A program made the translations under genes and the position numbers. Source: a virus. Taken from it: 64,000 nucleotides of DNA. Shown here piece by piece: positions 1 to 64,000 of the stretch. The stretch spans positions 1-64,000 of the IMG/VR virus record IMGVR_UViG_3300031578_000004. One strand, given 5' to 3'. Position 1 is the first letter of the stretch; each line of letters starts with the position of its first letter. The notes under the pieces are model-generated. The model saw nothing but the letters and a program-made list of their open reading frames with translations. It had not been told where the DNA came from and made no database searches.

Positions 1-1
1 G

Positions 2-193
2 ACTCTTGTAAGCGCTGTTCCAATTATTGGAAGCAGTTACGTAAACCTATTTGACTATCTCTTTGCCGGGTATATTGACGAAATCCACGTAGTTAAAGGG
101 ATCGCCCAATGGACGGCAAACTTCACAGTTCCTACCACACCATATTCCTTGATTCCTATTGAAAGTCGAGCATATTGTTTTGTAGTTTCATAA
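2..193 (+). CDS. 3' end of LamG/ConA-like domain tail (receptor-binding) protein, partial
   Basis: Frame 2 reads ...FAGYIDEIHVVKGIAQWTANFTVPTTPY...VVS*. GYIDE..KG.A.WTANFT.PT.PY is typical of phage LamG-domain C-termini. Not in the ORF track. Confidence 0.7.
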   Translation, partial: TLVSAVPIIGSSYVNLFDYLFAGYIDEIHVVKGIAQWTANFTVPTTPYSLIPIESRAYCFVVS

Positions 194-206
194 TTTTAGA
201 AAGGTA

Positions 207-824
207 GTGAAAATAATGTTACTGACAACAAACCAACAGAATCAAATCAATGCTGTAAAAGCAAATATTGAGGCATTAACCATTAAACAAGAATCAATTC
301 GCCAACAAACACAAATAGATTTAGGCACTTTGCAACAGCAAATTTCAATTAAACAAACACAAAGGGATACAGATATAAATGATATCCAAACAAGTATAAA
401 TACTTTCCAAACTAATATGAATCTAATAGTTTCACCCCCTACTCCTGCTCCTGAAGATATGCTCAAATATGCTCAGGCAATTAGAATAGTTCAATTAGGC
501 GACACTTATAATGAAAAATTAACTGAAGGATTTAATTCAAATGCAACAGGAATTCAGTATCATTTTAGATACAATGAATTTGACCAAAAAAAATTTATAA
601 AGGTATCTTTAATGGCAATTAAAAATAAAATTTCATTCCCAGTTGTCATTTCTGATACAAATGGAGTTTCAGTACTACACACAGCAGAACAATATGATAC
701 GTTGGAAAATGATATTAATATGTTCGAATGGGTGTTACAGAATAAACTTGAAGCCCTAACAAGAGAAGTTAAAGCATTAACTATTGTTGAAGACGTAGTT
801 GGTTGGATACCTGTATGGGATTAG
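207..824 (+). CDS. Tail-fibre assembly/chaperone-like protein (DUF4376-like C-terminus)
   Basis: Follows the tail gene; N-terminal coiled coil; C-terminal region ending in W resembles DUF4376 proteins. Confidence 0.5.
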   Translation: MKIMLLTTNQQNQINAVKANIEALTIKQESIRQQTQIDLGTLQQQISIKQTQRDTDINDIQTSINTFQTNMNLIVSPPTPAPEDMLKYAQAIRIVQLGDTYNEKLTEGFNSNATGIQYHFRYNEFDQKKFIKVSLMAIKNKISFPVVISDTNGVSVLHTAEQYDTLENDINMFEWVLQNKLEALTREVKALTIVEDVVGWIPVWD

Positions 825-865
825 AGATAGGAAATATTATTGCGTCTAGAGGAAATTCAAATAAT

Positions 866-913
866 ATATAAAATAAGAGACTAATCATTAAAAATTAGTC
901 TCTTATTTTATAT
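866..913. terminator. Intrinsic terminator (20-bp inverted repeat)
   Basis: atataaaataagagactaat-cattaaaa-attagtctcttattttatat. Confidence 0.75.
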
Positions 914-1020
914 TATATTAAACCCTAAAATTTATAAACAAACAAATTAACCAAGGAGAGTGTATGAAATGCACTAGTTAAATTATATAAAAATATACAT
1001 AGAAAGTAGGTACATAAATT

Positions 1021-1449
1021 ATGAGTGAATGTCCAAACCAATTACAACAAGAGCATATTAAGTCAATTGCAACGCTGGAAACTAAGGTGGAGAATCTTGA
1101 ACACAAGGTTGATGATTTCTCAATAATGAAAGATACGCTAGTTGAATTAAAAGCTTTATCAAAAGAGCAATCAAGTTATAATAAAAAATTTAATGAAATG
1201 TATGAGAAATCTATTGTATCAAATATTGAATTTAGTAATACATTGATTAATATTAATGCTAATTTAAACTCTTTAAATTCTGAAATTAAAGGTGTTAATG
1301 AAAGAATTGATGAAGTTGAATTAAAGATAGATGGTATAGATGATAAATCCAAAGTGGATTTTTTAATATTAGTAAAGCAATATGCTATCCCAGTAATTAT
1401 GGGTGGAGGTATTGTTTATTTTATATTAAGTGTAGTGGGAAAAATATAA
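1021..1449 (+). CDS. Coiled-coil protein with C-terminal TM helix (XhlA/BhlA-like lysis accessory)
   Basis: Heptad-rich body, hydrophobic C-terminus, upstream of holin and endolysin. Confidence 0.55.
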   Translation: MSECPNQLQQEHIKSIATLETKVENLEHKVDDFSIMKDTLVELKALSKEQSSYNKKFNEMYEKSIVSNIEFSNTLININANLNSLNSEIKGVNERIDEVELKIDGIDDKSKVDFLILVKQYAIPVIMGGGIVYFILSVVGKI

Positions 1450-1661
1450 GTTAAATATTTAAAATAAGATATTTAAGATAAAGGATATAAAAATTTATGA
1501 ATAAAAGAAATAACAATAAACAGCAAAATAAAAACAAGGGTATAGAAAAACTTCGTTAGGCACTCAATTTAACTATAACAATCCCTCGTTACTGATATTT
1601 TAACATTGATTAGTAGGATTGTAAAGAAGTATTAATTTTAGAATTATAAGGAGGTAAAGGA

Positions 1662-1925
1662 ATGATTAATTTTATAAAAAAGATGCAAACCAGTAAAAAA
1701 ATTACTTGGCTATTCATAATAGTTTATTTATTCGGTTTGTTAGGAACAGCAATAGCAAGTATGAAAGGTTTTGATTTAAGATTTATTATGGACTATCTTC
1801 ATCAGATAGTTTTAATAATTGTTGTTTCTTACTTTGGGTCTAAGACTATTGAAAATTTTGAAAAAATAAGAATTAGTGTTAAAAGTGGTAGTGAAGATAG
1901 TACTAATTTAAGTGGTGAAATTTAA
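1662..1925 (+). CDS. Putative holin (2 TM)
   Basis: 87 aa, two hydrophobic helices, aggagg RBS, abuts endolysin. Confidence 0.65.
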   Translation: MINFIKKMQTSKKITWLFIIVYLFGLLGTAIASMKGFDLRFIMDYLHQIVLIIVVSYFGSKTIENFEKIRISVKSGSEDSTNLSGEI

Positions 1926-3689
1926 ATGAAGAAATTAACTATTGTAAATGGAATAATTCAAGATAAATTTATTGATGATATTCCAATTAGAATTCAAATA
2001 GTAGAACCCAAAGGTAAAGCAAACGTAAGAACACTTATAAAAATGACAGAATGTATTGGTATCACTAATCATAATACAGGAAATAATTCACCTACAACTG
2101 GAGATGAACTTCATGCAAATTGGATGCAGAATGTTGAAAATGCTGATTTACAATATGTTTCAGCACATTTATATGTAGACCAAGATTCTATTACACAAAT
2201 AATACCATTAGATGAAGTTACTTTTAATGCTGGAGATGGTAAAGGTAGAGGAAATTATAAAACTATCTCTATTGAAATATGTGAAAATGCTAATGTTGAT
2301 AAAGCAGAAGAAAACGCAAAGAAGTTAAATGCTTCATTGATTCTTACATATTCAAATTTGAAAATTTATAAACATCAAGATTGGTCTGGAAAATACTGTC
2401 CTAGGGTTATATTAAATAAAAATGGTTGGAGTAAATTTGTTGAAGATATATTGAACTATGTAAGAATTGCAAATATGAAACTTACAGAAGTAAAAGAGGA
2501 AGTTAAAGTGATTTATACGACTCTCAGACTAGGTTTAAAAGGCAATGATGTATTACTACTACAAACGAAATTAAAGTCTTTAAACTATAAAATACAATTC
2601 GCAGACGGTATATTCGGGAATGAAACATTGGAAGCTGTAAAGGAATTTCAGAAGAATGAAAAACTTTATATAGATGGAATATTTGGGGCAATGAGCTGGA
2701 AGGCTTTGGAGACTGTTAAGGCTTTAGTTATTGAAGTGGTTAAACCTGTTGAAACTAAACCTGTAACTCCTGTAACTCCTGTATTTGCTATGCCTACTTT
2801 AAAATTAGGCTCAAAGGGCGAGGATGTAAAGACATTGCAAAGTAAGTTAAAAAATCTTAATTATATAATTTCAGTTGATGGTGATTTTGGTGTAGGTACA
2901 GATAAAATTGTAAAACAATTTCAAACCGATAATGGTTTGGTAGCAGACGGAATTGTGGGAAAAGGTACTTATGGTGCTTTGAAGGTTGCTAAGGCTATAG
3001 TTAAACTTACACCTATACTTGATACTCCTATTAGTAAATATGAAATTACTAAAACAAAAGATGGTATTAACATTGTTAAAATAAAGAAATCTTGTATAAA
3101 GAATATAGATGTTATACTTTGTAAACAACCTAAAGAAACACTAAAGAATCTATATACTAGACTGGCTAAGAAGCCTACATTCTTGATTAATGGCGGTCTT
3201 TTCGCAATGAATAATGGCAACTCAATGAGTTCTATGTTTGATGAAGAGAAGAAAATTGTTTCAGGTTACTTCTCAGATTTTGGTTTATATGTTAAAAAAG
3301 ATGGTTCTTATGGATTTGATAATTTTAACAATGTAAAGGATATTCGTGATTTCATAGGTGCATCTCCGACTTTAATTGTCAATGGTATAAAGAATGTTGA
3401 CCTAAAAGGACTAACCAAAGATAAAGCATTTACTGATAGTAGACATCCAAGAACTTGTATTGGTATGGATGCAAATTATTTTTATTTAATAATTATTGAT
3501 GGTAGGCAATTAGGTAAAAAGGGTATGACAGTAAATGAGTTAGTTGACTTTGGATTAAAAATGAAATTAAAATTTATGATTAATCTTGATGGTGGATATT
3601 CAAGTTTGATACTAGATGCAAATGGAAAATCTGTAAACTCACAATCAGAAAACAGAGCTATAGATAATGCTATAGCTTTTTATTTATAA
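1926..3689 (+). CDS. Modular endolysin: Amidase_2 + 2x PG_binding_1 + NAGPA/phosphodiester glycosidase
   Basis: HNTGN, SAHLYVD, SIEICE, HQDWSGKYCP (amidase); two LxxG.KG.DV..LQ..L...DG.FG repeats; INGG.F, RHPRTCIG, IDGR, NLDGG motifs (NAGPA). Confidence 0.85.
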   Translation: MKKLTIVNGIIQDKFIDDIPIRIQIVEPKGKANVRTLIKMTECIGITNHNTGNNSPTTGDELHANWMQNVENADLQYVSAHLYVDQDSITQIIPLDEVTFNAGDGKGRGNYKTISIEICENANVDKAEENAKKLNASLILTYSNLKIYKHQDWSGKYCPRVILNKNGWSKFVEDILNYVRIANMKLTEVKEEVKVIYTTLRLGLKGNDVLLLQTKLKSLNYKIQFADGIFGNETLEAVKEFQKNEKLYIDGIFGAMSWKALETVKALVIEVVKPVETKPVTPVTPVFAMPTLKLGSKGEDVKTLQSKLKNLNYIISVDGDFGVGTDKIVKQFQTDNGLVADGIVGKGTYGALKVAKAIVKLTPILDTPISKYEITKTKDGINIVKIKKSCIKNIDVILCKQPKETLKNLYTRLAKKPTFLINGGLFAMNNGNSMSSMFDEEKKIVSGYFSDFGLYVKKDGSYGFDNFNNVKDIRDFIGASPTLIVNGIKNVDLKGLTKDKAFTDSRHPRTCIGMDANYFYLIIIDGRQLGKKGMTVNELVDFGLKMKLKFMINLDGGYSSLILDANGKSVNSQSENRAIDNAIAFYL

Positions 3690-3734
3690 ACAAAACAAAC
3701 AACAACTATAAAAAATTATTAGGAGGAAATGTAA

Positions 3735-4145
3735 ATGTTTGATTATTCAATATTATTTTTATTCGGATTTATCGTATTATCACTAGGAGTTGTTGCTGGG
3801 GTAGTTTTATTAATGAAGAACTACAATATCTCTCCCAAACAATTAACCGAAGGAATAGATATATCTAAAACAATAAGTATAATAATAAAAGTTACTGCAA
3901 AAGAATTAAATTTCGTCAATGATGAATCAGTGGATGAAATTGCAAACATAGTAATAGATTCGTTAGATTATATAAAAACAATAGCTAATGATGCAACTAA
4001 AGAAGAAAAAGTTCAAGCTGGAATTAAGTATGTTGAAGAATTGTGTTTATCTTTTGATATTCAAATGAATGAAGATAGAATGTTTGTGGCTACTACTTTG
4101 TTGCAATTGGGAATTAATTTGTTGGAAACATTGGAAGTTAAGTAA
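3735..4145 (+). CDS. Holin-like membrane protein (LL-H-like)
   Basis: N-terminal TM helix, helical C-terminus, follows endolysin. Confidence 0.5.
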   Translation: MFDYSILFLFGFIVLSLGVVAGVVLLMKNYNISPKQLTEGIDISKTISIIIKVTAKELNFVNDESVDEIANIVIDSLDYIKTIANDATKEEKVQAGIKYVEELCLSFDIQMNEDRMFVATTLLQLGINLLETLEVK

Positions 4146-4243
4146 GAAATAGAACAAACAATAACTATAAAATAATAAAGAAGGTTGATATTTAATTATA
4201 TTAGCCTTCTCTAAATAAATAACAAAAACTATAAAATTAAGTA

Positions 4244-4272
4244 TTGCAATATATAAAATATGGGTGTATAAT
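4244..4272 (+). promoter_or_regulatory. sigmaA-type promoter of the moron
   Basis: TTGCAA-17-TATAAT. Confidence 0.7.
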
Positions 4273-4363
4273 TATGGTAATGGGATTCCATTGTTGCGAC
4301 AATGGTTAAACTGCTAAAGCAGTTTAAATAACAATAATGTTTATTTTAAAAGGAGGATTTTGC

Positions 4364-4582
4364 ATGAATAATGTATTTCAAACATCAAGTCTTAATATCG
4401 TTGCATGGTTGCTAACTAAGGGGTATCAGGTCAAAGAAAAAATGCGTTTAAATAATAGCACTATTTTTTACTTTGACAGGGATGAAAACCTACAGAAAAC
4501 AATTGATGAATATAATAACAACAAAGAATTAAAAGACTTCATATCGAAATTTAGAGAAGTTAAAATAATGGCTAAACAGTAA
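4364..4582 (+). CDS. DUF5659-like small protein
   Basis: MNNVFQTSSLNIVAWLLTKG...TIFYF pattern; ATG at 4364 follows aggagg RBS. Confidence 0.6.
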   Translation: MNNVFQTSSLNIVAWLLTKGYQVKEKMRLNNSTIFYFDRDENLQKTIDEYNNNKELKDFISKFREVKIMAKQ

Positions 4583-4673
4583 CAAAATATATAAAATTAT
4601 CTTAAAGACTTAGAAATGAGTCTTTTTTATTTGCACAAATTTAACATGTTTATTTTACAGGAGGTATTAAATT

Positions 4674-5261
4674 ATGAATAGTGAAAAATATGGAATCAAT
4701 GGTAATACAGTTTTTGATAGACAAACAGGTGCAGTAATTGACTTACAGGAAGTTAAGAAGGCAAAAGAAAGAGATGCGATAGATACCTTTCATAATAGTA
4801 TGGAAGAATTGCATGAGTTGGGACTAACCCCTGATTTAGTAGTAGTGAAATATAGAAATAGAGAATATCAATGTGTTGAGATTAAAAGAGAATACGAATT
4901 CAATAAGGAGTTTAGAGTTGAATTGAGAGATTTAATGTTGAGTAAAGAACTAAGTAAAAATGCTCGTTGTTTTATTGGAACATTATCTCCTTTTGTGAGT
5001 TTTCCAAGTAATGCAATACATATAAAATATAAGAATCCTAGTTTAGATGAGTTAATGGAAATTTTAGATATGAGTAAAAATACCTTATCAGCCACTTTAA
5101 AAGAATTAGAAGATTTAACAATTATAAAAAGAGTTAAAAGAGATGGACAGTTGATAATTTACTTCAATTGTTTTTTATTTTGTGGTGGATTGGCGAGAAC
5201 GTGTAGTTTCAATAGATGTACGTTCTTTTTTATATTCAAAATTTGGGAAACAGAGTATTAA
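4674..5261 (+). CDS. RepL-like winged-HTH protein, 3' end probably truncated
   Basis: HTH SLDELMEILDMSKNTLSATLKELEDLTII then IYFN..LF; the last about 23 codons overlap a terminator-like hairpin. Confidence 0.55.
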   Translation: MNSEKYGINGNTVFDRQTGAVIDLQEVKKAKERDAIDTFHNSMEELHELGLTPDLVVVKYRNREYQCVEIKREYEFNKEFRVELRDLMLSKELSKNARCFIGTLSPFVSFPSNAIHIKYKNPSLDELMEILDMSKNTLSATLKELEDLTIIKRVKRDGQLIIYFNCFLFCGGLARTCSFNRCTFFFIFKIWETEY

Positions 5262-5298
5262 AATTTGGTTATTTAACAAGTTTAAGGAGGAATATTAA

Positions 5299-5958
5299 AT
5301 GAAAACAAAAATATGTATACAATGTAAAAAAGAATTTCCTGAAACAAATGAATATTTTTATAAACAAACTAAAGGTGGTTTTAGTGGAAGATGTAAGACT
5401 TGTCAAAAAGAATATGGTATAACATATAGAAGTGTTAATAAAGAAAAAATACAAGAAAAAGATAAGATATATTATCAAGAGAATAAAAATAAAGTTATAT
5501 CAAGGCAAACTAAATATTATTATAAAAACTCCGAAAATTATAAAGAGTATTATAAAGAAAACAGAAGTGATATTTTAGATTACCAAAAAGAATATAAATC
5601 AAAAAATCCAGAATTAATAAAAGAAATAGGTAAAAGAAGAGATAATAAAAGAAAAATATTAAAAATTGAAAATGGTGGATTTTATACTGAAGAAGAGTGG
5701 AATAATTGTCTGTCTTTTTTCGATTATAAATGTTGCTATAGTGGACAAATTTTAACTGATAAAAATATTAGTATTGAACATATTATACCTATAATTAAAG
5801 GTGGAATAAATAATATATATAATATTGTTTGCTGTGATACACATGTGAACTCTAGTAAGGGAAGTAAAGATATGGAAGATTGGTATAGAGAGCAAGAATT
5901 TTTTAGTGAGCAACGTTTACAAAAAATATATGAGTGGATAGAAATAAATATAAAATAG
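5299..5958 (+). CDS. HNH endonuclease
   Basis: N-terminal CxxC...CxxC; CCYSG...EHIIP..KGG.N...N....D..VNSSKG. Confidence 0.85.
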   Translation: MKTKICIQCKKEFPETNEYFYKQTKGGFSGRCKTCQKEYGITYRSVNKEKIQEKDKIYYQENKNKVISRQTKYYYKNSENYKEYYKENRSDILDYQKEYKSKNPELIKEIGKRRDNKRKILKIENGGFYTEEEWNNCLSFFDYKCCYSGQILTDKNISIEHIIPIIKGGINNIYNIVCCDTHVNSSKGSKDMEDWYREQEFFSEQRLQKIYEWIEINIK

Positions 5959-5960
5959 TT

Positions 5961-6003
5961 AATAAGCCATATGCACTTAATTGTGTATATGGCTTATTTT
6001 TTT
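5961..6003. terminator. Terminator at the convergence of the two gene arms
   Basis: aataagccatatgcac-ttaatt-gtgtatatggcttatt followed by T run. Confidence 0.8.
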
Positions 6004-6011
6004 CTCACTTT

Positions 6012-6087
6012 TGTCATACTTTTAAGTATGATTTTATGTAAATTATCACACTTTTTAGTACATAAAAATGAAAAATGTCATACTTTT
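6012..6087. repeat. Three 12-bp direct repeats at exact 32-bp spacing
   Basis: tgtcatactttt (6012), tatcacactttt (6044), tgtcatactttt (6076); palindrome tcatactt-tt-aagtatga at 6014-6031. Confidence 0.75.
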
Positions 6088-6094
6088 TGCATAA

Positions 6095-6418
6095 CTAAAA
6101 AAACTTAATATTATTTTCTTTTAGACACTGTATATTTCCATTTTTATAATAGATTGTGAAACAACTTTTATTATGTGCTATAATTTTTTCAATATGTTGT
6201 TGTATTAATAATTGTGTAGGATTAAATTCTATTTTATTTTTATCACAGTAAATCTTAAAAAAATTAAGAAGTTCTAATTCTTCTATAATGTTTCTTGGAC
6301 ATTTTTTATATTGATAATTTGAACAGATATATTTATTTTTCTGACGTTCTGTGATAAGTTTATAATTTTTTGTGCATAATTCACATTGTATCATTGAACT
6401 AAATAAAGCTTTAGACAT
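6095..6418 (-). CDS. Stand-alone recombinase zinc-ribbon protein
   Basis: LFSSMIQCELC...YICSNY...C..NII, similar to the Zn-ribbon of the adjacent recombinase (LYSGKIYCSQH...WQC...C). Confidence 0.7.
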   Translation of the reverse strand: MSKALFSSMIQCELCTKNYKLITERQKNKYICSNYQYKKCPRNIIEELELLNFFKIYCDKNKIEFNPTQLLIQQHIEKIIAHNKSCFTIYYKNGNIQCLKENNIKFF

Positions 6419-6473
6419 AATTAATTACCTCTCAAAATAAAAAGTGATATATTAATTATACCACTTCAAATCT

Positions 6474-8225
6474 TTAAGCACAAAGTCTTAATTCAGTTTC
6501 TACTTGTATATTAATATCATACCCCTTCTGTCCACGATTGTTGGTATTCCTTGAGAATTTGAACTGCTGTTTGTTTCCGACCATATGTGTAGTCAGCAAC
6601 AAATGCATGTTCTCAAATATATCTCTTCTATATATGGCTTTTATTGATATTGCAGGTTTTAATATTACATTTAATCTAACTTCATTGTCTTTTATTCCCT
6701 TGGTAATAATAACCTTTTCTAAAAAACTATTTACTATATCATCTGTAACTTCATCTGCATTAGCAAACTCTATGTTTTTATTCATAAGATTATTAATCAT
6801 TTTTAATTGTTCTTCAACATCAAATTTAACATCATTTAATTCTTCATACTTTTTAATTTGTTGTTCTATTAATACTATTTCATCATTAAGTGCATTATTT
6901 TTATTTTCAAATTCTTCATTTGTAAGTCTATTTTCGAGATTCAATTCAAGTATTTTATCTTTCTTTTTATGAACAAATGAGATTTTAGCTTTCAAGTCTT
7001 TTATATCTTTGTCGTGATTTACATCATTAATATATTTCTTATATAAATCCATAAGTTTAGTTAAATGATGTTCTTTATTAGCAAACATTTCTTTAATACA
7101 ATTTCTCACTATTATATCAAGTTCATGTTTATATATTATAGGAGTATCACAACCTTTTTTGCCATCTTTTCTATAAACTTTACATTGCCATACTTCCTTA
7201 TCTTCTATTGTTTTATATTTATATAAACTTCTCCAATAAGCAACATTATGTTGAGAACAATATATTTTACCTGAATATAAGAATTTATTTTGGTAAGAAG
7301 TTTTATCATCTGAAGCCATTTTTTCAGCTTTCTTTTTTAGTTTATTATTTGCTTTATGCCAAGTTTCTTCACTTACTATAGGAGGTATTATATCTGGGGC
7401 AGAATAGACAATCCAATCTTTAGGTTTAAGATATTCACGTTCTTTTGTCATATAATCTAATGTAATACTTTTTTTAGCAGTATAATAACCCATATACCTC
7501 ATATTCGTTAATATACCTCTAATACTTGAGAAACTAAATGGATTATTATTGTGGTTTTTATAATCTACACTAATAATATTTGCTATATTTCTCAAACCTT
7601 TATCTTGCAAATATAAATCAAATATCATTCTAACCATTTTGGCTTCTTCTTCATTAATAACTAACTTATGTCCATCTCTATTATATCCCCAAAATCTTTC
7701 ATTGCACATTACAAGACCATTTTCCATAGCTCTTTTCTTTCCCCATTTAACACGTTCAGATATTTTTCTACTTTCTTCTTGTGCTATAGAACTCATAATA
7801 GTTAATCTTAATTCACTATCAGGATATAAAGTATTTATATTATCATTTGTAAAAAATACACCTACTCCACTTTTTAATAATTCTCTAGTATAAAATAAAC
7901 TATCCATTGTATTTCTTGAGAATCTACTAATTTCCTTCGTTAACACTAAAGAAAACTTTTTATTACGTCCATCTTCTATCATTTTATTAAAAGCATCTCT
8001 TTTAGTTGTTTGAACTCCAGAAATTGCCTCATCAATATAACCTTCAACATATTCCCAATTTGGTTGGTTGTTTATATATTCTATAAAATAATCTCGTTGA
8101 TTTTTTAAGCTACTAAGTTGTTCATCTGACCCCGTACTTACCCTTGAATAAAATGTTACTTTTAAAGTTAGGTCAAATATTGTTTTACCTGCCATTAATT
8201 GATTTCTTATATTATATAAATCCAT
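6474..8225 (-). CDS. Large serine recombinase (integrase)
   Basis: YSRVST catalytic Ser, SRFSRN, recombinase domain, Zn-ribbon, coiled coil. Confidence 0.95.
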   Translation of the reverse strand: MDLYNIRNQLMAGKTIFDLTLKVTFYSRVSTGSDEQLSSLKNQRDYFIEYINNQPNWEYVEGYIDEAISGVQTTKRDAFNKMIEDGRNKKFSLVLTKEISRFSRNTMDSLFYTRELLKSGVGVFFTNDNINTLYPDSELRLTIMSSIAQEESRKISERVKWGKKRAMENGLVMCNERFWGYNRDGHKLVINEEEAKMVRMIFDLYLQDKGLRNIANIISVDYKNHNNNPFSFSSIRGILTNMRYMGYYTAKKSITLDYMTKEREYLKPKDWIVYSAPDIIPPIVSEETWHKANNKLKKKAEKMASDDKTSYQNKFLYSGKIYCSQHNVAYWRSLYKYKTIEDKEVWQCKVYRKDGKKGCDTPIIYKHELDIIVRNCIKEMFANKEHHLTKLMDLYKKYINDVNHDKDIKDLKAKISFVHKKKDKILELNLENRLTNEEFENKNNALNDEIVLIEQQIKKYEELNDVKFDVEEQLKMINNLMNKNIEFANADEVTDDIVNSFLEKVIITKGIKDNEVRLNVILKPAISIKAIYRRDIFENMHLLLTTHMVGNKQQFKFSRNTNNRGQKGYDINIQVETELRLCA

Positions 8226-8302
8226 TATTAATCCTCCAGTATCCTTTTGTACTATATCACAATTAATATAACACGTTAGTTATTTGTATGCAATAGAAAA
8301 GG

Positions 8303-8452
8303 TTAAAGCTTTTCTATATCGGCTTTAACCTTTTGGTATACATCATATGTAATTAAACCTGAATCATAGACCTGTTTATTTAATGTGAGTAGCAAATCTT
8401 TATTCAGATAATTTCCTTCGTATGGATTAATATTATCCAATACAACTTCCAT
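8303..8452 (-). CDS. 49-aa SHOCT-like protein upstream of the recombinase
   Basis: MEVVLDNINPYEGNYLNKDLLLTLNKQVYDSGLITYDVYQKVKADIEKL with gagggg RBS; below the ORF-track cut-off. Confidence 0.55.
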   Translation of the reverse strand: MEVVLDNINPYEGNYLNKDLLLTLNKQVYDSGLITYDVYQKVKADIEKL

Positions 8453-8504
8453 CTATCTACCCCCTCATACAAGCATTATATTCATAAATTTTTATCTATA
8501 TTCC

Positions 8505-8696
8505 TCACTCACAATTATTAATATCATGATACAATTCCATTTTCTTTTCATATTCATTACTATCAGCACTATAACAATCCACAAAATCCTCACAGTAAAT
8601 TTCATCTTCTTTAATCCTAGCCATTCTTTCAAATTGGCATTGTCCGTAGTAATGTATACATGTATCCTTCTTACAGTCTAAAATTATATGTGTCAT
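8505..8696 (-). CDS. Cys-rich hypothetical protein
   Basis: ORF with RBS. Confidence 0.5.
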   Translation of the reverse strand: MTHIILDCKKDTCIHYYGQCQFERMARIKEDEIYCEDFVDCYSADSNEYEKKMELYHDINNCE

Positions 8697-8812
8697 ATCT
8701 ATATCAATTCTCCTTTCTTATCTTCCCACATACCCCTACAACCGTCTAAATTAAACTGTGATAAAACTTATTAGGCTAGTAATGTCATAAGTATACTGAT
8801 TATTTAATTGGC

Positions 8813-9313
8813 TTAAACTTCAATTGTTTCTACATTACTTTCCTTTTTAATTATTTTAGGAATAATACTCTTAACAACATGCCATCCTTGACATATTGCA
8901 TCAGCTTCATCTTCGGAAACATCTATATTGAATTTATTTTTAACAAATAATTGAGCATTTTTCTTTTGCTCTTCTCTTTTACGTCCTTTAACATTGCAAG
9001 TACTTTTCCATTGAGTAGATGCTACTATAAAATATAAAAATTCTTTTTCAAATAAATTGTTTTCAAGGACACCTTTTAATTCAGCTAATTGTTTAAATGT
9101 TTTGGGGTTTACTTGTTGCTGTATATCTTCAATACTACATATTTCTGGATTATATTTTTCTATGTAATCATTCTGCATTTTTTTAATTTCACTAATGCGT
9201 TCAGTAAAGTCATCAATTTTACCAAAATCTTTTATTCCATAGTGAATTAATTCTTCATCATCATATATTGCATATCCTGTTTTTGTCGCTTGGTCTAAAC
9301 TTAATACTCTCAA
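8813..9313 (-). CDS. RuvC-like Holliday junction resolvase
   Basis: LSLDQATKTGYA, SIED, EDEADAI acidic residues. Confidence 0.85.
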   Translation of the reverse strand: MRVLSLDQATKTGYAIYDDEELIHYGIKDFGKIDDFTERISEIKKMQNDYIEKYNPEICSIEDIQQQVNPKTFKQLAELKGVLENNLFEKEFLYFIVASTQWKSTCNVKGRKREEQKKNAQLFVKNKFNIDVSEDEADAICQGWHVVKSIIPKIIKKESNVETIEV

Positions 9314-9359
9314 TCCATAACCTCACTTTGTAATATTTTTATATTTGTTATTCTATGTA

Positions 9360-10046
9360 TTATTTATTTTCAAATTTACTCTTATATTTCTCATAATTGA
9401 TTTTACCTATATAATAATCTTTAAACTGACTAAAATCATCGTATGCCATTTCTTTTATTTCTTCATATCTTAAAATATAATGTTCACAGCCATAACATTT
9501 GCTACTTACATTTGAGCTTGTGGTTTGCCCATATATTCCATTCGCTCCAAAAGTACACCAACATCCTTGAGAGCCGTCTTTGTGGGTTACATTAATAGGA
9601 TGATTACAAGTAGGAAATCTTTCTTCGTAAGCTTTTATCTGTCTAGGTGAATATATTCCATATTCTTCATATTTTTCATCAGGTAATACGTTATTTTTCA
9701 TATCAATCCAATCTTGTCTTGGCAAAGTGTATCTATTATCACCATTCCATACATATTCTTGATTTTCTACAATAAAAGAATCAACTAAATTATGTATATC
9801 ATCTTCATATTTATAGGTTTCTACATATTCATGCTCTATAGTAGGACTTTCATAAAACCATTTTTCATAGTCTGTTTTGTTGCACTTGTCACATATTTGT
9901 ATTTGAAATCTACAACTATCAAATCCACTACCATAACCTCTATAATTTATACCATATGTATTAATTTGGTCTGTATTTTCTTGTAGGGTATCGCATTGAT
10001 AACACAGTTTTTCACAATTTTTATGTTTTATTTCTCTATTAGTCAT
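9360..10046 (-). CDS. Cys-rich hypothetical protein
   Basis: 228-aa ORF with several CxxC. Confidence 0.6.
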   Translation of the reverse strand: MTNREIKHKNCEKLCYQCDTLQENTDQINTYGINYRGYGSGFDSCRFQIQICDKCNKTDYEKWFYESPTIEHEYVETYKYEDDIHNLVDSFIVENQEYVWNGDNRYTLPRQDWIDMKNNVLPDEKYEEYGIYSPRQIKAYEERFPTCNHPINVTHKDGSQGCWCTFGANGIYGQTTSSNVSSKCYGCEHYILRYEEIKEMAYDDFSQFKDYYIGKINYEKYKSKFENK

Positions 10047-10069
10047 TAATTTCCCTCACTTTTACAATT

Positions 10070-10531
10070 TTATATTATTTGTTCTAATCTCTGTTTAGCA
10101 ATCTCACAATACTTTTCATCTAATTCAATTCCTATACATTTTCTATTTAAGTTTTTACTTGCAACATTATCACCTGTATCTCCTGCTTTATGACTGTTTT
10201 TATATGGTTTCTCTTCGGTCATCTGGGGATTATAAATAGGAGGTTTTTTATAAAATACTAGAACATTTTCATGTGCTTTCATTGGCATCTTTCTAGCATT
10301 TAAATAGCCTGTAGACTTTGACTTTTCCCAAATCCATTCGTACTTTAACCATTTTAAATTACTACAACCTAATACCTTATCAAATGGAGTTTGAGTAGTA
10401 CCATAAGGAAGGTCTGCTAATATCATATCTACCTTAATTCCTTTCTCAATCATCTTATCCATGACTTCTAAGCAATCACCTTGAATTAATTTTACATATT
10501 CATCTTTATAATATTGTTTCATTAATATCAA
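10070..10531 (-). pseudogene. Internally deleted beta-class N4/N6 DNA methyltransferase
   Basis: GDCLE, DLPY, YEWIWEK, HENVLVF and RKCIGIELD present; HPTQKP and motif I (SAM-binding GSG) absent; only 153 aa. Confidence 0.75.
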
Positions 10532-10568
10532 ATATCCTCCTTTATTTTTATATCTCTCATTCTTACCA

Positions 10569-11144
10569 CTACCTTAAAAACTCATTAGCCACAGCTTCAT
10601 AATTCAACAATCTCTTATAACTACTCTCAACATTCCAAGGTTTCTCTACTCCATAAACATAGTTATGTACTGACCTAACACTTAATAAATTCTTGAACAC
10701 ATCATCCATAAATATGCTATCTTCAGGACAATTCACAATTGACTTATTCATCTCACTACCTTTATTATAAATCAAAACAACATTATCTATAAATGACAAC
10801 TTATCTCCTATGTATTTTGCTTTATGCTGTAAATTATTCATTGTGCCTATACTCACCAAACATAAATCATATTTCTTATTTAATTCTCTAACAACATCAT
10901 AAGCATCATGTTGTAACTCTAAGCCTTTAAAAAACTCTTTCATTCCAAATAAATCTTCAACAGTATATTTATTACGTTTTTTTAGTAAAGGACATTCAAT
11001 TTCAAATCCCCACTTGTCGTTTAATCTATAGTTAGGTTTTATAAAGTCTAAATCATCACTGTATATTTCAGAGTATAGTTCACAGAAGCGTTTACTTGAT
11101 TGTACTAAAGTATCATCGAAATCAATATAGAACTTTTGCTTCAT
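10569..11144 (-). CDS. HAD-family 5'(3')-deoxyribonucleotidase (NT5C-like)
   Basis: YIDFDDTL, K, IFMDD motifs. Confidence 0.75.
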   Translation of the reverse strand: MKQKFYIDFDDTLVQSSKRFCELYSEIYSDDLDFIKPNYRLNDKWGFEIECPLLKKRNKYTVEDLFGMKEFFKGLELQHDAYDVVRELNKKYDLCLVSIGTMNNLQHKAKYIGDKLSFIDNVVLIYNKGSEMNKSIVNCPEDSIFMDDVFKNLLSVRSVHNYVYGVEKPWNVESSYKRLLNYEAVANEFLR

Positions 11145-11262
11145 TTACATTCCTCCTCTAAATCTCATTAAATTTTATTTCCGAATATCCTAATTCAATA
11201 ATTAAACTCCTTAAATTATCCTTCAAACTCTCATAAGCACTATCAAAATATTCATATGATTT

Positions 11263-11799
11263 TTATTTATTAGAACTACCCAAACAATTTAAACCACGTT
11301 CTGATTCTATCTTTAGCAATTCATCGTAGGTGATTTCTTCTATATCTACATCAGGTACTAATTCTAACGCTATTTGACCAATTGCTTTTGAATAAGGATA
11401 TATTGTAAACATAGAATCTACATTTATATTTAAAATTTGTTCTAAACTCAATCTAATATCTAATGGATTTTTTGTTATTATTATATATTTATTAGTTGTA
11501 TTATTTATAGGAAAGAACCACTCAGACCTAAATCCACTATCAATTTGTCCTGCTCTCCTAGCCATTCCTTTAGTGCCAGAACTTCCTCTTTCTCTAAGGT
11601 CTGCTCTATATTTATGAGTGAAAGCACTAGCTATACCTGTTGATATAAGTCTAATTTCTTGAGGTGGTATAGTTATTACATCTTCATCAAAACAAGCATA
11701 AATATCATAACAACCATCTTCTTCTCTTTTACTAGGTATTATTGCATCAGGTTTTACTTTTGCGAACTTTATTTTATCTTTGTCTATTTTATTATTCAT
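11263..11799 (-). CDS. dut: Trimeric dUTPase
   Basis: YDI, ERGSSG, GQIDSGFR, IGQ, RG...LGSS motifs. Confidence 0.9.
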   Translation of the reverse strand: MNNKIDKDKIKFAKVKPDAIIPSKREEDGCYDIYACFDEDVITIPPQEIRLISTGIASAFTHKYRADLRERGSSGTKGMARRAGQIDSGFRSEWFFPINNTTNKYIIITKNPLDIRLSLEQILNINVDSMFTIYPYSKAIGQIALELVPDVDIEEITYDELLKIESERGLNCLGSSNK

Positions 11800-12262
11800 T
11801 TATATCCTCCATTTTATATATCTTCTGATTGCTCGTAGCTAGTTTTATTCCGAATACTATATTATCATCACACTCAAGTTCTGGGATATAACTACCTGTC
11901 TTTATATAGCTACAATAATACTTAACATATTGTGGTACTTTATTTATTTCATAATGAGTAAACAACCATATATCTTTATCTAATGTATTTAATTCAAATA
12001 ACAACTCACTTATTTCATCTGTTGTATTATCCAAAGGCTCTCCACCTAGAATATAAATATTTTTTATTAATATATCAAATTCTTTAACTTTACTTTTAAT
12101 CTTTAAAAAATAATTAGTATCGTATTCTTCTCCTATATCAAATCTCCAAAGTTCAGGGTTATGGCATCCATTACAATGAACACCATTATTCCCTTTGCAA
12201 CCCGATAGATATATCTCAAATGATTGAGTATTTAAACTATATTGTGTTGATGCTATTTTCAT
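11792..12262 (-). CDS. nrdG: Anaerobic RNR activase (radical SAM)
   Basis: GC...HCNGCHNPELW, LGGEPL, YIKTG.Y, SNQ; adjacent to nrdD. Confidence 0.9.
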   Translation of the reverse strand: MKIASTQYSLNTQSFEIYLSGCKGNNGVHCNGCHNPELWRFDIGEEYDTNYFLKIKSKVKEFDILIKNIYILGGEPLDNTTDEISELLFELNTLDKDIWLFTHYEINKVPQYVKYYCSYIKTGSYIPELECDDNIVFGIKLATSNQKIYKMEDINE

Positions 12263-14144
12263 TTATATCACCATAAAACACACGCAATGGGTAGTCTTTT
12301 TCTCTTCTGACTTGATGAAAGTTTTTTGTATTAACAAGAAAGCCAACTACCCTTGTGAAGTTATCGGTTATCTTACTTCCACAAATAGAACATGTTTCAT
12401 TTTTACCTATTGACATATGATTATTTTCACACTTTTGTAAATTGTAATTTATTGCCCAGTAAATAACGTTGAGTTTTGCACATGTTTCAATTAATTTTTC
12501 AATCAACTCTACATCTTCTATTTTTGTTTCTACATTAATATGTGCTATTGCTCCACCAGACATTTTACTATCAAACAATCCTTGCAATTTAATTCTATCT
12601 AACATATCTGCGTTAGTAGTTAATGGTATAAATTGATTAGAATACAAATCATATTCATTTTGGTATCCTAATAATTTATCTTTACTAGCTAATTTTATAG
12701 AGGAATTTTCCGCTGGAACTTGTTCCATATTTATCGGTTCACTATATTTTTTACTTGCTTTATCATTTAGGTCATTTATAGAATTTAAAATTTTAGTAGT
12801 AAAAGTTTGCCCATCTGCATTTAAAATATCTAATCCCATGAATCTACAAGTTTCATTTAATCCTACTAAGCCTACTGTTCCATATTGAGTCTTTAAATCC
12901 ATAAAACCTAAGTTATATAGAGGTAAACAATTACTGTCTATTCTTTTCTTTAAAATATATCTTTTTACATGATTAATTTTTATTGCCATAGTGGTATATT
13001 CTTGAAGTAAACTAAAAAATACTTCTTCATTTCCTTTTGATTTAATAGCAACTCTTGGAATATTTAATGAAACCACACCTAGAGAACCTATCTTAGTTCC
13101 ACCTGCTCCAAATTGATTGAAATATTCGCCTTTCATTTCACTGCGAAGTCTACAGCACGAACTGAGCGTACTTGTTGCCCCACAATAGATATTTATATAT
13201 CCAAAATCTTTATTTTTCTCTGCTATAAATTTTACAAAGTCTTTATCTTGTATATTTTTATTTTCATCTACTGAAAAACAAGCTGTGGTTATTGGAAAAG
13301 TAATCGCTGTATTTTTTAAAGTATCATTCATTAAGTCAAGATATAATTCTTGTAATTGCATTACTGTTTCTACACTTGACGTTGAACCATCTGGAAATAT
13401 ATACTCACTACACATTTTCTCTAGGAAATATTTATCATAAATACTTATATTATAAAATCCTGATTGTAATCCCCCTCTAAATGGTTGATTGCATGAGAAT
13501 ATAAATGATTGAAATTCTTGTTGTATTTGTTTCCATAAATATTCTTTTGGTACGTTTGGATTTTCTTTAAATAATTTATCAACATAGTAACTTGAAACTA
13601 TTAATACATCTGCAATACCGACCGCACCCAACACTGAATTACTTGCATACACTGTAAAATGTATTAATTGACCTATAAATGAACTCAAATGTTTTGGTGG
13701 TTTACTTGTAATCTTCTTTACAAATGGCAATCCTTTTAACATTACATCATAGGTACTAAAATTATAACAATAAGGTTTCATTATGCCTGTAAAATCATTT
13801 ATATAAATATCTCCTGTGATTTGCATTTCTACTGCTTTATTGGCAGTTTCTAAATCATATAATTGCCTTAAATATTTCCATGTTAGGTACAAAGAGTTTA
13901 ATCTAAAGAACGGTTTGGGTAATTCATTTTCATAAGCAATTATACTCATATCATCTACATTGCTATTTGCATCTACAGACATATCAGCAACAGTAGTTTT
14001 AGTATTAAAGAACTCTTTTGAGAATAAAGATAAATCAGTCTGCTTACCTATCCCCTCTAAATCAAATAACTTTTCTGAATATTTGCTACGTAGATGCATT
14101 ACTAAATCTTCAAATTGCAAGTCGTATGTGGTTCTTATGTACAT
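12237..14144 (-). CDS. nrdD: Class III ribonucleotide reductase
   Basis: SSCCRL finger loop, PAEN, SGG, C..C Zn site, TRVVGF glycyl-radical motif; no ATP cone. Confidence 0.93.
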   Translation of the reverse strand: MYIRTTYDLQFEDLVMHLRSKYSEKLFDLEGIGKQTDLSLFSKEFFNTKTTVADMSVDANSNVDDMSIIAYENELPKPFFRLNSLYLTWKYLRQLYDLETANKAVEMQITGDIYINDFTGIMKPYCYNFSTYDVMLKGLPFVKKITSKPPKHLSSFIGQLIHFTVYASNSVLGAVGIADVLIVSSYYVDKLFKENPNVPKEYLWKQIQQEFQSFIFSCNQPFRGGLQSGFYNISIYDKYFLEKMCSEYIFPDGSTSSVETVMQLQELYLDLMNDTLKNTAITFPITTACFSVDENKNIQDKDFVKFIAEKNKDFGYINIYCGATSTLSSCCRLRSEMKGEYFNQFGAGGTKIGSLGVVSLNIPRVAIKSKGNEEVFFSLLQEYTTMAIKINHVKRYILKKRIDSNCLPLYNLGFMDLKTQYGTVGLVGLNETCRFMGLDILNADGQTFTTKILNSINDLNDKASKKYSEPINMEQVPAENSSIKLASKDKLLGYQNEYDLYSNQFIPLTTNADMLDRIKLQGLFDSKMSGGAIAHINVETKIEDVELIEKLIETCAKLNVIYWAINYNLQKCENNHMSIGKNETCSICGSKITDNFTRVVGFLVNTKNFHQVRREKDYPLRVFYGDINENSINTI

Positions 14145-14359
14145 TCAATAACCTCCTTGAAGCCAATTATCTTATTGTCTTTAATTATCAGTGGTAATTC
14201 TATTAATTTACTTTCTCTTGCCATTGCTAAATATCTAAATTTTATATCATTAGATAAATCATTTAATAACTTATATTCAAATTCAATATTCTTGTTTGTT
14301 AGTATATTTTTAATCATGTCACATCTGCTACAATTTTCTTTTCCTAATAATAAGTACAT
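14135..14359 (-). CDS. Glutaredoxin/NrdH-like protein
   Basis: CSRC, LPLII, IGF; overlaps the nrdD start. Confidence 0.8.
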   Translation of the reverse strand: MYLLLGKENCSRCDMIKNILTNKNIEFEYKLLNDLSNDIKFRYLAMARESKLIELPLIIKDNKIIGFKEVIECT

Positions 14360-17300
14360 TCATTTCCTCCATTGTCATTTTAATTTTATAATCTTTATTC
14401 TATGCCTTCTCTTTAAGAAAATTAAAAACCCTATTTACATATAATTGTTCTTCTCTGTCTAAACAATTTTCTAATATATATTCTTTTCTCAAATCCTCTA
14501 ATCTGTTTTGAGCTGTTTCACGTATGTATCCCATATATTTATTCACCTTTCCTGTTTTATTACAGTCTTCTTTTAATCTCTCGTCTCTCTCAATCTCGTC
14601 TAATGTATGGACTTTGGTTTCGTTCCTATACATGACTATACTCTCCTTTCTTTAATCTAAATCAATAGCACTACTATATTCATCAAGGTTGACATTCCAA
14701 AGTTCTGCCATCCAATCAAGCATTACTAAAGAATTACAAATTGCACCTTCCAAAAACTCAATATCAAAGTTATTATTCTTGTAATCCTGTTTAAGTTGTA
14801 TCATATCTTGTTTCATCTTATCTGCTAACTGAAATACTTTCTTATCTATATATAATTGTGATTTATCAACCTTTAATATTGTATCTAAGTATAAATTAGG
14901 TTTAAAATTATTGAAGTTTATTTTACCTACTTGTAAATCTTTATCCGACATTAACATTCTCCTTCACAATCCAATGATTATTATATATTTTATCCTCTAC
15001 ATCCCTCTTATCATAGAAAACGAATGTAGTTGGTTCTTCTCTATCTAGCCATGATATTTTATATGTATTTACGTCAAGTTCTTTAGCATGATATTTATGA
15101 CACAACTCTGGAAATTCTCTCTTTAATCTATCGGATACTTCAAAATCGAATTCTGTTGGCATTGTTTTGGACTCTCCTTTCTTATTTAATTTCTGGTCTT
15201 TGTGCTTCTTCTATAATCTTTAAATATTGATTTCTACCACCAAATATTTTCTTTAAGTAAGCCATAGCAAAACCATTTTCTTCAGAAAATTCTTCATTGT
15301 GTGTTTTTACTACAGTTTTACTTCCATCTTTCCAAATTATTATTGTAGCTGGATTATTGTATATTACTTGTTTGATTTCAGGTATTGATTTAGATGAAAT
15401 AAAACCACCTGTAAAATAAGGTTCAACTTTAATTTTTGACCAATCAATTCCATATGTAGGCATAATAATTTTTTCCTCCTTAATTAATTTTTTAAATTCT
15501 TCATATATTAGATTATAATTTGACATTAGAATTTCCTCTAAATTTGTTTTTGCTTGAAATTTAAAATGTCAGTATATAAAACATATATCCAAAATACATT
15601 AGACACACTAAATTATATAAATACGATTTTAATGTTTTACCTTTATGTATTTGACTTCTATATTTCATTTGACCTTCTTCAGTGGTTAAATCATATTTCT
15701 TTTGTTTGAAAAGTATAGGTGTCACTATGATATAAAACAACATTACTATTGATGGATATTTTAAAGTGTCTATTTTAATAGCATTAATTAAGTAAGTAAT
15801 TTCAGCTATTATTAAAGGTAACAACCAAAATATAGGCAATGCTTTTATTGTTTGTTTCTTTTTCAATTCTGTTTTTTCTTCTTCTGTTTGTGCATTGGCT
15901 ATTTTTATATCATACTCTCCTGAAACACTGGCGACTTCTTTTAAAGTATTGCTCTTGAATAATAACCAAAGATTATAAGTAATAAAAACTATTGTCCAAA
16001 ATAACATATCTTACATTTCCTCCTTGCTTATTGAAATCTTTTCAAATTCTGAAACTAAATCATCTTCTATATCTGAATAACAATTTCCGTATGTAAAACC
16101 AATTATCTTAATACCATTAAAAGTCTTTAAAGTTAAATCATCATTATAAGCCTTTTGATAATAAGCTAATTTAGTTTCAAAGTTTTCAAATGGATTTATA
16201 ATAACTTCAGGTTGTTCAAATCCTTGCATTTGTATTTTTACTCCAATATAAGGCATTTCTTTTTCTAATGCAATCTTAATACAAATTTCCAAATTCGCTA
16301 ATGTGTTAAATCTCATAAATTTAATTCCTCCTTTCTATTTATTTATTTCTTATTTACTTAACTTCTTTATTTGTTTTTGATATGATTTAACTAACGCTTT
16401 ATAACATGCAATTTCCATATCCTTTTGTTTATCATATGTATCAGACTCTAGACATTTTGCAATCCCTTTTGAGCCATCTTCTAATATTGCTATTGTTGTA
16501 TTACCATTATGAATTATCTTAAATGGGAATTTAGTTACTTCAGTGGTCATAGATTTAGATATATTATCTTTATTTGAGTTAACTATCCATTGTGCTGTGT
16601 AAGGTTGTTGTATATAATTAATTATTTCTACTTGAGGCTTTATAACTTTTTTAATTTTATATTCTTTGTATTCTTTTTTAAAACCATCAATTCCTAGGTA
16701 TGCCCAACCCATCATCCAATATTTCTCTGTATAATTATCATTTTTATCATTCTTACAAATTTTAAGCTCTTCATTGGAATGACCTTCTATAATTACCTTA
16801 TCTCCAAGATATAATTTATTTCCATAATTATCTGTTTTACCAGTAAATTCTTTCAACATCTATTTATCCTCCTTATTATTTAATCCTAATTTATCTTTTA
16901 TCTAAATACAGAATATTCTTTTAGAACCGTTTCCTTCATTGTATCTCATGTGAATACATACCAAAGGTTTCTTATGTAAATCCCACTGTTCTTTATTATG
17001 TATATGGAATCTACCTATTCTATAACTATAATCTCTCATTCCTTTTCCTCCTTAACTTCAACAACATTACTAATAACAATCTTCTTGCTCGAAGGAATAT
17101 TTATCATTAACTTTCTATCATATGTAAAGCTCCCAAACTGGTCATTTATTAAATTTGTTGCATGTAGGTCATCTTTTGCCTCTACCTTTATTGTTCTTGT
17201 CATTGGATGTTGCTTGTTTGTACTTGTGAAAGTTACCTCGAATTTCTTTAGGTTGTTTTTCATTGATTCATTTCTCCTTTTGATTTTATTATTTTATTTA

Positions 17301-17950
17301 TTTTTATAATTGTTGTTTGTTGGATTTTTGACAATATTATCCTTTCAAATCCTGACCAATATCTAATTCTAAGGACAACTCATAAATTCTTTAATCTTTG
17401 CACTAATTCTTCAGACCACTCTAACATAATTTGTTTTTCTTTTATCGTATCATAATTGGAATATTCATATAAAGCTCTGCAAATATCTTGTATTCTTTGT
17501 TCTTCATATATGTATTTTGGCATAACTCCTAATGGTAATTTTATATTTTCTACTTTATTATCCTGATTTAACTGATTTCCTACAATTATATCTATATCTA
17601 TGTCAGTAAGAAAATCTGAGCAAGTGCCATTATCATATAATAAACAATACTTATTATTTAATTTATGTGAGATTTTTACCTTATCTCCCACTTCAATATT
17701 TCCAACTTTTCCATTAGTATCTTTCATACCACAAATTTTACAATCTTGTAGAAATGTTTTGCATTTAATATTACAATCAACAAATCTCCAATTATATTTT
17801 ATATTTCTAAGACTTTGTATTGTAATCTCTAATCCATTCGGATATTTATTTTCCACCATTTTTCCTCCTTCCTTCCTTAATTTCTCCACTTAATACAATT
17901 CTACCACGAATATTTTAATTGTCAATAGTGTTTTTATAGTATTTGTTCTT

Positions 17951-18559
17951 TTATTTTTTACTAAACTCTATGTAGTTTCTCCAGAACAATAATTCAGATG
18001 TACTTCTATATGCTACATCTTCTAATACATCGGCACACCATTTTTTATATGCTTCTTCTGTTTTAAATCTACTATCTATCTTTTTCTTTGCTCTTTTAGT
18101 CAACTTTACACCTGTTATATCTGAAATTAGTTGAGACCTTTTAGGCAATTCAAATTTATCTAAATCCACCTCAATGAGTCCTATGTGATTTGGTAATAAA
18201 TCTATAGGTATTGTATTTATTGGACAAATTATATAAGTATAAGCACATCCACAGCAATATCCATTCTTAAAATCAGATAGACTTGCTTTAGCTTCAATTC
18301 CTTTTACATCATAGTAATGTTCATAGTATCTACTATTAGGCAACTTCTTTTTACACTTCTTAACTCCAACAGCATCTATAATTTTCTTAAAGTCCTTACC
18401 TTTTACTCTGTTATTATCATAGGAGTACATACCATTAACTTCCGTTCCTATTCTATTATATCCCCATCCAAACAATATGTATTTAGATATTTCTTTTAGT
18501 AGAAAATGTGTTTCAGTTTCATTTTTAGGATGTTTATATATTCGTATCACCTCCTGCAC
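17951..18559 (-). CDS. PD-(D/E)XK-type (MmcB-like) putative nuclease
   Basis: TEV...DAVG...GIEAKASLSDF pattern. Confidence 0.5.
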   Translation of the reverse strand: MQEVIRIYKHPKNETETHFLLKEISKYILFGWGYNRIGTEVNGMYSYDNNRVKGKDFKKIIDAVGVKKCKKKLPNSRYYEHYYDVKGIEAKASLSDFKNGYCCGCAYTYIICPINTIPIDLLPNHIGLIEVDLDKFELPKRSQLISDITGVKLTKRAKKKIDSRFKTEEAYKKWCADVLEDVAYRSTSELLFWRNYIEFSKK

Positions 18560-20899
18560 TATTTTAAGAAAAGTGCCAATTGTATCAAATTATTTATTCA
18601 AACCATTTTTGCTTTAATCCTATCATCATAATACTTATTATTATAGTCCATGCTCCGACCAAACTTAAATGAAGAGTTATGTTTGAATTTAAAAGCCAAG
18701 ATATACAACTCATTACTCCTGCTGTTGGTAAGCATGTTTTAAATAAAAATTCTTTAGCCATCTTATCTCCTTTCAAGTTTCGTCCAAATTCCTCTTTTAT
18801 AGTAGTTCACCTAATTGCTTCTTTGTTGCTAAGATATGCTTTTGATATGTATTTTTCATTCCACACATATCAAAATATCCTTTTGCATCTTCTAAAGCTT
18901 GTAATATATTTTTTAAATATACTTCTGTAACTTCTATCTTTTTCATAATTTATCTCCTTCTTGTAACTTCATTAAAAGCTAATTTTATTATTAATAATCT
19001 GACATATTTGTCTATAGCGAACATTGTATTACCTCCAAAGTTATACTTTATGGTCTTATTCTTTTTTGATAATCTAGACATTTCTCACAGCAAAACAAAT
19101 CTTCAACAACTGTTATTCTATTATTTTGAGTATGCCTTGTTTCTATTTTTATATATCTATGTACACATGACAATTCTTTAAATTCTATATTTTTACCCAA
19201 CCTTTCATTTACATTGTATTCTATATGCTCGAGTGTTTTCTCATATGTAATATCAAATTTATCAGAACATTTTTGAATGAACCCACCAATGTCATAATGT
19301 ATATCTTTTTCAAATTCCATAACTTTTTCTGATATATCTGACTCATTATTATATCTACCACACCCACCACACTGAGTACAATCTACGGTGTCATAAACAC
19401 AACCTTCACTATTATTGTCATTCCACATTTTATATTCCTCCTATCTTAAAAATAACCCACTTCATCAGGTTCTATATTAATTATAAAATCTAATTTCTGC
19501 AATTCTTCCAAACTCTTATCACTTTTAAATATCAACATTTTATTAAGCATCTTAAACTCATACTCAATTTCTCCATAAGGTAATAGTTTCTCTTTGTCTT
19601 GAGGTTGTATTTGTAATATGTATTTATTCATATTTTTATATTTCTCCTATCTTAATTGTTCGGCGTAATATTCAATCTGTCTTGCCATACTCTCAAAATC
19701 TTTATCTACATAAGCCATTGACTCTTTTAACTGTTGTCTTTGCATATTCTCAGCCATCATCCCTAGGCTTCTTGTAAACTCTGCTAGAATATGACCTTTA
19801 TTTGATAATCTTGCATCATTCATTCTCCTTTCTATATTAAAACCAGTATTTGTTTAAACTATTGTACTCTTATAATATTATATATTTTCTTACAGTGAGG
19901 ACATTTAAACTCAATTCCGTTTTCATCATTATATTCTAAACCCATAGTATCAATATCCAAAGATAAAATTATTTTATTTTCATCTTCAAACATATAATCC
20001 AAATACCCTCTTTGACCACAATCACATTCTATTTTTAACAAATCATTAACCTCCTTTGTGTTTAGATAAAACCTAGTTTTAGCATTCTTTTTTAGATATT
20101 ATATAAAGTCGATAAATTATTATCCATCTTCGATACAGCCTTATTAATTTATTAGGTCTTTTACCAAGAATAAATATATCGTCATCATACCAACAATCAA
20201 TATAATTAAGTCTATTAGCAATACAAGTTGGACAGAGAATTCCAGCACCTTTATGAATAGTTGGATTAATCTTTTCCCATAAATTATCTGGAATTATCAT
20301 ATCTTCAATTTCGGCATAGGGTATTCCACAATCATAACAAAGACTATCTTCTCTTAGATTTCTTTCTTCCTCTGTATATCTCCATTTGTATTTATAATTT
20401 TTCATATTATACTTCTTTTCAATTGCTTTCTTTGTTAATTTCATACTTTTTCCTCCAATAATTCTTTTTTCACTTTATCTAATGCTTCAAAGAACATTCT
20501 CTTACCACTTATTCTACCTATATTTGCTTGCCATCGTGCATCAGGATTCTTTATATATTCTTTGAGTATATGAGATTGCCAAGCAAGTAGTTCATATCCT
20601 AGCACTTCTTTTATGTATTCTTCTAAGTGTTCTTTGTAATAGTTTCTTTTATCAGTGTCCATGTTTACCTCCAATATCTCATTTTATCTATTATTCTAGT
20701 GTACAACAGTGAAAATCATCGCATCCACCACTAGCATCCGTTCTAATATTTTTTAATTCACATAAACCTTCTCCTTCAAACGTTTCAGGATTGAATCCTT
20801 CTGTTTCTGAATCATCTAAATAATACTTACAAAAATCACATACTGCATGACACCCATTATTGCAAAACTTAGCCATTATTTTCTCCTTTCAATATTGTT

Positions 20900-21106
20900 T
20901 TATCGTCTTTCCTCAATTTCTTTTTCTATACATTCCAACCATTCTTTTTCTTCAGGAAAGAATATATCTCTGCCTATCTTATCGGCAAGTAAATAAATTA
21001 TTTGTCCAAATCTATAATCGGGATGCAATAACCATAACTCTTCTATTTTATTAAGAAATGGTTTTATTCTATTTTTATCTCTCATACTTGAGGTTACTCC
21101 TTTCAA
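20900..21106 (-). CDS. DUF1040-like protein
   Basis: MRD..RI...L..I..LW...PD.RFGQ signature. Confidence 0.6.
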   Translation of the reverse strand: MKGVTSSMRDKNRIKPFLNKIEELWLLHPDYRFGQIIYLLADKIGRDIFFPEEKEWLECIEKEIEERR

Positions 21107-22461
21107 CTTTCACATAATACTTTTATATCTTCTTTAAACTTTTTTATATCTTGAATTTCTGCATATATTTCAATATACCTTTTATCTCCTTTGGTTAATC
21201 CTACTATTACATCCACTTCTTTATCAAATTGAATATCATTATACTCTGTAAGTAATCCAACCTTAATATCCACATCTCCAAATTTTACTATAATATTAAT
21301 TACTTCTTTTGCTAATTCAGATGCTTTCATATATTCTCCTTTCTTAAATCCTTTATATTTGTGAAACTTTAATAACTCAATTGATGTTCTGACACCAGCA
21401 TCTTTTTACTTAAATTGTCGGGAATATCATTTTCACTATCTACTGAACTTACTATACTTTTCTTCCAATTCTTCCTTACTAGACGTATTTTTTAATGTAT
21501 TTATTGCGTTATCTAAATCTACTGTTTCTTGATTGTACATTCTTTCCATAGCCTTATCATATTTGGTGGTGTTTTTACTTTTATATAATGTCTTATTTAC
21601 TACTTTACTGAATACATATAACATCGGTATTCCTATTATAAAACTCAACACAATAGATACAGATACTAAGCCATTATTTCTATAATCTTGTAGTATAGAG
21701 TATCCTAGTGAATATGATATTGATACAATTCCAATTATTAAGCCGATACCTAGTAGCCATTCAAATATTTTATTCTTCATATTTTTATCTCCTTCCATAT
21801 TAATCTTCATCACTTAAACTGAGCCTTATTAACTCTTGTATTCTTGGTGTATAGATTTTAGGGTCTATATTATAATTTCTGATTTTAGGATATTTACTGT
21901 ATACTGATTTCATTCGTATAAAAATAATATCTTCAAGATAAGGACATTCTTCTAATCCTGCTTCTTCTAATAATTTATTAAATTCTTCATCGGACATTGC
22001 ATCAATATGTGCAATAACTTCTTCTCCATATTTTTTAATATCCATTATTCTACTCCCATCAATGTTTTTACGATATTATAGTCACTATATAATTGTATAC
22101 TTTGAAATATTAATTCCTTTAATCTACTAAATTCTTTACCGCTCACTGGATTCCATGAATACTCATCATAATACCTATTACCATAATAATTCTTCATGGC
22201 TGTTTCAATTTCATTTTCTAAATGTTCATCAATTTGTAATTTAATTTTAGAATCTTCCATTTTTATATCTCCTTTTTATAATTATTTACAGCCTCGATTA
22301 TCATTTGTGCATCGGGCATAGGTGAACAGTATTCATTAAAGTCTTTATCATACATACAACACACTCTATTATCATTGGCATCAACTATATATACTCTTAG
22401 GTTATCCATTGCATCTAGGTTCTTAACTATTTTTAGTGGTAGTTCCATTTTTTAATTCCTC

Positions 22462-22884
22462 CTATAAACTACATACTAATATTTCAATATCAGTATCGTT
22501 AAACACTTCTTGAATAATTTCTCTAACCTTACCCCATTGTAGTCTATCAAGACCACAACCTATCTTTGGCATTGCAATTTTATGTATATCTAATAGTAAA
22601 GCTTGGTTTTTCATTACTATTACAGCCTCAGTCAATGATTCAATAGTCGGTTTATTGTAATAAAACTTCTTAGTGATAAGATTGAAAACACCATTTACAT
22701 AAATACTGTTTGGATGCCTTCTTTGTTCTTTTGGTAAACTCAATAGATAAATTTTTAATTTAAATCTCTTTTGAAATTCAACCGCTATTCCAGCACCCAT
22801 TTCACAATCTGAAGATATGCAATGTGCTAATTTATACTCTTTTGGTACTTCAAATAGGTTCATTTTCTTTTCTATTAATTGCAT
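22462..22884 (-). CDS. Macrodomain ADP-ribose glycohydrolase (TARG1/DarG-like)
   Basis: AHCISSD..MGAGIA, NLITK, AMPKIGCGLDRL.W. Confidence 0.9.
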   Translation of the reverse strand: MQLIEKKMNLFEVPKEYKLAHCISSDCEMGAGIAVEFQKRFKLKIYLLSLPKEQRRHPNSIYVNGVFNLITKKFYYNKPTIESLTEAVIVMKNQALLLDIHKIAMPKIGCGLDRLQWGKVREIIQEVFNDTDIEILVCSL

Positions 22885-23200
22885 TTTTTACTTCCTCTCT
22901 ATTAATATCTTAATCTTATACCACTTACAAACTAACCAAACATGAATATCGTCAAAGAAGCAAACGACTTTCCATCTGAATAGTTTAAATCCTTTTAATG
23001 ATTTTTCATAGTCTGTGATAATAGTCCAATGATTTTGTAGTTTATTATTGTTTATAATTAAATACTCCTTTTTATTTTTATATACTTTGTTCATAATTAA
23101 ATACTAAAACAAGGGAATAAAGACTTTTATATCTCTACTCCCTTCTAGTATAGCATAGTGGTTTTATTTGTCAATAGGTTATTTGTTAATTTTATAGTTT

Positions 23201-25459
23201 TTATTTAATTAATTTTAGTAATTCTTTTAAGTATGTATTTCTATTAAAATCTGCTTTTTTCTTAATACATTTATTAACTGTCTCTGTTTCGCCAAAATGA
23301 AATACCTTTTGTTTAGCTCTAGTCTGACCTACATAAATAAGATTACTATTTAAATAGAATGTGTGTGCTTTAGGAGTTAACAAAATAACTATCTTTGCTT
23401 GACCGCCTTGGCTTTTCAATATGGATATTGAATATGCTAATTTTATTTGTGTTAATTCTGCTTTGGTATACACTACTTCCTCATCAAATTTAATAACAAT
23501 TTCATTATATCCAATCTTTATTATTGTACCTATTTCGCCATTGGGTACAAAAGTTTTGTCATCTTCATTACTAAAATTAGGATTATATTTGATTGCTTTA
23601 TAATTATTTACTGTTTGAATTACCAAATCACCTTCATAAAACTTTGTATCACCCATCTCAATATAAGTACCTTTTAATTGCACATTTGGATTTGATATCG
23701 GTTGTAGATGTTTATTAATATTTACTGTACCATATTCACCAATATTATATGCAGATAGGATTAATATATCTTCTCTTGTATAACCTGTTGATAATAATTT
23801 TTTATACAGTGCAGTAATATTACTAATTATCTTTTCTTGTTGTGTAGGTATAAACATATAACCCTTATCTTCTCCGAATTGTTCAGGTTGATTAGTGTCT
23901 CCTAAGAATTTTTCACACTTTCTTGTTTTTGTTGCTACAGTTAATATTCCACCTTTACCATATCTAAAAACTACAGTTAATGTATTTTGAGGAATAACAT
24001 TTGAATTAATCATGTCATAAAAAACATTACCAGCCGAAACAGAAGGCGTTTGGTTTTCATCTCCAACAAATAAAACCTTTGTTTTAGTAAAATCTATAGC
24101 CTCTATTAATCTTCTCATTAAGAAAACATCAATCATAGAAGACTCATCAACTATTACCATATCATATTCTAATTTATTTTGCTCATTATAACCCCATCCT
24201 AGTGCTGGGTTATACATTAATCCTCTATGTATAGTTGAAGCTGGTTTAGATGTAAATTCTGAAACTACTTTAGCTGCCCTACCTGTAGGAGATAGTATTA
24301 AAAATGTCTTAACGTTATCTATAAGCATATTTAATACTGCTTTGGTAGATTGACTCTTGCCCATTCCTGCCCCTCCACGAAGTATAGATATATTATCTTT
24401 ACATATCATAGGTATGGTCAAACACTGTTCTTCAGTTAATTGAATATCATCTAACTGACTATAATCTTTTTCTTTTATTTCCCATTTATTTTCTACTTTC
24501 AACCCTTCAATAATTCTATCTGCTATGTATTGTTCAGTATTAAAAGTTTCTTGTAAAGCTACAGTCATAGATTTTTTATCAAAATAAATATCTTCATCAT
24601 TTTTAACTATATCTACAAAATGTTCTATACACTTATTAGCTAATGTTTCTGATTGTTTTCTTAATTCCTTAATATCTATTCTAGTATTACCATTATTCTC
24701 GTTTTCTTCTAATAGAAACATAATAGCTGCTTTTTGCCTTTGTGGTGAAGTTAACAAATCAACAGTAAAATTAATAGGTGGTGTTTCACCTACACTTATC
24801 ATTTTCTTACACTCTTCATTAAACTCTAGTAGTATTTTATCTGCGGTTTTGAAAGAAATACGTGAGAGTTTGCAAAGACATTTGTAGGGATTGTCGATTA
24901 ATACTTCCTTTATTCTTTCTATTGAATTATATTTATCATATAAAACCTTGAGTACTTTAAATTCAAAATACCCTTTAAATTCGTTGACCATATCGGCAAG
25001 TGCAAAATTTTCAATAATTCTCTTTTTAATAATATTAAAACGATATTCTCCTATATTGTAGAGCTTCTTTAAATCAACATCTTCTAGTCTATTATTAATA
25101 ACTCTATCAATTATATCTGGATAATTTTTCATAAGTTCTTCTACTTGTTGCTGTGATTCTAATATTTGAGATAAAAACAATCTTACAGATGTTTCGGTTT
25201 TAGGTCTATCCATCTCTATATTATTTATTTTGTAGGTTATACCATTCTTACCTGATTCTTCTATGGCTTTTACTTTATACTCAACACCATTCTCGAGGTC
25301 ATGTATATTTCCTGCAATAGATACGTTTCCAAATTTGTTAAGTTTTATATTTGGAAATTTATTATAATCTACTGCTAATCCATAAACTTTAAAATTTTCA
25401 GAATTGTAAGGGTTGGCTACTACCGTTCCCTTAAACTCTAAATTTTTTTTATCTGTCAA
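23201..25459 (-). CDS. recD2: RecD2-like SF1B helicase
   Basis: GGAGMGKS, SPTGRAA, DESSM, VGDENQ..SV..G, AYSISILKSQG, YVGQTRAK. Confidence 0.9.
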   Translation of the reverse strand: MTDKKNLEFKGTVVANPYNSENFKVYGLAVDYNKFPNIKLNKFGNVSIAGNIHDLENGVEYKVKAIEESGKNGITYKINNIEMDRPKTETSVRLFLSQILESQQQVEELMKNYPDIIDRVINNRLEDVDLKKLYNIGEYRFNIIKKRIIENFALADMVNEFKGYFEFKVLKVLYDKYNSIERIKEVLIDNPYKCLCKLSRISFKTADKILLEFNEECKKMISVGETPPINFTVDLLTSPQRQKAAIMFLLEENENNGNTRIDIKELRKQSETLANKCIEHFVDIVKNDEDIYFDKKSMTVALQETFNTEQYIADRIIEGLKVENKWEIKEKDYSQLDDIQLTEEQCLTIPMICKDNISILRGGAGMGKSQSTKAVLNMLIDNVKTFLILSPTGRAAKVVSEFTSKPASTIHRGLMYNPALGWGYNEQNKLEYDMVIVDESSMIDVFLMRRLIEAIDFTKTKVLFVGDENQTPSVSAGNVFYDMINSNVIPQNTLTVVFRYGKGGILTVATKTRKCEKFLGDTNQPEQFGEDKGYMFIPTQQEKIISNITALYKKLLSTGYTREDILILSAYNIGEYGTVNINKHLQPISNPNVQLKGTYIEMGDTKFYEGDLVIQTVNNYKAIKYNPNFSNEDDKTFVPNGEIGTIIKIGYNEIVIKFDEEVVYTKAELTQIKLAYSISILKSQGGQAKIVILLTPKAHTFYLNSNLIYVGQTRAKQKVFHFGETETVNKCIKKKADFNRNTYLKELLKLIK

Positions 25460-25476
25460 ATTATCACCTCTTTATT

Positions 25477-28400
25477 TTAATATACTTCATATGAATATAG
25501 AATATCTTCTAATTCACTTGTTTTTTGCCACTTGCCACCTATGTTTTTAGTTTTATATTGTTGTTTCCATTCATTTACTTTTAAAACATCATATAATTTA
25601 AATGGATTTTCTATAAACACCTGTGGGTCTTTAATCTTAGTCTTAATTTCATCACCTGTCTGTATATGTTTTAAAGTAACATAAGGTTTTCTTTTATCAT
25701 TATAAGTTGTATATTCAATAACAATATAAAACTTTTCATTAACTTCAGGATTTGTATAGACTACATATTCCAAATAATCCTTCTCGAATTTTACTTGTTC
25801 TTTTACAGATAGTGAAGCATCCTCAATATTATTTGTTAGTTCTGTGATTAAACCAATAATATCTATTTCTTTATACAACGCTTCGGTTTCTTTATTGCTA
25901 TATTTTTTAATTAACACTTCGGTTAATCCTAACTTTTCTAGTTCTGATTTCTTAATTTGCTTTCTGCCATTGAAATTACTAAATATATTTATATAACTTA
26001 ATAATTTTTTATTCTTTCCGTACTTTCTAAAGAATCCCAAACCAGTTAAAATCATTAAGTGTCTTGAATTTACCGAAGTCTTTTCTACTATATCTTTTAA
26101 TAGTTCGACAAACGTATTGTATTTATTATTTCTTAATTCATAAAGTTCATATGCTATTTGAGCATTGCAGAATTTAATACTTTCAATTCCTTTGTATATA
26201 GTATTAGTTGTTTTATCAAAAGTATATTTATCAATTGACTGTCCAAACTCAATAGGCTTTATTTTGATATTTTTCAGCTTTGCTAATTCTATGCCATTAT
26301 TAGTATCCTCTTCATTATTTGCATTATTTAAATACGCTGTTATAAATTCAATGGGATGATAATACCTAAAATACCCACATAAATAACCTATCATACTATA
26401 ACCTGTTGAATGGTTATATCCAAACATATAAGAAGATGCTGATTCTATAATATCTAAAAATTCTTTTGCTTCCTTTTCAGATTCTTCTCTAGGTTTATCT
26501 GATTTATTGCAATAACCTTCTAATATTTTAGGAAGTGCTTCATCAATTCTATCTTTTTGTTTCCTACCAATAGCTCTTCTTACATTATCTGCTTCGCTAC
26601 CACTAAGACCACAAATTTGTTGTAAAAAAGCAATAACATCTTCCTGAAAAACGAGAAATCCATTATTATTTTTTAAAAGGCTATCAATTAATACTGAAGG
26701 ATTATTATTAAACTCTCTTGCTATTAATTTATCTCTATAACTAGCACCAGATGGGCGTAGACAGGCATTCACTAAAGATAAATCATTTATTTTTAATGGG
26801 ACATAATTTTTCAATAAGTTAAAAGCATAACTTCCTTCAAATTGAAATATTCCTACATTAGAAGTAATTATATCGTCCCAAACCTTTCTATCCTCCCAAT
26901 CAATTTCATGTGATAAAGGATAAGGAATATCTAACATAGAACAGGTATCTTTTATAATTTCAATATTTTTTAGTCCTAATATATCATATTTTACTAGAGA
27001 TACCTCATGTACTTCTTCCATATTAATACATAAAATTCTTTTACCCTCTTTCCAAATAGTTCCATAATTATCTGGTAGAGAAATAGGACTTGCTATCATT
27101 CCTGCTGGATGCATTGATTGTGAGATTGATGTATTTAAAAGTCCATCAAAATAATAAAACAAGTCAGGATATTTAACTTTAGCTTCTTCTGGATTTTTTT
27201 CATACTCATCTTTTATTAATGACACAGTAGGTAAAGGATAATCTAATGCTCTGCCTATTGTGTCGATAGTACCCTTATCAACCATTGTTCCAATTGCTAA
27301 AATATAAGCAGTATAATCAGTTCCAAATCTATTGATAATATAATTATAAACTAATTCTCTTTGAGAAGGACTGAAATCGACATCAATATCCCCAATCTCA
27401 ACACGACTTTCATTTGCAAATCTTGAAAAAACTGTATTCCATTTAATAGGATTTAAATCTATTATATCAAGGATATATGCAATAGTGCTACCCCCAACAC
27501 TTCCACGACAATTTCCAAAAGGTATACCATTATCCTTGCACCATGTCATCATCTCTGACATAAATAACATAAATCCAATCATTCCTACCTTTTTTATAAC
27601 TCTTAGTTCTTCTAAAATATTATCTTTGTAAATTTTATCCTTATTAATTATTCCTTGTTTAATTTTATATTTATATTTTGTATTAATAAGTTTTTTAAAA
27701 ACACTTTCTTCATTGTCATATAATATAGGATATTTAAAAGATAAATCAAGTTCAAAACTTACAATGGAATCTGACATTATATTAGTATTATTAATTGCTT
27801 CTAAATATATAGACTCAGGTAATATATCCTGCTGTTTGAACATTTCTACTACTTCATTATAACTTTTGTATGTAAGGTCATATTTATCTTCATCGCTATA
27901 TTCAATTTTCTTTGATTTCTGAAGAATATCCCTGCATTCAGATTTATATGAATTAAGAGAATGAGTATCTGTACCAGCAATTAAAGGTTTATTATATTTT
28001 AATGATAAATCCCAAAGCTTTTGATTATAAACTTTTTGACTTTCAGAATAAATATGTGGTTGTACTTCATAATAATCGTATTTATTTAATAATTTCTCAT
28101 AATATATATCATCTATATCCAATCTATTTAAAGGCGAAGCTAAACAAGCTGAGATTCTAATTATATTATCTGATATATTTAAAAATTCATCAAAAGTTAT
28201 TCTATTTTTATAATAAAAATGGTCTTCTTGAGTAGAAATATCAATTAATTTATTTAATTCCTTTAGTCCTTCATAATTACGACATATCAATATAGTATGA
28301 AAGTTATCTCTAATTTTATCATCTAAACTTTTAGTCAAATACATTTCTACGCCATGAATATATTTTATATTATTTTTATCACAATACATTTTTTTATTTA

Positions 28401-28545
28401 TCCAATTATAAATATTCCCATGTTCCGTAAAGCAAATAGAACTTTGACCAAGTTCTATTGCTTTATCTATGTATAATTTATAATTAGTACAACTATCTAA
28501 GAGAGACAATTCAGTATGAAGGTGATATGTAACGTAATTTTTCAT
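25477..28545 (-). CDS. dnaE: DNA polymerase III alpha subunit
   Basis: PHP domain (HLHTELSLLD, TEHG, TDTH), RGSVGG, DIDVDF, SMHPAG, KYDILGL; no intein seen. Confidence 0.95.
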   Translation of the reverse strand: MKNYVTYHLHTELSLLDSCTNYKLYIDKAIELGQSSICFTEHGNIYNWINKKMYCDKNNIKYIHGVEMYLTKSLDDKIRDNFHTILICRNYEGLKELNKLIDISTQEDHFYYKNRITFDEFLNISDNIIRISACLASPLNRLDIDDIYYEKLLNKYDYYEVQPHIYSESQKVYNQKLWDLSLKYNKPLIAGTDTHSLNSYKSECRDILQKSKKIEYSDEDKYDLTYKSYNEVVEMFKQQDILPESIYLEAINNTNIMSDSIVSFELDLSFKYPILYDNEESVFKKLINTKYKYKIKQGIINKDKIYKDNILEELRVIKKVGMIGFMLFMSEMMTWCKDNGIPFGNCRGSVGGSTIAYILDIIDLNPIKWNTVFSRFANESRVEIGDIDVDFSPSQRELVYNYIINRFGTDYTAYILAIGTMVDKGTIDTIGRALDYPLPTVSLIKDEYEKNPEEAKVKYPDLFYYFDGLLNTSISQSMHPAGMIASPISLPDNYGTIWKEGKRILCINMEEVHEVSLVKYDILGLKNIEIIKDTCSMLDIPYPLSHEIDWEDRKVWDDIITSNVGIFQFEGSYAFNLLKNYVPLKINDLSLVNACLRPSGASYRDKLIAREFNNNPSVLIDSLLKNNNGFLVFQEDVIAFLQQICGLSGSEADNVRRAIGRKQKDRIDEALPKILEGYCNKSDKPREESEKEAKEFLDIIESASSYMFGYNHSTGYSMIGYLCGYFRYYHPIEFITAYLNNANNEEDTNNGIELAKLKNIKIKPIEFGQSIDKYTFDKTTNTIYKGIESIKFCNAQIAYELYELRNNKYNTFVELLKDIVEKTSVNSRHLMILTGLGFFRKYGKNKKLLSYINIFSNFNGRKQIKKSELEKLGLTEVLIKKYSNKETEALYKEIDIIGLITELTNNIEDASLSVKEQVKFEKDYLEYVVYTNPEVNEKFYIVIEYTTYNDKRKPYVTLKHIQTGDEIKTKIKDPQVFIENPFKLYDVLKVNEWKQQYKTKNIGGKWQKTSELEDILYSYEVY

Positions 28546-28757
28546 TTTGCCTCCTTTATTATACTATTAATGTTTTTACCTTTAGACATTTTTCCCCAAG
28601 TATTTTTATAACTTAAGTTAAACCTTATACAAATATCTGTAAGTAAAATTTCTTCATTAATATATTTTTGATAACACCAATCATAATATTGATAAATAGC
28701 TTTAAATTTTGAATTATATTTATTCAATTATCTACCTCTATTTTTATATTTTTCATT

Positions 28758-29906
28758 CTAAATATTTTCAAGCCATGACATATCATCTTCAACAATTTTA
28801 CCATCTTTAACAAAACTATCTTTATTTAACTCTTTCTTCGCATTTAATTTTTCTAAATATTCTCGATAAGGTAAATGAAGTTTTGCTGAATAACCACTTA
28901 AATTAGCAAAATAATAACTCTGTCCATCAGTAACTTCTTCCCACCAAATATGTTCATCTTTTGTCTTAAAATATTCTATTTCTTTTTTACCTATCTCAAC
29001 AATTGTATCTACTATATCTAATTTTAAACTGTCAATTGCTTCTTCAGTAATAGGTATATAAACATAACAATCTGAAATTTTATATTTATCTTTTATATCT
29101 TCTGGTAGATTATTTATATCATTTGTACTTTCTAATAAATCCAAATATGATTCTATTTCTTCATTAGTATAACAATTTGCTTTGGTTAACCACATTTTCG
29201 CATTTGATTTTAAACTTTCACCAATTTCAGTTCTTATTATGTTTCTTTCAGTAGATTTTCCATTAGCTTGTTGTACTTCAACAATTACATACTTGAGAAA
29301 GTTCCATCTAGCCTTGATTTTATCCAACGGAATACCTAATTGTCTAATACCTTCACTATATAAAACTAATTGTCCTATTTCTTTTAGTATCTTTTTTCCT
29401 GTGTAAATAGATGATGATTTCCAATCTGAAATTATGTAGTAATCATCTTCTTTATGTATAGCATCAATATATCCCTGAAATATGAAATTATTTATTTTAA
29501 TTGTTATAAATCTTTCTAACTCTAATTTCTTATTAATTACAGTATGATTTTGAAAAAAATGTCTTATACAAGCCTCATATTTATTTGCTATTGCATCGTT
29601 CTTTTCTTTATTACATCTATCATATTTTAATTCTCCTACATTGAATGTAAATAAAGCATCTTCGTATTCTTGTAACATATCTTCATATTTAATTTCTTTT
29701 GAATATAGTTTTTCGAGAATTGTATGGCATATATTACCAGAAATTCCATATATCCCATCATCTCTATCTTCTTTTACTTTAGCTATATACTTTAAGTAGA
29801 ATTCAAAACAACTGTTTTTATATGTATTGTATTTAGACCAACTCCAGAGCTGACTTACTTTGAATTTCTTTTTTATTAATTCTAATTGTTCAGGTGTTTT
29901 TCTCAT
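28758..29906 (-). CDS. PD-(D/E)XK nuclease (AddB/Cas4-like)
   Basis: SWSK, G..CH..LE, GYID, DWKS, QL.LY. Confidence 0.85.
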   Translation of the reverse strand: MRKTPEQLELIKKKFKVSQLWSWSKYNTYKNSCFEFYLKYIAKVKEDRDDGIYGISGNICHTILEKLYSKEIKYEDMLQEYEDALFTFNVGELKYDRCNKEKNDAIANKYEACIRHFFQNHTVINKKLELERFITIKINNFIFQGYIDAIHKEDDYYIISDWKSSSIYTGKKILKEIGQLVLYSEGIRQLGIPLDKIKARWNFLKYVIVEVQQANGKSTERNIIRTEIGESLKSNAKMWLTKANCYTNEEIESYLDLLESTNDINNLPEDIKDKYKISDCYVYIPITEEAIDSLKLDIVDTIVEIGKKEIEYFKTKDEHIWWEEVTDGQSYYFANLSGYSAKLHLPYREYLEKLNAKKELNKDSFVKDGKIVEDDMSWLENI

Positions 29907-30970
29907 ACATCCTCCTTATACTTCAAATATTCTTTATGTTCATTTTCGTCATATTTAACCCTATATTTAAACAAATAATTATATATTTTATTAGTTGCAT
30001 CCATGGGAGCTTCTTTATCTTTTAATAAATTATATTTATCATATATATAAAACACATTTCTAATGTTATAAAACTTTTCACACATATCTCTTATATGATT
30101 TATACTTATTCCAACATCCATTGCAATTACAACTTCCACATTTAATCCAATTATAATTTTAACTTGCTCATCTGAAATATCATGACTTCCTATTGATACA
30201 ACTGTTTTATCATTCCTACTATGTCTTTTTAAAACAGATTTTTGACTTTCAGCTATTACCACAACGGATGATTCTTGAATACTTTTATAGTTTTCTTGTA
30301 ATCCGTATAAGTTTGAACTTTTAGGAAATGATTTTATAGGAAAATACTTTGGAATATCAAATAATTCAAAATTAGGTACAATAGTGCGACCCATTATTCC
30401 TATAAATTCATTTGGTTCTCCACACCAATATCTTTCTGGGATGATTATTCTTCTATACTTAGGACTATAACCAATTTTAAATTCTTCACAAGTATTAGGC
30501 ATAATACCTTCTCTCACCCAATCAATATGTGGATAAGGCATATAGTCAGTTAGTTCATTTTCATCTAGTAATTCTATATCGTACACATTGCATATATTGT
30601 TTTTATTCTTAACTCTTTTAAATATTTGCAGAGGGTCATTCATTTCTTTTTCTTTTGTATCTTTTAATTTAAATTTATATTCTAATTCTAGTATTTCATG
30701 TAAGTATTTAATTGCTTTAACAAATATTATATTCTTAATTGTCATACAAAGTGTTAAGATATCACCTCTAATTATTTTTTCATCAGATTGAAATATCTTA
30801 ACACCTAATGTATCTTTTTTTATTGCAATGGCTGTTTTATTTTGTCTATCAGGCAACCCTGCTCTAAACTCTTTAAAATGAGATTTGATGTCATGGCAAC
30901 CCAATTCTTCTAATATAAATTCAATTTTATCATTATCAATTATGTATTGTTTTAACTCCATAACATCCAT
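29903..30970 (-). CDS. DNA primase (TOPRIM)
   Basis: IIIP...GR, LYGL, AESQKSV, IAMD; adjacent to helicase as in SPbeta-like replisomes. Confidence 0.8.
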   Translation of the reverse strand: MDVMELKQYIIDNDKIEFILEELGCHDIKSHFKEFRAGLPDRQNKTAIAIKKDTLGVKIFQSDEKIIRGDILTLCMTIKNIIFVKAIKYLHEILELEYKFKLKDTKEKEMNDPLQIFKRVKNKNNICNVYDIELLDENELTDYMPYPHIDWVREGIMPNTCEEFKIGYSPKYRRIIIPERYWCGEPNEFIGIMGRTIVPNFELFDIPKYFPIKSFPKSSNLYGLQENYKSIQESSVVVIAESQKSVLKRHSRNDKTVVSIGSHDISDEQVKIIIGLNVEVVIAMDVGISINHIRDMCEKFYNIRNVFYIYDKYNLLKDKEAPMDATNKIYNYLFKYRVKYDENEHKEYLKYKEDV

Positions 30971-30979
30971 TACTATTAC

Positions 30980-32494
30980 CTACCAATCCATAGGAACATT
31001 AGCTATTCCTATTTCTTTATATACATTTCTACTTAAATCATTCTCAGCTATAATTTGAAATTCATTTGTTGCTCCAAACCTATTCTTAGTTATAAAAATA
31101 ATACTATAATGTTTATCTCTATCTAATGTAAAAGGAATCTTTGTAAGTCCTCTTTTACCTTCTAGTCTATAACATTTTAATTCATTTTTACCACCTAAAT
31201 ATTCATCATCAAATGGTTTTCTAATCATTATATTAGTAGATGCTACGTCTACAATATTCTTAGCCAAGCCGATATTATCATTAGTATAATATCTTTGTTT
31301 TGTACTTCCTTTACCTAACTGATATGTAATCCATATATGAACATTTTTTACTGTAGGTTTGATTGTGTCATAAATTGCAACACTATCTTTTGTCATTTCA
31401 CTCCATATTTGCTCTGTTTGAGTATCCGTACTGACTTTAAATGTATCTAATATAAATTTTTTACAACCCATACTGGCATATTTCTTAATTATTTTTATTG
31501 CTAAAGATGTTTTATATCTTGGTAGAGGTATAATTGTAAGGATTTTACTTTCTTTTTTTTCTTCAATCCAATCTGCACATTTCCATAATACTTCCATATG
31601 CTCTTTTGAAAAATTCCCATCTCTTAATATATACTTTTGAATATTCATATTAAATATATTATTTGCTGTCCACATCAACAATTCTGTCTGCCATTTTTCT
31701 TTATCTTCTTCATTAATTATTATACAAAGTTTTTCATTATATTTTATTGTCTGTGGGAGTATCCATTCAATAGTTGTGGTGGTCTTACCTGCTCCGCTTA
31801 ATGCACCCAACATAGTTACATTACCTTCTAAATTACCTCCAATTTCTTTGTTTAATATGGGAGAATTAAATAATGGCATTCCTACATTTCTCCCATTATT
31901 TAATTTATCTAATAATGTATGCAATCCTTCGCAGAGGTTATAACTCTTTACATTCCCATCTACACTAACAAACACATGATTAATCTTTGCTTCCCATTCA
32001 TCATATATTTGGTCTGCTGTCATATCTGCAAATCTACTTAGGTCATCATATACAGGAAACTTCATTTTGAGTAATTGTAAAACTACATTCCATTTTTTTA
32101 ATTCATTGATATAACCATCCATATTTTCTTCTTTTACATATTCTTTTGCTTTTAGAATGGTATTGTAGCCACCGTAACTTGTATATTTTTCTTGTAATTT
32201 AAGATGTTTTTCTAAATACAATCCTATGGTTATATCATCTAAAGACTTTTTATCTTCTTTAATTACAATATCATGAGCAATTGTATAATATACTTTCCAT
32301 GCATTTTCGCTAAAGTCTTCTAGCTTTAAATTATCATATGTATATATTAATTCTAAATTTGAATAAAATATTGAAACTATATTTGCTTCAGCAGCTAGTT
32401 TAAATTCTCTTACTTTTTTTACAGCTTTTACGAGTTCCTCTTCAAACGCTGTAATTTCTTTTTTTGTAGATGATTTTGTTGTTGTTTTTGCCAA
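30980..32494 (-). CDS. dnaB: DnaB-like replicative helicase
   Basis: GALSGAGKT, INEE, ILDT, TYQL, KNRFG. Confidence 0.85.
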   Translation of the reverse strand: MAKTTTKSSTKKEITAFEEELVKAVKKVREFKLAAEANIVSIFYSNLELIYTYDNLKLEDFSENAWKVYYTIAHDIVIKEDKKSLDDITIGLYLEKHLKLQEKYTSYGGYNTILKAKEYVKEENMDGYINELKKWNVVLQLLKMKFPVYDDLSRFADMTADQIYDEWEAKINHVFVSVDGNVKSYNLCEGLHTLLDKLNNGRNVGMPLFNSPILNKEIGGNLEGNVTMLGALSGAGKTTTTIEWILPQTIKYNEKLCIIINEEDKEKWQTELLMWTANNIFNMNIQKYILRDGNFSKEHMEVLWKCADWIEEKKESKILTIIPLPRYKTSLAIKIIKKYASMGCKKFILDTFKVSTDTQTEQIWSEMTKDSVAIYDTIKPTVKNVHIWITYQLGKGSTKQRYYTNDNIGLAKNIVDVASTNIMIRKPFDDEYLGGKNELKCYRLEGKRGLTKIPFTLDRDKHYSIIFITKNRFGATNEFQIIAENDLSRNVYKEIGIANVPMDW

Positions 32495-32506
32495 TATATC
32501 ACCGTC

Positions 32507-32950
32507 CTAAAACCATAATTCATCTAAATCTTTATTAACTTGTGTTGTTTTACTTTTATATTCAGAGCCTTCATTAGTTTGATTTTCCATTTTCATTTTT
32601 TCTATTTTATCTTCAGAATGTTTTACATTTTTCAATCTTATGGTTACATCATTTATTTCATTTTCTACAAATAACATAATAGTATTTATCTTATGTCTTT
32701 CATCTTTAAATTTAGTTTGATTACCTATGAAGTATTGTAATATTTTAGACTTGCATATTTTAAATGTAATTAATATTGTTTTATAATCATAATTTGCTTG
32801 AGGTGTTTGCTTTTTATTAGCAATAAACTGTCCACTCTCCAACCCTCTTAATCTTAACGCTAAATATTTAGGAAACTTCATATCATTTGGGTACTCTAAT
32901 ATTTCTTTTTTTACATATTCACATAAATCATTCCACTCATTGTTAGCCAT
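32507..32950 (-). CDS. Replisome-associated hypothetical protein (position of SPbeta YorH)
   Basis: Between the AAA ATPase and helicase. Confidence 0.5.
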   Translation of the reverse strand: MANNEWNDLCEYVKKEILEYPNDMKFPKYLALRLRGLESGQFIANKKQTPQANYDYKTILITFKICKSKILQYFIGNQTKFKDERHKINTIMLFVENEINDVTIRLKNVKHSEDKIEKMKMENQTNEGSEYKSKTTQVNKDLDELWF

Positions 32951-33025
32951 AGTCTCACCTCTAATTTAATATTTAGGAAGAGAAATTAATCTCTCCCCAT
33001 TATTAAAATCTATAATTTTATAATT

Positions 33026-34168
33026 TTATAATATTTCTATTAAATCTAATAACTCTTTTGCATGTTCTAAATTGTCAACCTTTGTAGGATTTATGTATCC
33101 TAACTCTTTTGATTTAACAAGTAAAGGCTTTAATTTATCTGTATTTGTTTTATTAGCCTTTACAAAATTTGTTATCTTTTTTAATACCTCATCTAATTCC
33201 TTTAAATCGAAATCTGCTTTCTTTATAGAAACATTTTTTTCAACAAGTTTTTCTTTCTCTTTTTCTTGCTCTTTTTTAGTATCTTCTGTAGATTTATTTC
33301 CAACTTGTTTATCATGCTCTACTTTTATTGCATCTTCAACTGCTTTTATAAACTCATCAGGATTCAAAGCTATAGTATCAATAATTTCTGAGAATCTTGA
33401 TTTTGAATCTATATTAAAATTGTCATCTCTAAAAGTAATAAGTCTTGTTTCATTTTCAATTGTACCTTTTACTTCATCTTTCTTTTCTTTGCCTTTTCCA
33501 ACTTTTTTACCAGTTTTAGCCTGAGTAATTTGTCTATCAATAGAAGCTACCCCAAGGACATGTAATTTATTTTTTATAGCATTAAAATATCTATTAGACA
33601 TATTAGTTGTGAGCATGTCATATTCAATACCAGTAACCACATCAGTTAATGTTCTTTTCTTTGTATGTCCTAGTATAAACATACTTACTCCGACTTTCTT
33701 TAATTCCCAAATTCTATCAGTAATAATTTCTATTGCTTTATCTTCTCCACTCATATATCCACCGAAAGCTGCTTTTATTGTTGTAACTGGCTTATCGGGA
33801 TTTTCACTATTGTGTAGTCTTATAACTTCCGGTTCTGCTATTTCAAATAATTCATCCAGTGTATCATATACAATAACTTTTAAATCTTTATAATCTGTAA
33901 GTTTATTTTCCAATATATCATCAGTAATTTCTTCAAATGCATCCCAATCTGGAACGTCTTCATACATTGCACCAGCAATGGCATCTATACCATCTTCTTT
34001 ACCTATATTTGCTATTATATATCCATTTTCTCCAACTAACTTCTCACAAACCTCTTTTGCAAGAGTAGTCTTTCCAATTCCACTTTCTCCAATTAACCCT
34101 AAATTATAAGCTAAAGGGTCTATCTTAATTACATTCTTTTTACCGAATTTCCCCAAAACATATTCCAC
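33026..34168 (-). CDS. AAA_24/Sak4-like ATPase
   Basis: GESGIGKT, VYDTLD, GH, SKSR. Confidence 0.8.
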   Translation of the reverse strand: MEYVLGKFGKKNVIKIDPLAYNLGLIGESGIGKTTLAKEVCEKLVGENGYIIANIGKEDGIDAIAGAMYEDVPDWDAFEEITDDILENKLTDYKDLKVIVYDTLDELFEIAEPEVIRLHNSENPDKPVTTIKAAFGGYMSGEDKAIEIITDRIWELKKVGVSMFILGHTKKRTLTDVVTGIEYDMLTTNMSNRYFNAIKNKLHVLGVASIDRQITQAKTGKKVGKGKEKKDEVKGTIENETRLITFRDDNFNIDSKSRFSEIIDTIALNPDEFIKAVEDAIKVEHDKQVGNKSTEDTKKEQEKEKEKLVEKNVSIKKADFDLKELDEVLKKITNFVKANKTNTDKLKPLLVKSKELGYINPTKVDNLEHAKELLDLIEIL

Positions 34169-34242
34169 CTTTCAATTATTTAATTTAATTATTTAAGTTG
34201 AGAGGAGAGCGATAAACTCTCCTCGTGTAATTTTACTTAATT

Positions 34243-35427
34243 TTAATCTTCGCCTAGTGCATCTAACCAAGATGTATCTTCTTCAGGTTCTTTTTTATCT
34301 ACGTCAAATGGCACTTCTCCATCCTCGTCATCCTCATCATCTTCAAGCATAAAATCAAATATTAAATCTTCATCTTTATATTTTTCTTCTTCTTTTAGTA
34401 TAATTGGTTTCTTATTATCATCTTCGCCAACCATTTTAATAGTAGGTCTACGAATAATCATTCTTTTTTCTTTAGTACCTCCAACAGCAAGTTTATTAAC
34501 TGCATCTTCCATTGTGTAAGCACCCATCTCAATTAATTCCATAATATCAGCAGGTATATCTTTTTCAGTGATATTTACTAATGATTGACCTTCTACTATA
34601 TCACCTTCAAGAGTTATTTCTGTATAACCCTTCTTAACCTTTAGTATTTTGTCAATAAACTTCTTAGTGTTTTCTGGATTCTTTTTATCTACTTCTAGGT
34701 CAAAAATCTTACTAAAAGCAATATTCTGTTTAACTAATTTGTCGTTATATTCTTTTATATAATCAACTATTCTAACTTTAATAGGATATAACGCTTTATC
34801 CTTATCTAACTTGCCAACACAATCTTTATTAATTAATACAGTTTGTGTAAACGTTGCCTTATACCTAGATGAATCGTCTACTTTTGATAAGAATATACTC
34901 TTAATTTCTTTTGATGCTTGAGTAACATCATTATAAGTTTTATATTTAAACTCACCCTTAACATTAATAACCATTCCACTTTCAAGATGCTCTTTTACAT
35001 ATTCAATTGCATCATATGCTGATAAAAATTTCTTAGCATATACTTTATCTTTCTTATCTTTTTCTAATCCAACAGTTATAAAGCATTTTTCACCTAGCGT
35101 TTCAAGTATATCTTCATCAAATCTGTCTTCCCAAGCTATTGTAAATCTGTTTTCAAAATCATCTACATCTTTGTCATTGTTATTCTTTTTCTTACCATGA
35201 ACATATAATACATTCTCTCTATCTGAGCCATATCCACCCATTAAGTCAGCATAGACTACATTACCATTTCCACAATCAACACCTAAGTTTAATTGATTCC
35301 AAATCCAATCTGACTTCTTGGAAGTTTCATCAATCTTAAATGTAAAATCTGTAATCTTAGCTTCACCTATAAACTGAAATAGTGATTGACCTTTCTTTAG
35401 TGGTTTTTTTACTTCTTGTTTAGCCAT
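34243..35427 (-). CDS. Putative single-stranded DNA-binding protein
   Basis: beta-rich, very acidic C-terminal tail (DDEDDEDGEVPF), heads the replisome cluster. Confidence 0.55.
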   Translation of the reverse strand: MAKQEVKKPLKKGQSLFQFIGEAKITDFTFKIDETSKKSDWIWNQLNLGVDCGNGNVVYADLMGGYGSDRENVLYVHGKKKNNNDKDVDDFENRFTIAWEDRFDEDILETLGEKCFITVGLEKDKKDKVYAKKFLSAYDAIEYVKEHLESGMVINVKGEFKYKTYNDVTQASKEIKSIFLSKVDDSSRYKATFTQTVLINKDCVGKLDKDKALYPIKVRIVDYIKEYNDKLVKQNIAFSKIFDLEVDKKNPENTKKFIDKILKVKKGYTEITLEGDIVEGQSLVNITEKDIPADIMELIEMGAYTMEDAVNKLAVGGTKEKRMIIRRPTIKMVGEDDNKKPIILKEEEKYKDEDLIFDFMLEDDEDDEDGEVPFDVDKKEPEEDTSWLDALGED

Positions 35428-35621
35428 TATATATGTATCCTCCTAATATTCTATTATTATTTTTATAGTTATCATTCTTTATATTGCATTGTTCCTTATA
35501 ATTCAGTATATTTTATTTTAATAGGTGGACTTTTAGCTCTACGGATAACTTTACGTATGCCCTTCTTGAACTTTATACTTATCAACTCCTTATAATTATT
35601 TTAAAATTTCAATATTCTATC

Positions 35622-38146
35622 CTAACACAACTCTAACCATCTAATGCTAAAATTATAATCACTACCTACTAAATAGTAACTAGCATCACTATCAGTACCA
35701 AAATACCTATCCACAATAAATTCTTTATCAAACATTTCATTTAACTCATATTGAGGTATTCCAGATTCATACTGTGTTGTAGTTGTTTTAACTTTTACTT
35801 TTTCTCCAACTTCGATTAATTCCATAATATCTCCCTCTTAATTAACCATATAATCTTTTATATCACTAGCTCTCCTATGTCTAGCCATTTGAACGTTTAC
35901 ATCAGCCTTAAATCTGCCTTCTTTATTCTGTATTACCTGTCTCATCTTATGTACTGATATAATTGATAAATCCATAATATGTAAATCCTTTAAATCTTTT
36001 GCACCAAGTTCTTCACAACACTTCAAATACAATGTCGTATCATTTGCTCTAGTCTCTGGATAATATTCTAATGTGTGTTCTACAAGGTCTTTAATTGTAT
36101 TTAGGTGATTGGTTATTGAATTTATTGTAGTCGTATTTGTGTTTGTGTTAATGTTTGTAACCTCCTTATTCATTTAGTTTTATATTTCTCTTTTATATTT
36201 TTTATAATTTAAAGTGAAATTCTCCGCACTCAATCCCTACAGCCATCTTTCAAACTGAGCTAAGTCATAGATGGATACGATTTTTTCATCACTTAGGGAC
36301 TTTCCCTATCTATTGTATTAAACTTCAACCACTTCATCAGTAACTAATTGACATTGTAATTTTGTATTCTTTATATTTGTTCTCACTATGTAATATTGAT
36401 TCAAATGTTTATAATATGGATAACCAAACATATTTGCCTCAATCATTAAATGCTCATTTGTTACTGCTTCATTCTTTAGTATGTAATTGCTATTAATTCT
36501 TCTTATCATATGTATCTCCTATATAACGTCAAATCTATATGTAGAATTTTCTGTATACACCCAAATTCCTCCATCTGTCTCTTCAAACTTTTCTACGTAT
36601 GAAGTTCTCATTGCTTTACCTTTTAATTCTTCTGAATCATACTCAAACCACATTGGAGTATTTATTTCTAAATAGGATATTAAACCAGTTCTACCTATTG
36701 TATGTTGAGCAGATTCTTTTGGAGTCTTTGCATCCTTTTCATAAACAGCACCTATTATGTATCTTTGTTGCATGTTTTCCTCCTTACTATTTTTATATTA
36801 TTTGTTATTACTTATTAAGTATATCACAGATTTGTAGCGTGTCAATATGTAGTTTTATAGTTTTTATTCTTCATCTAACAAATATTTATAACTATATAAT
36901 TCTTCATTTAATTCATCCGCCCAAGTAATTAAATCATCAATTTTTACATTTTCAGATACAAAAATTGAATATTCATGTATTGCTCTACTTAATTCTTGTA
37001 TTCTTAATAATTTATGTATTCTTTTAGGGGTTACACCCAATGGTGGTTTATTCATCAAAATAATTTCCTCCTTTTCCTATAAAATCTCCATACTGAAGTT
37101 ATTTTATAATCAACAATGGGATGATATAGAGAGGAATTACCAGAGTAACCCATTTTCTATAGTCCCATTGTTGTTCTCATTTATTATTCTTCCTCTTCAA
37201 TATCCTCTTCAACATTCCTATTTAACCAATCACAATACTTCTTACATTCTTCTTTTGAACTAAACAACGTGTCATCAAGGTCTGAAGCCACCGATTCATC
37301 AAATACATTAACAAGTTGAGTAAATTCCAGTTTGTTCCATCTATAATCATCGCCACTTCTATCTTGATATTTTGGAGTAATACCAAATTTCTTTTCATAA
37401 CTGTCTGATTTATATAAGTTTAATATTTGTATTACAGAATGTTTAGGTACATAATAAGCATAATTTTTCAAACATAAACAATCTTTTTGTACAATATCAC
37501 CTTTTAGAGAAGTATATGTAACCTTTCTATTTTCGTCACAATCTTTACATTTTCTTTTCATTTTATATGTATGTACTGCATAATATCCACTATATTGCTC
37601 TTCAAATGGTTTTAATAATTCTGAAAACTTCTTACGGTAGAAGTTACTTTCTAGGCTACTTTCTAATGTCTTTTCTCTAGCATCTAACACCCTTTGTTTT
37701 TGCTCTACTTGATTTTGTGAATCTCTTAATTTTTTATTTTCCTCTTTAAGCCTTGTATTCTCAGATTTAGTATTTTCTATACTAGACTTAACACTGTCTA
37801 ATAAAGCATCCTTCATTTTCTGTTGATACTCTATTAGTATCTCATCGGCTACAGTTGGTTCGTAATATGGTTCATTGTTGTAATCATCTTCGTAAAACAT
37901 TATTTATCTTTCCTCCCTAATAATATTATTTATTTAATATATCTTATCACTTAACCTATCAACTAATTCATATATTTCTTTTATTTCTGACAGAGCAGTA
38001 AGTGGTTCTAGTTTGTCTTTTATCTCATTTAGATAACATTCTATATCATTAATAGTGTCTTTTGCATCTTCTAGTGTTATATAAGTTATTCCATCAAAAT
38101 CTATACTATCTCGCTCTAAGTCTTTTCTAAATTCACCTTTTGACAA
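35622..38146 (-). other. Cluster of small hypothetical genes
   Basis: Co-oriented ORFs with RBS. Confidence 0.65.
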
Positions 38147-38208
38147 TTGATTTCTCCTTTCTTTTTATATGTTTATATTAATTATGTATCAGATAGTAGA
38201 GAAGGGAA

Positions 38209-40233
38209 TTAACCCTTTCTCCCTATCATTTCATTAAACTGTTGCTCTGTAATTATAGGTACTCCCACTTCTTTAGCTTTTTGATTTTTACCAGACACAG
38301 AAGTAATATCACTATTTATTAAATATGCTGTATTCTTTGATACACTTCCTGATAACTTCCCATTGAGTGAAATTATTAAGTCCCCTAATTCATTCCTATT
38401 CTTATAGGTTGTGACTTCACCAGTAACTACAAACGTTTTACCTGTTAAATCTGTTAGTGTATTATTAACTTTCTTTTCTTCTTGAATAATCTCAAGTTCT
38501 TCAATTAAATAAATCCACATTCTTGATTCATTTTTATCCTTATACCATTTATTAATTGACTCACTTGTAATACTACCGAAATCCTCTAATTTACTAAAAT
38601 TAAATCCAAAACTACAAGCTCTTAAAAATTCTTGTAAATTATTATTAAAATATTTCGCAATTGTTTTACTTGACGAAACACCTATATTTGGTATTCCTAA
38701 AGCATATATGAAGCTACTTAATTTAGCTTTTCTTGATTTATCTATGGCTTGAATAAGTTTATTATAACTTCTATCTCCCCAGCCTTCTAATTCAAGGATT
38801 TCACACTTATAATCTTCGAGACCGTAAATATCATCAAAATATTGTATAAAACCTTTACTGATAAACAATTCAATTCCTGCTTCAGAGAATCCATCTATAT
38901 TCATTGCATTCTTTGAACAGAAATGCACAACTTTATTAATCAACTTAGCAGGACAATTATCATTTTCACAGAATAAAAATCTTGCTTCTTTAGGTCTTCT
39001 AATAATAATATTACTTTCACATGAAGGACAATGCATATCTATTTTATAAGCACCAGAACGAGTTAGGTTATCTTCTATTTGAGGAATTACTGCATTGGCT
39101 CGATAAACCGTAACTATATCTCCTACACCTAATTCTAGTTCTTCAAATATATCATAATTGTGTAAACTTGCCCTTGATACTTCTACTCCATCAATATTAG
39201 TAGTATCAAATAATCCTGTAATTGAAACCATTCCTGTACGAGTAGTATTTAATTCTACCCCTCTAAATATTGTTTCATTTGTTTCATCAATCCACTTGAG
39301 AGCAAACATATTTTTGGTATGATGTCCTGTAAGACCTTGCATTTTACCATATATTATATCATTAAATTCAAATATCAATCCATCTGTCAGATAATCAAGT
39401 GTTTCAATTTGTCTTTTAAAATAACCAATTGCATTATTTATATTGTTATTAGTAACATCTACACTTTCAACTACATCAAATCCTAAAGATTTTAAAAATT
39501 CAAACTGTAGATTTTTATATAGGATATAATTATCACACTTTACAATTCCAAATGTTATAAATATAAGATTTCTATTCTTCGTAATTGTAGCATCTAATTG
39601 TCTTACGCTTCCTGCTGCCAAATTTCTAGGACTTGAATAAGGCTCTTCGCCTTTAGCTATTAATTCAGCATTTATTCTTTCAAAATCTTTAAATGTAACT
39701 AATCCTTCTCCACGAATTTCAAGATAGTTTTTATATTCTATTGTTAAAGGAATATTAGTAAAAGTTCTTACGGTGTGTGTTACATCCTCGCCGATATCAC
39801 CCCCACCACGTGTAATTGCTTGTAGAAACTTACCATCAATGTATTTTAATACCAACGTTAAACCGTCTAACTTCCATGATAATACACAATTTTGATTGCC
39901 CATGAATTTAATTACATCAGTTATATCTTTTGATTTCTCTGCTGATAACATAGGTTCTGTATGTTGTACTTTTGTTAGACTATCTATTATTTCACCTTGA
40001 ACCTTTTGAGTTGGTGATGAAGACATAATATAGTTTGTTTGTTGCTCAAGTGTTTCTAATTCTGAATATAACTTATCATATTCTTTATCTGTAATTTCAG
40101 GCTTATCTTGAGTGTAATATAATTTACTATGATAATTACAAAGTTTAATTAACTCTTGAATCCTTTTAATATTTTCCATATATATTCCCTCCTTCTTAAT
40201 AATTGTCATAGTATCTATATAGACTAGACACAC
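38209..40233 (-). CDS. ligA: NAD-dependent DNA ligase (true start probably 40179)
   Basis: KLDG, TRGGG..GEDVT, EIRGE, PRNLAAGS, Zn finger, BRCT. Confidence 0.95.
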   Translation of the reverse strand: MCLVYIDTMTIIKKEGIYMENIKRIQELIKLCNYHSKLYYTQDKPEITDKEYDKLYSELETLEQQTNYIMSSSPTQKVQGEIIDSLTKVQHTEPMLSAEKSKDITDVIKFMGNQNCVLSWKLDGLTLVLKYIDGKFLQAITRGGGDIGEDVTHTVRTFTNIPLTIEYKNYLEIRGEGLVTFKDFERINAELIAKGEEPYSSPRNLAAGSVRQLDATITKNRNLIFITFGIVKCDNYILYKNLQFEFLKSLGFDVVESVDVTNNNINNAIGYFKRQIETLDYLTDGLIFEFNDIIYGKMQGLTGHHTKNMFALKWIDETNETIFRGVELNTTRTGMVSITGLFDTTNIDGVEVSRASLHNYDIFEELELGVGDIVTVYRANAVIPQIEDNLTRSGAYKIDMHCPSCESNIIIRRPKEARFLFCENDNCPAKLINKVVHFCSKNAMNIDGFSEAGIELFISKGFIQYFDDIYGLEDYKCEILELEGWGDRSYNKLIQAIDKSRKAKLSSFIYALGIPNIGVSSSKTIAKYFNNNLQEFLRACSFGFNFSKLEDFGSITSESINKWYKDKNESRMWIYLIEELEIIQEEKKVNNTLTDLTGKTFVVTGEVTTYKNRNELGDLIISLNGKLSGSVSKNTAYLINSDITSVSGKNQKAKEVGVPIITEQQFNEMIGRKG

Positions 40234-40651
40234 TAATATCTCTTTCTATACTACCATCATATATTACATATGTATTGATTAACTTCCCACCTAGTCTTTC
40301 TATTTCATTTTTTATCGCATTTCTAGTCTTACCACTGTAAAAACTATCATCTATGAATATATAATCTTCAGTTTTTATTTTGTATTCTAAGTATGTTAAA
40401 TCTTTTATTTTTATATTCTTTCTTAGTCCACCACTTACAACTATAATATTGGGATGGCTACTAAACAAATTCTTAAAGAATACACCGAATTTACCAGATA
40501 CTATTATATTCTTTCTATCATGTTTTATAGAGTCAAATAAATCATATACTACTGGTATTTCTTGTATTGTTTTATCAAGATGGTCAAAGAATTTTTCTCC
40601 GCCTTTATGTTGCTCTAAACATTGTCTTACTATTTCGTCTAATAAATTCAA
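40196..40651 (-). CDS. Type I phosphoribosyltransferase-like protein
   Basis: YIFIDDSFYSGKT PRPP-binding loop. Confidence 0.7.
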   Translation of the reverse strand: MNLLDEIVRQCLEQHKGGEKFFDHLDKTIQEIPVVYDLFDSIKHDRKNIIVSGKFGVFFKNLFSSHPNIIVVSGGLRKNIKIKDLTYLEYKIKTEDYIFIDDSFYSGKTRNAIKNEIERLGGKLINTYVIYDGSIERDISVSSLYRYYDNY

Positions 40652-41469
40652 ATGTATTCCTCCTTTTATATAAATTATATCATAGATATTTAGCGTGTCA
40701 ATGCGTAATTTTATATTATTTGTTTATAATACTATATTAATTCCACAAAATCAGATGCTTTTACTATTTCAAGTAACAAATCAAATTTACTATTTCTTAA
40801 TTCTTCTACTTGCAAAATCACATATTGAGAACTTTCAATCACTCCCATATTTGTATTTGCAAAGTTTGAATCATGATGCACTTTAACTATTTTACTTTTG
40901 GGGTGAGACTTTACCATTCTTATGTCTCCTTTCTTATTTAGTCCACAAGTAATCTAAAAAATCTATATACTCATTAAGCTTCTCAATAGTAATTCTTTCA
41001 AAAGACTTTTCTTCCATTCTAAACTCATATTCACTACTTCTTATAAAGTCTAAATAATTTTCCACTGGCATTATAACTGAAAGAGTATCAAAATTACATC
41101 TTTGGTTTAACTTTTCTTGTACTGCTTTATCCATTTACAATCTCCTTACTCATACTCATTAACACATTCAATATCCTTCAATTCTTCTTTAGTCAAAGGC
41201 AATACATGTTGTTCTAATATATCAAAACCTCTGAAACTAAAATTATATTTATGTCCACATAAACGACAATACATATGGAATTCCTGACCATTTCCATCTG
41301 ATTCATAAAATTCTAAAGTGCCATCATCATTAATATAATATTCAGTATAAGTATTATCTTCAATCTTTAATACTAGCCTATTATCATCTTCATTTTCTTT
41401 ATAATACTTAATACAGTCTATATTCTTACATTTGAATTTTTTATTTATTTTCATAATTTCCTCCTTTTT

Positions 41470-42558
41470 CTAACTAATTTCAAACTTATAACGCTCATCG
41501 CTATCATCTGAATAGCTTTCAATATCACATATATCTTTACTCATGACCTGTTCAAAACTTACGTCATAATTTTTAATAATAAAGGTTTTAGCTTCTCCTA
41601 TGTTTTTAAAATCTTGTACGGCTACTTCTTTATCATCATAATCTTTTACAATTAATCTAATACCACTTAAAGTAATGTCTAACAAACTAATAATCTCTTT
41701 TACTTCAGCAACATTAGACCATTTTCTCAAAACAATATCAAAATCTTTGTTCTTTTTTAAATCTTGAATTTCTGACTCTTCAAGTAATTTAACACAATTC
41801 AAAGCAATATCATGTAAACCGCAATCTAACAACGCTATTATTACTTTAGTTTTATAATAATCATACTGTTTAAAATATTTAACTAAACCATTTTCAAGTA
41901 AATATCTTATATTTGTTTTAGATGCTGTACTAGTATCTTTTCTGTTGAAATTACTTTTTATTGTATTGTCATAATCATTGCTAAGTATTATATCTTTTAG
42001 TGAAATTTCAAATTCTGTAAATGTTTCTTTTATGTATTTAAAGTAGTCATACAATCTTATGTCATAACCTTCGTTTGCATATGAAAGATTCTCAAACATC
42101 TGAGATGAAAAATCCTCAAGTAATCTATCATTATACATTTCTTGAAATACCTCTTCTTTGTTTGCAAATTTCTTGACAACATCAAACTCTGAAACCTCAT
42201 AAATTACCCTTGTTAAATAACTATAATTATTTCTTACTTCGTTTGAAGCCAATGGTTTAATTTTATATATTATATAATTATCATAATCATATAAATAAGT
42301 TGTAAATGAAGAGTTATATATAGTGTCTAATGTAAATTTACAATTATATAAGTTACAATATCCAGAGTCTAATTGTTTAATTGTATCTTGTTGTTGTTTT
42401 AAGTTTTTATTTTTTTCTTTTAGTTCATCTGCTGACAACTTTTTCTTATCTTTCTGTGGTTTAAAATGATTTTCTCCATATTTACACAAAGTCAAATAAC
42501 AATTTTCAAGTGGTACTTTTACATTATATTTTTCTAGTGGTAATGAGTAAAAAGCCAT
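41470..42558 (-). CDS. Hypothetical protein (362 aa)
   Basis: Long ORF with no recognisable motif. Confidence 0.6.
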   Translation of the reverse strand: MAFYSLPLEKYNVKVPLENCYLTLCKYGENHFKPQKDKKKLSADELKEKNKNLKQQQDTIKQLDSGYCNLYNCKFTLDTIYNSSFTTYLYDYDNYIIYKIKPLASNEVRNNYSYLTRVIYEVSEFDVVKKFANKEEVFQEMYNDRLLEDFSSQMFENLSYANEGYDIRLYDYFKYIKETFTEFEISLKDIILSNDYDNTIKSNFNRKDTSTASKTNIRYLLENGLVKYFKQYDYYKTKVIIALLDCGLHDIALNCVKLLEESEIQDLKKNKDFDIVLRKWSNVAEVKEIISLLDITLSGIRLIVKDYDDKEVAVQDFKNIGEAKTFIIKNYDVSFEQVMSKDICDIESYSDDSDERYKFEIS

Positions 42559-42749
42559 TTATAATAACCTCCCCTGTTTATCATACGTAGTGTACTTATT
42601 TTTATTTTCTTCTTTCTTTTGTTCTAAAGTGAATAATTTTATCTTTAGTCTATTATTTAAATATGTAATATAGGCTTCAACCTCTAGTAGTATTAAGAAT
42701 ATTATAAAGAAAGTTAATATTGGATGCTCAAAACACCATTCTTTCATAT

Positions 42750-42938
42750 TTACTTCTCCTTTTTATTATCAGTGCAATAGAAACCGCCACCTGTAAAAAT
42801 TGTACCGATAGGCGTATATACTCTATCAGATGTAGCACTACAGTTTGGGCATTGTTCCACTTCACTATATTCAGATAGTTTTCTATCTACCTCAAAACAA
42901 CCACATCTATAGGGACATTTATAACGATATGTAGGCAT
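42750..42938 (-). CDS. FmdB-family zinc-ribbon protein
   Basis: MPTY.Y.C...CG..FE...CP.C...F.G.GFY.TD. Confidence 0.85.
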   Translation of the reverse strand: MPTYRYKCPYRCGCFEVDRKLSEYSEVEQCPNCSATSDRVYTPIGTIFTGGGFYCTDNKKEK

Positions 42939-43512
42939 ATATTTATACCTCCTATTTCTCTTTAACTGGAAATGTTTTATCTAATAAGATATTCATTTCT
43001 CTATAAATTTTTAAGAATTCATCTAAAGAAACTTCTTCTCTCTTCTTTACCTCATCTTCAACCATTACTTCATGTAGTCTAAAGAATGCCGACTTATAAT
43101 CAGAACGGAAGCATTTTAATACATTTACCCACTTTTTATATTCCTCTCCTATTTTAACTCCTTTGTTATCTTCATCATCTTTTTCGTCTTTTGTTCTTAT
43201 TTTAATTATTAACCTTTGAATAATTTTATTGCGACCATCCGATTCATCTATCCTATATGTATCCGTGATATTGATAATTGCTTTTGGTGTTTCGACCGTA
43301 AACCCCTTTTCTCTACCTCTTGTTTTCTTAGTTTGTTCTTTTTCAATATCTATATCTTCTTCTTGAACTTCATTATTAACTTTTTCTTTAACAGGTTTGG
43401 TATCCTTTTTTATATCTTTCTTTTGTTGTGTAGTATTTTTATTTATTTCAACTTTTGCCTTTGCCATATATTTACCTCCATATAATTTTATATTTATTCT
43501 ATATTTTATTAT

Positions 43513-43812
43513 CTACTTGCTTTTAACTAGGTTAACATCTGCAATTCTACCTTCAGAAACCTTAATACTGACAATATCTCCAGTTTCAATTTCTAAGAAG
43601 TCATATTTGCCGATTGCTCCAAGTGTCATACTCTCTTCATTTATGTATATTGTCTTGGTTGTATTACCTACTGAAGCAGTTACCTTATCACTATCTATTA
43701 ATATTATTGTTGCTTGATATTCTCCTTTGAGAGATTGTTGTGTGCAGGATGCTAGGGTTAGTGTTGTTAGTATTAAGGTTATTACTAGAATTATCGTTAT
43801 TAGTTTTTTCAT
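43513..43812 (-). CDS. Putative lipoprotein
   Basis: MKK, hydrophobic stretch, LASC lipobox. Confidence 0.65.
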   Translation of the reverse strand: MKKLITIILVITLILTTLTLASCTQQSLKGEYQATIILIDSDKVTASVGNTTKTIYINEESMTLGAIGKYDFLEIETGDIVSIKVSEGRIADVNLVKSK

Positions 43813-44589
43813 TATTTTTATATTCTCCTTTTTTATTATAATAAAGTTTCTAAATCTTCTATTATTTTAATTGTATTTACTAAATCTTCACTAAATCCAG
43901 ATGCTCTTAAAAACAATTTAAATTCATCTACTAGCAATTCAAAATCTGAATAATCTTCTATACACGCTGTTGTTAATGTTTTAGTCGTTAATGATTCTTG
44001 ACCAAATTCATCTGTATATGAAAAACTTATTTTTAACATTTTTTCTTCCATTTTTATATCTCCTTTTCCTGATTATTTCTCACTATCTCAAGTTGATTTT
44101 CTACATATTGCAAGTGCCTTTTTATCTCTAATATTTTTTCTTCTCCACAACATTCATCATCAGCTAAAAACTTATCAAGTAAATAACAAGATTCAAATCT
44201 ATCTGATTCTAAATAATTAGGGCATTTGCTTTTAATACACTTCATATATTACCTCCAAACTTGTCTTTTATTATAAATTAGTCCTCTTCATCTTCATCAT
44301 CGGTTGAATACTTGCAAAAATCTTCATCTCCTTCTAATATTTCTATAAACGCATTTTCAATAACTGATGCTTCAATAAATTTTACTTTCTTTAAACCATT
44401 GCCTCCAGTTAATAAATTTTTTAAATTGGACATCATCTAATTTCTTAATATCCTCAACCCAAAATTCTTTATTGCTAGGTATATGTATATATCTATCTCC
44501 TGCGTATTCAAAATTATTTTCTTTGAGAACTTTTATTCTTTTATCCCAATCCATACAAATCTCCCTTCACATAATTACTTGTATGTTGT

Positions 44590-46011
44590 CATAGTGTTAT
44601 TTGCTTCGCTATATTCTTGAATTGTGCAACTAAACTATTTTGCTAATTTTTTCATTTGCTATGTTGTAGTAACTTTCGTCTAATTCAATTCCTATAAAGT
44701 TTCTATTAATATTTATACAGGTCAACAACGTACTTCTCCCTCTTTTTCTTGCGTAATAACAAAACCTTTTATTTGTTCGAGTGTGAGTTCTCTGCCAAAC
44801 ATTTCAATCATTTTATCACCCCTTATATCGCAATATAATATATTTAGATAAATTAGCAAGTGCCTTTCTGTATTTTTCATTTTCTTCTATACAGGCAATT
44901 GCTGTTTCTAGTATGTCTTGCATTAATACACTGTTCATACTCCCATTCAAATCATTTATCTTGTTCTTTCGTAGGTATAATTCTAAATCTTTTTTGGTTT
45001 TCATATTACTAACCTCCCGCGTTATATATTCATAGTGTTCTTGATATGTGCATCAAGTATTTGAAAAATAAAATTATATTATATCCAAATACTTGAATAC
45101 GATTTTTATGTCCTATATATCCAATAACTACTAATCCGTTAATACTGTTACACATATAAGCACCTCCATGTCCGTCTATCTTTTTGGTAATCCATTCATC
45201 ATCGATATGTTTTTTCATAATTCTCCAACTTTCATTACTTCGCGTTATATATTCATAGTGTTCTTGATATGTGCAACTATTCTATCCATTCCAAATTAAG
45301 CAATGCCTTTTTCGCCCTTTCAAGGAACTCCTTGCCAACATACAGATTATGTTTCCCGTTTTCGTCTAACGGTTCAGACTCAAAAGCCTTAATTTGTTTT
45401 GATATAAAATCAAATCCTGCTTTACTCTTGATTTTTAATTCTTCATTTCTTCTATCCAATTCTGCTATTGTTGCAATTAAACTTAAAACAGTTGTATTCG
45501 CCCAATTGAATTGTGTTTCGGCTCTCGCTTTTATTTCTTGAATTTGTTTGTCTGTAAATATTATTTCACTCATTTTAAACCTCACTTTCTGCAAATTAAT
45601 GTTACGATTCAACTTTCCCGCTCAAGATAGACAGCCATTCCTCATTAGGATTTAACCACTCGCCCGCATTGACATAAAATTGAATGTGCAATCCAAGGTC
45701 TGCGTGCTTATCATAGTGTACTTCACCATCAAATACCCTAAATGTATGTTGTCCTCTAAACTCCCTTGTATCAGTATTAAAATGTAACTCGTAAACCAAA
45801 CTAATTTCATGTCCTCTTGCTACTTCAATTGCTTTTTTCAATGCATCATCAAATTTGTCATATAAGAAATAATCGAACTCACCATTTAACGTTACTAAGT
45901 ATTCAAACAATGGTTTTTCTGTCTTTTTCAGCATTGGGTATTTCACATTTTCACCTTCTTTTTATTACGTAGTTTTATTCAGATAGTGACACTATTTTCT
46001 TGAAATGTGTA
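44590..46011. repeat. Gene-boundary hairpin repeat, cluster 1 (about 44590-44630, 45018-45052, 45241-45277, 45968-46011)
   Basis: Shared TTCTTGAWWTGTG right arm and ATAGTG core; 45018-45052 and 45241-45275 are identical over 35 bp. Confidence 0.85.
44630..44740 (-). pseudogene. C-terminal fragment of a beta-class DNA methyltransferase
   Basis: Reads GRSTLLTCININRNFIGIELDESYYNIANEKISKIV* with no start. Confidence 0.7.
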
Positions 46012-47200
46012 GCATTATTTTAATAAAATTAAATTCTTTAACATAGTTAATCTCCTTTCTATATTTCCTCCAAATACCTATACCAAGGCAATTTTAATAA
46101 AAACTATCTTCAAATTGACTACAAATATCATCTGCTAAAGACTTAGCACCTTCCGCAATCTTATCATCTGTCATTATTTCTTTATTTTTATCAATAACCT
46201 CAAACCACAACTTATCACCATATCCATATAAAGAACATTCATCACCATAAAAATTTAATATATAAAATCCATATTGGCTATCGGTATAAGAATCACATTT
46301 GCAACCAGTTTTATATTTGCCAAACTTAACTTCTCTAGTTACCCAATCTTTCCATATACTTTTTACTTTACTACCTTCTATGACTTTTTATTGTTTTGGT
46401 CTAGTAGGTTTGTGTCTCTCATTTATATTCTCCTTTCTTAATTTTCACTCCTTTGATGGTCTTTTTATTTATTTTTATATTTATTCATAAAATAAAACTG
46501 TGGTATTACTATTAAAAAGAGTATCCAGAAACGTTGTGTATAGACACTTACTATGAATATCGCCATTAGGATAAAAGCACCTATAAGCATATCTCTTAGA
46601 AAAATCCAGTTCTTATTTTTAATATCGGTATACACTATGCTAAATAATATTACAAAAATCATTAGTGTATTTACTATAGGAATAATAGGTATATAATATA
46701 TTTCTTTCAAAACTTGCTTAAAAGTCTTTTGTTTACTAACTGGCATATACCATGCCATAATACATATCATAAATGATAGTAGATACATGAATAACCACGT
46801 TGTTATTAAATTTAACAATATTTTATTCCTCCTATAAATGTCTATTTTTATAAAACTTATAATCTAATCTAAGCATCAGTCTAAGTGTTTTAAAGGCATT
46901 TTCTTCAGAACTTCCAATTCTTATCATATATGTAATAAATCTTGAAATTAGTGATTCACAAGTAACTAAACTACCTATAACAACACCTAATAATATCCAC
47001 CATATAAACAAATTCTTCCTCCTTTATTTCACGACCAAATTGTTCTTCTATCTAAATTGAATTACTGATACCAATAATTAAAAATCCTAAGAATAAATCA
47101 TTTGACATACCTAATGTTAATCCAATTCTAAATTCATCAGTAGTTCCAATATAAGTAACCCAATTTCTAGTAATCCATTTTTCTAACCAAAACTTTTTCA

Positions 47201-47416
47201 TTATTTATCCTCCTTTAAACAATCATATATGTCCTCATTATGTATTTTCTGACACCCACAACTTTTTGTATGATTATTCTTTAAATCTGCACCACGAACA
47301 AAAACTTCTTTATCACTTCCACAATCACACTTGCATAGCCATATACTTTTGCCTAAATATTTCATTGCTGTTAAATGATTAAATTTTAATCCTGTTAAAT
47401 CAATTAATTTACCCAC
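47201..47416 (-). pseudogene. N-terminal remnant of an HNH/AP2-type homing endonuclease
   Basis: DLTG.KF..LT...WLCKCDCG...L....TKSCGC with no nuclease domain. Confidence 0.7.
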
Positions 47417-47427
47417 GTAAATCCTCC

Positions 47428-48072
47428 TTAATAAGTCTTGAAATAATCTTCCATATTTTTATGTTTAAATCTATCTTTCCAATTAGGTAAATCTTGCATC
47501 TCAGGCATATACTTTTCAAAGTGCATTACTGCAAAAGCATTCCATACAACAGCAGCCGAATGGTCTTCGTCATCCCAACCATCTATTAATTTAGTTAAAT
47601 GTCTCATACCACTATCAACACATCTTGAAATAGGCATCCCTTTTTCCCAATTTCTATCACTGTATTTATATGAGCCTAATTCTCCCCATTTTGCAAGTCT
47701 TATCAATCCTTTCGGTGATAGTAAATCATATCTACCTAGTTTATTTATTAATTCATATTTTGTTATTTTTATTGTAGATTCTGTTTCTATAATCTGAATA
47801 TAGTTTAAAATATTAGCTCCTACACCAGCTATAAAATCCTCTGTGCTATTACCACTTATATATTCAACATAGCAATAGAAAGCTTCATTTAAATAATCTT
47901 CTTTACTTTTAGTTGAATATTCTTCAATATGTTTTTCTATGTATTTTGCAGTTCTTCTTAATCCCTCTGTAGCTATTAAATCAAATCTTCCTTTACCTGT
48001 GGTAGTGTCTCTAACTGCTCCTGTACCAAATTCTTGTCTCTCTCCTGAGTCATGCATTTGACCATCAATCAT
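47428..48072 (-). CDS. dATP/dGTP diphosphohydrolase-like (DUF5664) protein
   Basis: GAVRD...KGRFDL, G..KY.DRNWEKG, S.MRHL, EDH.AAV.WN. Confidence 0.8.
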   Translation of the reverse strand: MIDGQMHDSGERQEFGTGAVRDTTTGKGRFDLIATEGLRRTAKYIEKHIEEYSTKSKEDYLNEAFYCYVEYISGNSTEDFIAGVGANILNYIQIIETESTIKITKYELINKLGRYDLLSPKGLIRLAKWGELGSYKYSDRNWEKGMPISRCVDSGMRHLTKLIDGWDDEDHSAAVVWNAFAVMHFEKYMPEMQDLPNWKDRFKHKNMEDYFKTY

Positions 48073-48089
48073 TCTGTTCTATTCCTCCT

Positions 48090-48734
48090 TTAATTTCTTT
48101 TTAATATAATAATATTTGCTTTAGTTAAACCGAAATCCATAGCCTTTTGTGAAACTTTTTCACCTGTATCTTCCATAAAGAAGTCTATCTTATTACCTTT
48201 GATTAATCTTCCTGTATCTTCGGCGTGATATATTCCTGAAAAGTTTTTATATTCTTCATTAGTAAACTGAATATAAACTTTACTACCTAATGGTATAACA
48301 CTTGGGTCAACTGCTATTACTCTTGCTGTCTTATATGTATGACCTTTTAAATCAAATCCTGTTCTAGTAATGCCATAACCCCTTGATGTTATTTTCTTTC
48401 CACAGCTTTGTACGGATAAATCATAGGCTGACACTGTAAATCCTTCTAATATTTCATATGTATTTTCTTTTACTTGAGCCTTTGGTTTAGGATTATCCAT
48501 CCACTCTCTCAACTCAACAGGTAAACCATTCCAATTCTCTAAAAACTCATTTTGTTCCTTTGTAAATATGTATATGCTTTTATTACTTTTATATTCTTCG
48601 TTCTTTGTATTTTTTAAATTATTCGCATTACCAAACAATATCACAGCTATTAAAATTATTCCTAGTAAACATTCATATAACCTGTATTTATCCACATCAT
48701 CTTGATACTTTTTCATATGTATAACCTCCGTCAA
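48090..48734 (-). CDS. Membrane-anchored 3D-domain (lytic transglycosylase-like) protein
   Basis: SAY, GITRTG, IAVDPSVIPLGS, AEDTG.LIKGNKID; N-terminal TM helix. Confidence 0.88.
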   Translation of the reverse strand: MTEVIHMKKYQDDVDKYRLYECLLGIILIAVILFGNANNLKNTKNEEYKSNKSIYIFTKEQNEFLENWNGLPVELREWMDNPKPKAQVKENTYEILEGFTVSAYDLSVQSCGKKITSRGYGITRTGFDLKGHTYKTARVIAVDPSVIPLGSKVYIQFTNEEYKNFSGIYHAEDTGRLIKGNKIDFFMEDTGEKVSQKAMDFGLTKANIIILKRN

Positions 48735-48915
48735 TTTATTATAGTACTTATTGGTGAAAAATCTAATAATTTATATCTCCCATAATTTAATTATAACACC
48801 GTTAATTTATATGTCAATACCTAGTTTTATATTTTTTGTTTTGTATTATAAATCGTAACAAATGGATTGCTATATCTCGTATAACATTAATCCAATTGCT
48901 ACTTTTTTATATGTT

Positions 48916-49476
48916 CTATTGTTTGCTTAATTGTTTTATGTAACTTATGTTATAGCAGACCAAGCTTTTTAAATTTCTTTTCTGTAAGTAGAAACCGTAT
49001 ATGTCAGAGGCATCTAATCCAATATGTATTAATCCTAAGATTCTATCAAATATATGCTGTTCTATTGGTTCAAGAAATAGCTCTTGCAAAGTCATATGGA
49101 GTGCCGAGTGACACTCATATTTAATCATTTTATCCATTACACCTAAATATTCATCTGTACTACCCCTACTATCTAATATGTATCTTCTATATTTCCTAAA
49201 TTGCTGTGCAATATTTCCATCAGCATCATAAAACTTTTCATAAAACACTTTAAGTCTTTCTGTTGTGTTACAAAGTAAGTTTGCTAACTTGATAAAATAG
49301 TAGCTGTGAAGCTCTAGGATGCCTTTAAAGACATTTTGGGGATATATATAGTTATAATAGTATAATACTTTGTTGTTTTTAAGACCTAATATCTCATCAT
49401 TTAATCCTAATTCAAATATAAACCTATTAACCTCTGCAACCATTTCTTGAGCAGATAACTTAGTGTTTTCCTTCAT
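48916..49476 (-). CDS. Hypothetical protein (186 aa)
   Basis: aaggag RBS; isolated gene divergent from the sRNA candidate. Confidence 0.6.
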   Translation of the reverse strand: MKENTKLSAQEMVAEVNRFIFELGLNDEILGLKNNKVLYYYNYIYPQNVFKGILELHSYYFIKLANLLCNTTERLKVFYEKFYDADGNIAQQFRKYRRYILDSRGSTDEYLGVMDKMIKYECHSALHMTLQELFLEPIEQHIFDRILGLIHIGLDASDIYGFYLQKRNLKSLVCYNISYIKQLSKQ

Positions 49477-49534
49477 GTTTTTCTCTCCTTTACATTATAA
49501 TTTGGTGTTGTAAATTTTTGTCGAAAACTTTTGT

Positions 49535-49645
49535 TTGTATTATAAAGAGAAAAACATTATAATGATTTGTAGGCAAAAGTCGTGAACTCGGCAAAAGACA
49601 CACGATTGCTACAGAGGCTAGAGGAAACTCTAGCTTTTTGTTTTT
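49535..49645 (+). ncRNA. Candidate about 75-nt small RNA with promoter and terminator
   Basis: TTGTAT-17-TATAAT (49535-49563); bulged hairpin gtaggcaa..tcgtg/cacga.ttgctac; terminator gctagag-gaaa-ctctagc plus T run; no ORF. Confidence 0.6.
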
Positions 49646-49695
49646 CTCAAACTTTTTTGTTAATTGTTTTTTAATTAAATATGTAGAACATTTTA

Positions 49696-49737
49696 TTTTA
49701 TATCTCTTATTTTATATCTCTTATTTTATATCTCTTA
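49696..49737. repeat. Tandem repeat, 3 x 14 bp
   Basis: (ttttatatctctta)x3. Confidence 0.9.
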
Positions 49738-49772
49738 TTTTATTACCTCAACAAGAACACTCGTGACTTCAG

Positions 49773-51011
49773 TCATGAGATGAATTGTTGACAATCTATA
49801 ATCCATGATTTTCTAGCCTGTATTCTTTCCATTTTACTAAACTTAGGAATAGGTTTTAAATTAATCTTATTTCCTTGAATATCCATTAAAATTGCATAAC
49901 CTGTAGACATTCTCCCCTTGATAAAATATTCATTACCCAAATACCTCACCTTATCAAACTTTCTAAAACCTTTAATTTTACCTGTGTTGATTCGTTGCTC
50001 ACTTCTAATGCCTTTCGTTTGCTGACAATCACCATCGGAAACACACTTTTTTAACAATATTATATTGTTTTTAAATTGAATTTCATTCCCTTGACTTGCA
50101 ATAACTACAGCATCCATGTAATGCTCTTTAGGCAAGTTCAATAATTGTCTATGTTCTTTGGTTATAAATCCAAAGGTTTCTTCCGCATTGGGTAATAACT
50201 TCAATAATTGAGTTCTTATGCTATTCATTTGAGTAGCATGTTTTAATTGCCCTTTGATTTTTCCACCTTTTAAAGTAATATTTCCTTCATGTAAATTATC
50301 ATGACAGGTTTTACATAAAGTTATCAAATTACTTTCTTCATCTGAACCTCCATTTCTTCTAAAGGTTATATGATGTACTTCAAGTTTACTATTCTTATTT
50401 TTATCTTTACAATGTTGACAGGTGTAATTATCTCTATTTAATACATATGCCTTAGTATTAGCAAATCCATAATTAATGCCTTTTTGATATAACCACTTAT
50501 TCCATAATACACTAGGATTCTTTAAAGCATGTGTATCAAATGTAGCAGTTTCTAATATTACTTTTGTAATAGGCAATATTGATTTTACAAAATTAATTTC
50601 CTTTAAATGGCTGTTTATTTTACTATTCATTGTGGGAGAAAATCTGTCCTTTTTAATTGAATTTTTTCTGTTCAACCATCTTGCTTTTCTGTATCTGGTT
50701 TTCCTATTACGTCTATTTCTGCGATATTTAGAACGTCTTGTCATCTTGTCTGAAATATCATTTCTAATTTCAACTTGCGACATATAAACAACATTACCAT
50801 TATCTTTAACTGCCGAACTACCAATTTTACTACTTCCAGTATCAATGCCTAATATAATATTTTGAGTGTAGTTTGTAGTTTGATAAAGAAGTTTAATAGT
50901 AAAGGGTATTCTTCTAATACATTTAGCTTTGCATTGTTTGAGCAGTAATCTTGCAATCGCTGATGAACAAGGCATCAATGGTGTGCCATCATAATTAATT
51001 ACATAAACCAT
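49773..51011 (-). CDS. iscB: RNA-guided endonuclease IscB (412 aa from MVYVIN)
   Basis: PLMP, RuvC-I GIDTG, Arg-rich bridge helix, RuvC-II ILETA, HNH (EVHHI...NLITLC..CH), RuvC-III HYMDA. Confidence 0.95.
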   Translation of the reverse strand: MVYVINYDGTPLMPCSSAIARLLLKQCKAKCIRRIPFTIKLLYQTTNYTQNIILGIDTGSSKIGSSAVKDNGNVVYMSQVEIRNDISDKMTRRSKYRRNRRNRKTRYRKARWLNRKNSIKKDRFSPTMNSKINSHLKEINFVKSILPITKVILETATFDTHALKNPSVLWNKWLYQKGINYGFANTKAYVLNRDNYTCQHCKDKNKNSKLEVHHITFRRNGGSDEESNLITLCKTCHDNLHEGNITLKGGKIKGQLKHATQMNSIRTQLLKLLPNAEETFGFITKEHRQLLNLPKEHYMDAVVIASQGNEIQFKNNIILLKKCVSDGDCQQTKGIRSEQRINTGKIKGFRKFDKVRYLGNEYFIKGRMSTGYAILMDIQGNKINLKPIPKFSKMERIQARKSWIIDCQQFIS

Positions 51012-51024
51012 ATAATCAACTCCT

Positions 51025-51292
51025 GATAAATTCTCTACATTACTGTAGGATGTGCGTATCTTATTACTATTACCATAATAAGAATTCGTCTTCATCTCGA
51101 CAAAGATAATTAGGCTTTTGCACTTATATCACCGAACCTTACCTTAGTTCTACTTAAATATAAGTGATAGAGCAACGGTCTGATGCGTCAACCATAGGTA
51201 TCATGACCTAACTATCGTAGTATCCGTTTCTGGGTACTGAATCTGGTGAACTTAGCATTAGATGCCTACGACTTTAGTCGTGGGTAGTTCAA
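51025..51292 (-). ncRNA. omegaRNA (HEARO-like) scaffold
   Basis: Structured region upstream of iscB starting ttgaactacccacgactaaagtcgtaggc...gttcaccag...ctacgatag; boundaries approximate. Confidence 0.8.
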
Positions 51293-51444
51293 ATCCGTAC
51301 AATGTATGTTCGTTTGCTATAATAATAACACTATTATGTTAATTAATATAGTAAAACCATATTGCATAATTCAACATAATTCGACATATTTTTCATATAC
51401 AAATGTTAGTTATATTCACAATATACTTAATTTATCAATATTAT

Positions 51445-51494
51445 AGAATGTATGTTCGTATTTATAGTATATTACTTATTGTATTTATTCGCAA
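51445..51494 (-). promoter_or_regulatory. sigmaA promoter with LexA (Cheo)-like box near the start site
   Basis: TTGCGA-17-TATACT; agaatgtatgttcg at 51445-51458; second degenerate copy at 51299-51312. Confidence 0.6.
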
Positions 51495-51741
51495 GGTATT
51501 TATGGAAATTAAGGTAATATTTTTTATATCTTTTATCAAATATTATTGACATTATGCATTAATTTGATAATTAAGCCACTTTCCTTTTATTGATTTATAA
51601 TATAATCTTTTTATGGCTTTCTTTCTAATTCGCCATGATTTAGAATGTATTGATATATTTGTTAATCTTATTTCTTGTTTTACTGTTAAATATGACATGT
51701 TTTATTCCTCCGTTGAACTGCCTTCCAAATATCGTTTTTTT

Positions 51742-53175
51742 CTAAACTTCATCTTTATCCCATATGTCTTTTCTTACAAACAAACTATCCCAATTCAAAC
51801 CAAAATCTTCAGAGTTACATTCATTTTCAAAATCACTACGAACATTATCAAAATAATCGTCCATATCACTCCAGCTATTACTATACTCAAACATATACTT
51901 ATATTGTTGACCATCTGTTGTTTCAACTAATCCTGCTACGCTATGAAAGACCCCTATACCATATTCAAATGTGCTTATTGATTTAATCTCCATTTTTGCT
52001 TCCTCCTAATATAATTGACTTTCGACAGTATCCCGATTCTATAGACATTTCTGATTGTTACAACCATTGGAAATACTATATCTCCGATTTTTGGTTTTTC
52101 ATTAATTCAGCAATCCTTTTGGTTTGTTCTTCATTCATAAGCCATAACTTTTTAGGAACTAGATTATTTTGTGAAATACTTTCAATATAATATTTTATTC
52201 CCTTGTATTCAGCCATAACGCCATATACATATCCTCCAGTTTCTTTTACAACTTTGGACTTTAGTATATTTACAATTTCTACAGGCTGTTTGGATTTAAG
52301 TGTAAAATCCTTATATTGTTCATCATCGGCACTAAAATTCAATATACCTCTCACCCGTTTACCGTTATCAACGTGTGCTATGTCTCCAATATTAAATTCT
52401 GAATTCATATATTTTCCACCTCTCAAATTTTATTACGTTCCTCTACAACCTTAAGATGTTTATTTGTCTATATTTATAGCCATGTTTTTAGGATTATACT
52501 CCATTACGCAATATGGGTAATAATCGTCTGTATTTGCAGTGCCTATCGCTAATACAAGTTTATTAGTGGTTGTGTCCCACATTTCTAATACATCATTAGT
52601 ATAGTAGGTTTCACTAGCTTTCATTTTGCAATATACTTCTACGGATGGTAAAGCATTTTTTATTATTTGTTCTGTTTCTTCTAACTCGTTCATATAACTT
52701 CTATATCCATCACCAGGATCTTCAATTGCCTTATATTTCTTATTGTCTAACCCAAATATGATAAAATTTCTATCCCCTTCACAATCTTCATATTCTATAT
52801 AGGCTTCATTTCCTTGTTCCACTCCTGTTAATAAGTGTATTCCTTGTAAATCTGATAATTGCATAATTTATACCCTTCCTTTCAATACTTTTTATTTCTC
52901 CTTATATAATACTATAGGTTACACTATAATTTTTAAGTAAACTTCATCTAATATATCATCATCACTTTTCATTTCTGACGGATTACCTTTAAATCTTACT
53001 CCTGCTTTTACCAACGCATCGAACTCATTTTCCTTCTGTAGTAAATCATAATACCTTATAGCAGGTATTTTCACCATCTTATCTATCATTACCCCTTACA
53101 CCCTCCCTTGTTCCTATCCTCTACAGTTGTTTTGGTTGAATGTGAAAAATTTTGTTTGTATTGCACTTTCCATAT
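51742..53175 (-). other. Small hypothetical genes
   Basis: ORFs 51742-51993, 52076-52426, 52460-52864 and shorter ones, behind a TTGACA promoter near 53235. Confidence 0.6.
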
Positions 53176-53309
53176 ATAGGTACCTCCTAAATTTAATCTC
53201 TTACTTATAATTATATAACACATATTTCCATTGTCAATACCTAAATCAAAATATTTTTATATTAATCATTCTATAATAGACACCGAAAATTATATCTCGA
53301 TGCCAACTC

Positions 53310-54275
53310 TTATAAATAATCCTCAATTTTCTGTTTTGTCTGATACCAATAAGTTTCTCCAGTTTCACCATATCTAAAATATTCATTTATTGCGATATAA
53401 TCTTCTTTCTCTAGTTTATCTTTTCCTAATTCTTCTTTTAATCTCTTAGCATATAAAATTACCCCACTCCACCAAAGATTAGTTATGTTTAAAAATGGTA
53501 AATCCATTAATGTAAATATATTACTCATTCTTCTACTTACAAGTTGTCTAGGTATTTTATCCTCTGTGCTTCGTTTTGTGGCTCTGAAAATGTATCCTGT
53601 GACTTTGAGTGGGAATGATTTTACACGTGCAGTTGGAGAGGGTTCTCCATTATTAACCTCATATCGTTCTTGATTAATCGCATCAGTAATCAATATAATT
53701 GTAGACTCATCTACTTCTAATGTTCTAATGACTTCATCATTTTCATTTCTTAAATCAATCTTTTTAGATATTGTGTGACAATCTTCAATTCTTAAATTTG
53801 ATAATTCTATCACTGTTAATCCTAGTGTAGTTAATTTGATTAGTAACGCATCTTGAGCATTAGCACAAAACTCTATTATGTCATCTAGGTCTGCTTGATT
53901 AGTAATGTGTTTATTGGCTTGCGCTACTTTATTAACATATTTACTATATTGACTTTCTCCACCTCTAAACATTTCAGATACCCAATTAACCTTACTCTTT
54001 ACATAGCCATTTTCCAAACACCATTGTACATATTGTTCAATTATACTTCTTCGTGTAGCAAATCCAATATCAGATTTTGACCTAAAACCTAAAAACATTC
54101 TATCAAAATCTTGAGTATTAAATTCATACATATCTTTTTCAAGTTCAAATTCTGTCTTAGCTGCACTTTGTAAAACATATTTAATATGTTCTTGTGTAGC
54201 TTCGGAATCATATGTCTTAACAAATCGTTCTTTTATTTCATTATTATATAAATCAAATGTTCTCATTTTTCTCAC
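53310..54275 (-). CDS. MrpR/YopR-like repressor (degenerate tyrosine-recombinase fold)
   Basis: YNNEIKERF...E.ELEKD..EF N-terminus, GL...ELSNL...D; lacks HxxR and LGH; directly after a YopQ-like gene. Confidence 0.75.
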   Translation of the reverse strand: MRKMRTFDLYNNEIKERFVKTYDSEATQEHIKYVLQSAAKTEFELEKDMYEFNTQDFDRMFLGFRSKSDIGFATRRSIIEQYVQWCLENGYVKSKVNWVSEMFRGGESQYSKYVNKVAQANKHITNQADLDDIIEFCANAQDALLIKLTTLGLTVIELSNLRIEDCHTISKKIDLRNENDEVIRTLEVDESTIILITDAINQERYEVNNGEPSPTARVKSFPLKVTGYIFRATKRSTEDKIPRQLVSRRMSNIFTLMDLPFLNITNLWWSGVILYAKRLKEELGKDKLEKEDYIAINEYFRYGETGETYWYQTKQKIEDYL

Positions 54276-54281
54276 TCCTTC

Positions 54282-55589
54282 CTAAACAAATTTTCTGAAA
54301 TAGTTAGCTATCTTTTTATAGTTGGTTTTTGATAATTTATGAGTATCAAATTTAAAACTATCAATCCAAATTGAGTTTTCTAAGCTAAAATCTATTTTAG
54401 ATAATATTTCGTTAAGACGAGTTCGCCAATCTGTGTTATCTTTTAATTCTTTAGACAAGGTAATATAACCAATAAAACTGTATTTATGATTCATAAAACT
54501 TTCATTCTTAGTTGTTTTGAAATCTGTAAATATATGAGCTACTTCATTTAAAAATTCTACAATCCATTCGCTTAATACTATTGCATCTCTCTTTGAATTT
54601 GTTTTTTCATTCAATTCATATTCATATTTTAAAGAATTAATAAGTGTCTCAAATGTAGTTAAAGAGTCACCATTAATAATATCTGTATTGTGTACTCCAA
54701 TCTTTCCTCTGAGGTCACTAGAAGGACTTTCATTAACTTTCTTTACTATTATAGTTTCAAGTTGAGTTGTGTCTTTAGATTGAATATAAACCTTACTTAT
54801 CTCATTATGTTCGTTTTCTTGTTTTATATATTGTATTGCTTTATCAGTATCATAATTTCTAATATAAACACCTGTAATATACTCGACATCAGAATTATCA
54901 TTGATAGCTGATAACATTCCCATTGAACGATGCATTCCATCAAGTATATCAAGTTCTCCACTATTAATAGTTAAAGTGTGATTCTTAGCATCATAAACAA
55001 ATTCGTCTGTTCCATCTTGTAATAAATTTAATGTTATATGATTTGTTTCTTGAGTACCATTTAATATATTTTCTTTGATACTTTGTACAGATTCATTGTT
55101 AATGTCAATAATCTCTACAAGTTGGTCACGAAATTTAGTTTGTTTAGTTTGTCTTTGTGTTTCTCTATTATAAGTAACTAGATTTCTTGCCCACCAATTA
55201 TTAACTATCTGACATGGTATTGCTGGAGCATCATATATATCGTCTTTTACCTTAAACACACCTTCAATAACTACAGGGAATCCACCCATTTTTATCTTTT
55301 CTCTTCTATATGAGTTTCCATCTGTTATTTCAGTTTCATTATACCAAGTTGTAGGATTAATAGTGCGTTCATCTGTATTGTCATGAAATAATTTAGTGAG
55401 TAAATATAAAGTAGGATTATCTATTGTCTCAACTGGAATATGACCATCTACTATTCTTAATACATCTCCACTGTAAAATCCTCTTTCGACAAATCCTTCA
55501 GTAACTTTACTTATTACATTTTTATTTGCGTTATACTTTTCAAATATGACCAATAACTCTTTTTCAAGCGTTTTTCTATCCTTTTTCAC
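54282..55589 (-). CDS. YopQ-like DGQHR/DndB-domain protein
   Basis: YN.ETQR, ILDGMHR, QEN. Confidence 0.7.
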   Translation of the reverse strand: MKKDRKTLEKELLVIFEKYNANKNVISKVTEGFVERGFYSGDVLRIVDGHIPVETIDNPTLYLLTKLFHDNTDERTINPTTWYNETEITDGNSYRREKIKMGGFPVVIEGVFKVKDDIYDAPAIPCQIVNNWWARNLVTYNRETQRQTKQTKFRDQLVEIIDINNESVQSIKENILNGTQETNHITLNLLQDGTDEFVYDAKNHTLTINSGELDILDGMHRSMGMLSAINDNSDVEYITGVYIRNYDTDKAIQYIKQENEHNEISKVYIQSKDTTQLETIIVKKVNESPSSDLRGKIGVHNTDIINGDSLTTFETLINSLKYEYELNEKTNSKRDAIVLSEWIVEFLNEVAHIFTDFKTTKNESFMNHKYSFIGYITLSKELKDNTDWRTRLNEILSKIDFSLENSIWIDSFKFDTHKLSKTNYKKIANYFRKFV

Positions 55590-55730
55590 TTAATTCACAC
55601 CCTTTTTATATTTATCATAATTAAATTATAGTATAATTATATCCTTCATGTCAAGCAATTATACTATTCATTATGTATTAATAGGTGTAAACTTTATATT
55701 TATTGTTGGTGCAAATGGAATTTTATAGGT

Positions 55731-56099
55731 TTAAGTTGCAATTGTTTTGTTTTTATGTACGTTTTTATTTATTTTATTGTTTAAATTATTATGTATTGAT
55801 AATTGCTCAAATAACTTATCAATTCTTCTTTCTCCACTTCTACGTCTGTCATAGATTGTTTTAGTATCATGTTTGTTTATGTATTCTATCACTTCATTTA
55901 CATTGATAAATTTGTGGTTGTGCATATGACACATGTGTTTACAAACACCTTTATTTTTATGTTTCAATCTAAAGTGTGTGTCTTCATCTGAAATTATCCA
56001 AGTATTAAGTGCTGTTTCTATGTGGATTTGGTCAGGGTATATTTTATAGTTAATGTTATATCTGTTACATAGGCTTTCGACTCTGTTGATGTCAATCAT
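55731..56099 (-). CDS. His-rich hypothetical protein
   Basis: gaggtg RBS; KHMCHMHNH. Confidence 0.6.
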   Translation of the reverse strand: MIDINRVESLCNRYNINYKIYPDQIHIETALNTWIISDEDTHFRLKHKNKGVCKHMCHMHNHKFINVNEVIEYINKHDTKTIYDRRRSGERRIDKLFEQLSIHNNLNNKINKNVHKNKTIAT

Positions 56100-56168
56100 A
56101 ATGTTTTCACCTCTGTTTCTTATTTTTTTTAATTAGTTTTATATAGTGTGTATAGAGTTAGAGGGGAC

Positions 56169-56882
56169 TTAAAACCCCTCTAGTTTGATTGGTGTTACCT
56201 TACTATTACTACAGTAGTTATTTACTGCCTGTATTCTACTTCGTAAATTAACGACAATATTTTCATCCTTTATTTTTACAATAGTTTCATCAAGTTGTTT
56301 TATTTGATTTTTTTCTATGTATATTTCACAGAGGGTTTCATAAGCATTATTAAAAAACCACTCTGCATTATTAAAAGAATCATCTTTTGTACTTATTATA
56401 TTATGTACTTCTGTTAAAAGTTCTTTTATCTTTTCATCATCTTTTTCAATCTTTGCTATATTAAAGTCCATATGAATACGTTCATCTTGCATCTTATTGT
56501 TTGTGAAATAGTCACTGCATTGTTTAAAAAACTTTATTGCTTTTTTATCTAATTTCAAAGAATAATAACAATTACCCATTACCCAATTACATTCCATATG
56601 TTCTTTAAAATCATTTGTGTAATTTTTACTTTCAGATACATAACTTAAAGCTTTTTTACATTGACCTTTTTTTCTATAACACATTGCAAGTATTAAATTG
56701 AAAAACCATAAATTATGATTGTCTTCGGGATAATCATTTTTTATCATTATTAATATTTCATCACATTTTTTTATTGCTTCGTCATATCTATCCTTATTTT
56801 TTAATGTAACAACCTCTTCTTGTTCTCTCACAAAATTATCTTTCATCGTGCAATCCTCCATTCTATAAATTTTACATTGCAT
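56169..56882 (-). CDS. TPR-repeat protein (start possibly 56846)
   Basis: LAMCYRKKGQCKKALSY and MGNCYYSLKLDKKAIKFF TPR units. Confidence 0.7.
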   Translation of the reverse strand: MQCKIYRMEDCTMKDNFVREQEEVVTLKNKDRYDEAIKKCDEILIMIKNDYPEDNHNLWFFNLILAMCYRKKGQCKKALSYVSESKNYTNDFKEHMECNWVMGNCYYSLKLDKKAIKFFKQCSDYFTNNKMQDERIHMDFNIAKIEKDDEKIKELLTEVHNIISTKDDSFNNAEWFFNNAYETLCEIYIEKNQIKQLDETIVKIKDENIVVNLRSRIQAVNNYCSNSKVTPIKLEGF

Positions 56883-57528
56883 TTTGCTTTCTATTATCTG
56901 TAGATATTTTTATAAATGTTTTTTCTTTTAAAACTTTACTGTAATCATATCCATACTGATTGCAATATGATTGTAATTCTTTAACTAGTCTTATATGCAA
57001 TCTTGCATCTTCAGGGTCAAAACCATTTATGTGAGCTTCACACTCTACTTTATTAATCCAATTAACTGTATCCTTTATATATTCTAAATCAATTGTTCCT
57101 GCTTGAATTTTAACTGCTGTGTCAATTTGTTCCATAATATAATTTGAACATCTTCCGACTTTAGATATTATAAGTTTTTTGTCAATTGTGAAAACCTGTT
57201 CCACTAACACTAATGAATCAAATTTAAGTCCTGAATCCTCTAATACTTTTACATGTGTTGGCAGTTTGTTTTTATTAAGATTGGATGTTAATGTTGCTAC
57301 CCATATTGTTGGAGAAAACCTATTATTCACATTATTGCTTAAAACTACGGCTGGTCTAGGTTTTGATTGTATACTGTGGTCTCTACCACTCTTTATTAAT
57401 TGGTCGAAATCTACAAATATTAAATCACCCTTTTTAACTTCTAATAATTTTTGTACTTCATTGATTAGATTCTTGTTTGCTACATTGTATGTAGTATGAC
57501 TGTTAATATTTTGAATGCATGTTGTCAT
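56872..57528 (-). CDS. PemK/MazF-family endoribonuclease with C-terminal extension
   Basis: KGDL.FVD, Q...RPAVVLSNN.NNRFSPT.WVA.LTS, LPTHV, DS.VL.EQ..TIDK. Confidence 0.85.
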   Translation of the reverse strand: MTTCIQNINSHTTYNVANKNLINEVQKLLEVKKGDLIFVDFDQLIKSGRDHSIQSKPRPAVVLSNNVNNRFSPTIWVATLTSNLNKNKLPTHVKVLEDSGLKFDSLVLVEQVFTIDKKLIISKVGRCSNYIMEQIDTAVKIQAGTIDLEYIKDTVNWINKVECEAHINGFDPEDARLHIRLVKELQSYCNQYGYDYSKVLKEKTFIKISTDNRKQNAM

Positions 57529-58236
57529 TTAATTTATTCACTCCTTTGTAATAATTTTATATTTTGTGTTTTTTGTTGAATTGGTCTATCTTTGGTTTGT
57601 ATTATTCTTGTGTTGTGACTTATTACCTTACTTTTTTCTGTTTACCTTCTTGGACTGCTTAGTCATCTTTTTTTTATTGCTTTTCTTCTTTTGCTTTGCC
57701 CAAGCTGTTAAGGGAGTATCTTTGTTCATATCTACAATTGTGCATTCCTTATCCCCTAGCTCAACTTCAGCTTCTTCCTCGTGTTCATTTGGTACAAATT
57801 GCAAAGCTTCCCCAAACATTTCTTTTAATTCCATTAACTCCTCAGCTGAATTAATACGATATAATTTACCTGTAGCTACATCCATTATTTTCCCTCGCTT
57901 TCAATTATTTAATTACATATAGTGACACTATTTTATTGAATTGTGACTTAGCTAAAAGCCTTAAAGTGTTCTGCTAATGTTTCGTTTGACATTTCAATCC
58001 AGCCATTCACATCAGATTCTAGTCTAACTTCTCCACCTATAAATCTATAATTTTCATTATCTGGAAGATGCCAAACTGTGCCTTCTTCCACAATCAGATA
58101 CTCATTATCTAAAGTAAAGCCATCGTCGTCACGTTTTTCTAAAGAAAATCCTTTAATACATTCAAACATTTTTCAAACCTCCTTTCTTACGACATATTTT
58201 ATTCAGTAGTTGTATCTACTTCTTGAATTGTGCAAC

Positions 58237-58311
58237 TTATCTGCTCATACCTAGTGCCATAGCTGTTGCCCCTAATATCATACCTATTATTAATATCAAA
58301 ACACCTTCCAT
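58237..58311 (-). CDS. 24-aa hydrophobic peptide between two repeats
   Basis: MEGVLILIIGMILGATAMALGMSR with aaggagg RBS. Confidence 0.55.
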   Translation of the reverse strand: MEGVLILIIGMILGATAMALGMSR

Positions 58312-58712
58312 TCAATATCCTCCTTCGCATTTTATTCAGATAGTGACACTATTTTATTGTGATGCGACACTATCCTTCATTTGAAACCCTTATTGCAACT
58401 TGCTCTAATGCTTCAACTTTATCAAAAGTATCTGTTTCGTAGAAATTAAATAAGTGTATTTGGTTTTCGCCTTTACTTTCGTATATCTGATAAAGTTTTA
58501 CCGTATACCCCTTGCGACTTATTTCAAGAGATAGATGCAGTTTCACTTCTTTTGCAAGGTCTTTATTTTTAATTGTATTTGTTTCAATCCAAACCCATAA
58601 ACCACAAAATGTTAATTTATTAAAGTCCAATTTATCCCTCCTATCGTTTTGTTGCCCTTAACAATACGTCGCATTTTATTCAGATAGCGACACTATTTAA
58701 TTGAAATGTGTA

Positions 58713-58865
58713 TCAATCTTTCATATCTTTGTGGTCATTGCATGATTCGTCTGATTCTGTTTTCTCTTTCAAAACCGGGCAATATCCATATCCATCATCT
58801 TTGTCTTGCCAATGTTCACAACTACTACACGTTGTAAATTCATACCTGTATCTTTTCCTTTTCAT
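58713..58865 (-). CDS. 50-aa Cys-rich protein between two repeats
   Basis: MKRKRYRYEFTTCSSCEHW...GYCP...SC. Confidence 0.55.
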   Translation of the reverse strand: MKRKRYRYEFTTCSSCEHWQDKDDGYGYCPVLKEKTESDESCNDHKDMKD

Positions 58866-59330
58866 CCCTTCACTTCCTTATGGCACAGTTTATTCAGATA
58901 GTGTCCTTAAAACTGTTTTTGCATATTTAGGAAATACATAAAATGTATCTGGTAAATGATTTTTCATATTAACTCGCCTTCCCTTTCTTAACATTCTTAT
59001 TCTTATCGACCACAAATTCTAACACTTTTTCAGTATTAATATCTATAAATTTTTCTATCAATGTATCTGATGGTAATTTACCATAATGTTCTTTGTACCA
59101 TGCTTTGTAGTCTTGTATAGTCATTGTCATATAATTTTTCACTACCTCCTTATTATATTGGCTTAAACTTTAATATATGACCTTGCAGAGCCATCTAGTG
59201 ACTCATTTGGAGTGTTTACATTAAACTTTTGCTGATAACTTTCCAATGAGTTTTCATCTTTTTGATATTGTAGCCAGTCAGCACTTTCTGATTTGAATGT
59301 TCTCATTTTTATTTATTCCTCCTTCTATTT

Positions 59331-60260
59331 TTATATATTTGATATTATACTACTTAATGGATTTGAATTAGCAACTTTTCTTTGTTGTTCTTTGTCGATA
59401 TGTGTATAAATTTGCGTAGTTGAAATATTACCATGCCCCAATGCTTCTTTTACTGCAATAATATCCCCACCATATTTATACATTAGCGTAGCTGCTACGT
59501 GCCTGAGGGAATGTGTAGAATATTTTTCTGTATCTAATCCTGCTTTCCCTATATAATTTTTAACAAGTGTATAAACTGATTTATCACTAATTCTTTCTTT
59601 TATTTCACTTAAAAATAATGCTTTCTCATTTACTTGCGGTCTTACTTTTAAATACTTTTCTATTGCCGATAAACAAGCAGGAGTTAATATTACAGTTCTC
59701 TCCTTATTCCCCTTACCTATAACTGTCAATAAATCACCTTTAATATGGTCTATATCAATTAAGGTCATTTCCTTACGTCTTAAACCACAATTAAGAAATA
59801 TAGTTAATATGGCATAATCACGTTCTTTGTTTCTATTGTGATTATTTTTCTTGTTAACACTATTTAATAACTTTATAGATTCTTCTAAATCAAAATATAC
59901 AGGTTTTCTTTCAGGTATCTTCGGAGTTTCCATATCCAAAGCAGGATTAACTATAATAACTTTAATCTTTGTTATATACTTAAAAAACTCTCTTATACTT
60001 GTTGTCTTTCTTGCTCTAGTGCTTTCAGCTTCTTCTTTGCCTGTTAGATAGTTCATGTAAAATTCTAAGTCTTGATATTCTATTGAATTAAAAAACTCCT
60101 TATCAAATGTATTTATGGATGCTGTCAGATTCTTGTTTTCTCGTATATAGTTAAGTAATTGAACATTATCTATCTCATAGCTGTTAATCGTGTTCTGTGA
60201 CCTTCCTTTTGATTTTAAGGCTAGAAGGAAATTATTGAGTAGACGGTTATTAGTTTTCAT
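59331..60260 (-). CDS. XerC/D-like tyrosine recombinase
   Basis: GLRRKE, GKGNKER, HSLRH, LGH, TTQIY all intact. Confidence 0.93.
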   Translation of the reverse strand: MKTNNRLLNNFLLALKSKGRSQNTINSYEIDNVQLLNYIRENKNLTASINTFDKEFFNSIEYQDLEFYMNYLTGKEEAESTRARKTTSIREFFKYITKIKVIIVNPALDMETPKIPERKPVYFDLEESIKLLNSVNKKNNHNRNKERDYAILTIFLNCGLRRKEMTLIDIDHIKGDLLTVIGKGNKERTVILTPACLSAIEKYLKVRPQVNEKALFLSEIKERISDKSVYTLVKNYIGKAGLDTEKYSTHSLRHVAATLMYKYGGDIIAVKEALGHGNISTTQIYTHIDKEQQRKVANSNPLSSIISNI

Positions 60261-60784
60261 TTATTATTCACACCTTTTTATTTTATTATTTTTATAGTTT
60301 GTGTCCTTATTATATCATATGATGGATTTATCTGTATAATACTATTTTAGAAACTATTTTGATAATCTTTCAATTGTATTTTTACAAGATTCCTTTTCTC
60401 CTTCAGTAGATGCACTATCATTTATTAGTGCCTGAAGCTTTCTAATTTTTCTTTCATTGTTTAATTGTTGTTCTGCTTTAATTAGTCTTTCATAAAGCAT
60501 TGCACCTTCTATTTCATTGCTCATTATTTTATCTGCTTTAATTATCATTTTTATAGTCTCCTTTCTTATAATTAATTAATGATGGTCATAATATCCTAGT
60601 ACCCAATTTAGTGTCTGCATCTGTTCTATACAAGCACGTTTAGCCTTATCTTGTAAATTTATATCTGTTATATTTTTTGAATCCTCTAGTTGCCATTTAA
60701 TCCAATCAATTTCTTTTTTAATTTCTTCTTGGGTTTTCATTGTTGCACTTCCTTTCACCATTTTGTTGAAACTCTTATTTTGAC

Positions 60785-61045
60785 TTACATTACACTTTTA
60801 TATTTTTTCTGTGTGCTTAATCCACCCCTGATATGTTTTTCCTCAGAATTCATTTCCATTACAATTCCTACTTCTTCAGCCAGTCCACGATTGATTTCTA
60901 AAAGTTTTTGTGTTATATCCTTATGAACTGTACTTTTTGATATTCCAAATTTTTTAGCTGTTTCTCTTACTGTTGTTATATTATTGATTATGTACTGAGC
61001 TTCTTGTATAATTCTGTTTTCTAAGTATTGTTGATTTCTTGTCAT
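60785..61045 (-). CDS. spoIIID: Sporulation transcription factor SpoIIID homolog
   Basis: TVRETAKKFGISKSTVHKD...HIRGG.ST..KY. Confidence 0.92.
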   Translation of the reverse strand: MTRNQQYLENRIIQEAQYIINNITTVRETAKKFGISKSTVHKDITQKLLEINRGLAEEVGIVMEMNSEEKHIRGGLSTQKKYKSVM

Positions 61046-62261
61046 TTGATTTACACTTCCTTTTTATTTTTTTATTTTGCTTTTTAAGGCTTCTATTTAC
61101 CCTCTACAAAGAAATAACTACCTTGCCTATACTCTAGTATTATACCTGATTTTTCTATTGTTAAGATGCTCTCTAGCGTGTTGTAAGCATCTGTATTCAT
61201 ATTCAAATTTCTCATTACCTTCTGTTATTTCTAATATGAATAATGATTCTGTCATGGCTTTTCACTTCCTTAAATTTATTATCTTATCTAAATACTAACA
61301 CTCGCTTTCCGTTGTGTCAATACTTTTATAGTTTACTTTCCTTGTATTTTATATAGTATTTTTATATACTTCTATGTATCTATTTAAGTAACTGTCACTA
61401 TACCAAAATAATTCTTTCCAATAAGTTGTTATATCTGCTGTTACTTTGGCTTTTGAGTAATCAAATGTATCTATGCCTATTACTTTGATTGCGTTCACTG
61501 TTATTGCTCCTTTCAGCATTATGGTGTAATTGCTGTTATATGTATTTTAACGTTTATACTGCTTTTGTTTATAATAGCAGTATATTTGTCAAATTGTTAT
61601 AGAAAGAATTTTATAGCTAGAAACATCATCAATGCCATAGTGACGGCTGTTATAATTATATGTGTTAATTTGCTAAACTCCATCGACTTCATATTGTTAA
61701 ATGGTTTTATATTGTTTGTCTTTGGTGTTTCAAAATCAATTTGTCTACTGTTTGATGATTGCATGGCTGTTATACTGTTCTGCTATGTTTTGTAATTTAT
61801 TCCAGTTTATTTTTCTTTTTATTTTTGTTTCTACAGCATCTTTAAACTCATTCAAACTACTATAATTTATGTCTGTATCCAATCTATCTAATACATAATT
61901 TATTTCCATATTTGCATCGTATATGGCTGTATACCCATCTATGTCTTTTCTTGAAGTGTCTAATAATGTAATAACTAAACCACCTGTATAATTAATGTAA
62001 TTTAAAACATATTTATTGTTATATTTCATTTCTTTCCATCCTTTCATATTTACATTATTTTACATGACTTTGAATCTACTGTTTTATAGGCTGTTTACAA
62101 AAGGGACATTTTTCTAATTCCCCTTCATAGAATATACTAACAGTTTCACCACAAGAACAGGTTTTGTAAATAAAAAGATTTTCAACTACTTCATTTTTAT
62201 TATCCATGTTTCACTTCACTCCTAATTATTTATTTCAGTTTCCTGTTTCCTGCTTATCAAA

Positions 62262-62537
62262 TTACTTTAATAATGCAATAATCTCTTCTATTTTTAATAT
62301 CAATACCTCTTTCTTATCAGGAGTAACATCCACATCTTCAGTTAAATTAATTAACATTCTTTCAATTGTGTTAAGATACTCTGTTTCAGGAGTATATTTC
62401 TTATAGCAAACCATATCATTATGAATAACTATCTCAAATGGGTCTCCTTCTCTAATACTCAATGTTCTTCTAATTTCTTTAGGAATAACCACTCTTCCTA
62501 AATCGTCAATTCTTCTTATAATTCCAGTTGCTTTCAT
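62262..62537 (-). CDS. AbrB/SpoVT N-terminal DNA-binding domain protein
   Basis: MKATGIIRRIDDLGRVVIPKEIRRTL.IREGDP.EI; lacks the SpoVT GAF domain. Confidence 0.88.
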   Translation of the reverse strand: MKATGIIRRIDDLGRVVIPKEIRRTLSIREGDPFEIVIHNDMVCYKKYTPETEYLNTIERMLINLTEDVDVTPDKKEVLILKIEEIIALLK

Positions 62538-62694
62538 TTTATATTTCCACCTTTCAATATTTATTTATTTCCGTTTGATTCGTTACACTCATATTACCAT
62601 ATGTTGTTATTTGCTGTCAAGTGGTTTTTGTAATTATTTTTATAGTTTGTTTTCTTTATATTATTATATAAATTCCGTCAACTATTTATACCTT

Positions 62695-62928
62695 GCTGTT
62701 ATAGGAAATTTTGAAAAGTCCTTCAACCATTTCAGGCTCGCTGTTATAGTAACTTTTCAAAATCTCAGGGTCTACCACACATCGGCTGTTATAGTGATTT
62801 TACCTTTTCTAAACTAAATACCCTATAATATTCTTTGGCTGTCTTGTCTGTAATGCTGTACTTCTTACAGACTTCTGTTATAGACATTTTGTTAAAATCC
62901 TTGATGTAATTTTCCTTCGCTGTTATAG
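62695..62928. repeat. KCTGTTATAG motif on a 45-bp register
   Basis: Copies at 62695, 62740, 62785, 62874 and 62919. Confidence 0.75.
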
Positions 62929-63226
62929 TCCATTTTGTGTCCTGCTCTGGTTGTTCTAGTTGCATCGGTTGTATTAGTTCTGTTATATTAATATTTAGAA
63001 TGTCGGAAATTAGTAAAGCTGGTATAAAGTCAACTTTATATGAATTATAAACTTTTCGTATTTGGTAAATAGTTTGAATTGATAGTTTTGACTGTTCTGC
63101 TATATACTGATTTTTAAGTCCAGAGGCATCTATAAAGCGTTTTATATTGGCTTTGATGATATCTTTATCAGTTGAATTATATTGGCTTATAAGGTGAATT
63201 AATTGCTTTTGTTGTAGTATATCCAT
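62789..63226 (-). CDS. XRE-type HTH protein
   Basis: NIKRFI..SGL...YIAEQSKLS.QTIY...L.I.ITEL; possible second HTH at the C-terminus. Confidence 0.65.
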   Translation of the reverse strand: MDILQQKQLIHLISQYNSTDKDIIKANIKRFIDASGLKNQYIAEQSKLSIQTIYQIRKVYNSYKVDFIPALLISDILNINITELIQPMQLEQPEQDTKWTITAKENYIKDFNKMSITEVCKKYSITDKTAKEYYRVFSLEKVKSL

Positions 63227-63468
63227 TATTATATATACCCTCCGAATTGCTGTGATTAGTTGTAGTGAGTTTAATTGATTTATGCTATTATGTATAATGT
63301 TATTAACTATAATTGCTTAGAATTGATTTAAACGCTTTGTATATTGCTGTATATGGTTATGTAATAAAAATAGCTGATACAATAACCCTATAAAGGCTAT
63401 CATATCAGCTACAAAGATTTACACTAATTAAAGTAACTTTTGGTTTATGCTGTTTATTAAGTTTTGTA

Positions 63469-64000
63469 TTATCCTGCTATTTCTGATAATTCATTGACTA
63501 AATCGTAAATATCACCAGTGTATATTTTGTTTAACTTCTCAAGCTGCTTTTTACACTTTTTATAAATCTTTTCTGCTGTTCGGCTGTCTGAATCGTATCC
63601 AAATTCACTACAAAAGTTTTCAAAATTTTCTTTTGCTGATACTGCATCACCTACAAAACAATAAAAAGCATTTAATATGTCATACTCTGAGTTTAATACT
63701 GGATTCACTATTGATGCCCAAAATTCAAAAGTTATTTTTTGTTCTGTCTCTGTGTTTGTTACTGTTACCATGTGATTATTAAAATTATCACTTGACCAGT
63801 CGGCTTTTTTAGTTCCTTTATAACTTGCTTTGACTTCAAATTGCTTATATGTTGCTTTGTTTGTTTTCTGTTCTGTATGCTCAACTTTGTTATACTTTTC
63901 AAATATTGAGGTAATTTCTGTTATTACTTCTTCTGGTAGTGGATTAACTAACCATGCATGACCGTATTTATAATTATTATCTTCATATAATTCAGCTTTT
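63469..64000 (-). CDS. Hypothetical protein, probably extending past the window end
   Basis: ORF track gives 63469-63771; the frame appears to stay open upstream. Confidence 0.5.
   Translation of the reverse strand, partial: KAELYEDNNYKYGHAWLVNPLPEEVITEITSIFEKYNKVEHTEQKTNKATYKQFEVKASYKGTKKADWSSDNFNNHMVTVTNTETEQKITFEFWASIVNPVLNSEYDILNAFYCFVGDAVSAKENFENFCSEFGYDSDSRTAEKIYKKCKKQLEKLNKIYTGDIYDLVNELSEIAG

Follow-up and report, generated by a model that had tools for sequence, protein, structure and literature searches.

In the genome of an SPbeta-like temperate phage (G000, the whole phage genome of 130,358 bp), a repeat of about 45 nt occurs on the coding strand and nowhere but at gene boundaries. 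It is confined to variable islands of that genome and is shared with an otherwise unrelated phage, with the breakpoints in or at the element. We favor, at a probability of roughly 0.55, the reading that it is a boundary element like the promoter-early stem-loops (PeSLs) of T4-type phages, a hot spot of homology-driven gene shuffling. An earlier note on this DNA had read the repeats as an integron-like array served by the adjacent recombinase. That reading is corrected here: the recombinase is a conserved backbone gene that is present elsewhere without repeats. The unrelated phage is represented by a single metagenome contig with terminase genes (L002), of which 14 kb were read.

The repeat at gene boundaries in G000 is a real family, with five full and five partial copies. 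A profile search (nhmmer) of the entire 130,358 bp gave the five full copies at E <= 1.5e-6, the next match having E 0.08, and in the window (the whole stretch of 64,000 nucleotides analysed) a 22-nt core had three matches versus 0.01 expected from shuffles. The covariance model (R1) that the earlier note had called for was built and run on 297,292 bases that took in the window, the second half of G000 being covered by nhmmer rather than R1. It recovered the known copies plus four degenerate ones and nothing else. The repeats and the genes around them are as follows.

44587..44630, minus strand: degenerate copy, 5' arm and outer palindrome halves around a 10-nt insertion (nhmmer E 0.082, CM E 0.78)
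45018..45052, minus strand: degenerate copy without the left palindrome half, first of two perfect 35-bp duplicates around gene 45030-45218
45241..45275, minus strand: second perfect 35-bp duplicate, just past the stop of gene 45277-45612
45602..45946, minus strand: 114-aa gene, shared cassette, 97% nt with L002
45968..46013, minus strand: copy C, full, second island, upstream of the 114-aa gene (nhmmer, CM)
57603..57619, minus strand: bare 5' arm directly past the stop of the 85-aa gene, end of the L002 homology
57628..57885, minus strand: 85-aa gene whose C-terminal tail is basic; cassette shared with L002 (83% nt)
57903..57949, minus strand: copy D, full, variant 3' arm, upstream of the 85-aa gene
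57948..58169, minus strand: 73-aa ORFan between copies E and D
58195..58240, minus strand: copy E, full, other inner stem (GTAG...CTAC, 6-nt loop) (nhmmer, CM)
58237..58311, minus strand: gene of a 24-aa hydrophobic peptide, flanked by copies A and E, ribosome-binding site read
58325..58370, minus strand: copy A, full, between the 86-aa gene and the 24-aa hydrophobic peptide gene (nhmmer E 1.6e-11, CM 65.7 bits)
58370..58630, minus strand: 86-aa ORFan between copies B and A
58669..58714, minus strand: copy B, full, between the 50-aa Cys-rich gene and the 86-aa gene (nhmmer E 1.1e-11, CM 62.2 bits)
58713..58865, minus strand: 50-aa Cys-rich ORFan between fragment F and copy B
58884..58925, minus strand: fragment F, made up of the right palindrome half plus the 3' arm (nhmmer E 0.13)
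59331..60260, minus strand: Xer-like tyrosine recombinase, 309 aa (Pfam PF00589, 2.3e-33)

All copies and fragments lie on the minus strand, which is the coding strand. The repeat starts 0-3 nt past a stop codon, and all five full copies extend to the ribosome-binding site that follows, as in the placement first described for them; fragment F overlaps the last codons and the stop of a short ORF. The two sequences that had been quoted are present at 58325 and 58669 exactly as written. The copies are confined to two islands (44.6-46.0 kb and 57.6-58.9 kb), where they are concentrated ahead of ORFans in variable regions. The count of roughly 10 copies given earlier for 57599-60260 was too high: that segment holds only four full copies (A, B, D and E) and two fragments, copy C and three degenerate copies lying 12 kb away. 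The 5' arm of copy E is identical at 16 of 16 positions to 44614-44629 of the degenerate copy, and in the second island the perfect 35-bp duplicate of the element lies on both sides of one gene (45030-45218).

The element is better conserved than the gene that follows it. From the palindrome to the ATG, copy D and its L002 counterpart are identical at 45 of 46 positions, versus 206 of 258 in the downstream gene (Fisher p 0.0013).

The evidence for single-gene exchange comes from L002, which bears its own array of the repeat. Nucleotide matches between L002 and G000 are limited to 45593-45979 (97.4%), 57603-57947 (82.9%) and the repeats, and tblastx gave the same two genes only, plus one weak 48-aa match. 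Because the 114-aa gene is 97% identical in the two phages, its transfer is recent. On one side of that gene the homology starts within the 3' arm of copy C, and on the other it ends 9 nt past the gene stop, where L002 has a bare 3' arm. For the 85-aa gene the homology runs from the 5' edge of copy D to beyond the bare 5' arm, where L002 goes on with the palindrome and 3' arm. Three of these four breakpoints fall at differing positions within the repeat and one at its 5' edge, with no common crossover point; three lie within a few nucleotides of the palindrome. The sample consists of two shared cassettes with four junctions on one contig, plus the one flanking duplicate. The element also occurs in wholly different surroundings: over 47 nt, copy A shares 93.6% identity with an L002 copy whose flanks, on both sides, are unrelated to its own.

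A second comparison was provided by G001, a phage colinear with G000 at 67-84% nucleotide identity. The alignment of the two is blank at 57564-59604 and 43851-48495, and these two gaps hold all repeat copies of G000. The G001 gene content of both islands is unrelated to that of G000, and no copy of the repeat was found in the 137,947 bp of G001. The earlier proposal that the repeats delimit mobile single-gene units is supported by the sharing with L002, with its breakpoints in or at the repeat, by the flanking 35-bp duplicate and by islands that differ fully in G001.

Read depth was taken from three soil metagenome runs of three studies, using assembled contigs of the DNA runs. The two shared genes had 5-8 times the depth of their flanks, the bins that contain them giving 163/167/86 and 129/143/67 in the three runs versus about 25-30/12-20/5-10 nearby. 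Metagenome contigs break at the borders of these genes (45600/45614, 45937/45949 and 57734/57914). Two joints, 57939->45593 and 58368->57642, reproduce the L002 gene order, and although both go back along the sequence they fit that order and not circles. A further joint, 56759->60271, had a depth of 94/93/38 (side 24).

Neither shared gene had a Pfam or PHROG match, and against a protein atlas both fell into unnamed clusters only (scores <= 0.86). The 114-aa protein has 33 homologues elsewhere, and the repeat was absent from all seven of their loci that were examined; its AlphaFold model (mean pLDDT 67.6) gave no Foldseek match to the PDB at E <= 0.001. The 85-aa protein has four homologues. 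In the search for the repeat elsewhere, the 21-nt core had no exact match in 185,579 species genomes, two core patterns had none in IMG/VR viral contigs, and a metagenome scan for the repeat yielded one contig, L002.

Given these observations, an element some 45 nt long, spanning the interval from the stop of one small accessory gene to the ribosome-binding site of the next, may, like the "mobile regulatory cassettes" described for PeSLs, supply homology where single genes enter, leave or are swapped. We infer this role from the presence of one short sequence on the flanks of many unrelated genes, in several phages that occur together. The exchange would be driven by homology, through RecA of the host or an annealing protein of phage origin (L002 encodes one, ERF), rather than by the adjacent Xer-like enzyme. 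The element would lie within a polycistronic transcript whose start is upstream of the recombinase gene. The small AT-rich palindrome in it would provide at most a weak stem-loop or a protein-binding site, and would be neither promoter nor terminator.

Several points stand against the PeSL-like reading. Both activities that define PeSLs, the promoter and the terminating stem, are not evident in the repeat. The stem kept in variant copies hints at a fold-back function that the reading does not need, and elements truncated near the palindrome need more than a simple homologous crossover. Under this reading the array next to a recombinase with no other assigned role stays a coincidence. Searches of G000, a record rated 78% complete, gave no match to ERF or RecT, and the exchange is documented by only two cassettes and four junctions on one contig.

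The repeat was examined as a source of transcription signals. A promoter scan found no sigma-70-like site on the coding strand inside the copies, and the region had 20 promoter-like sites versus 16.9 +/- 3.9 in shuffles, which is no excess. By eye we looked for -35/-10 pairs on both strands, extended -10 sequences, long MerR-like spacers and antisense promoters, none of which was consistent across the copies, and the repeat was rejected as a promoter. The sole -10-like word seen by eye, TAAAAT, is 4-11 nt away from the Shine-Dalgarno sequence, with no -35 sequence at a spacing of 16-18 nt. None of the copies is followed by a U-tract, as had been stated earlier, and the terminator scan gave no sites in 57400-60400. 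With no Rfam match in 57400-59400 at E <= 1, the repeat was likewise rejected as a terminator or RNA element.

The stems are AT-rich and weak, and in none of the nine copies folded did the energy exceed that of shuffled sequences (z -1.45 to +1.07; -1.9 to -8.3 kcal/mol with RNA parameters). Copy A, in which an outer 6-bp and an inner 5/6-bp pairing are possible, folded at -8.0 kcal/mol (z -1.45). An outer stem, a 9x9 internal loop and an inner stem form the minimum-energy fold in three of the nine copies (A and two from L002). The pairing of the outer arms proposed earlier is found in part, as TCGCAT/ATGCGA in copy A and two L002 copies and as TTCA/TGAA in copies B, C and E, and is not general. 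Variant copies do keep the stem pairing. The variant inner stem placed at about 58206 is that of copy E, GTAG-ATACAA-CTAC, which has one compensatory A-T to G-C change, and at 44587-44630 pairing is kept around the 10-nt loop insertion. The inner stem of copy B contains one T.G wobble on the coding strand; this wobble and that of one L002 copy pair on the coding strand only.

These properties bear on the idea that the copies are an operator array. Here the 13-bp palindrome ATAGTGTCACTAT (coding strand) would be the duplex site of a dimeric host or phage regulator, for example one of the SpoIIID-, AbrB- or MrpR-like proteins with genes close by, that silences or times the accessory genes, and the mosaic boundaries would merely be a by-product of site conservation. 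The palindrome is perfect in four of the eight full copies aligned, the hairpins alone are too weak to matter and the element is conserved above the coding sequence, all of which suit an operator. Proteins of all three kinds are indeed encoded by G000: one is SpoIIID-like (98 bits), one has an AbrB domain and one is MrpR-like (Pfam MrpR_N_CB in 53310-54275). SPbeta itself has a repeated element described as the operator of MrpR, a repressor with a recombinase fold (PMC10516654), and the word GAATAAAAT of our element resembles a motif common to four phi3T promoter regions. We derived that motif from k-mers common to the four intergenic regions; in three of them it precedes the -35 box by 4-10 nt, and in the fourth it lies farther upstream. 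In G000, however, the place of such an operator is taken by a different motif, the likely SPbeta-type operator of this phage, which at some 11 of the 22 strong sites lies immediately ahead of a TTGACA promoter. Because this different motif sits upstream of canonical promoters, an MrpR-like repressor operator (an SPBRE analogue) was rejected as the main reading. For regulators in general, no promoter lies beside the repeat, half-site spacing varies (1, 6 or 10 nt) while complementarity is kept, and L002 and G000 have no common regulator gene in the 14 kb read. The word AATAAAAT is also common here (26 and 47 occurrences on the two strands). An operator array is considered unlikely.

The adjacent recombinase is intact-looking and lies upstream of the array in the same direction. 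Its best models are NCBIfam XerC (198 bits) and XerD (181 bits), both under cut-off. With the integron-integrase model TIGR02249 it scored 77 bits (cut-off 265) and with NF011946 43 bits (cut-off 435), in agreement with the earlier note that the enzyme is not IntI. The absence of RYYYAAC/GTTRRRY motifs was confirmed as well, since eight aligned copies have no GTT-type box at either end. A local match to YopP of SPbeta/phi3T covers only 31 residues, so that orthology is not claimed.

Could the copies nevertheless be sites, possibly folded single strands, at which this Xer-like recombinase captures and reshuffles promoterless single-gene cassettes, as in integrons? The gene arrangement invites the question: an intact-looking recombinase precedes co-oriented, promoterless small genes, and as integration is presumably carried out by a separate 601-aa serine recombinase, the tyrosine enzyme is left without an assigned job. 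The two-stem fold of three of the nine copies, the inner stem kept in variants, the gene between perfect 35-bp duplicates and the three of four breakpoints within a few nucleotides of the palindrome could all be expected of such sites. The distribution of the repeat argues otherwise. The expected co-occurrence of the sites with this recombinase clade failed, since G001 has an orthologue (55% identity) at the same position and no copies, and within the 14 kb read of L002 no tyrosine recombinase accompanies the array (as judged from ORF lists and a Pfam scan of 10 selected ORFs). The repeat does not co-occur with the recombinase. None of three more distant recombinase relatives examined has a repeat array. 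The spacing of about 430 bp reported between recombinase and array holds for the first fragment, about 406 nt past the recombinase stop, and does not hold for the first full copy, at 617 nt. The three gene junctions closest to the recombinase lack any repeat copy, no attI-like partner is evident, and five of the ten copies or fragments lie 12-13 kb from the recombinase, the second cluster being 13 kb distant. An attC-like mechanism also fares badly at the level of the site, with four breakpoints at four positions and hairpins that, with RNA parameters, are no more stable than shuffled sequence in all nine copies. Tyrosine recombinase core sites usually consist of arms around a 6-8 bp spacer, and the 6-bp/1-nt/6-bp palindrome is atypical as such a core. 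We regard the integron-like reading as quite improbable.

Equally doubtful is a related proposal, that the repeat is the structure-dependent site of a non-IntI cassette system of Bacillota phages in which the arms are parts of the cassettes and exchange occurs at the palindrome. The catalyst in trans would be the Xer-like enzyme or a different recombinase, of phage or host origin, that works on the folded strand. If true, it would explain the kept stems, the truncation beside the palindrome and the perfect duplicate around one gene.

REP elements are extragenic and follow stop codons, and a selfish miniature element of the REP/MITE type, a 45-nt unit with terminal inverted repeats that lands between genes by means of a host enzyme in trans, would fit that spot, the 6-bp terminal inverted repeats of some copies and the close likeness of copy A to an L002 copy between unrelated flanks, but is very improbable. 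G000 gave no match to a Y1 (RAYT/IS200-type) transposase (PF01797), and the core patterns searched had no match in the species genomes or IMG/VR. Strict co-orientation and fixed stop-to-ribosome-binding-site placement are unexpected for random insertion, and many of the copies are only half an element, with arms that have moved together with the gene beside them.

Phage genomes are mosaic, yet the sequences at which single accessory genes are exchanged have seldom been identified, the main case described so far being the PeSLs found in T4-type phages that infect Gram-negative hosts. The 45-nt element described here is a defined sequence that marks where two unrelated phages in an AT-rich soil community have exchanged single genes. 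Since the element lacks the promoter and terminator thought to explain the conservation of PeSLs, it raises the question of whether function, gene conversion or a dedicated enzyme keeps boundary sequences conserved, and it offers a small, testable system for that question.

Among known systems, lambdoid phage morons carry their own promoter and terminator, and short conserved sequences lie at the mosaic junctions of these phages. Our repeat resembles them in that single accessory genes lie between backbone genes with short conserved sequences at the junctions; it differs in that the repeat-flanked genes have no detectable promoter or terminator and one defined repeat family marks the junctions. 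As with integron attC sites and IntI, single genes that seem to lack promoters stand in one orientation, the sites between them are imperfectly symmetric and vary at the center, and a tyrosine recombinase gene lies alongside. Unlike an integron, the array has neither the RYYYAAC/GTTRRRY boxes nor an evident attI site, its copies do not fold more stably than shuffled sequence with RNA parameters, its recombinase is co-directional rather than divergent and far below the IntI cut-off, orthologous recombinase occurs without sites and sites without recombinase, and breakpoints fall at several positions. SPBRE, the MrpR operator of SPbeta, is likewise a repeated intergenic A/T-rich element, with a GAATAAAAT-like word and an MrpR-like protein encoded, which according to Kohm et al. 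(2023; PMC10516654) lies in promoter regions, whereas our repeat includes a palindrome, forms clusters within operons and lacks a promoter. PeSLs, as described in two reports (Arbiol et al. 2010; Comeau et al. 2014; PMC2839356; PMC4122927), begin at the stop codon of the preceding gene and reach to the Shine-Dalgarno sequence of the next one, are concentrated before ORFans in hyperplastic regions and mediate indels and replacements. The two differ in that PeSLs number about 50 and have a stable G/C stem, whereas our repeat has about 10 copies, a stem that is a 4-6 bp AT-rich palindrome and no detectable sigma-70-type promoter or effective terminator, and is found in phages of AT-rich Bacillota, one an SPbeta-like temperate phage and the other the unrelated contig with terminase genes. 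The likeness to PeSLs lies in a stop-to-Shine-Dalgarno intergenic repeat before small ORFans, with copies at breakpoints of insertion, deletion and replacement and single genes between two copies. As nothing ties the repeat to the recombinase, it stands closer to the shuffling repeats of T4-type phages than to an integron.

Nearly all genes of the region lie on the minus strand of G000, the SPbeta-like phage whose first 64 kb form the window (130,358 bp, 28% G+C, completeness rating 78%). In coding-strand order, the 53-60 kb interval carries:

59331-60260, minus strand: Xer-like tyrosine recombinase
between the recombinase and MazF-domain genes, minus strand: run of small ORFs
56872-57528, minus strand: MazF-domain protein
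between the MazF-domain and DGQHR-domain genes, minus strand: TPR protein
54282-55589, minus strand: DGQHR-domain protein
53310-54275, minus strand: protein with the N-terminal core-binding domain of MrpR

The last of these is ~28% identical to counterparts of SPbeta-type phages such as phi3T; according to PMC10516654, MrpR is the master repressor of Bacillus phage SPbeta and has a recombinase fold, and SPbeta excision requires the serine recombinase SprA. G000 has a serine-recombinase (Resolvase) domain in a 601-aa open frame at ~7.7-8.2 kb (minus strand), which by analogy is probably its integrase, and thus the tyrosine recombinase would not be needed in that role and is left with no assigned function. 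The window also encodes a SpoIIID-like regulator (60785-61045, minus strand; TIGR02844, 98 bits versus a cut-off of 111.5) and an AbrB/SpoVT-domain protein (62262-62537, minus strand), which suggest that the host forms spores and that the phage interferes with the control of sporulation. A HEARO RNA at 51085-51292 (minus strand; Rfam RF02033, 101.8 bits versus a gathering score of 83) directly followed by a 440-aa HNH-containing ORF (49773-51095, minus strand) looks like an IscB/omega-RNA (OMEGA) element within the phage. Another ~45-nt repeat, with a CGCTGTTATAG core, has three copies (62669, 62714 and 62893, within 62663-62937) near the start of a 145-aa gene (62789-63226).

The earlier note had described 57599-60260 as an integron-like gene-cassette array with roughly 10 copies of a site. 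The two copies quoted matched exactly at their positions and the family is real, but that interval holds only four full and two partial copies. A 22-nt core gave three matches in the window versus 0.01 expected, and a profile built from the copies and searched against both strands of G000 gave five matches (E 1.1e-11 to 1.5e-6), the next best having only E 0.08 and 0.13; a covariance model agreed. In total G000 has five full and five partial copies:

58325-58370, minus strand: full copy A
58669-58714, minus strand: full copy B
45968-46013, minus strand: full copy C, ~12 kb from the other full copies
57903-57949, minus strand: full copy D
58195-58240, minus strand: full copy E
58884-58925, minus strand: partial copy, right half only
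57603-57619, minus strand: partial copy, 5' arm only
44587-44630, minus strand: degenerate copy with a 10-nt loop insertion
at 45018 and 45241, minus strand: degenerate pair without the left palindrome half, a perfect 35-bp duplicate either side of one gene

Every copy is oriented with the coding strand and fills the gap from 0-3 nt past a stop codon to the following ribosome-binding site; the three gene junctions nearest the recombinase carry none. On the coding strand a 5' arm (GTCGCA..CAATAAAAT or TTGCACAATTCAAGAA) precedes a central 13-nt palindrome, ATAGTG-T-CACTAT, and a 3' arm, CTGAATAAAATGCGAAG, that leads into the Shine-Dalgarno sequence. Between copies A and E lies the gene of a strongly hydrophobic 24-aa peptide (58237-58311, minus strand), which has a good ribosome-binding site; in size and composition the peptide resembles the small membrane toxins of type I toxin-antitoxin systems.

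Exact scans with a 21-nt core gave no match in IMG/VR or in 185,579 species genomes and a single metagenome contig, L002, the one element-bearing sequence examined besides G000. L002 encodes an ERF annealing protein, DUF1351, two methyltransferases and terminase genes, and is a different phage from G000; no tyrosine recombinase was seen within the 14 kb examined. Its array, at 7.6-12.1 kb, comprises three full copies, at 7676, 10626 and 10940, plus several half elements. The two phages have in common the repeats and two single genes, nothing else: a 114-aa gene (45602-45946, minus strand; 97.4% identity over 387 nt) and an 85-aa gene (57628-57885, minus strand; 82.9% over 345 nt), which are 12 kb apart in G000 and have one gene between them in L002. 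Of the four homology borders, J1 falls within the 3' arm of copy C, and J2 falls 9 nt past the stop codon of the 114-aa gene, after which L002 has a bare 3' arm and G000 unrelated sequence. J3 is the 5' edge of copy D, and J4 immediately follows a 5' arm; from there L002 runs on into palindrome and 3' arm, and G000 becomes unrelated. All four borders thus lie in or at an element, but each at a different position, with no fixed point. Over the stretch between palindrome and start codon, copy D agrees with its L002 counterpart at 45 of 46 positions, versus 206 of 258 in the gene behind (Fisher p 0.0013); if exchange runs through shared homology, gene conversion between copies could account for the element's higher conservation. 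Copy A is 93.6% identical to an L002 copy, with unrelated flanks on both sides. The cassette idea itself was borne out: the elements bound single genes that were inserted, flank-duplicated and exchanged between unrelated phages.

When contigs of three soil-metagenome DNA runs from three studies were mapped on 43500-61500, the bins of the two shared genes had summed depths of 163/167/86 and 129/143/67 versus ~25-30, 12-20 and 5-10 in neighbouring bins. Contigs ended at 45600/45614, 45937/45949 and 57734/57914, and the backward joints 57939->45593 and 58368->57642 give the order of genes seen in L002. Therefore the two genes occupy several genomic contexts in this community and the assembly graph branches at elements; as the best-matching runs may be G000's source samples, this is support for alternative contexts rather than independent proof of G000. 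A further joint in all three runs, 56759->60271, leaves out 3511 nt between a point within the TPR gene and one just ahead of the recombinase start; it is deeper (94/93/38) than the phage itself, its shorter side matched over only 24 nt, and it may reflect another organism or a short repeat. Around 49.8-50.5 kb (the IscB-like locus) the contigs carried diverged variants.

The 114-aa protein had 33 homologue matches elsewhere, and none of the seven loci examined (L003-L009) contained a copy of the element. Six Lachnospiraceae-type loci (L003, L005-L009) have a G/C-rich hairpin at ~3960-4000, immediately before the ribosome-binding site of the homologue, and a terminator-like hairpin with a T-run just after the homologue gene. 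They share the stop-hairpin-RBS architecture with the element but are unrelated in sequence.

Fold energies did not set the proposed bulged, attC-like hairpin apart from shuffled sequence. Outer-arm pairing is possible in subsets only: copy A and two L002 copies allow TCGCAT/ATGCGA, and copies B, C and E allow TTCA/TGAA. RNA folding of nine copies gave -1.9 to -8.3 kcal/mol with z of -1.45 to +1.07 versus dinucleotide shuffles, none of the nine being significant. Rfam gave no match in the array. In 57400-60400 we found 20 sigma-70-like sites versus 16.9 +/- 3.9 in shuffles, none inside any copy on the coding strand, and no terminator-like site. The sole -10-like word in the element, by eye, is TAAAAT, which lies 4-11 nt from the Shine-Dalgarno sequence and lacks a normally spaced -35. 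Immediately ahead of the recombinase gene there are good promoter-like sites (60373-60309), and therefore the array is probably part of a single long transcript.

The palindrome could also be a duplex operator, which we consider unlikely. Several variants keep the stem: copy E by one compensatory change, copy B and one L002 copy by an altered base that can form a wobble pair, though on the coding strand alone, and the copy at 44587-44630 by an outer stem retained around a longer loop. These cases favour a fold-back role, although they are too few for statistics, and are the part of the first observation that our preferred explanation, homologous exchange, leaves unexplained. For the MrpR-like protein, a better operator candidate is A[AC]TATAAAA[CTA]TA, which belongs to a different family from the element. 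It lies upstream of TTGACA at ~11 of the 22 strongest G000 sigma-70-like sites (near-consensus TTGACA-N16-18-TATAAT), next to the -35 box at most of them and at a distance of up to ~16 nt at the others. By first base of the -35 box, the sites are:

17925, 23174, 36845, 40701, 48817, 53237, 66325 and 66870, minus strand: motif-bearing sites
77641, 80849 and 110580, plus strand: motif-bearing sites

It may be the operator of the MrpR-like repressor, analogous to SPBRE, the MrpR operator of SPbeta, which PMC10516654 places in such promoter regions. In phi3T, AGAATAAAAATAAAAT is common to four intergenic regions (upstream of aimR, phi3T_92 and phi3T_101, and the yopR-yopS gap) and lies 4-10 nt upstream of the -35 box in the first three; judging by its location, we take it to be SPBRE. 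A separate A/T-rich motif (AAATATAAAAT...) recurs in the colinear relative G001 (locus L001 764-802, 5952-5990, 8030-8068 and 11511-11547), with TTGACA downstream in two of four copies (near 764 and 8030), consistent with an SPBRE-like operator family common to the phage group.

G001 (IMG/VR, 137,947 bp) was found through the recombinase, 55% identical in that protein, and aligns colinearly with G000 in blocks of 67-84% nucleotide identity. Both genomes retain the mazF/TPR block (56219-57564) and the recombinase (59604-60327), and the interval between them, ~2 kb in G000 and 4.9 kb in G001, has zero alignment, its G001 counterpart encoding ten different proteins; the second cluster of copies also falls within a non-aligning gap (43851-48495). 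The whole of G001 had no element by 24-nt core (<=3 mismatches), profile or covariance model, and three more distant recombinase relatives (34-38% identity; 3 of 501 matched records) had no intergenic repeat family. The enzyme therefore belongs to the phage backbone and occurs in genomes that lack the repeats. Given recombinase without sites (G001), sites without recombinase (the 14 kb of L002), half of the copies far from the enzyme, no fixed crossover, no fold more stable than shuffles and, as the earlier note had itself said, sites without attC boxes and an enzyme that is not IntI (77 bits versus a cut-off of 265), the integron-like part of the claim is unsupported. Site-specific recombination at the element is very improbable.

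Most likely the genes would be exchanged by recombination at short shared homology, carried out by RecA of the host or by an annealing protein of phage origin, for example the L002 ERF; G000, at 78% completeness, matched neither ERF nor RecT. Among described systems the nearest is the promoter-early stem-loop (PeSL) of T4-type phages. As described in PMC2839356 and PMC4122927, PeSLs are stop codon to Shine-Dalgarno repeats before ORFans in hyperplastic regions, and their recombination gives indels, replacements and mini-circles. The element resembles PeSLs in its role in genome evolution but shows no sign of two of their defining features, the promoter and the terminator, and we therefore class it as a variant of the PeSL kind rather than as a PeSL.
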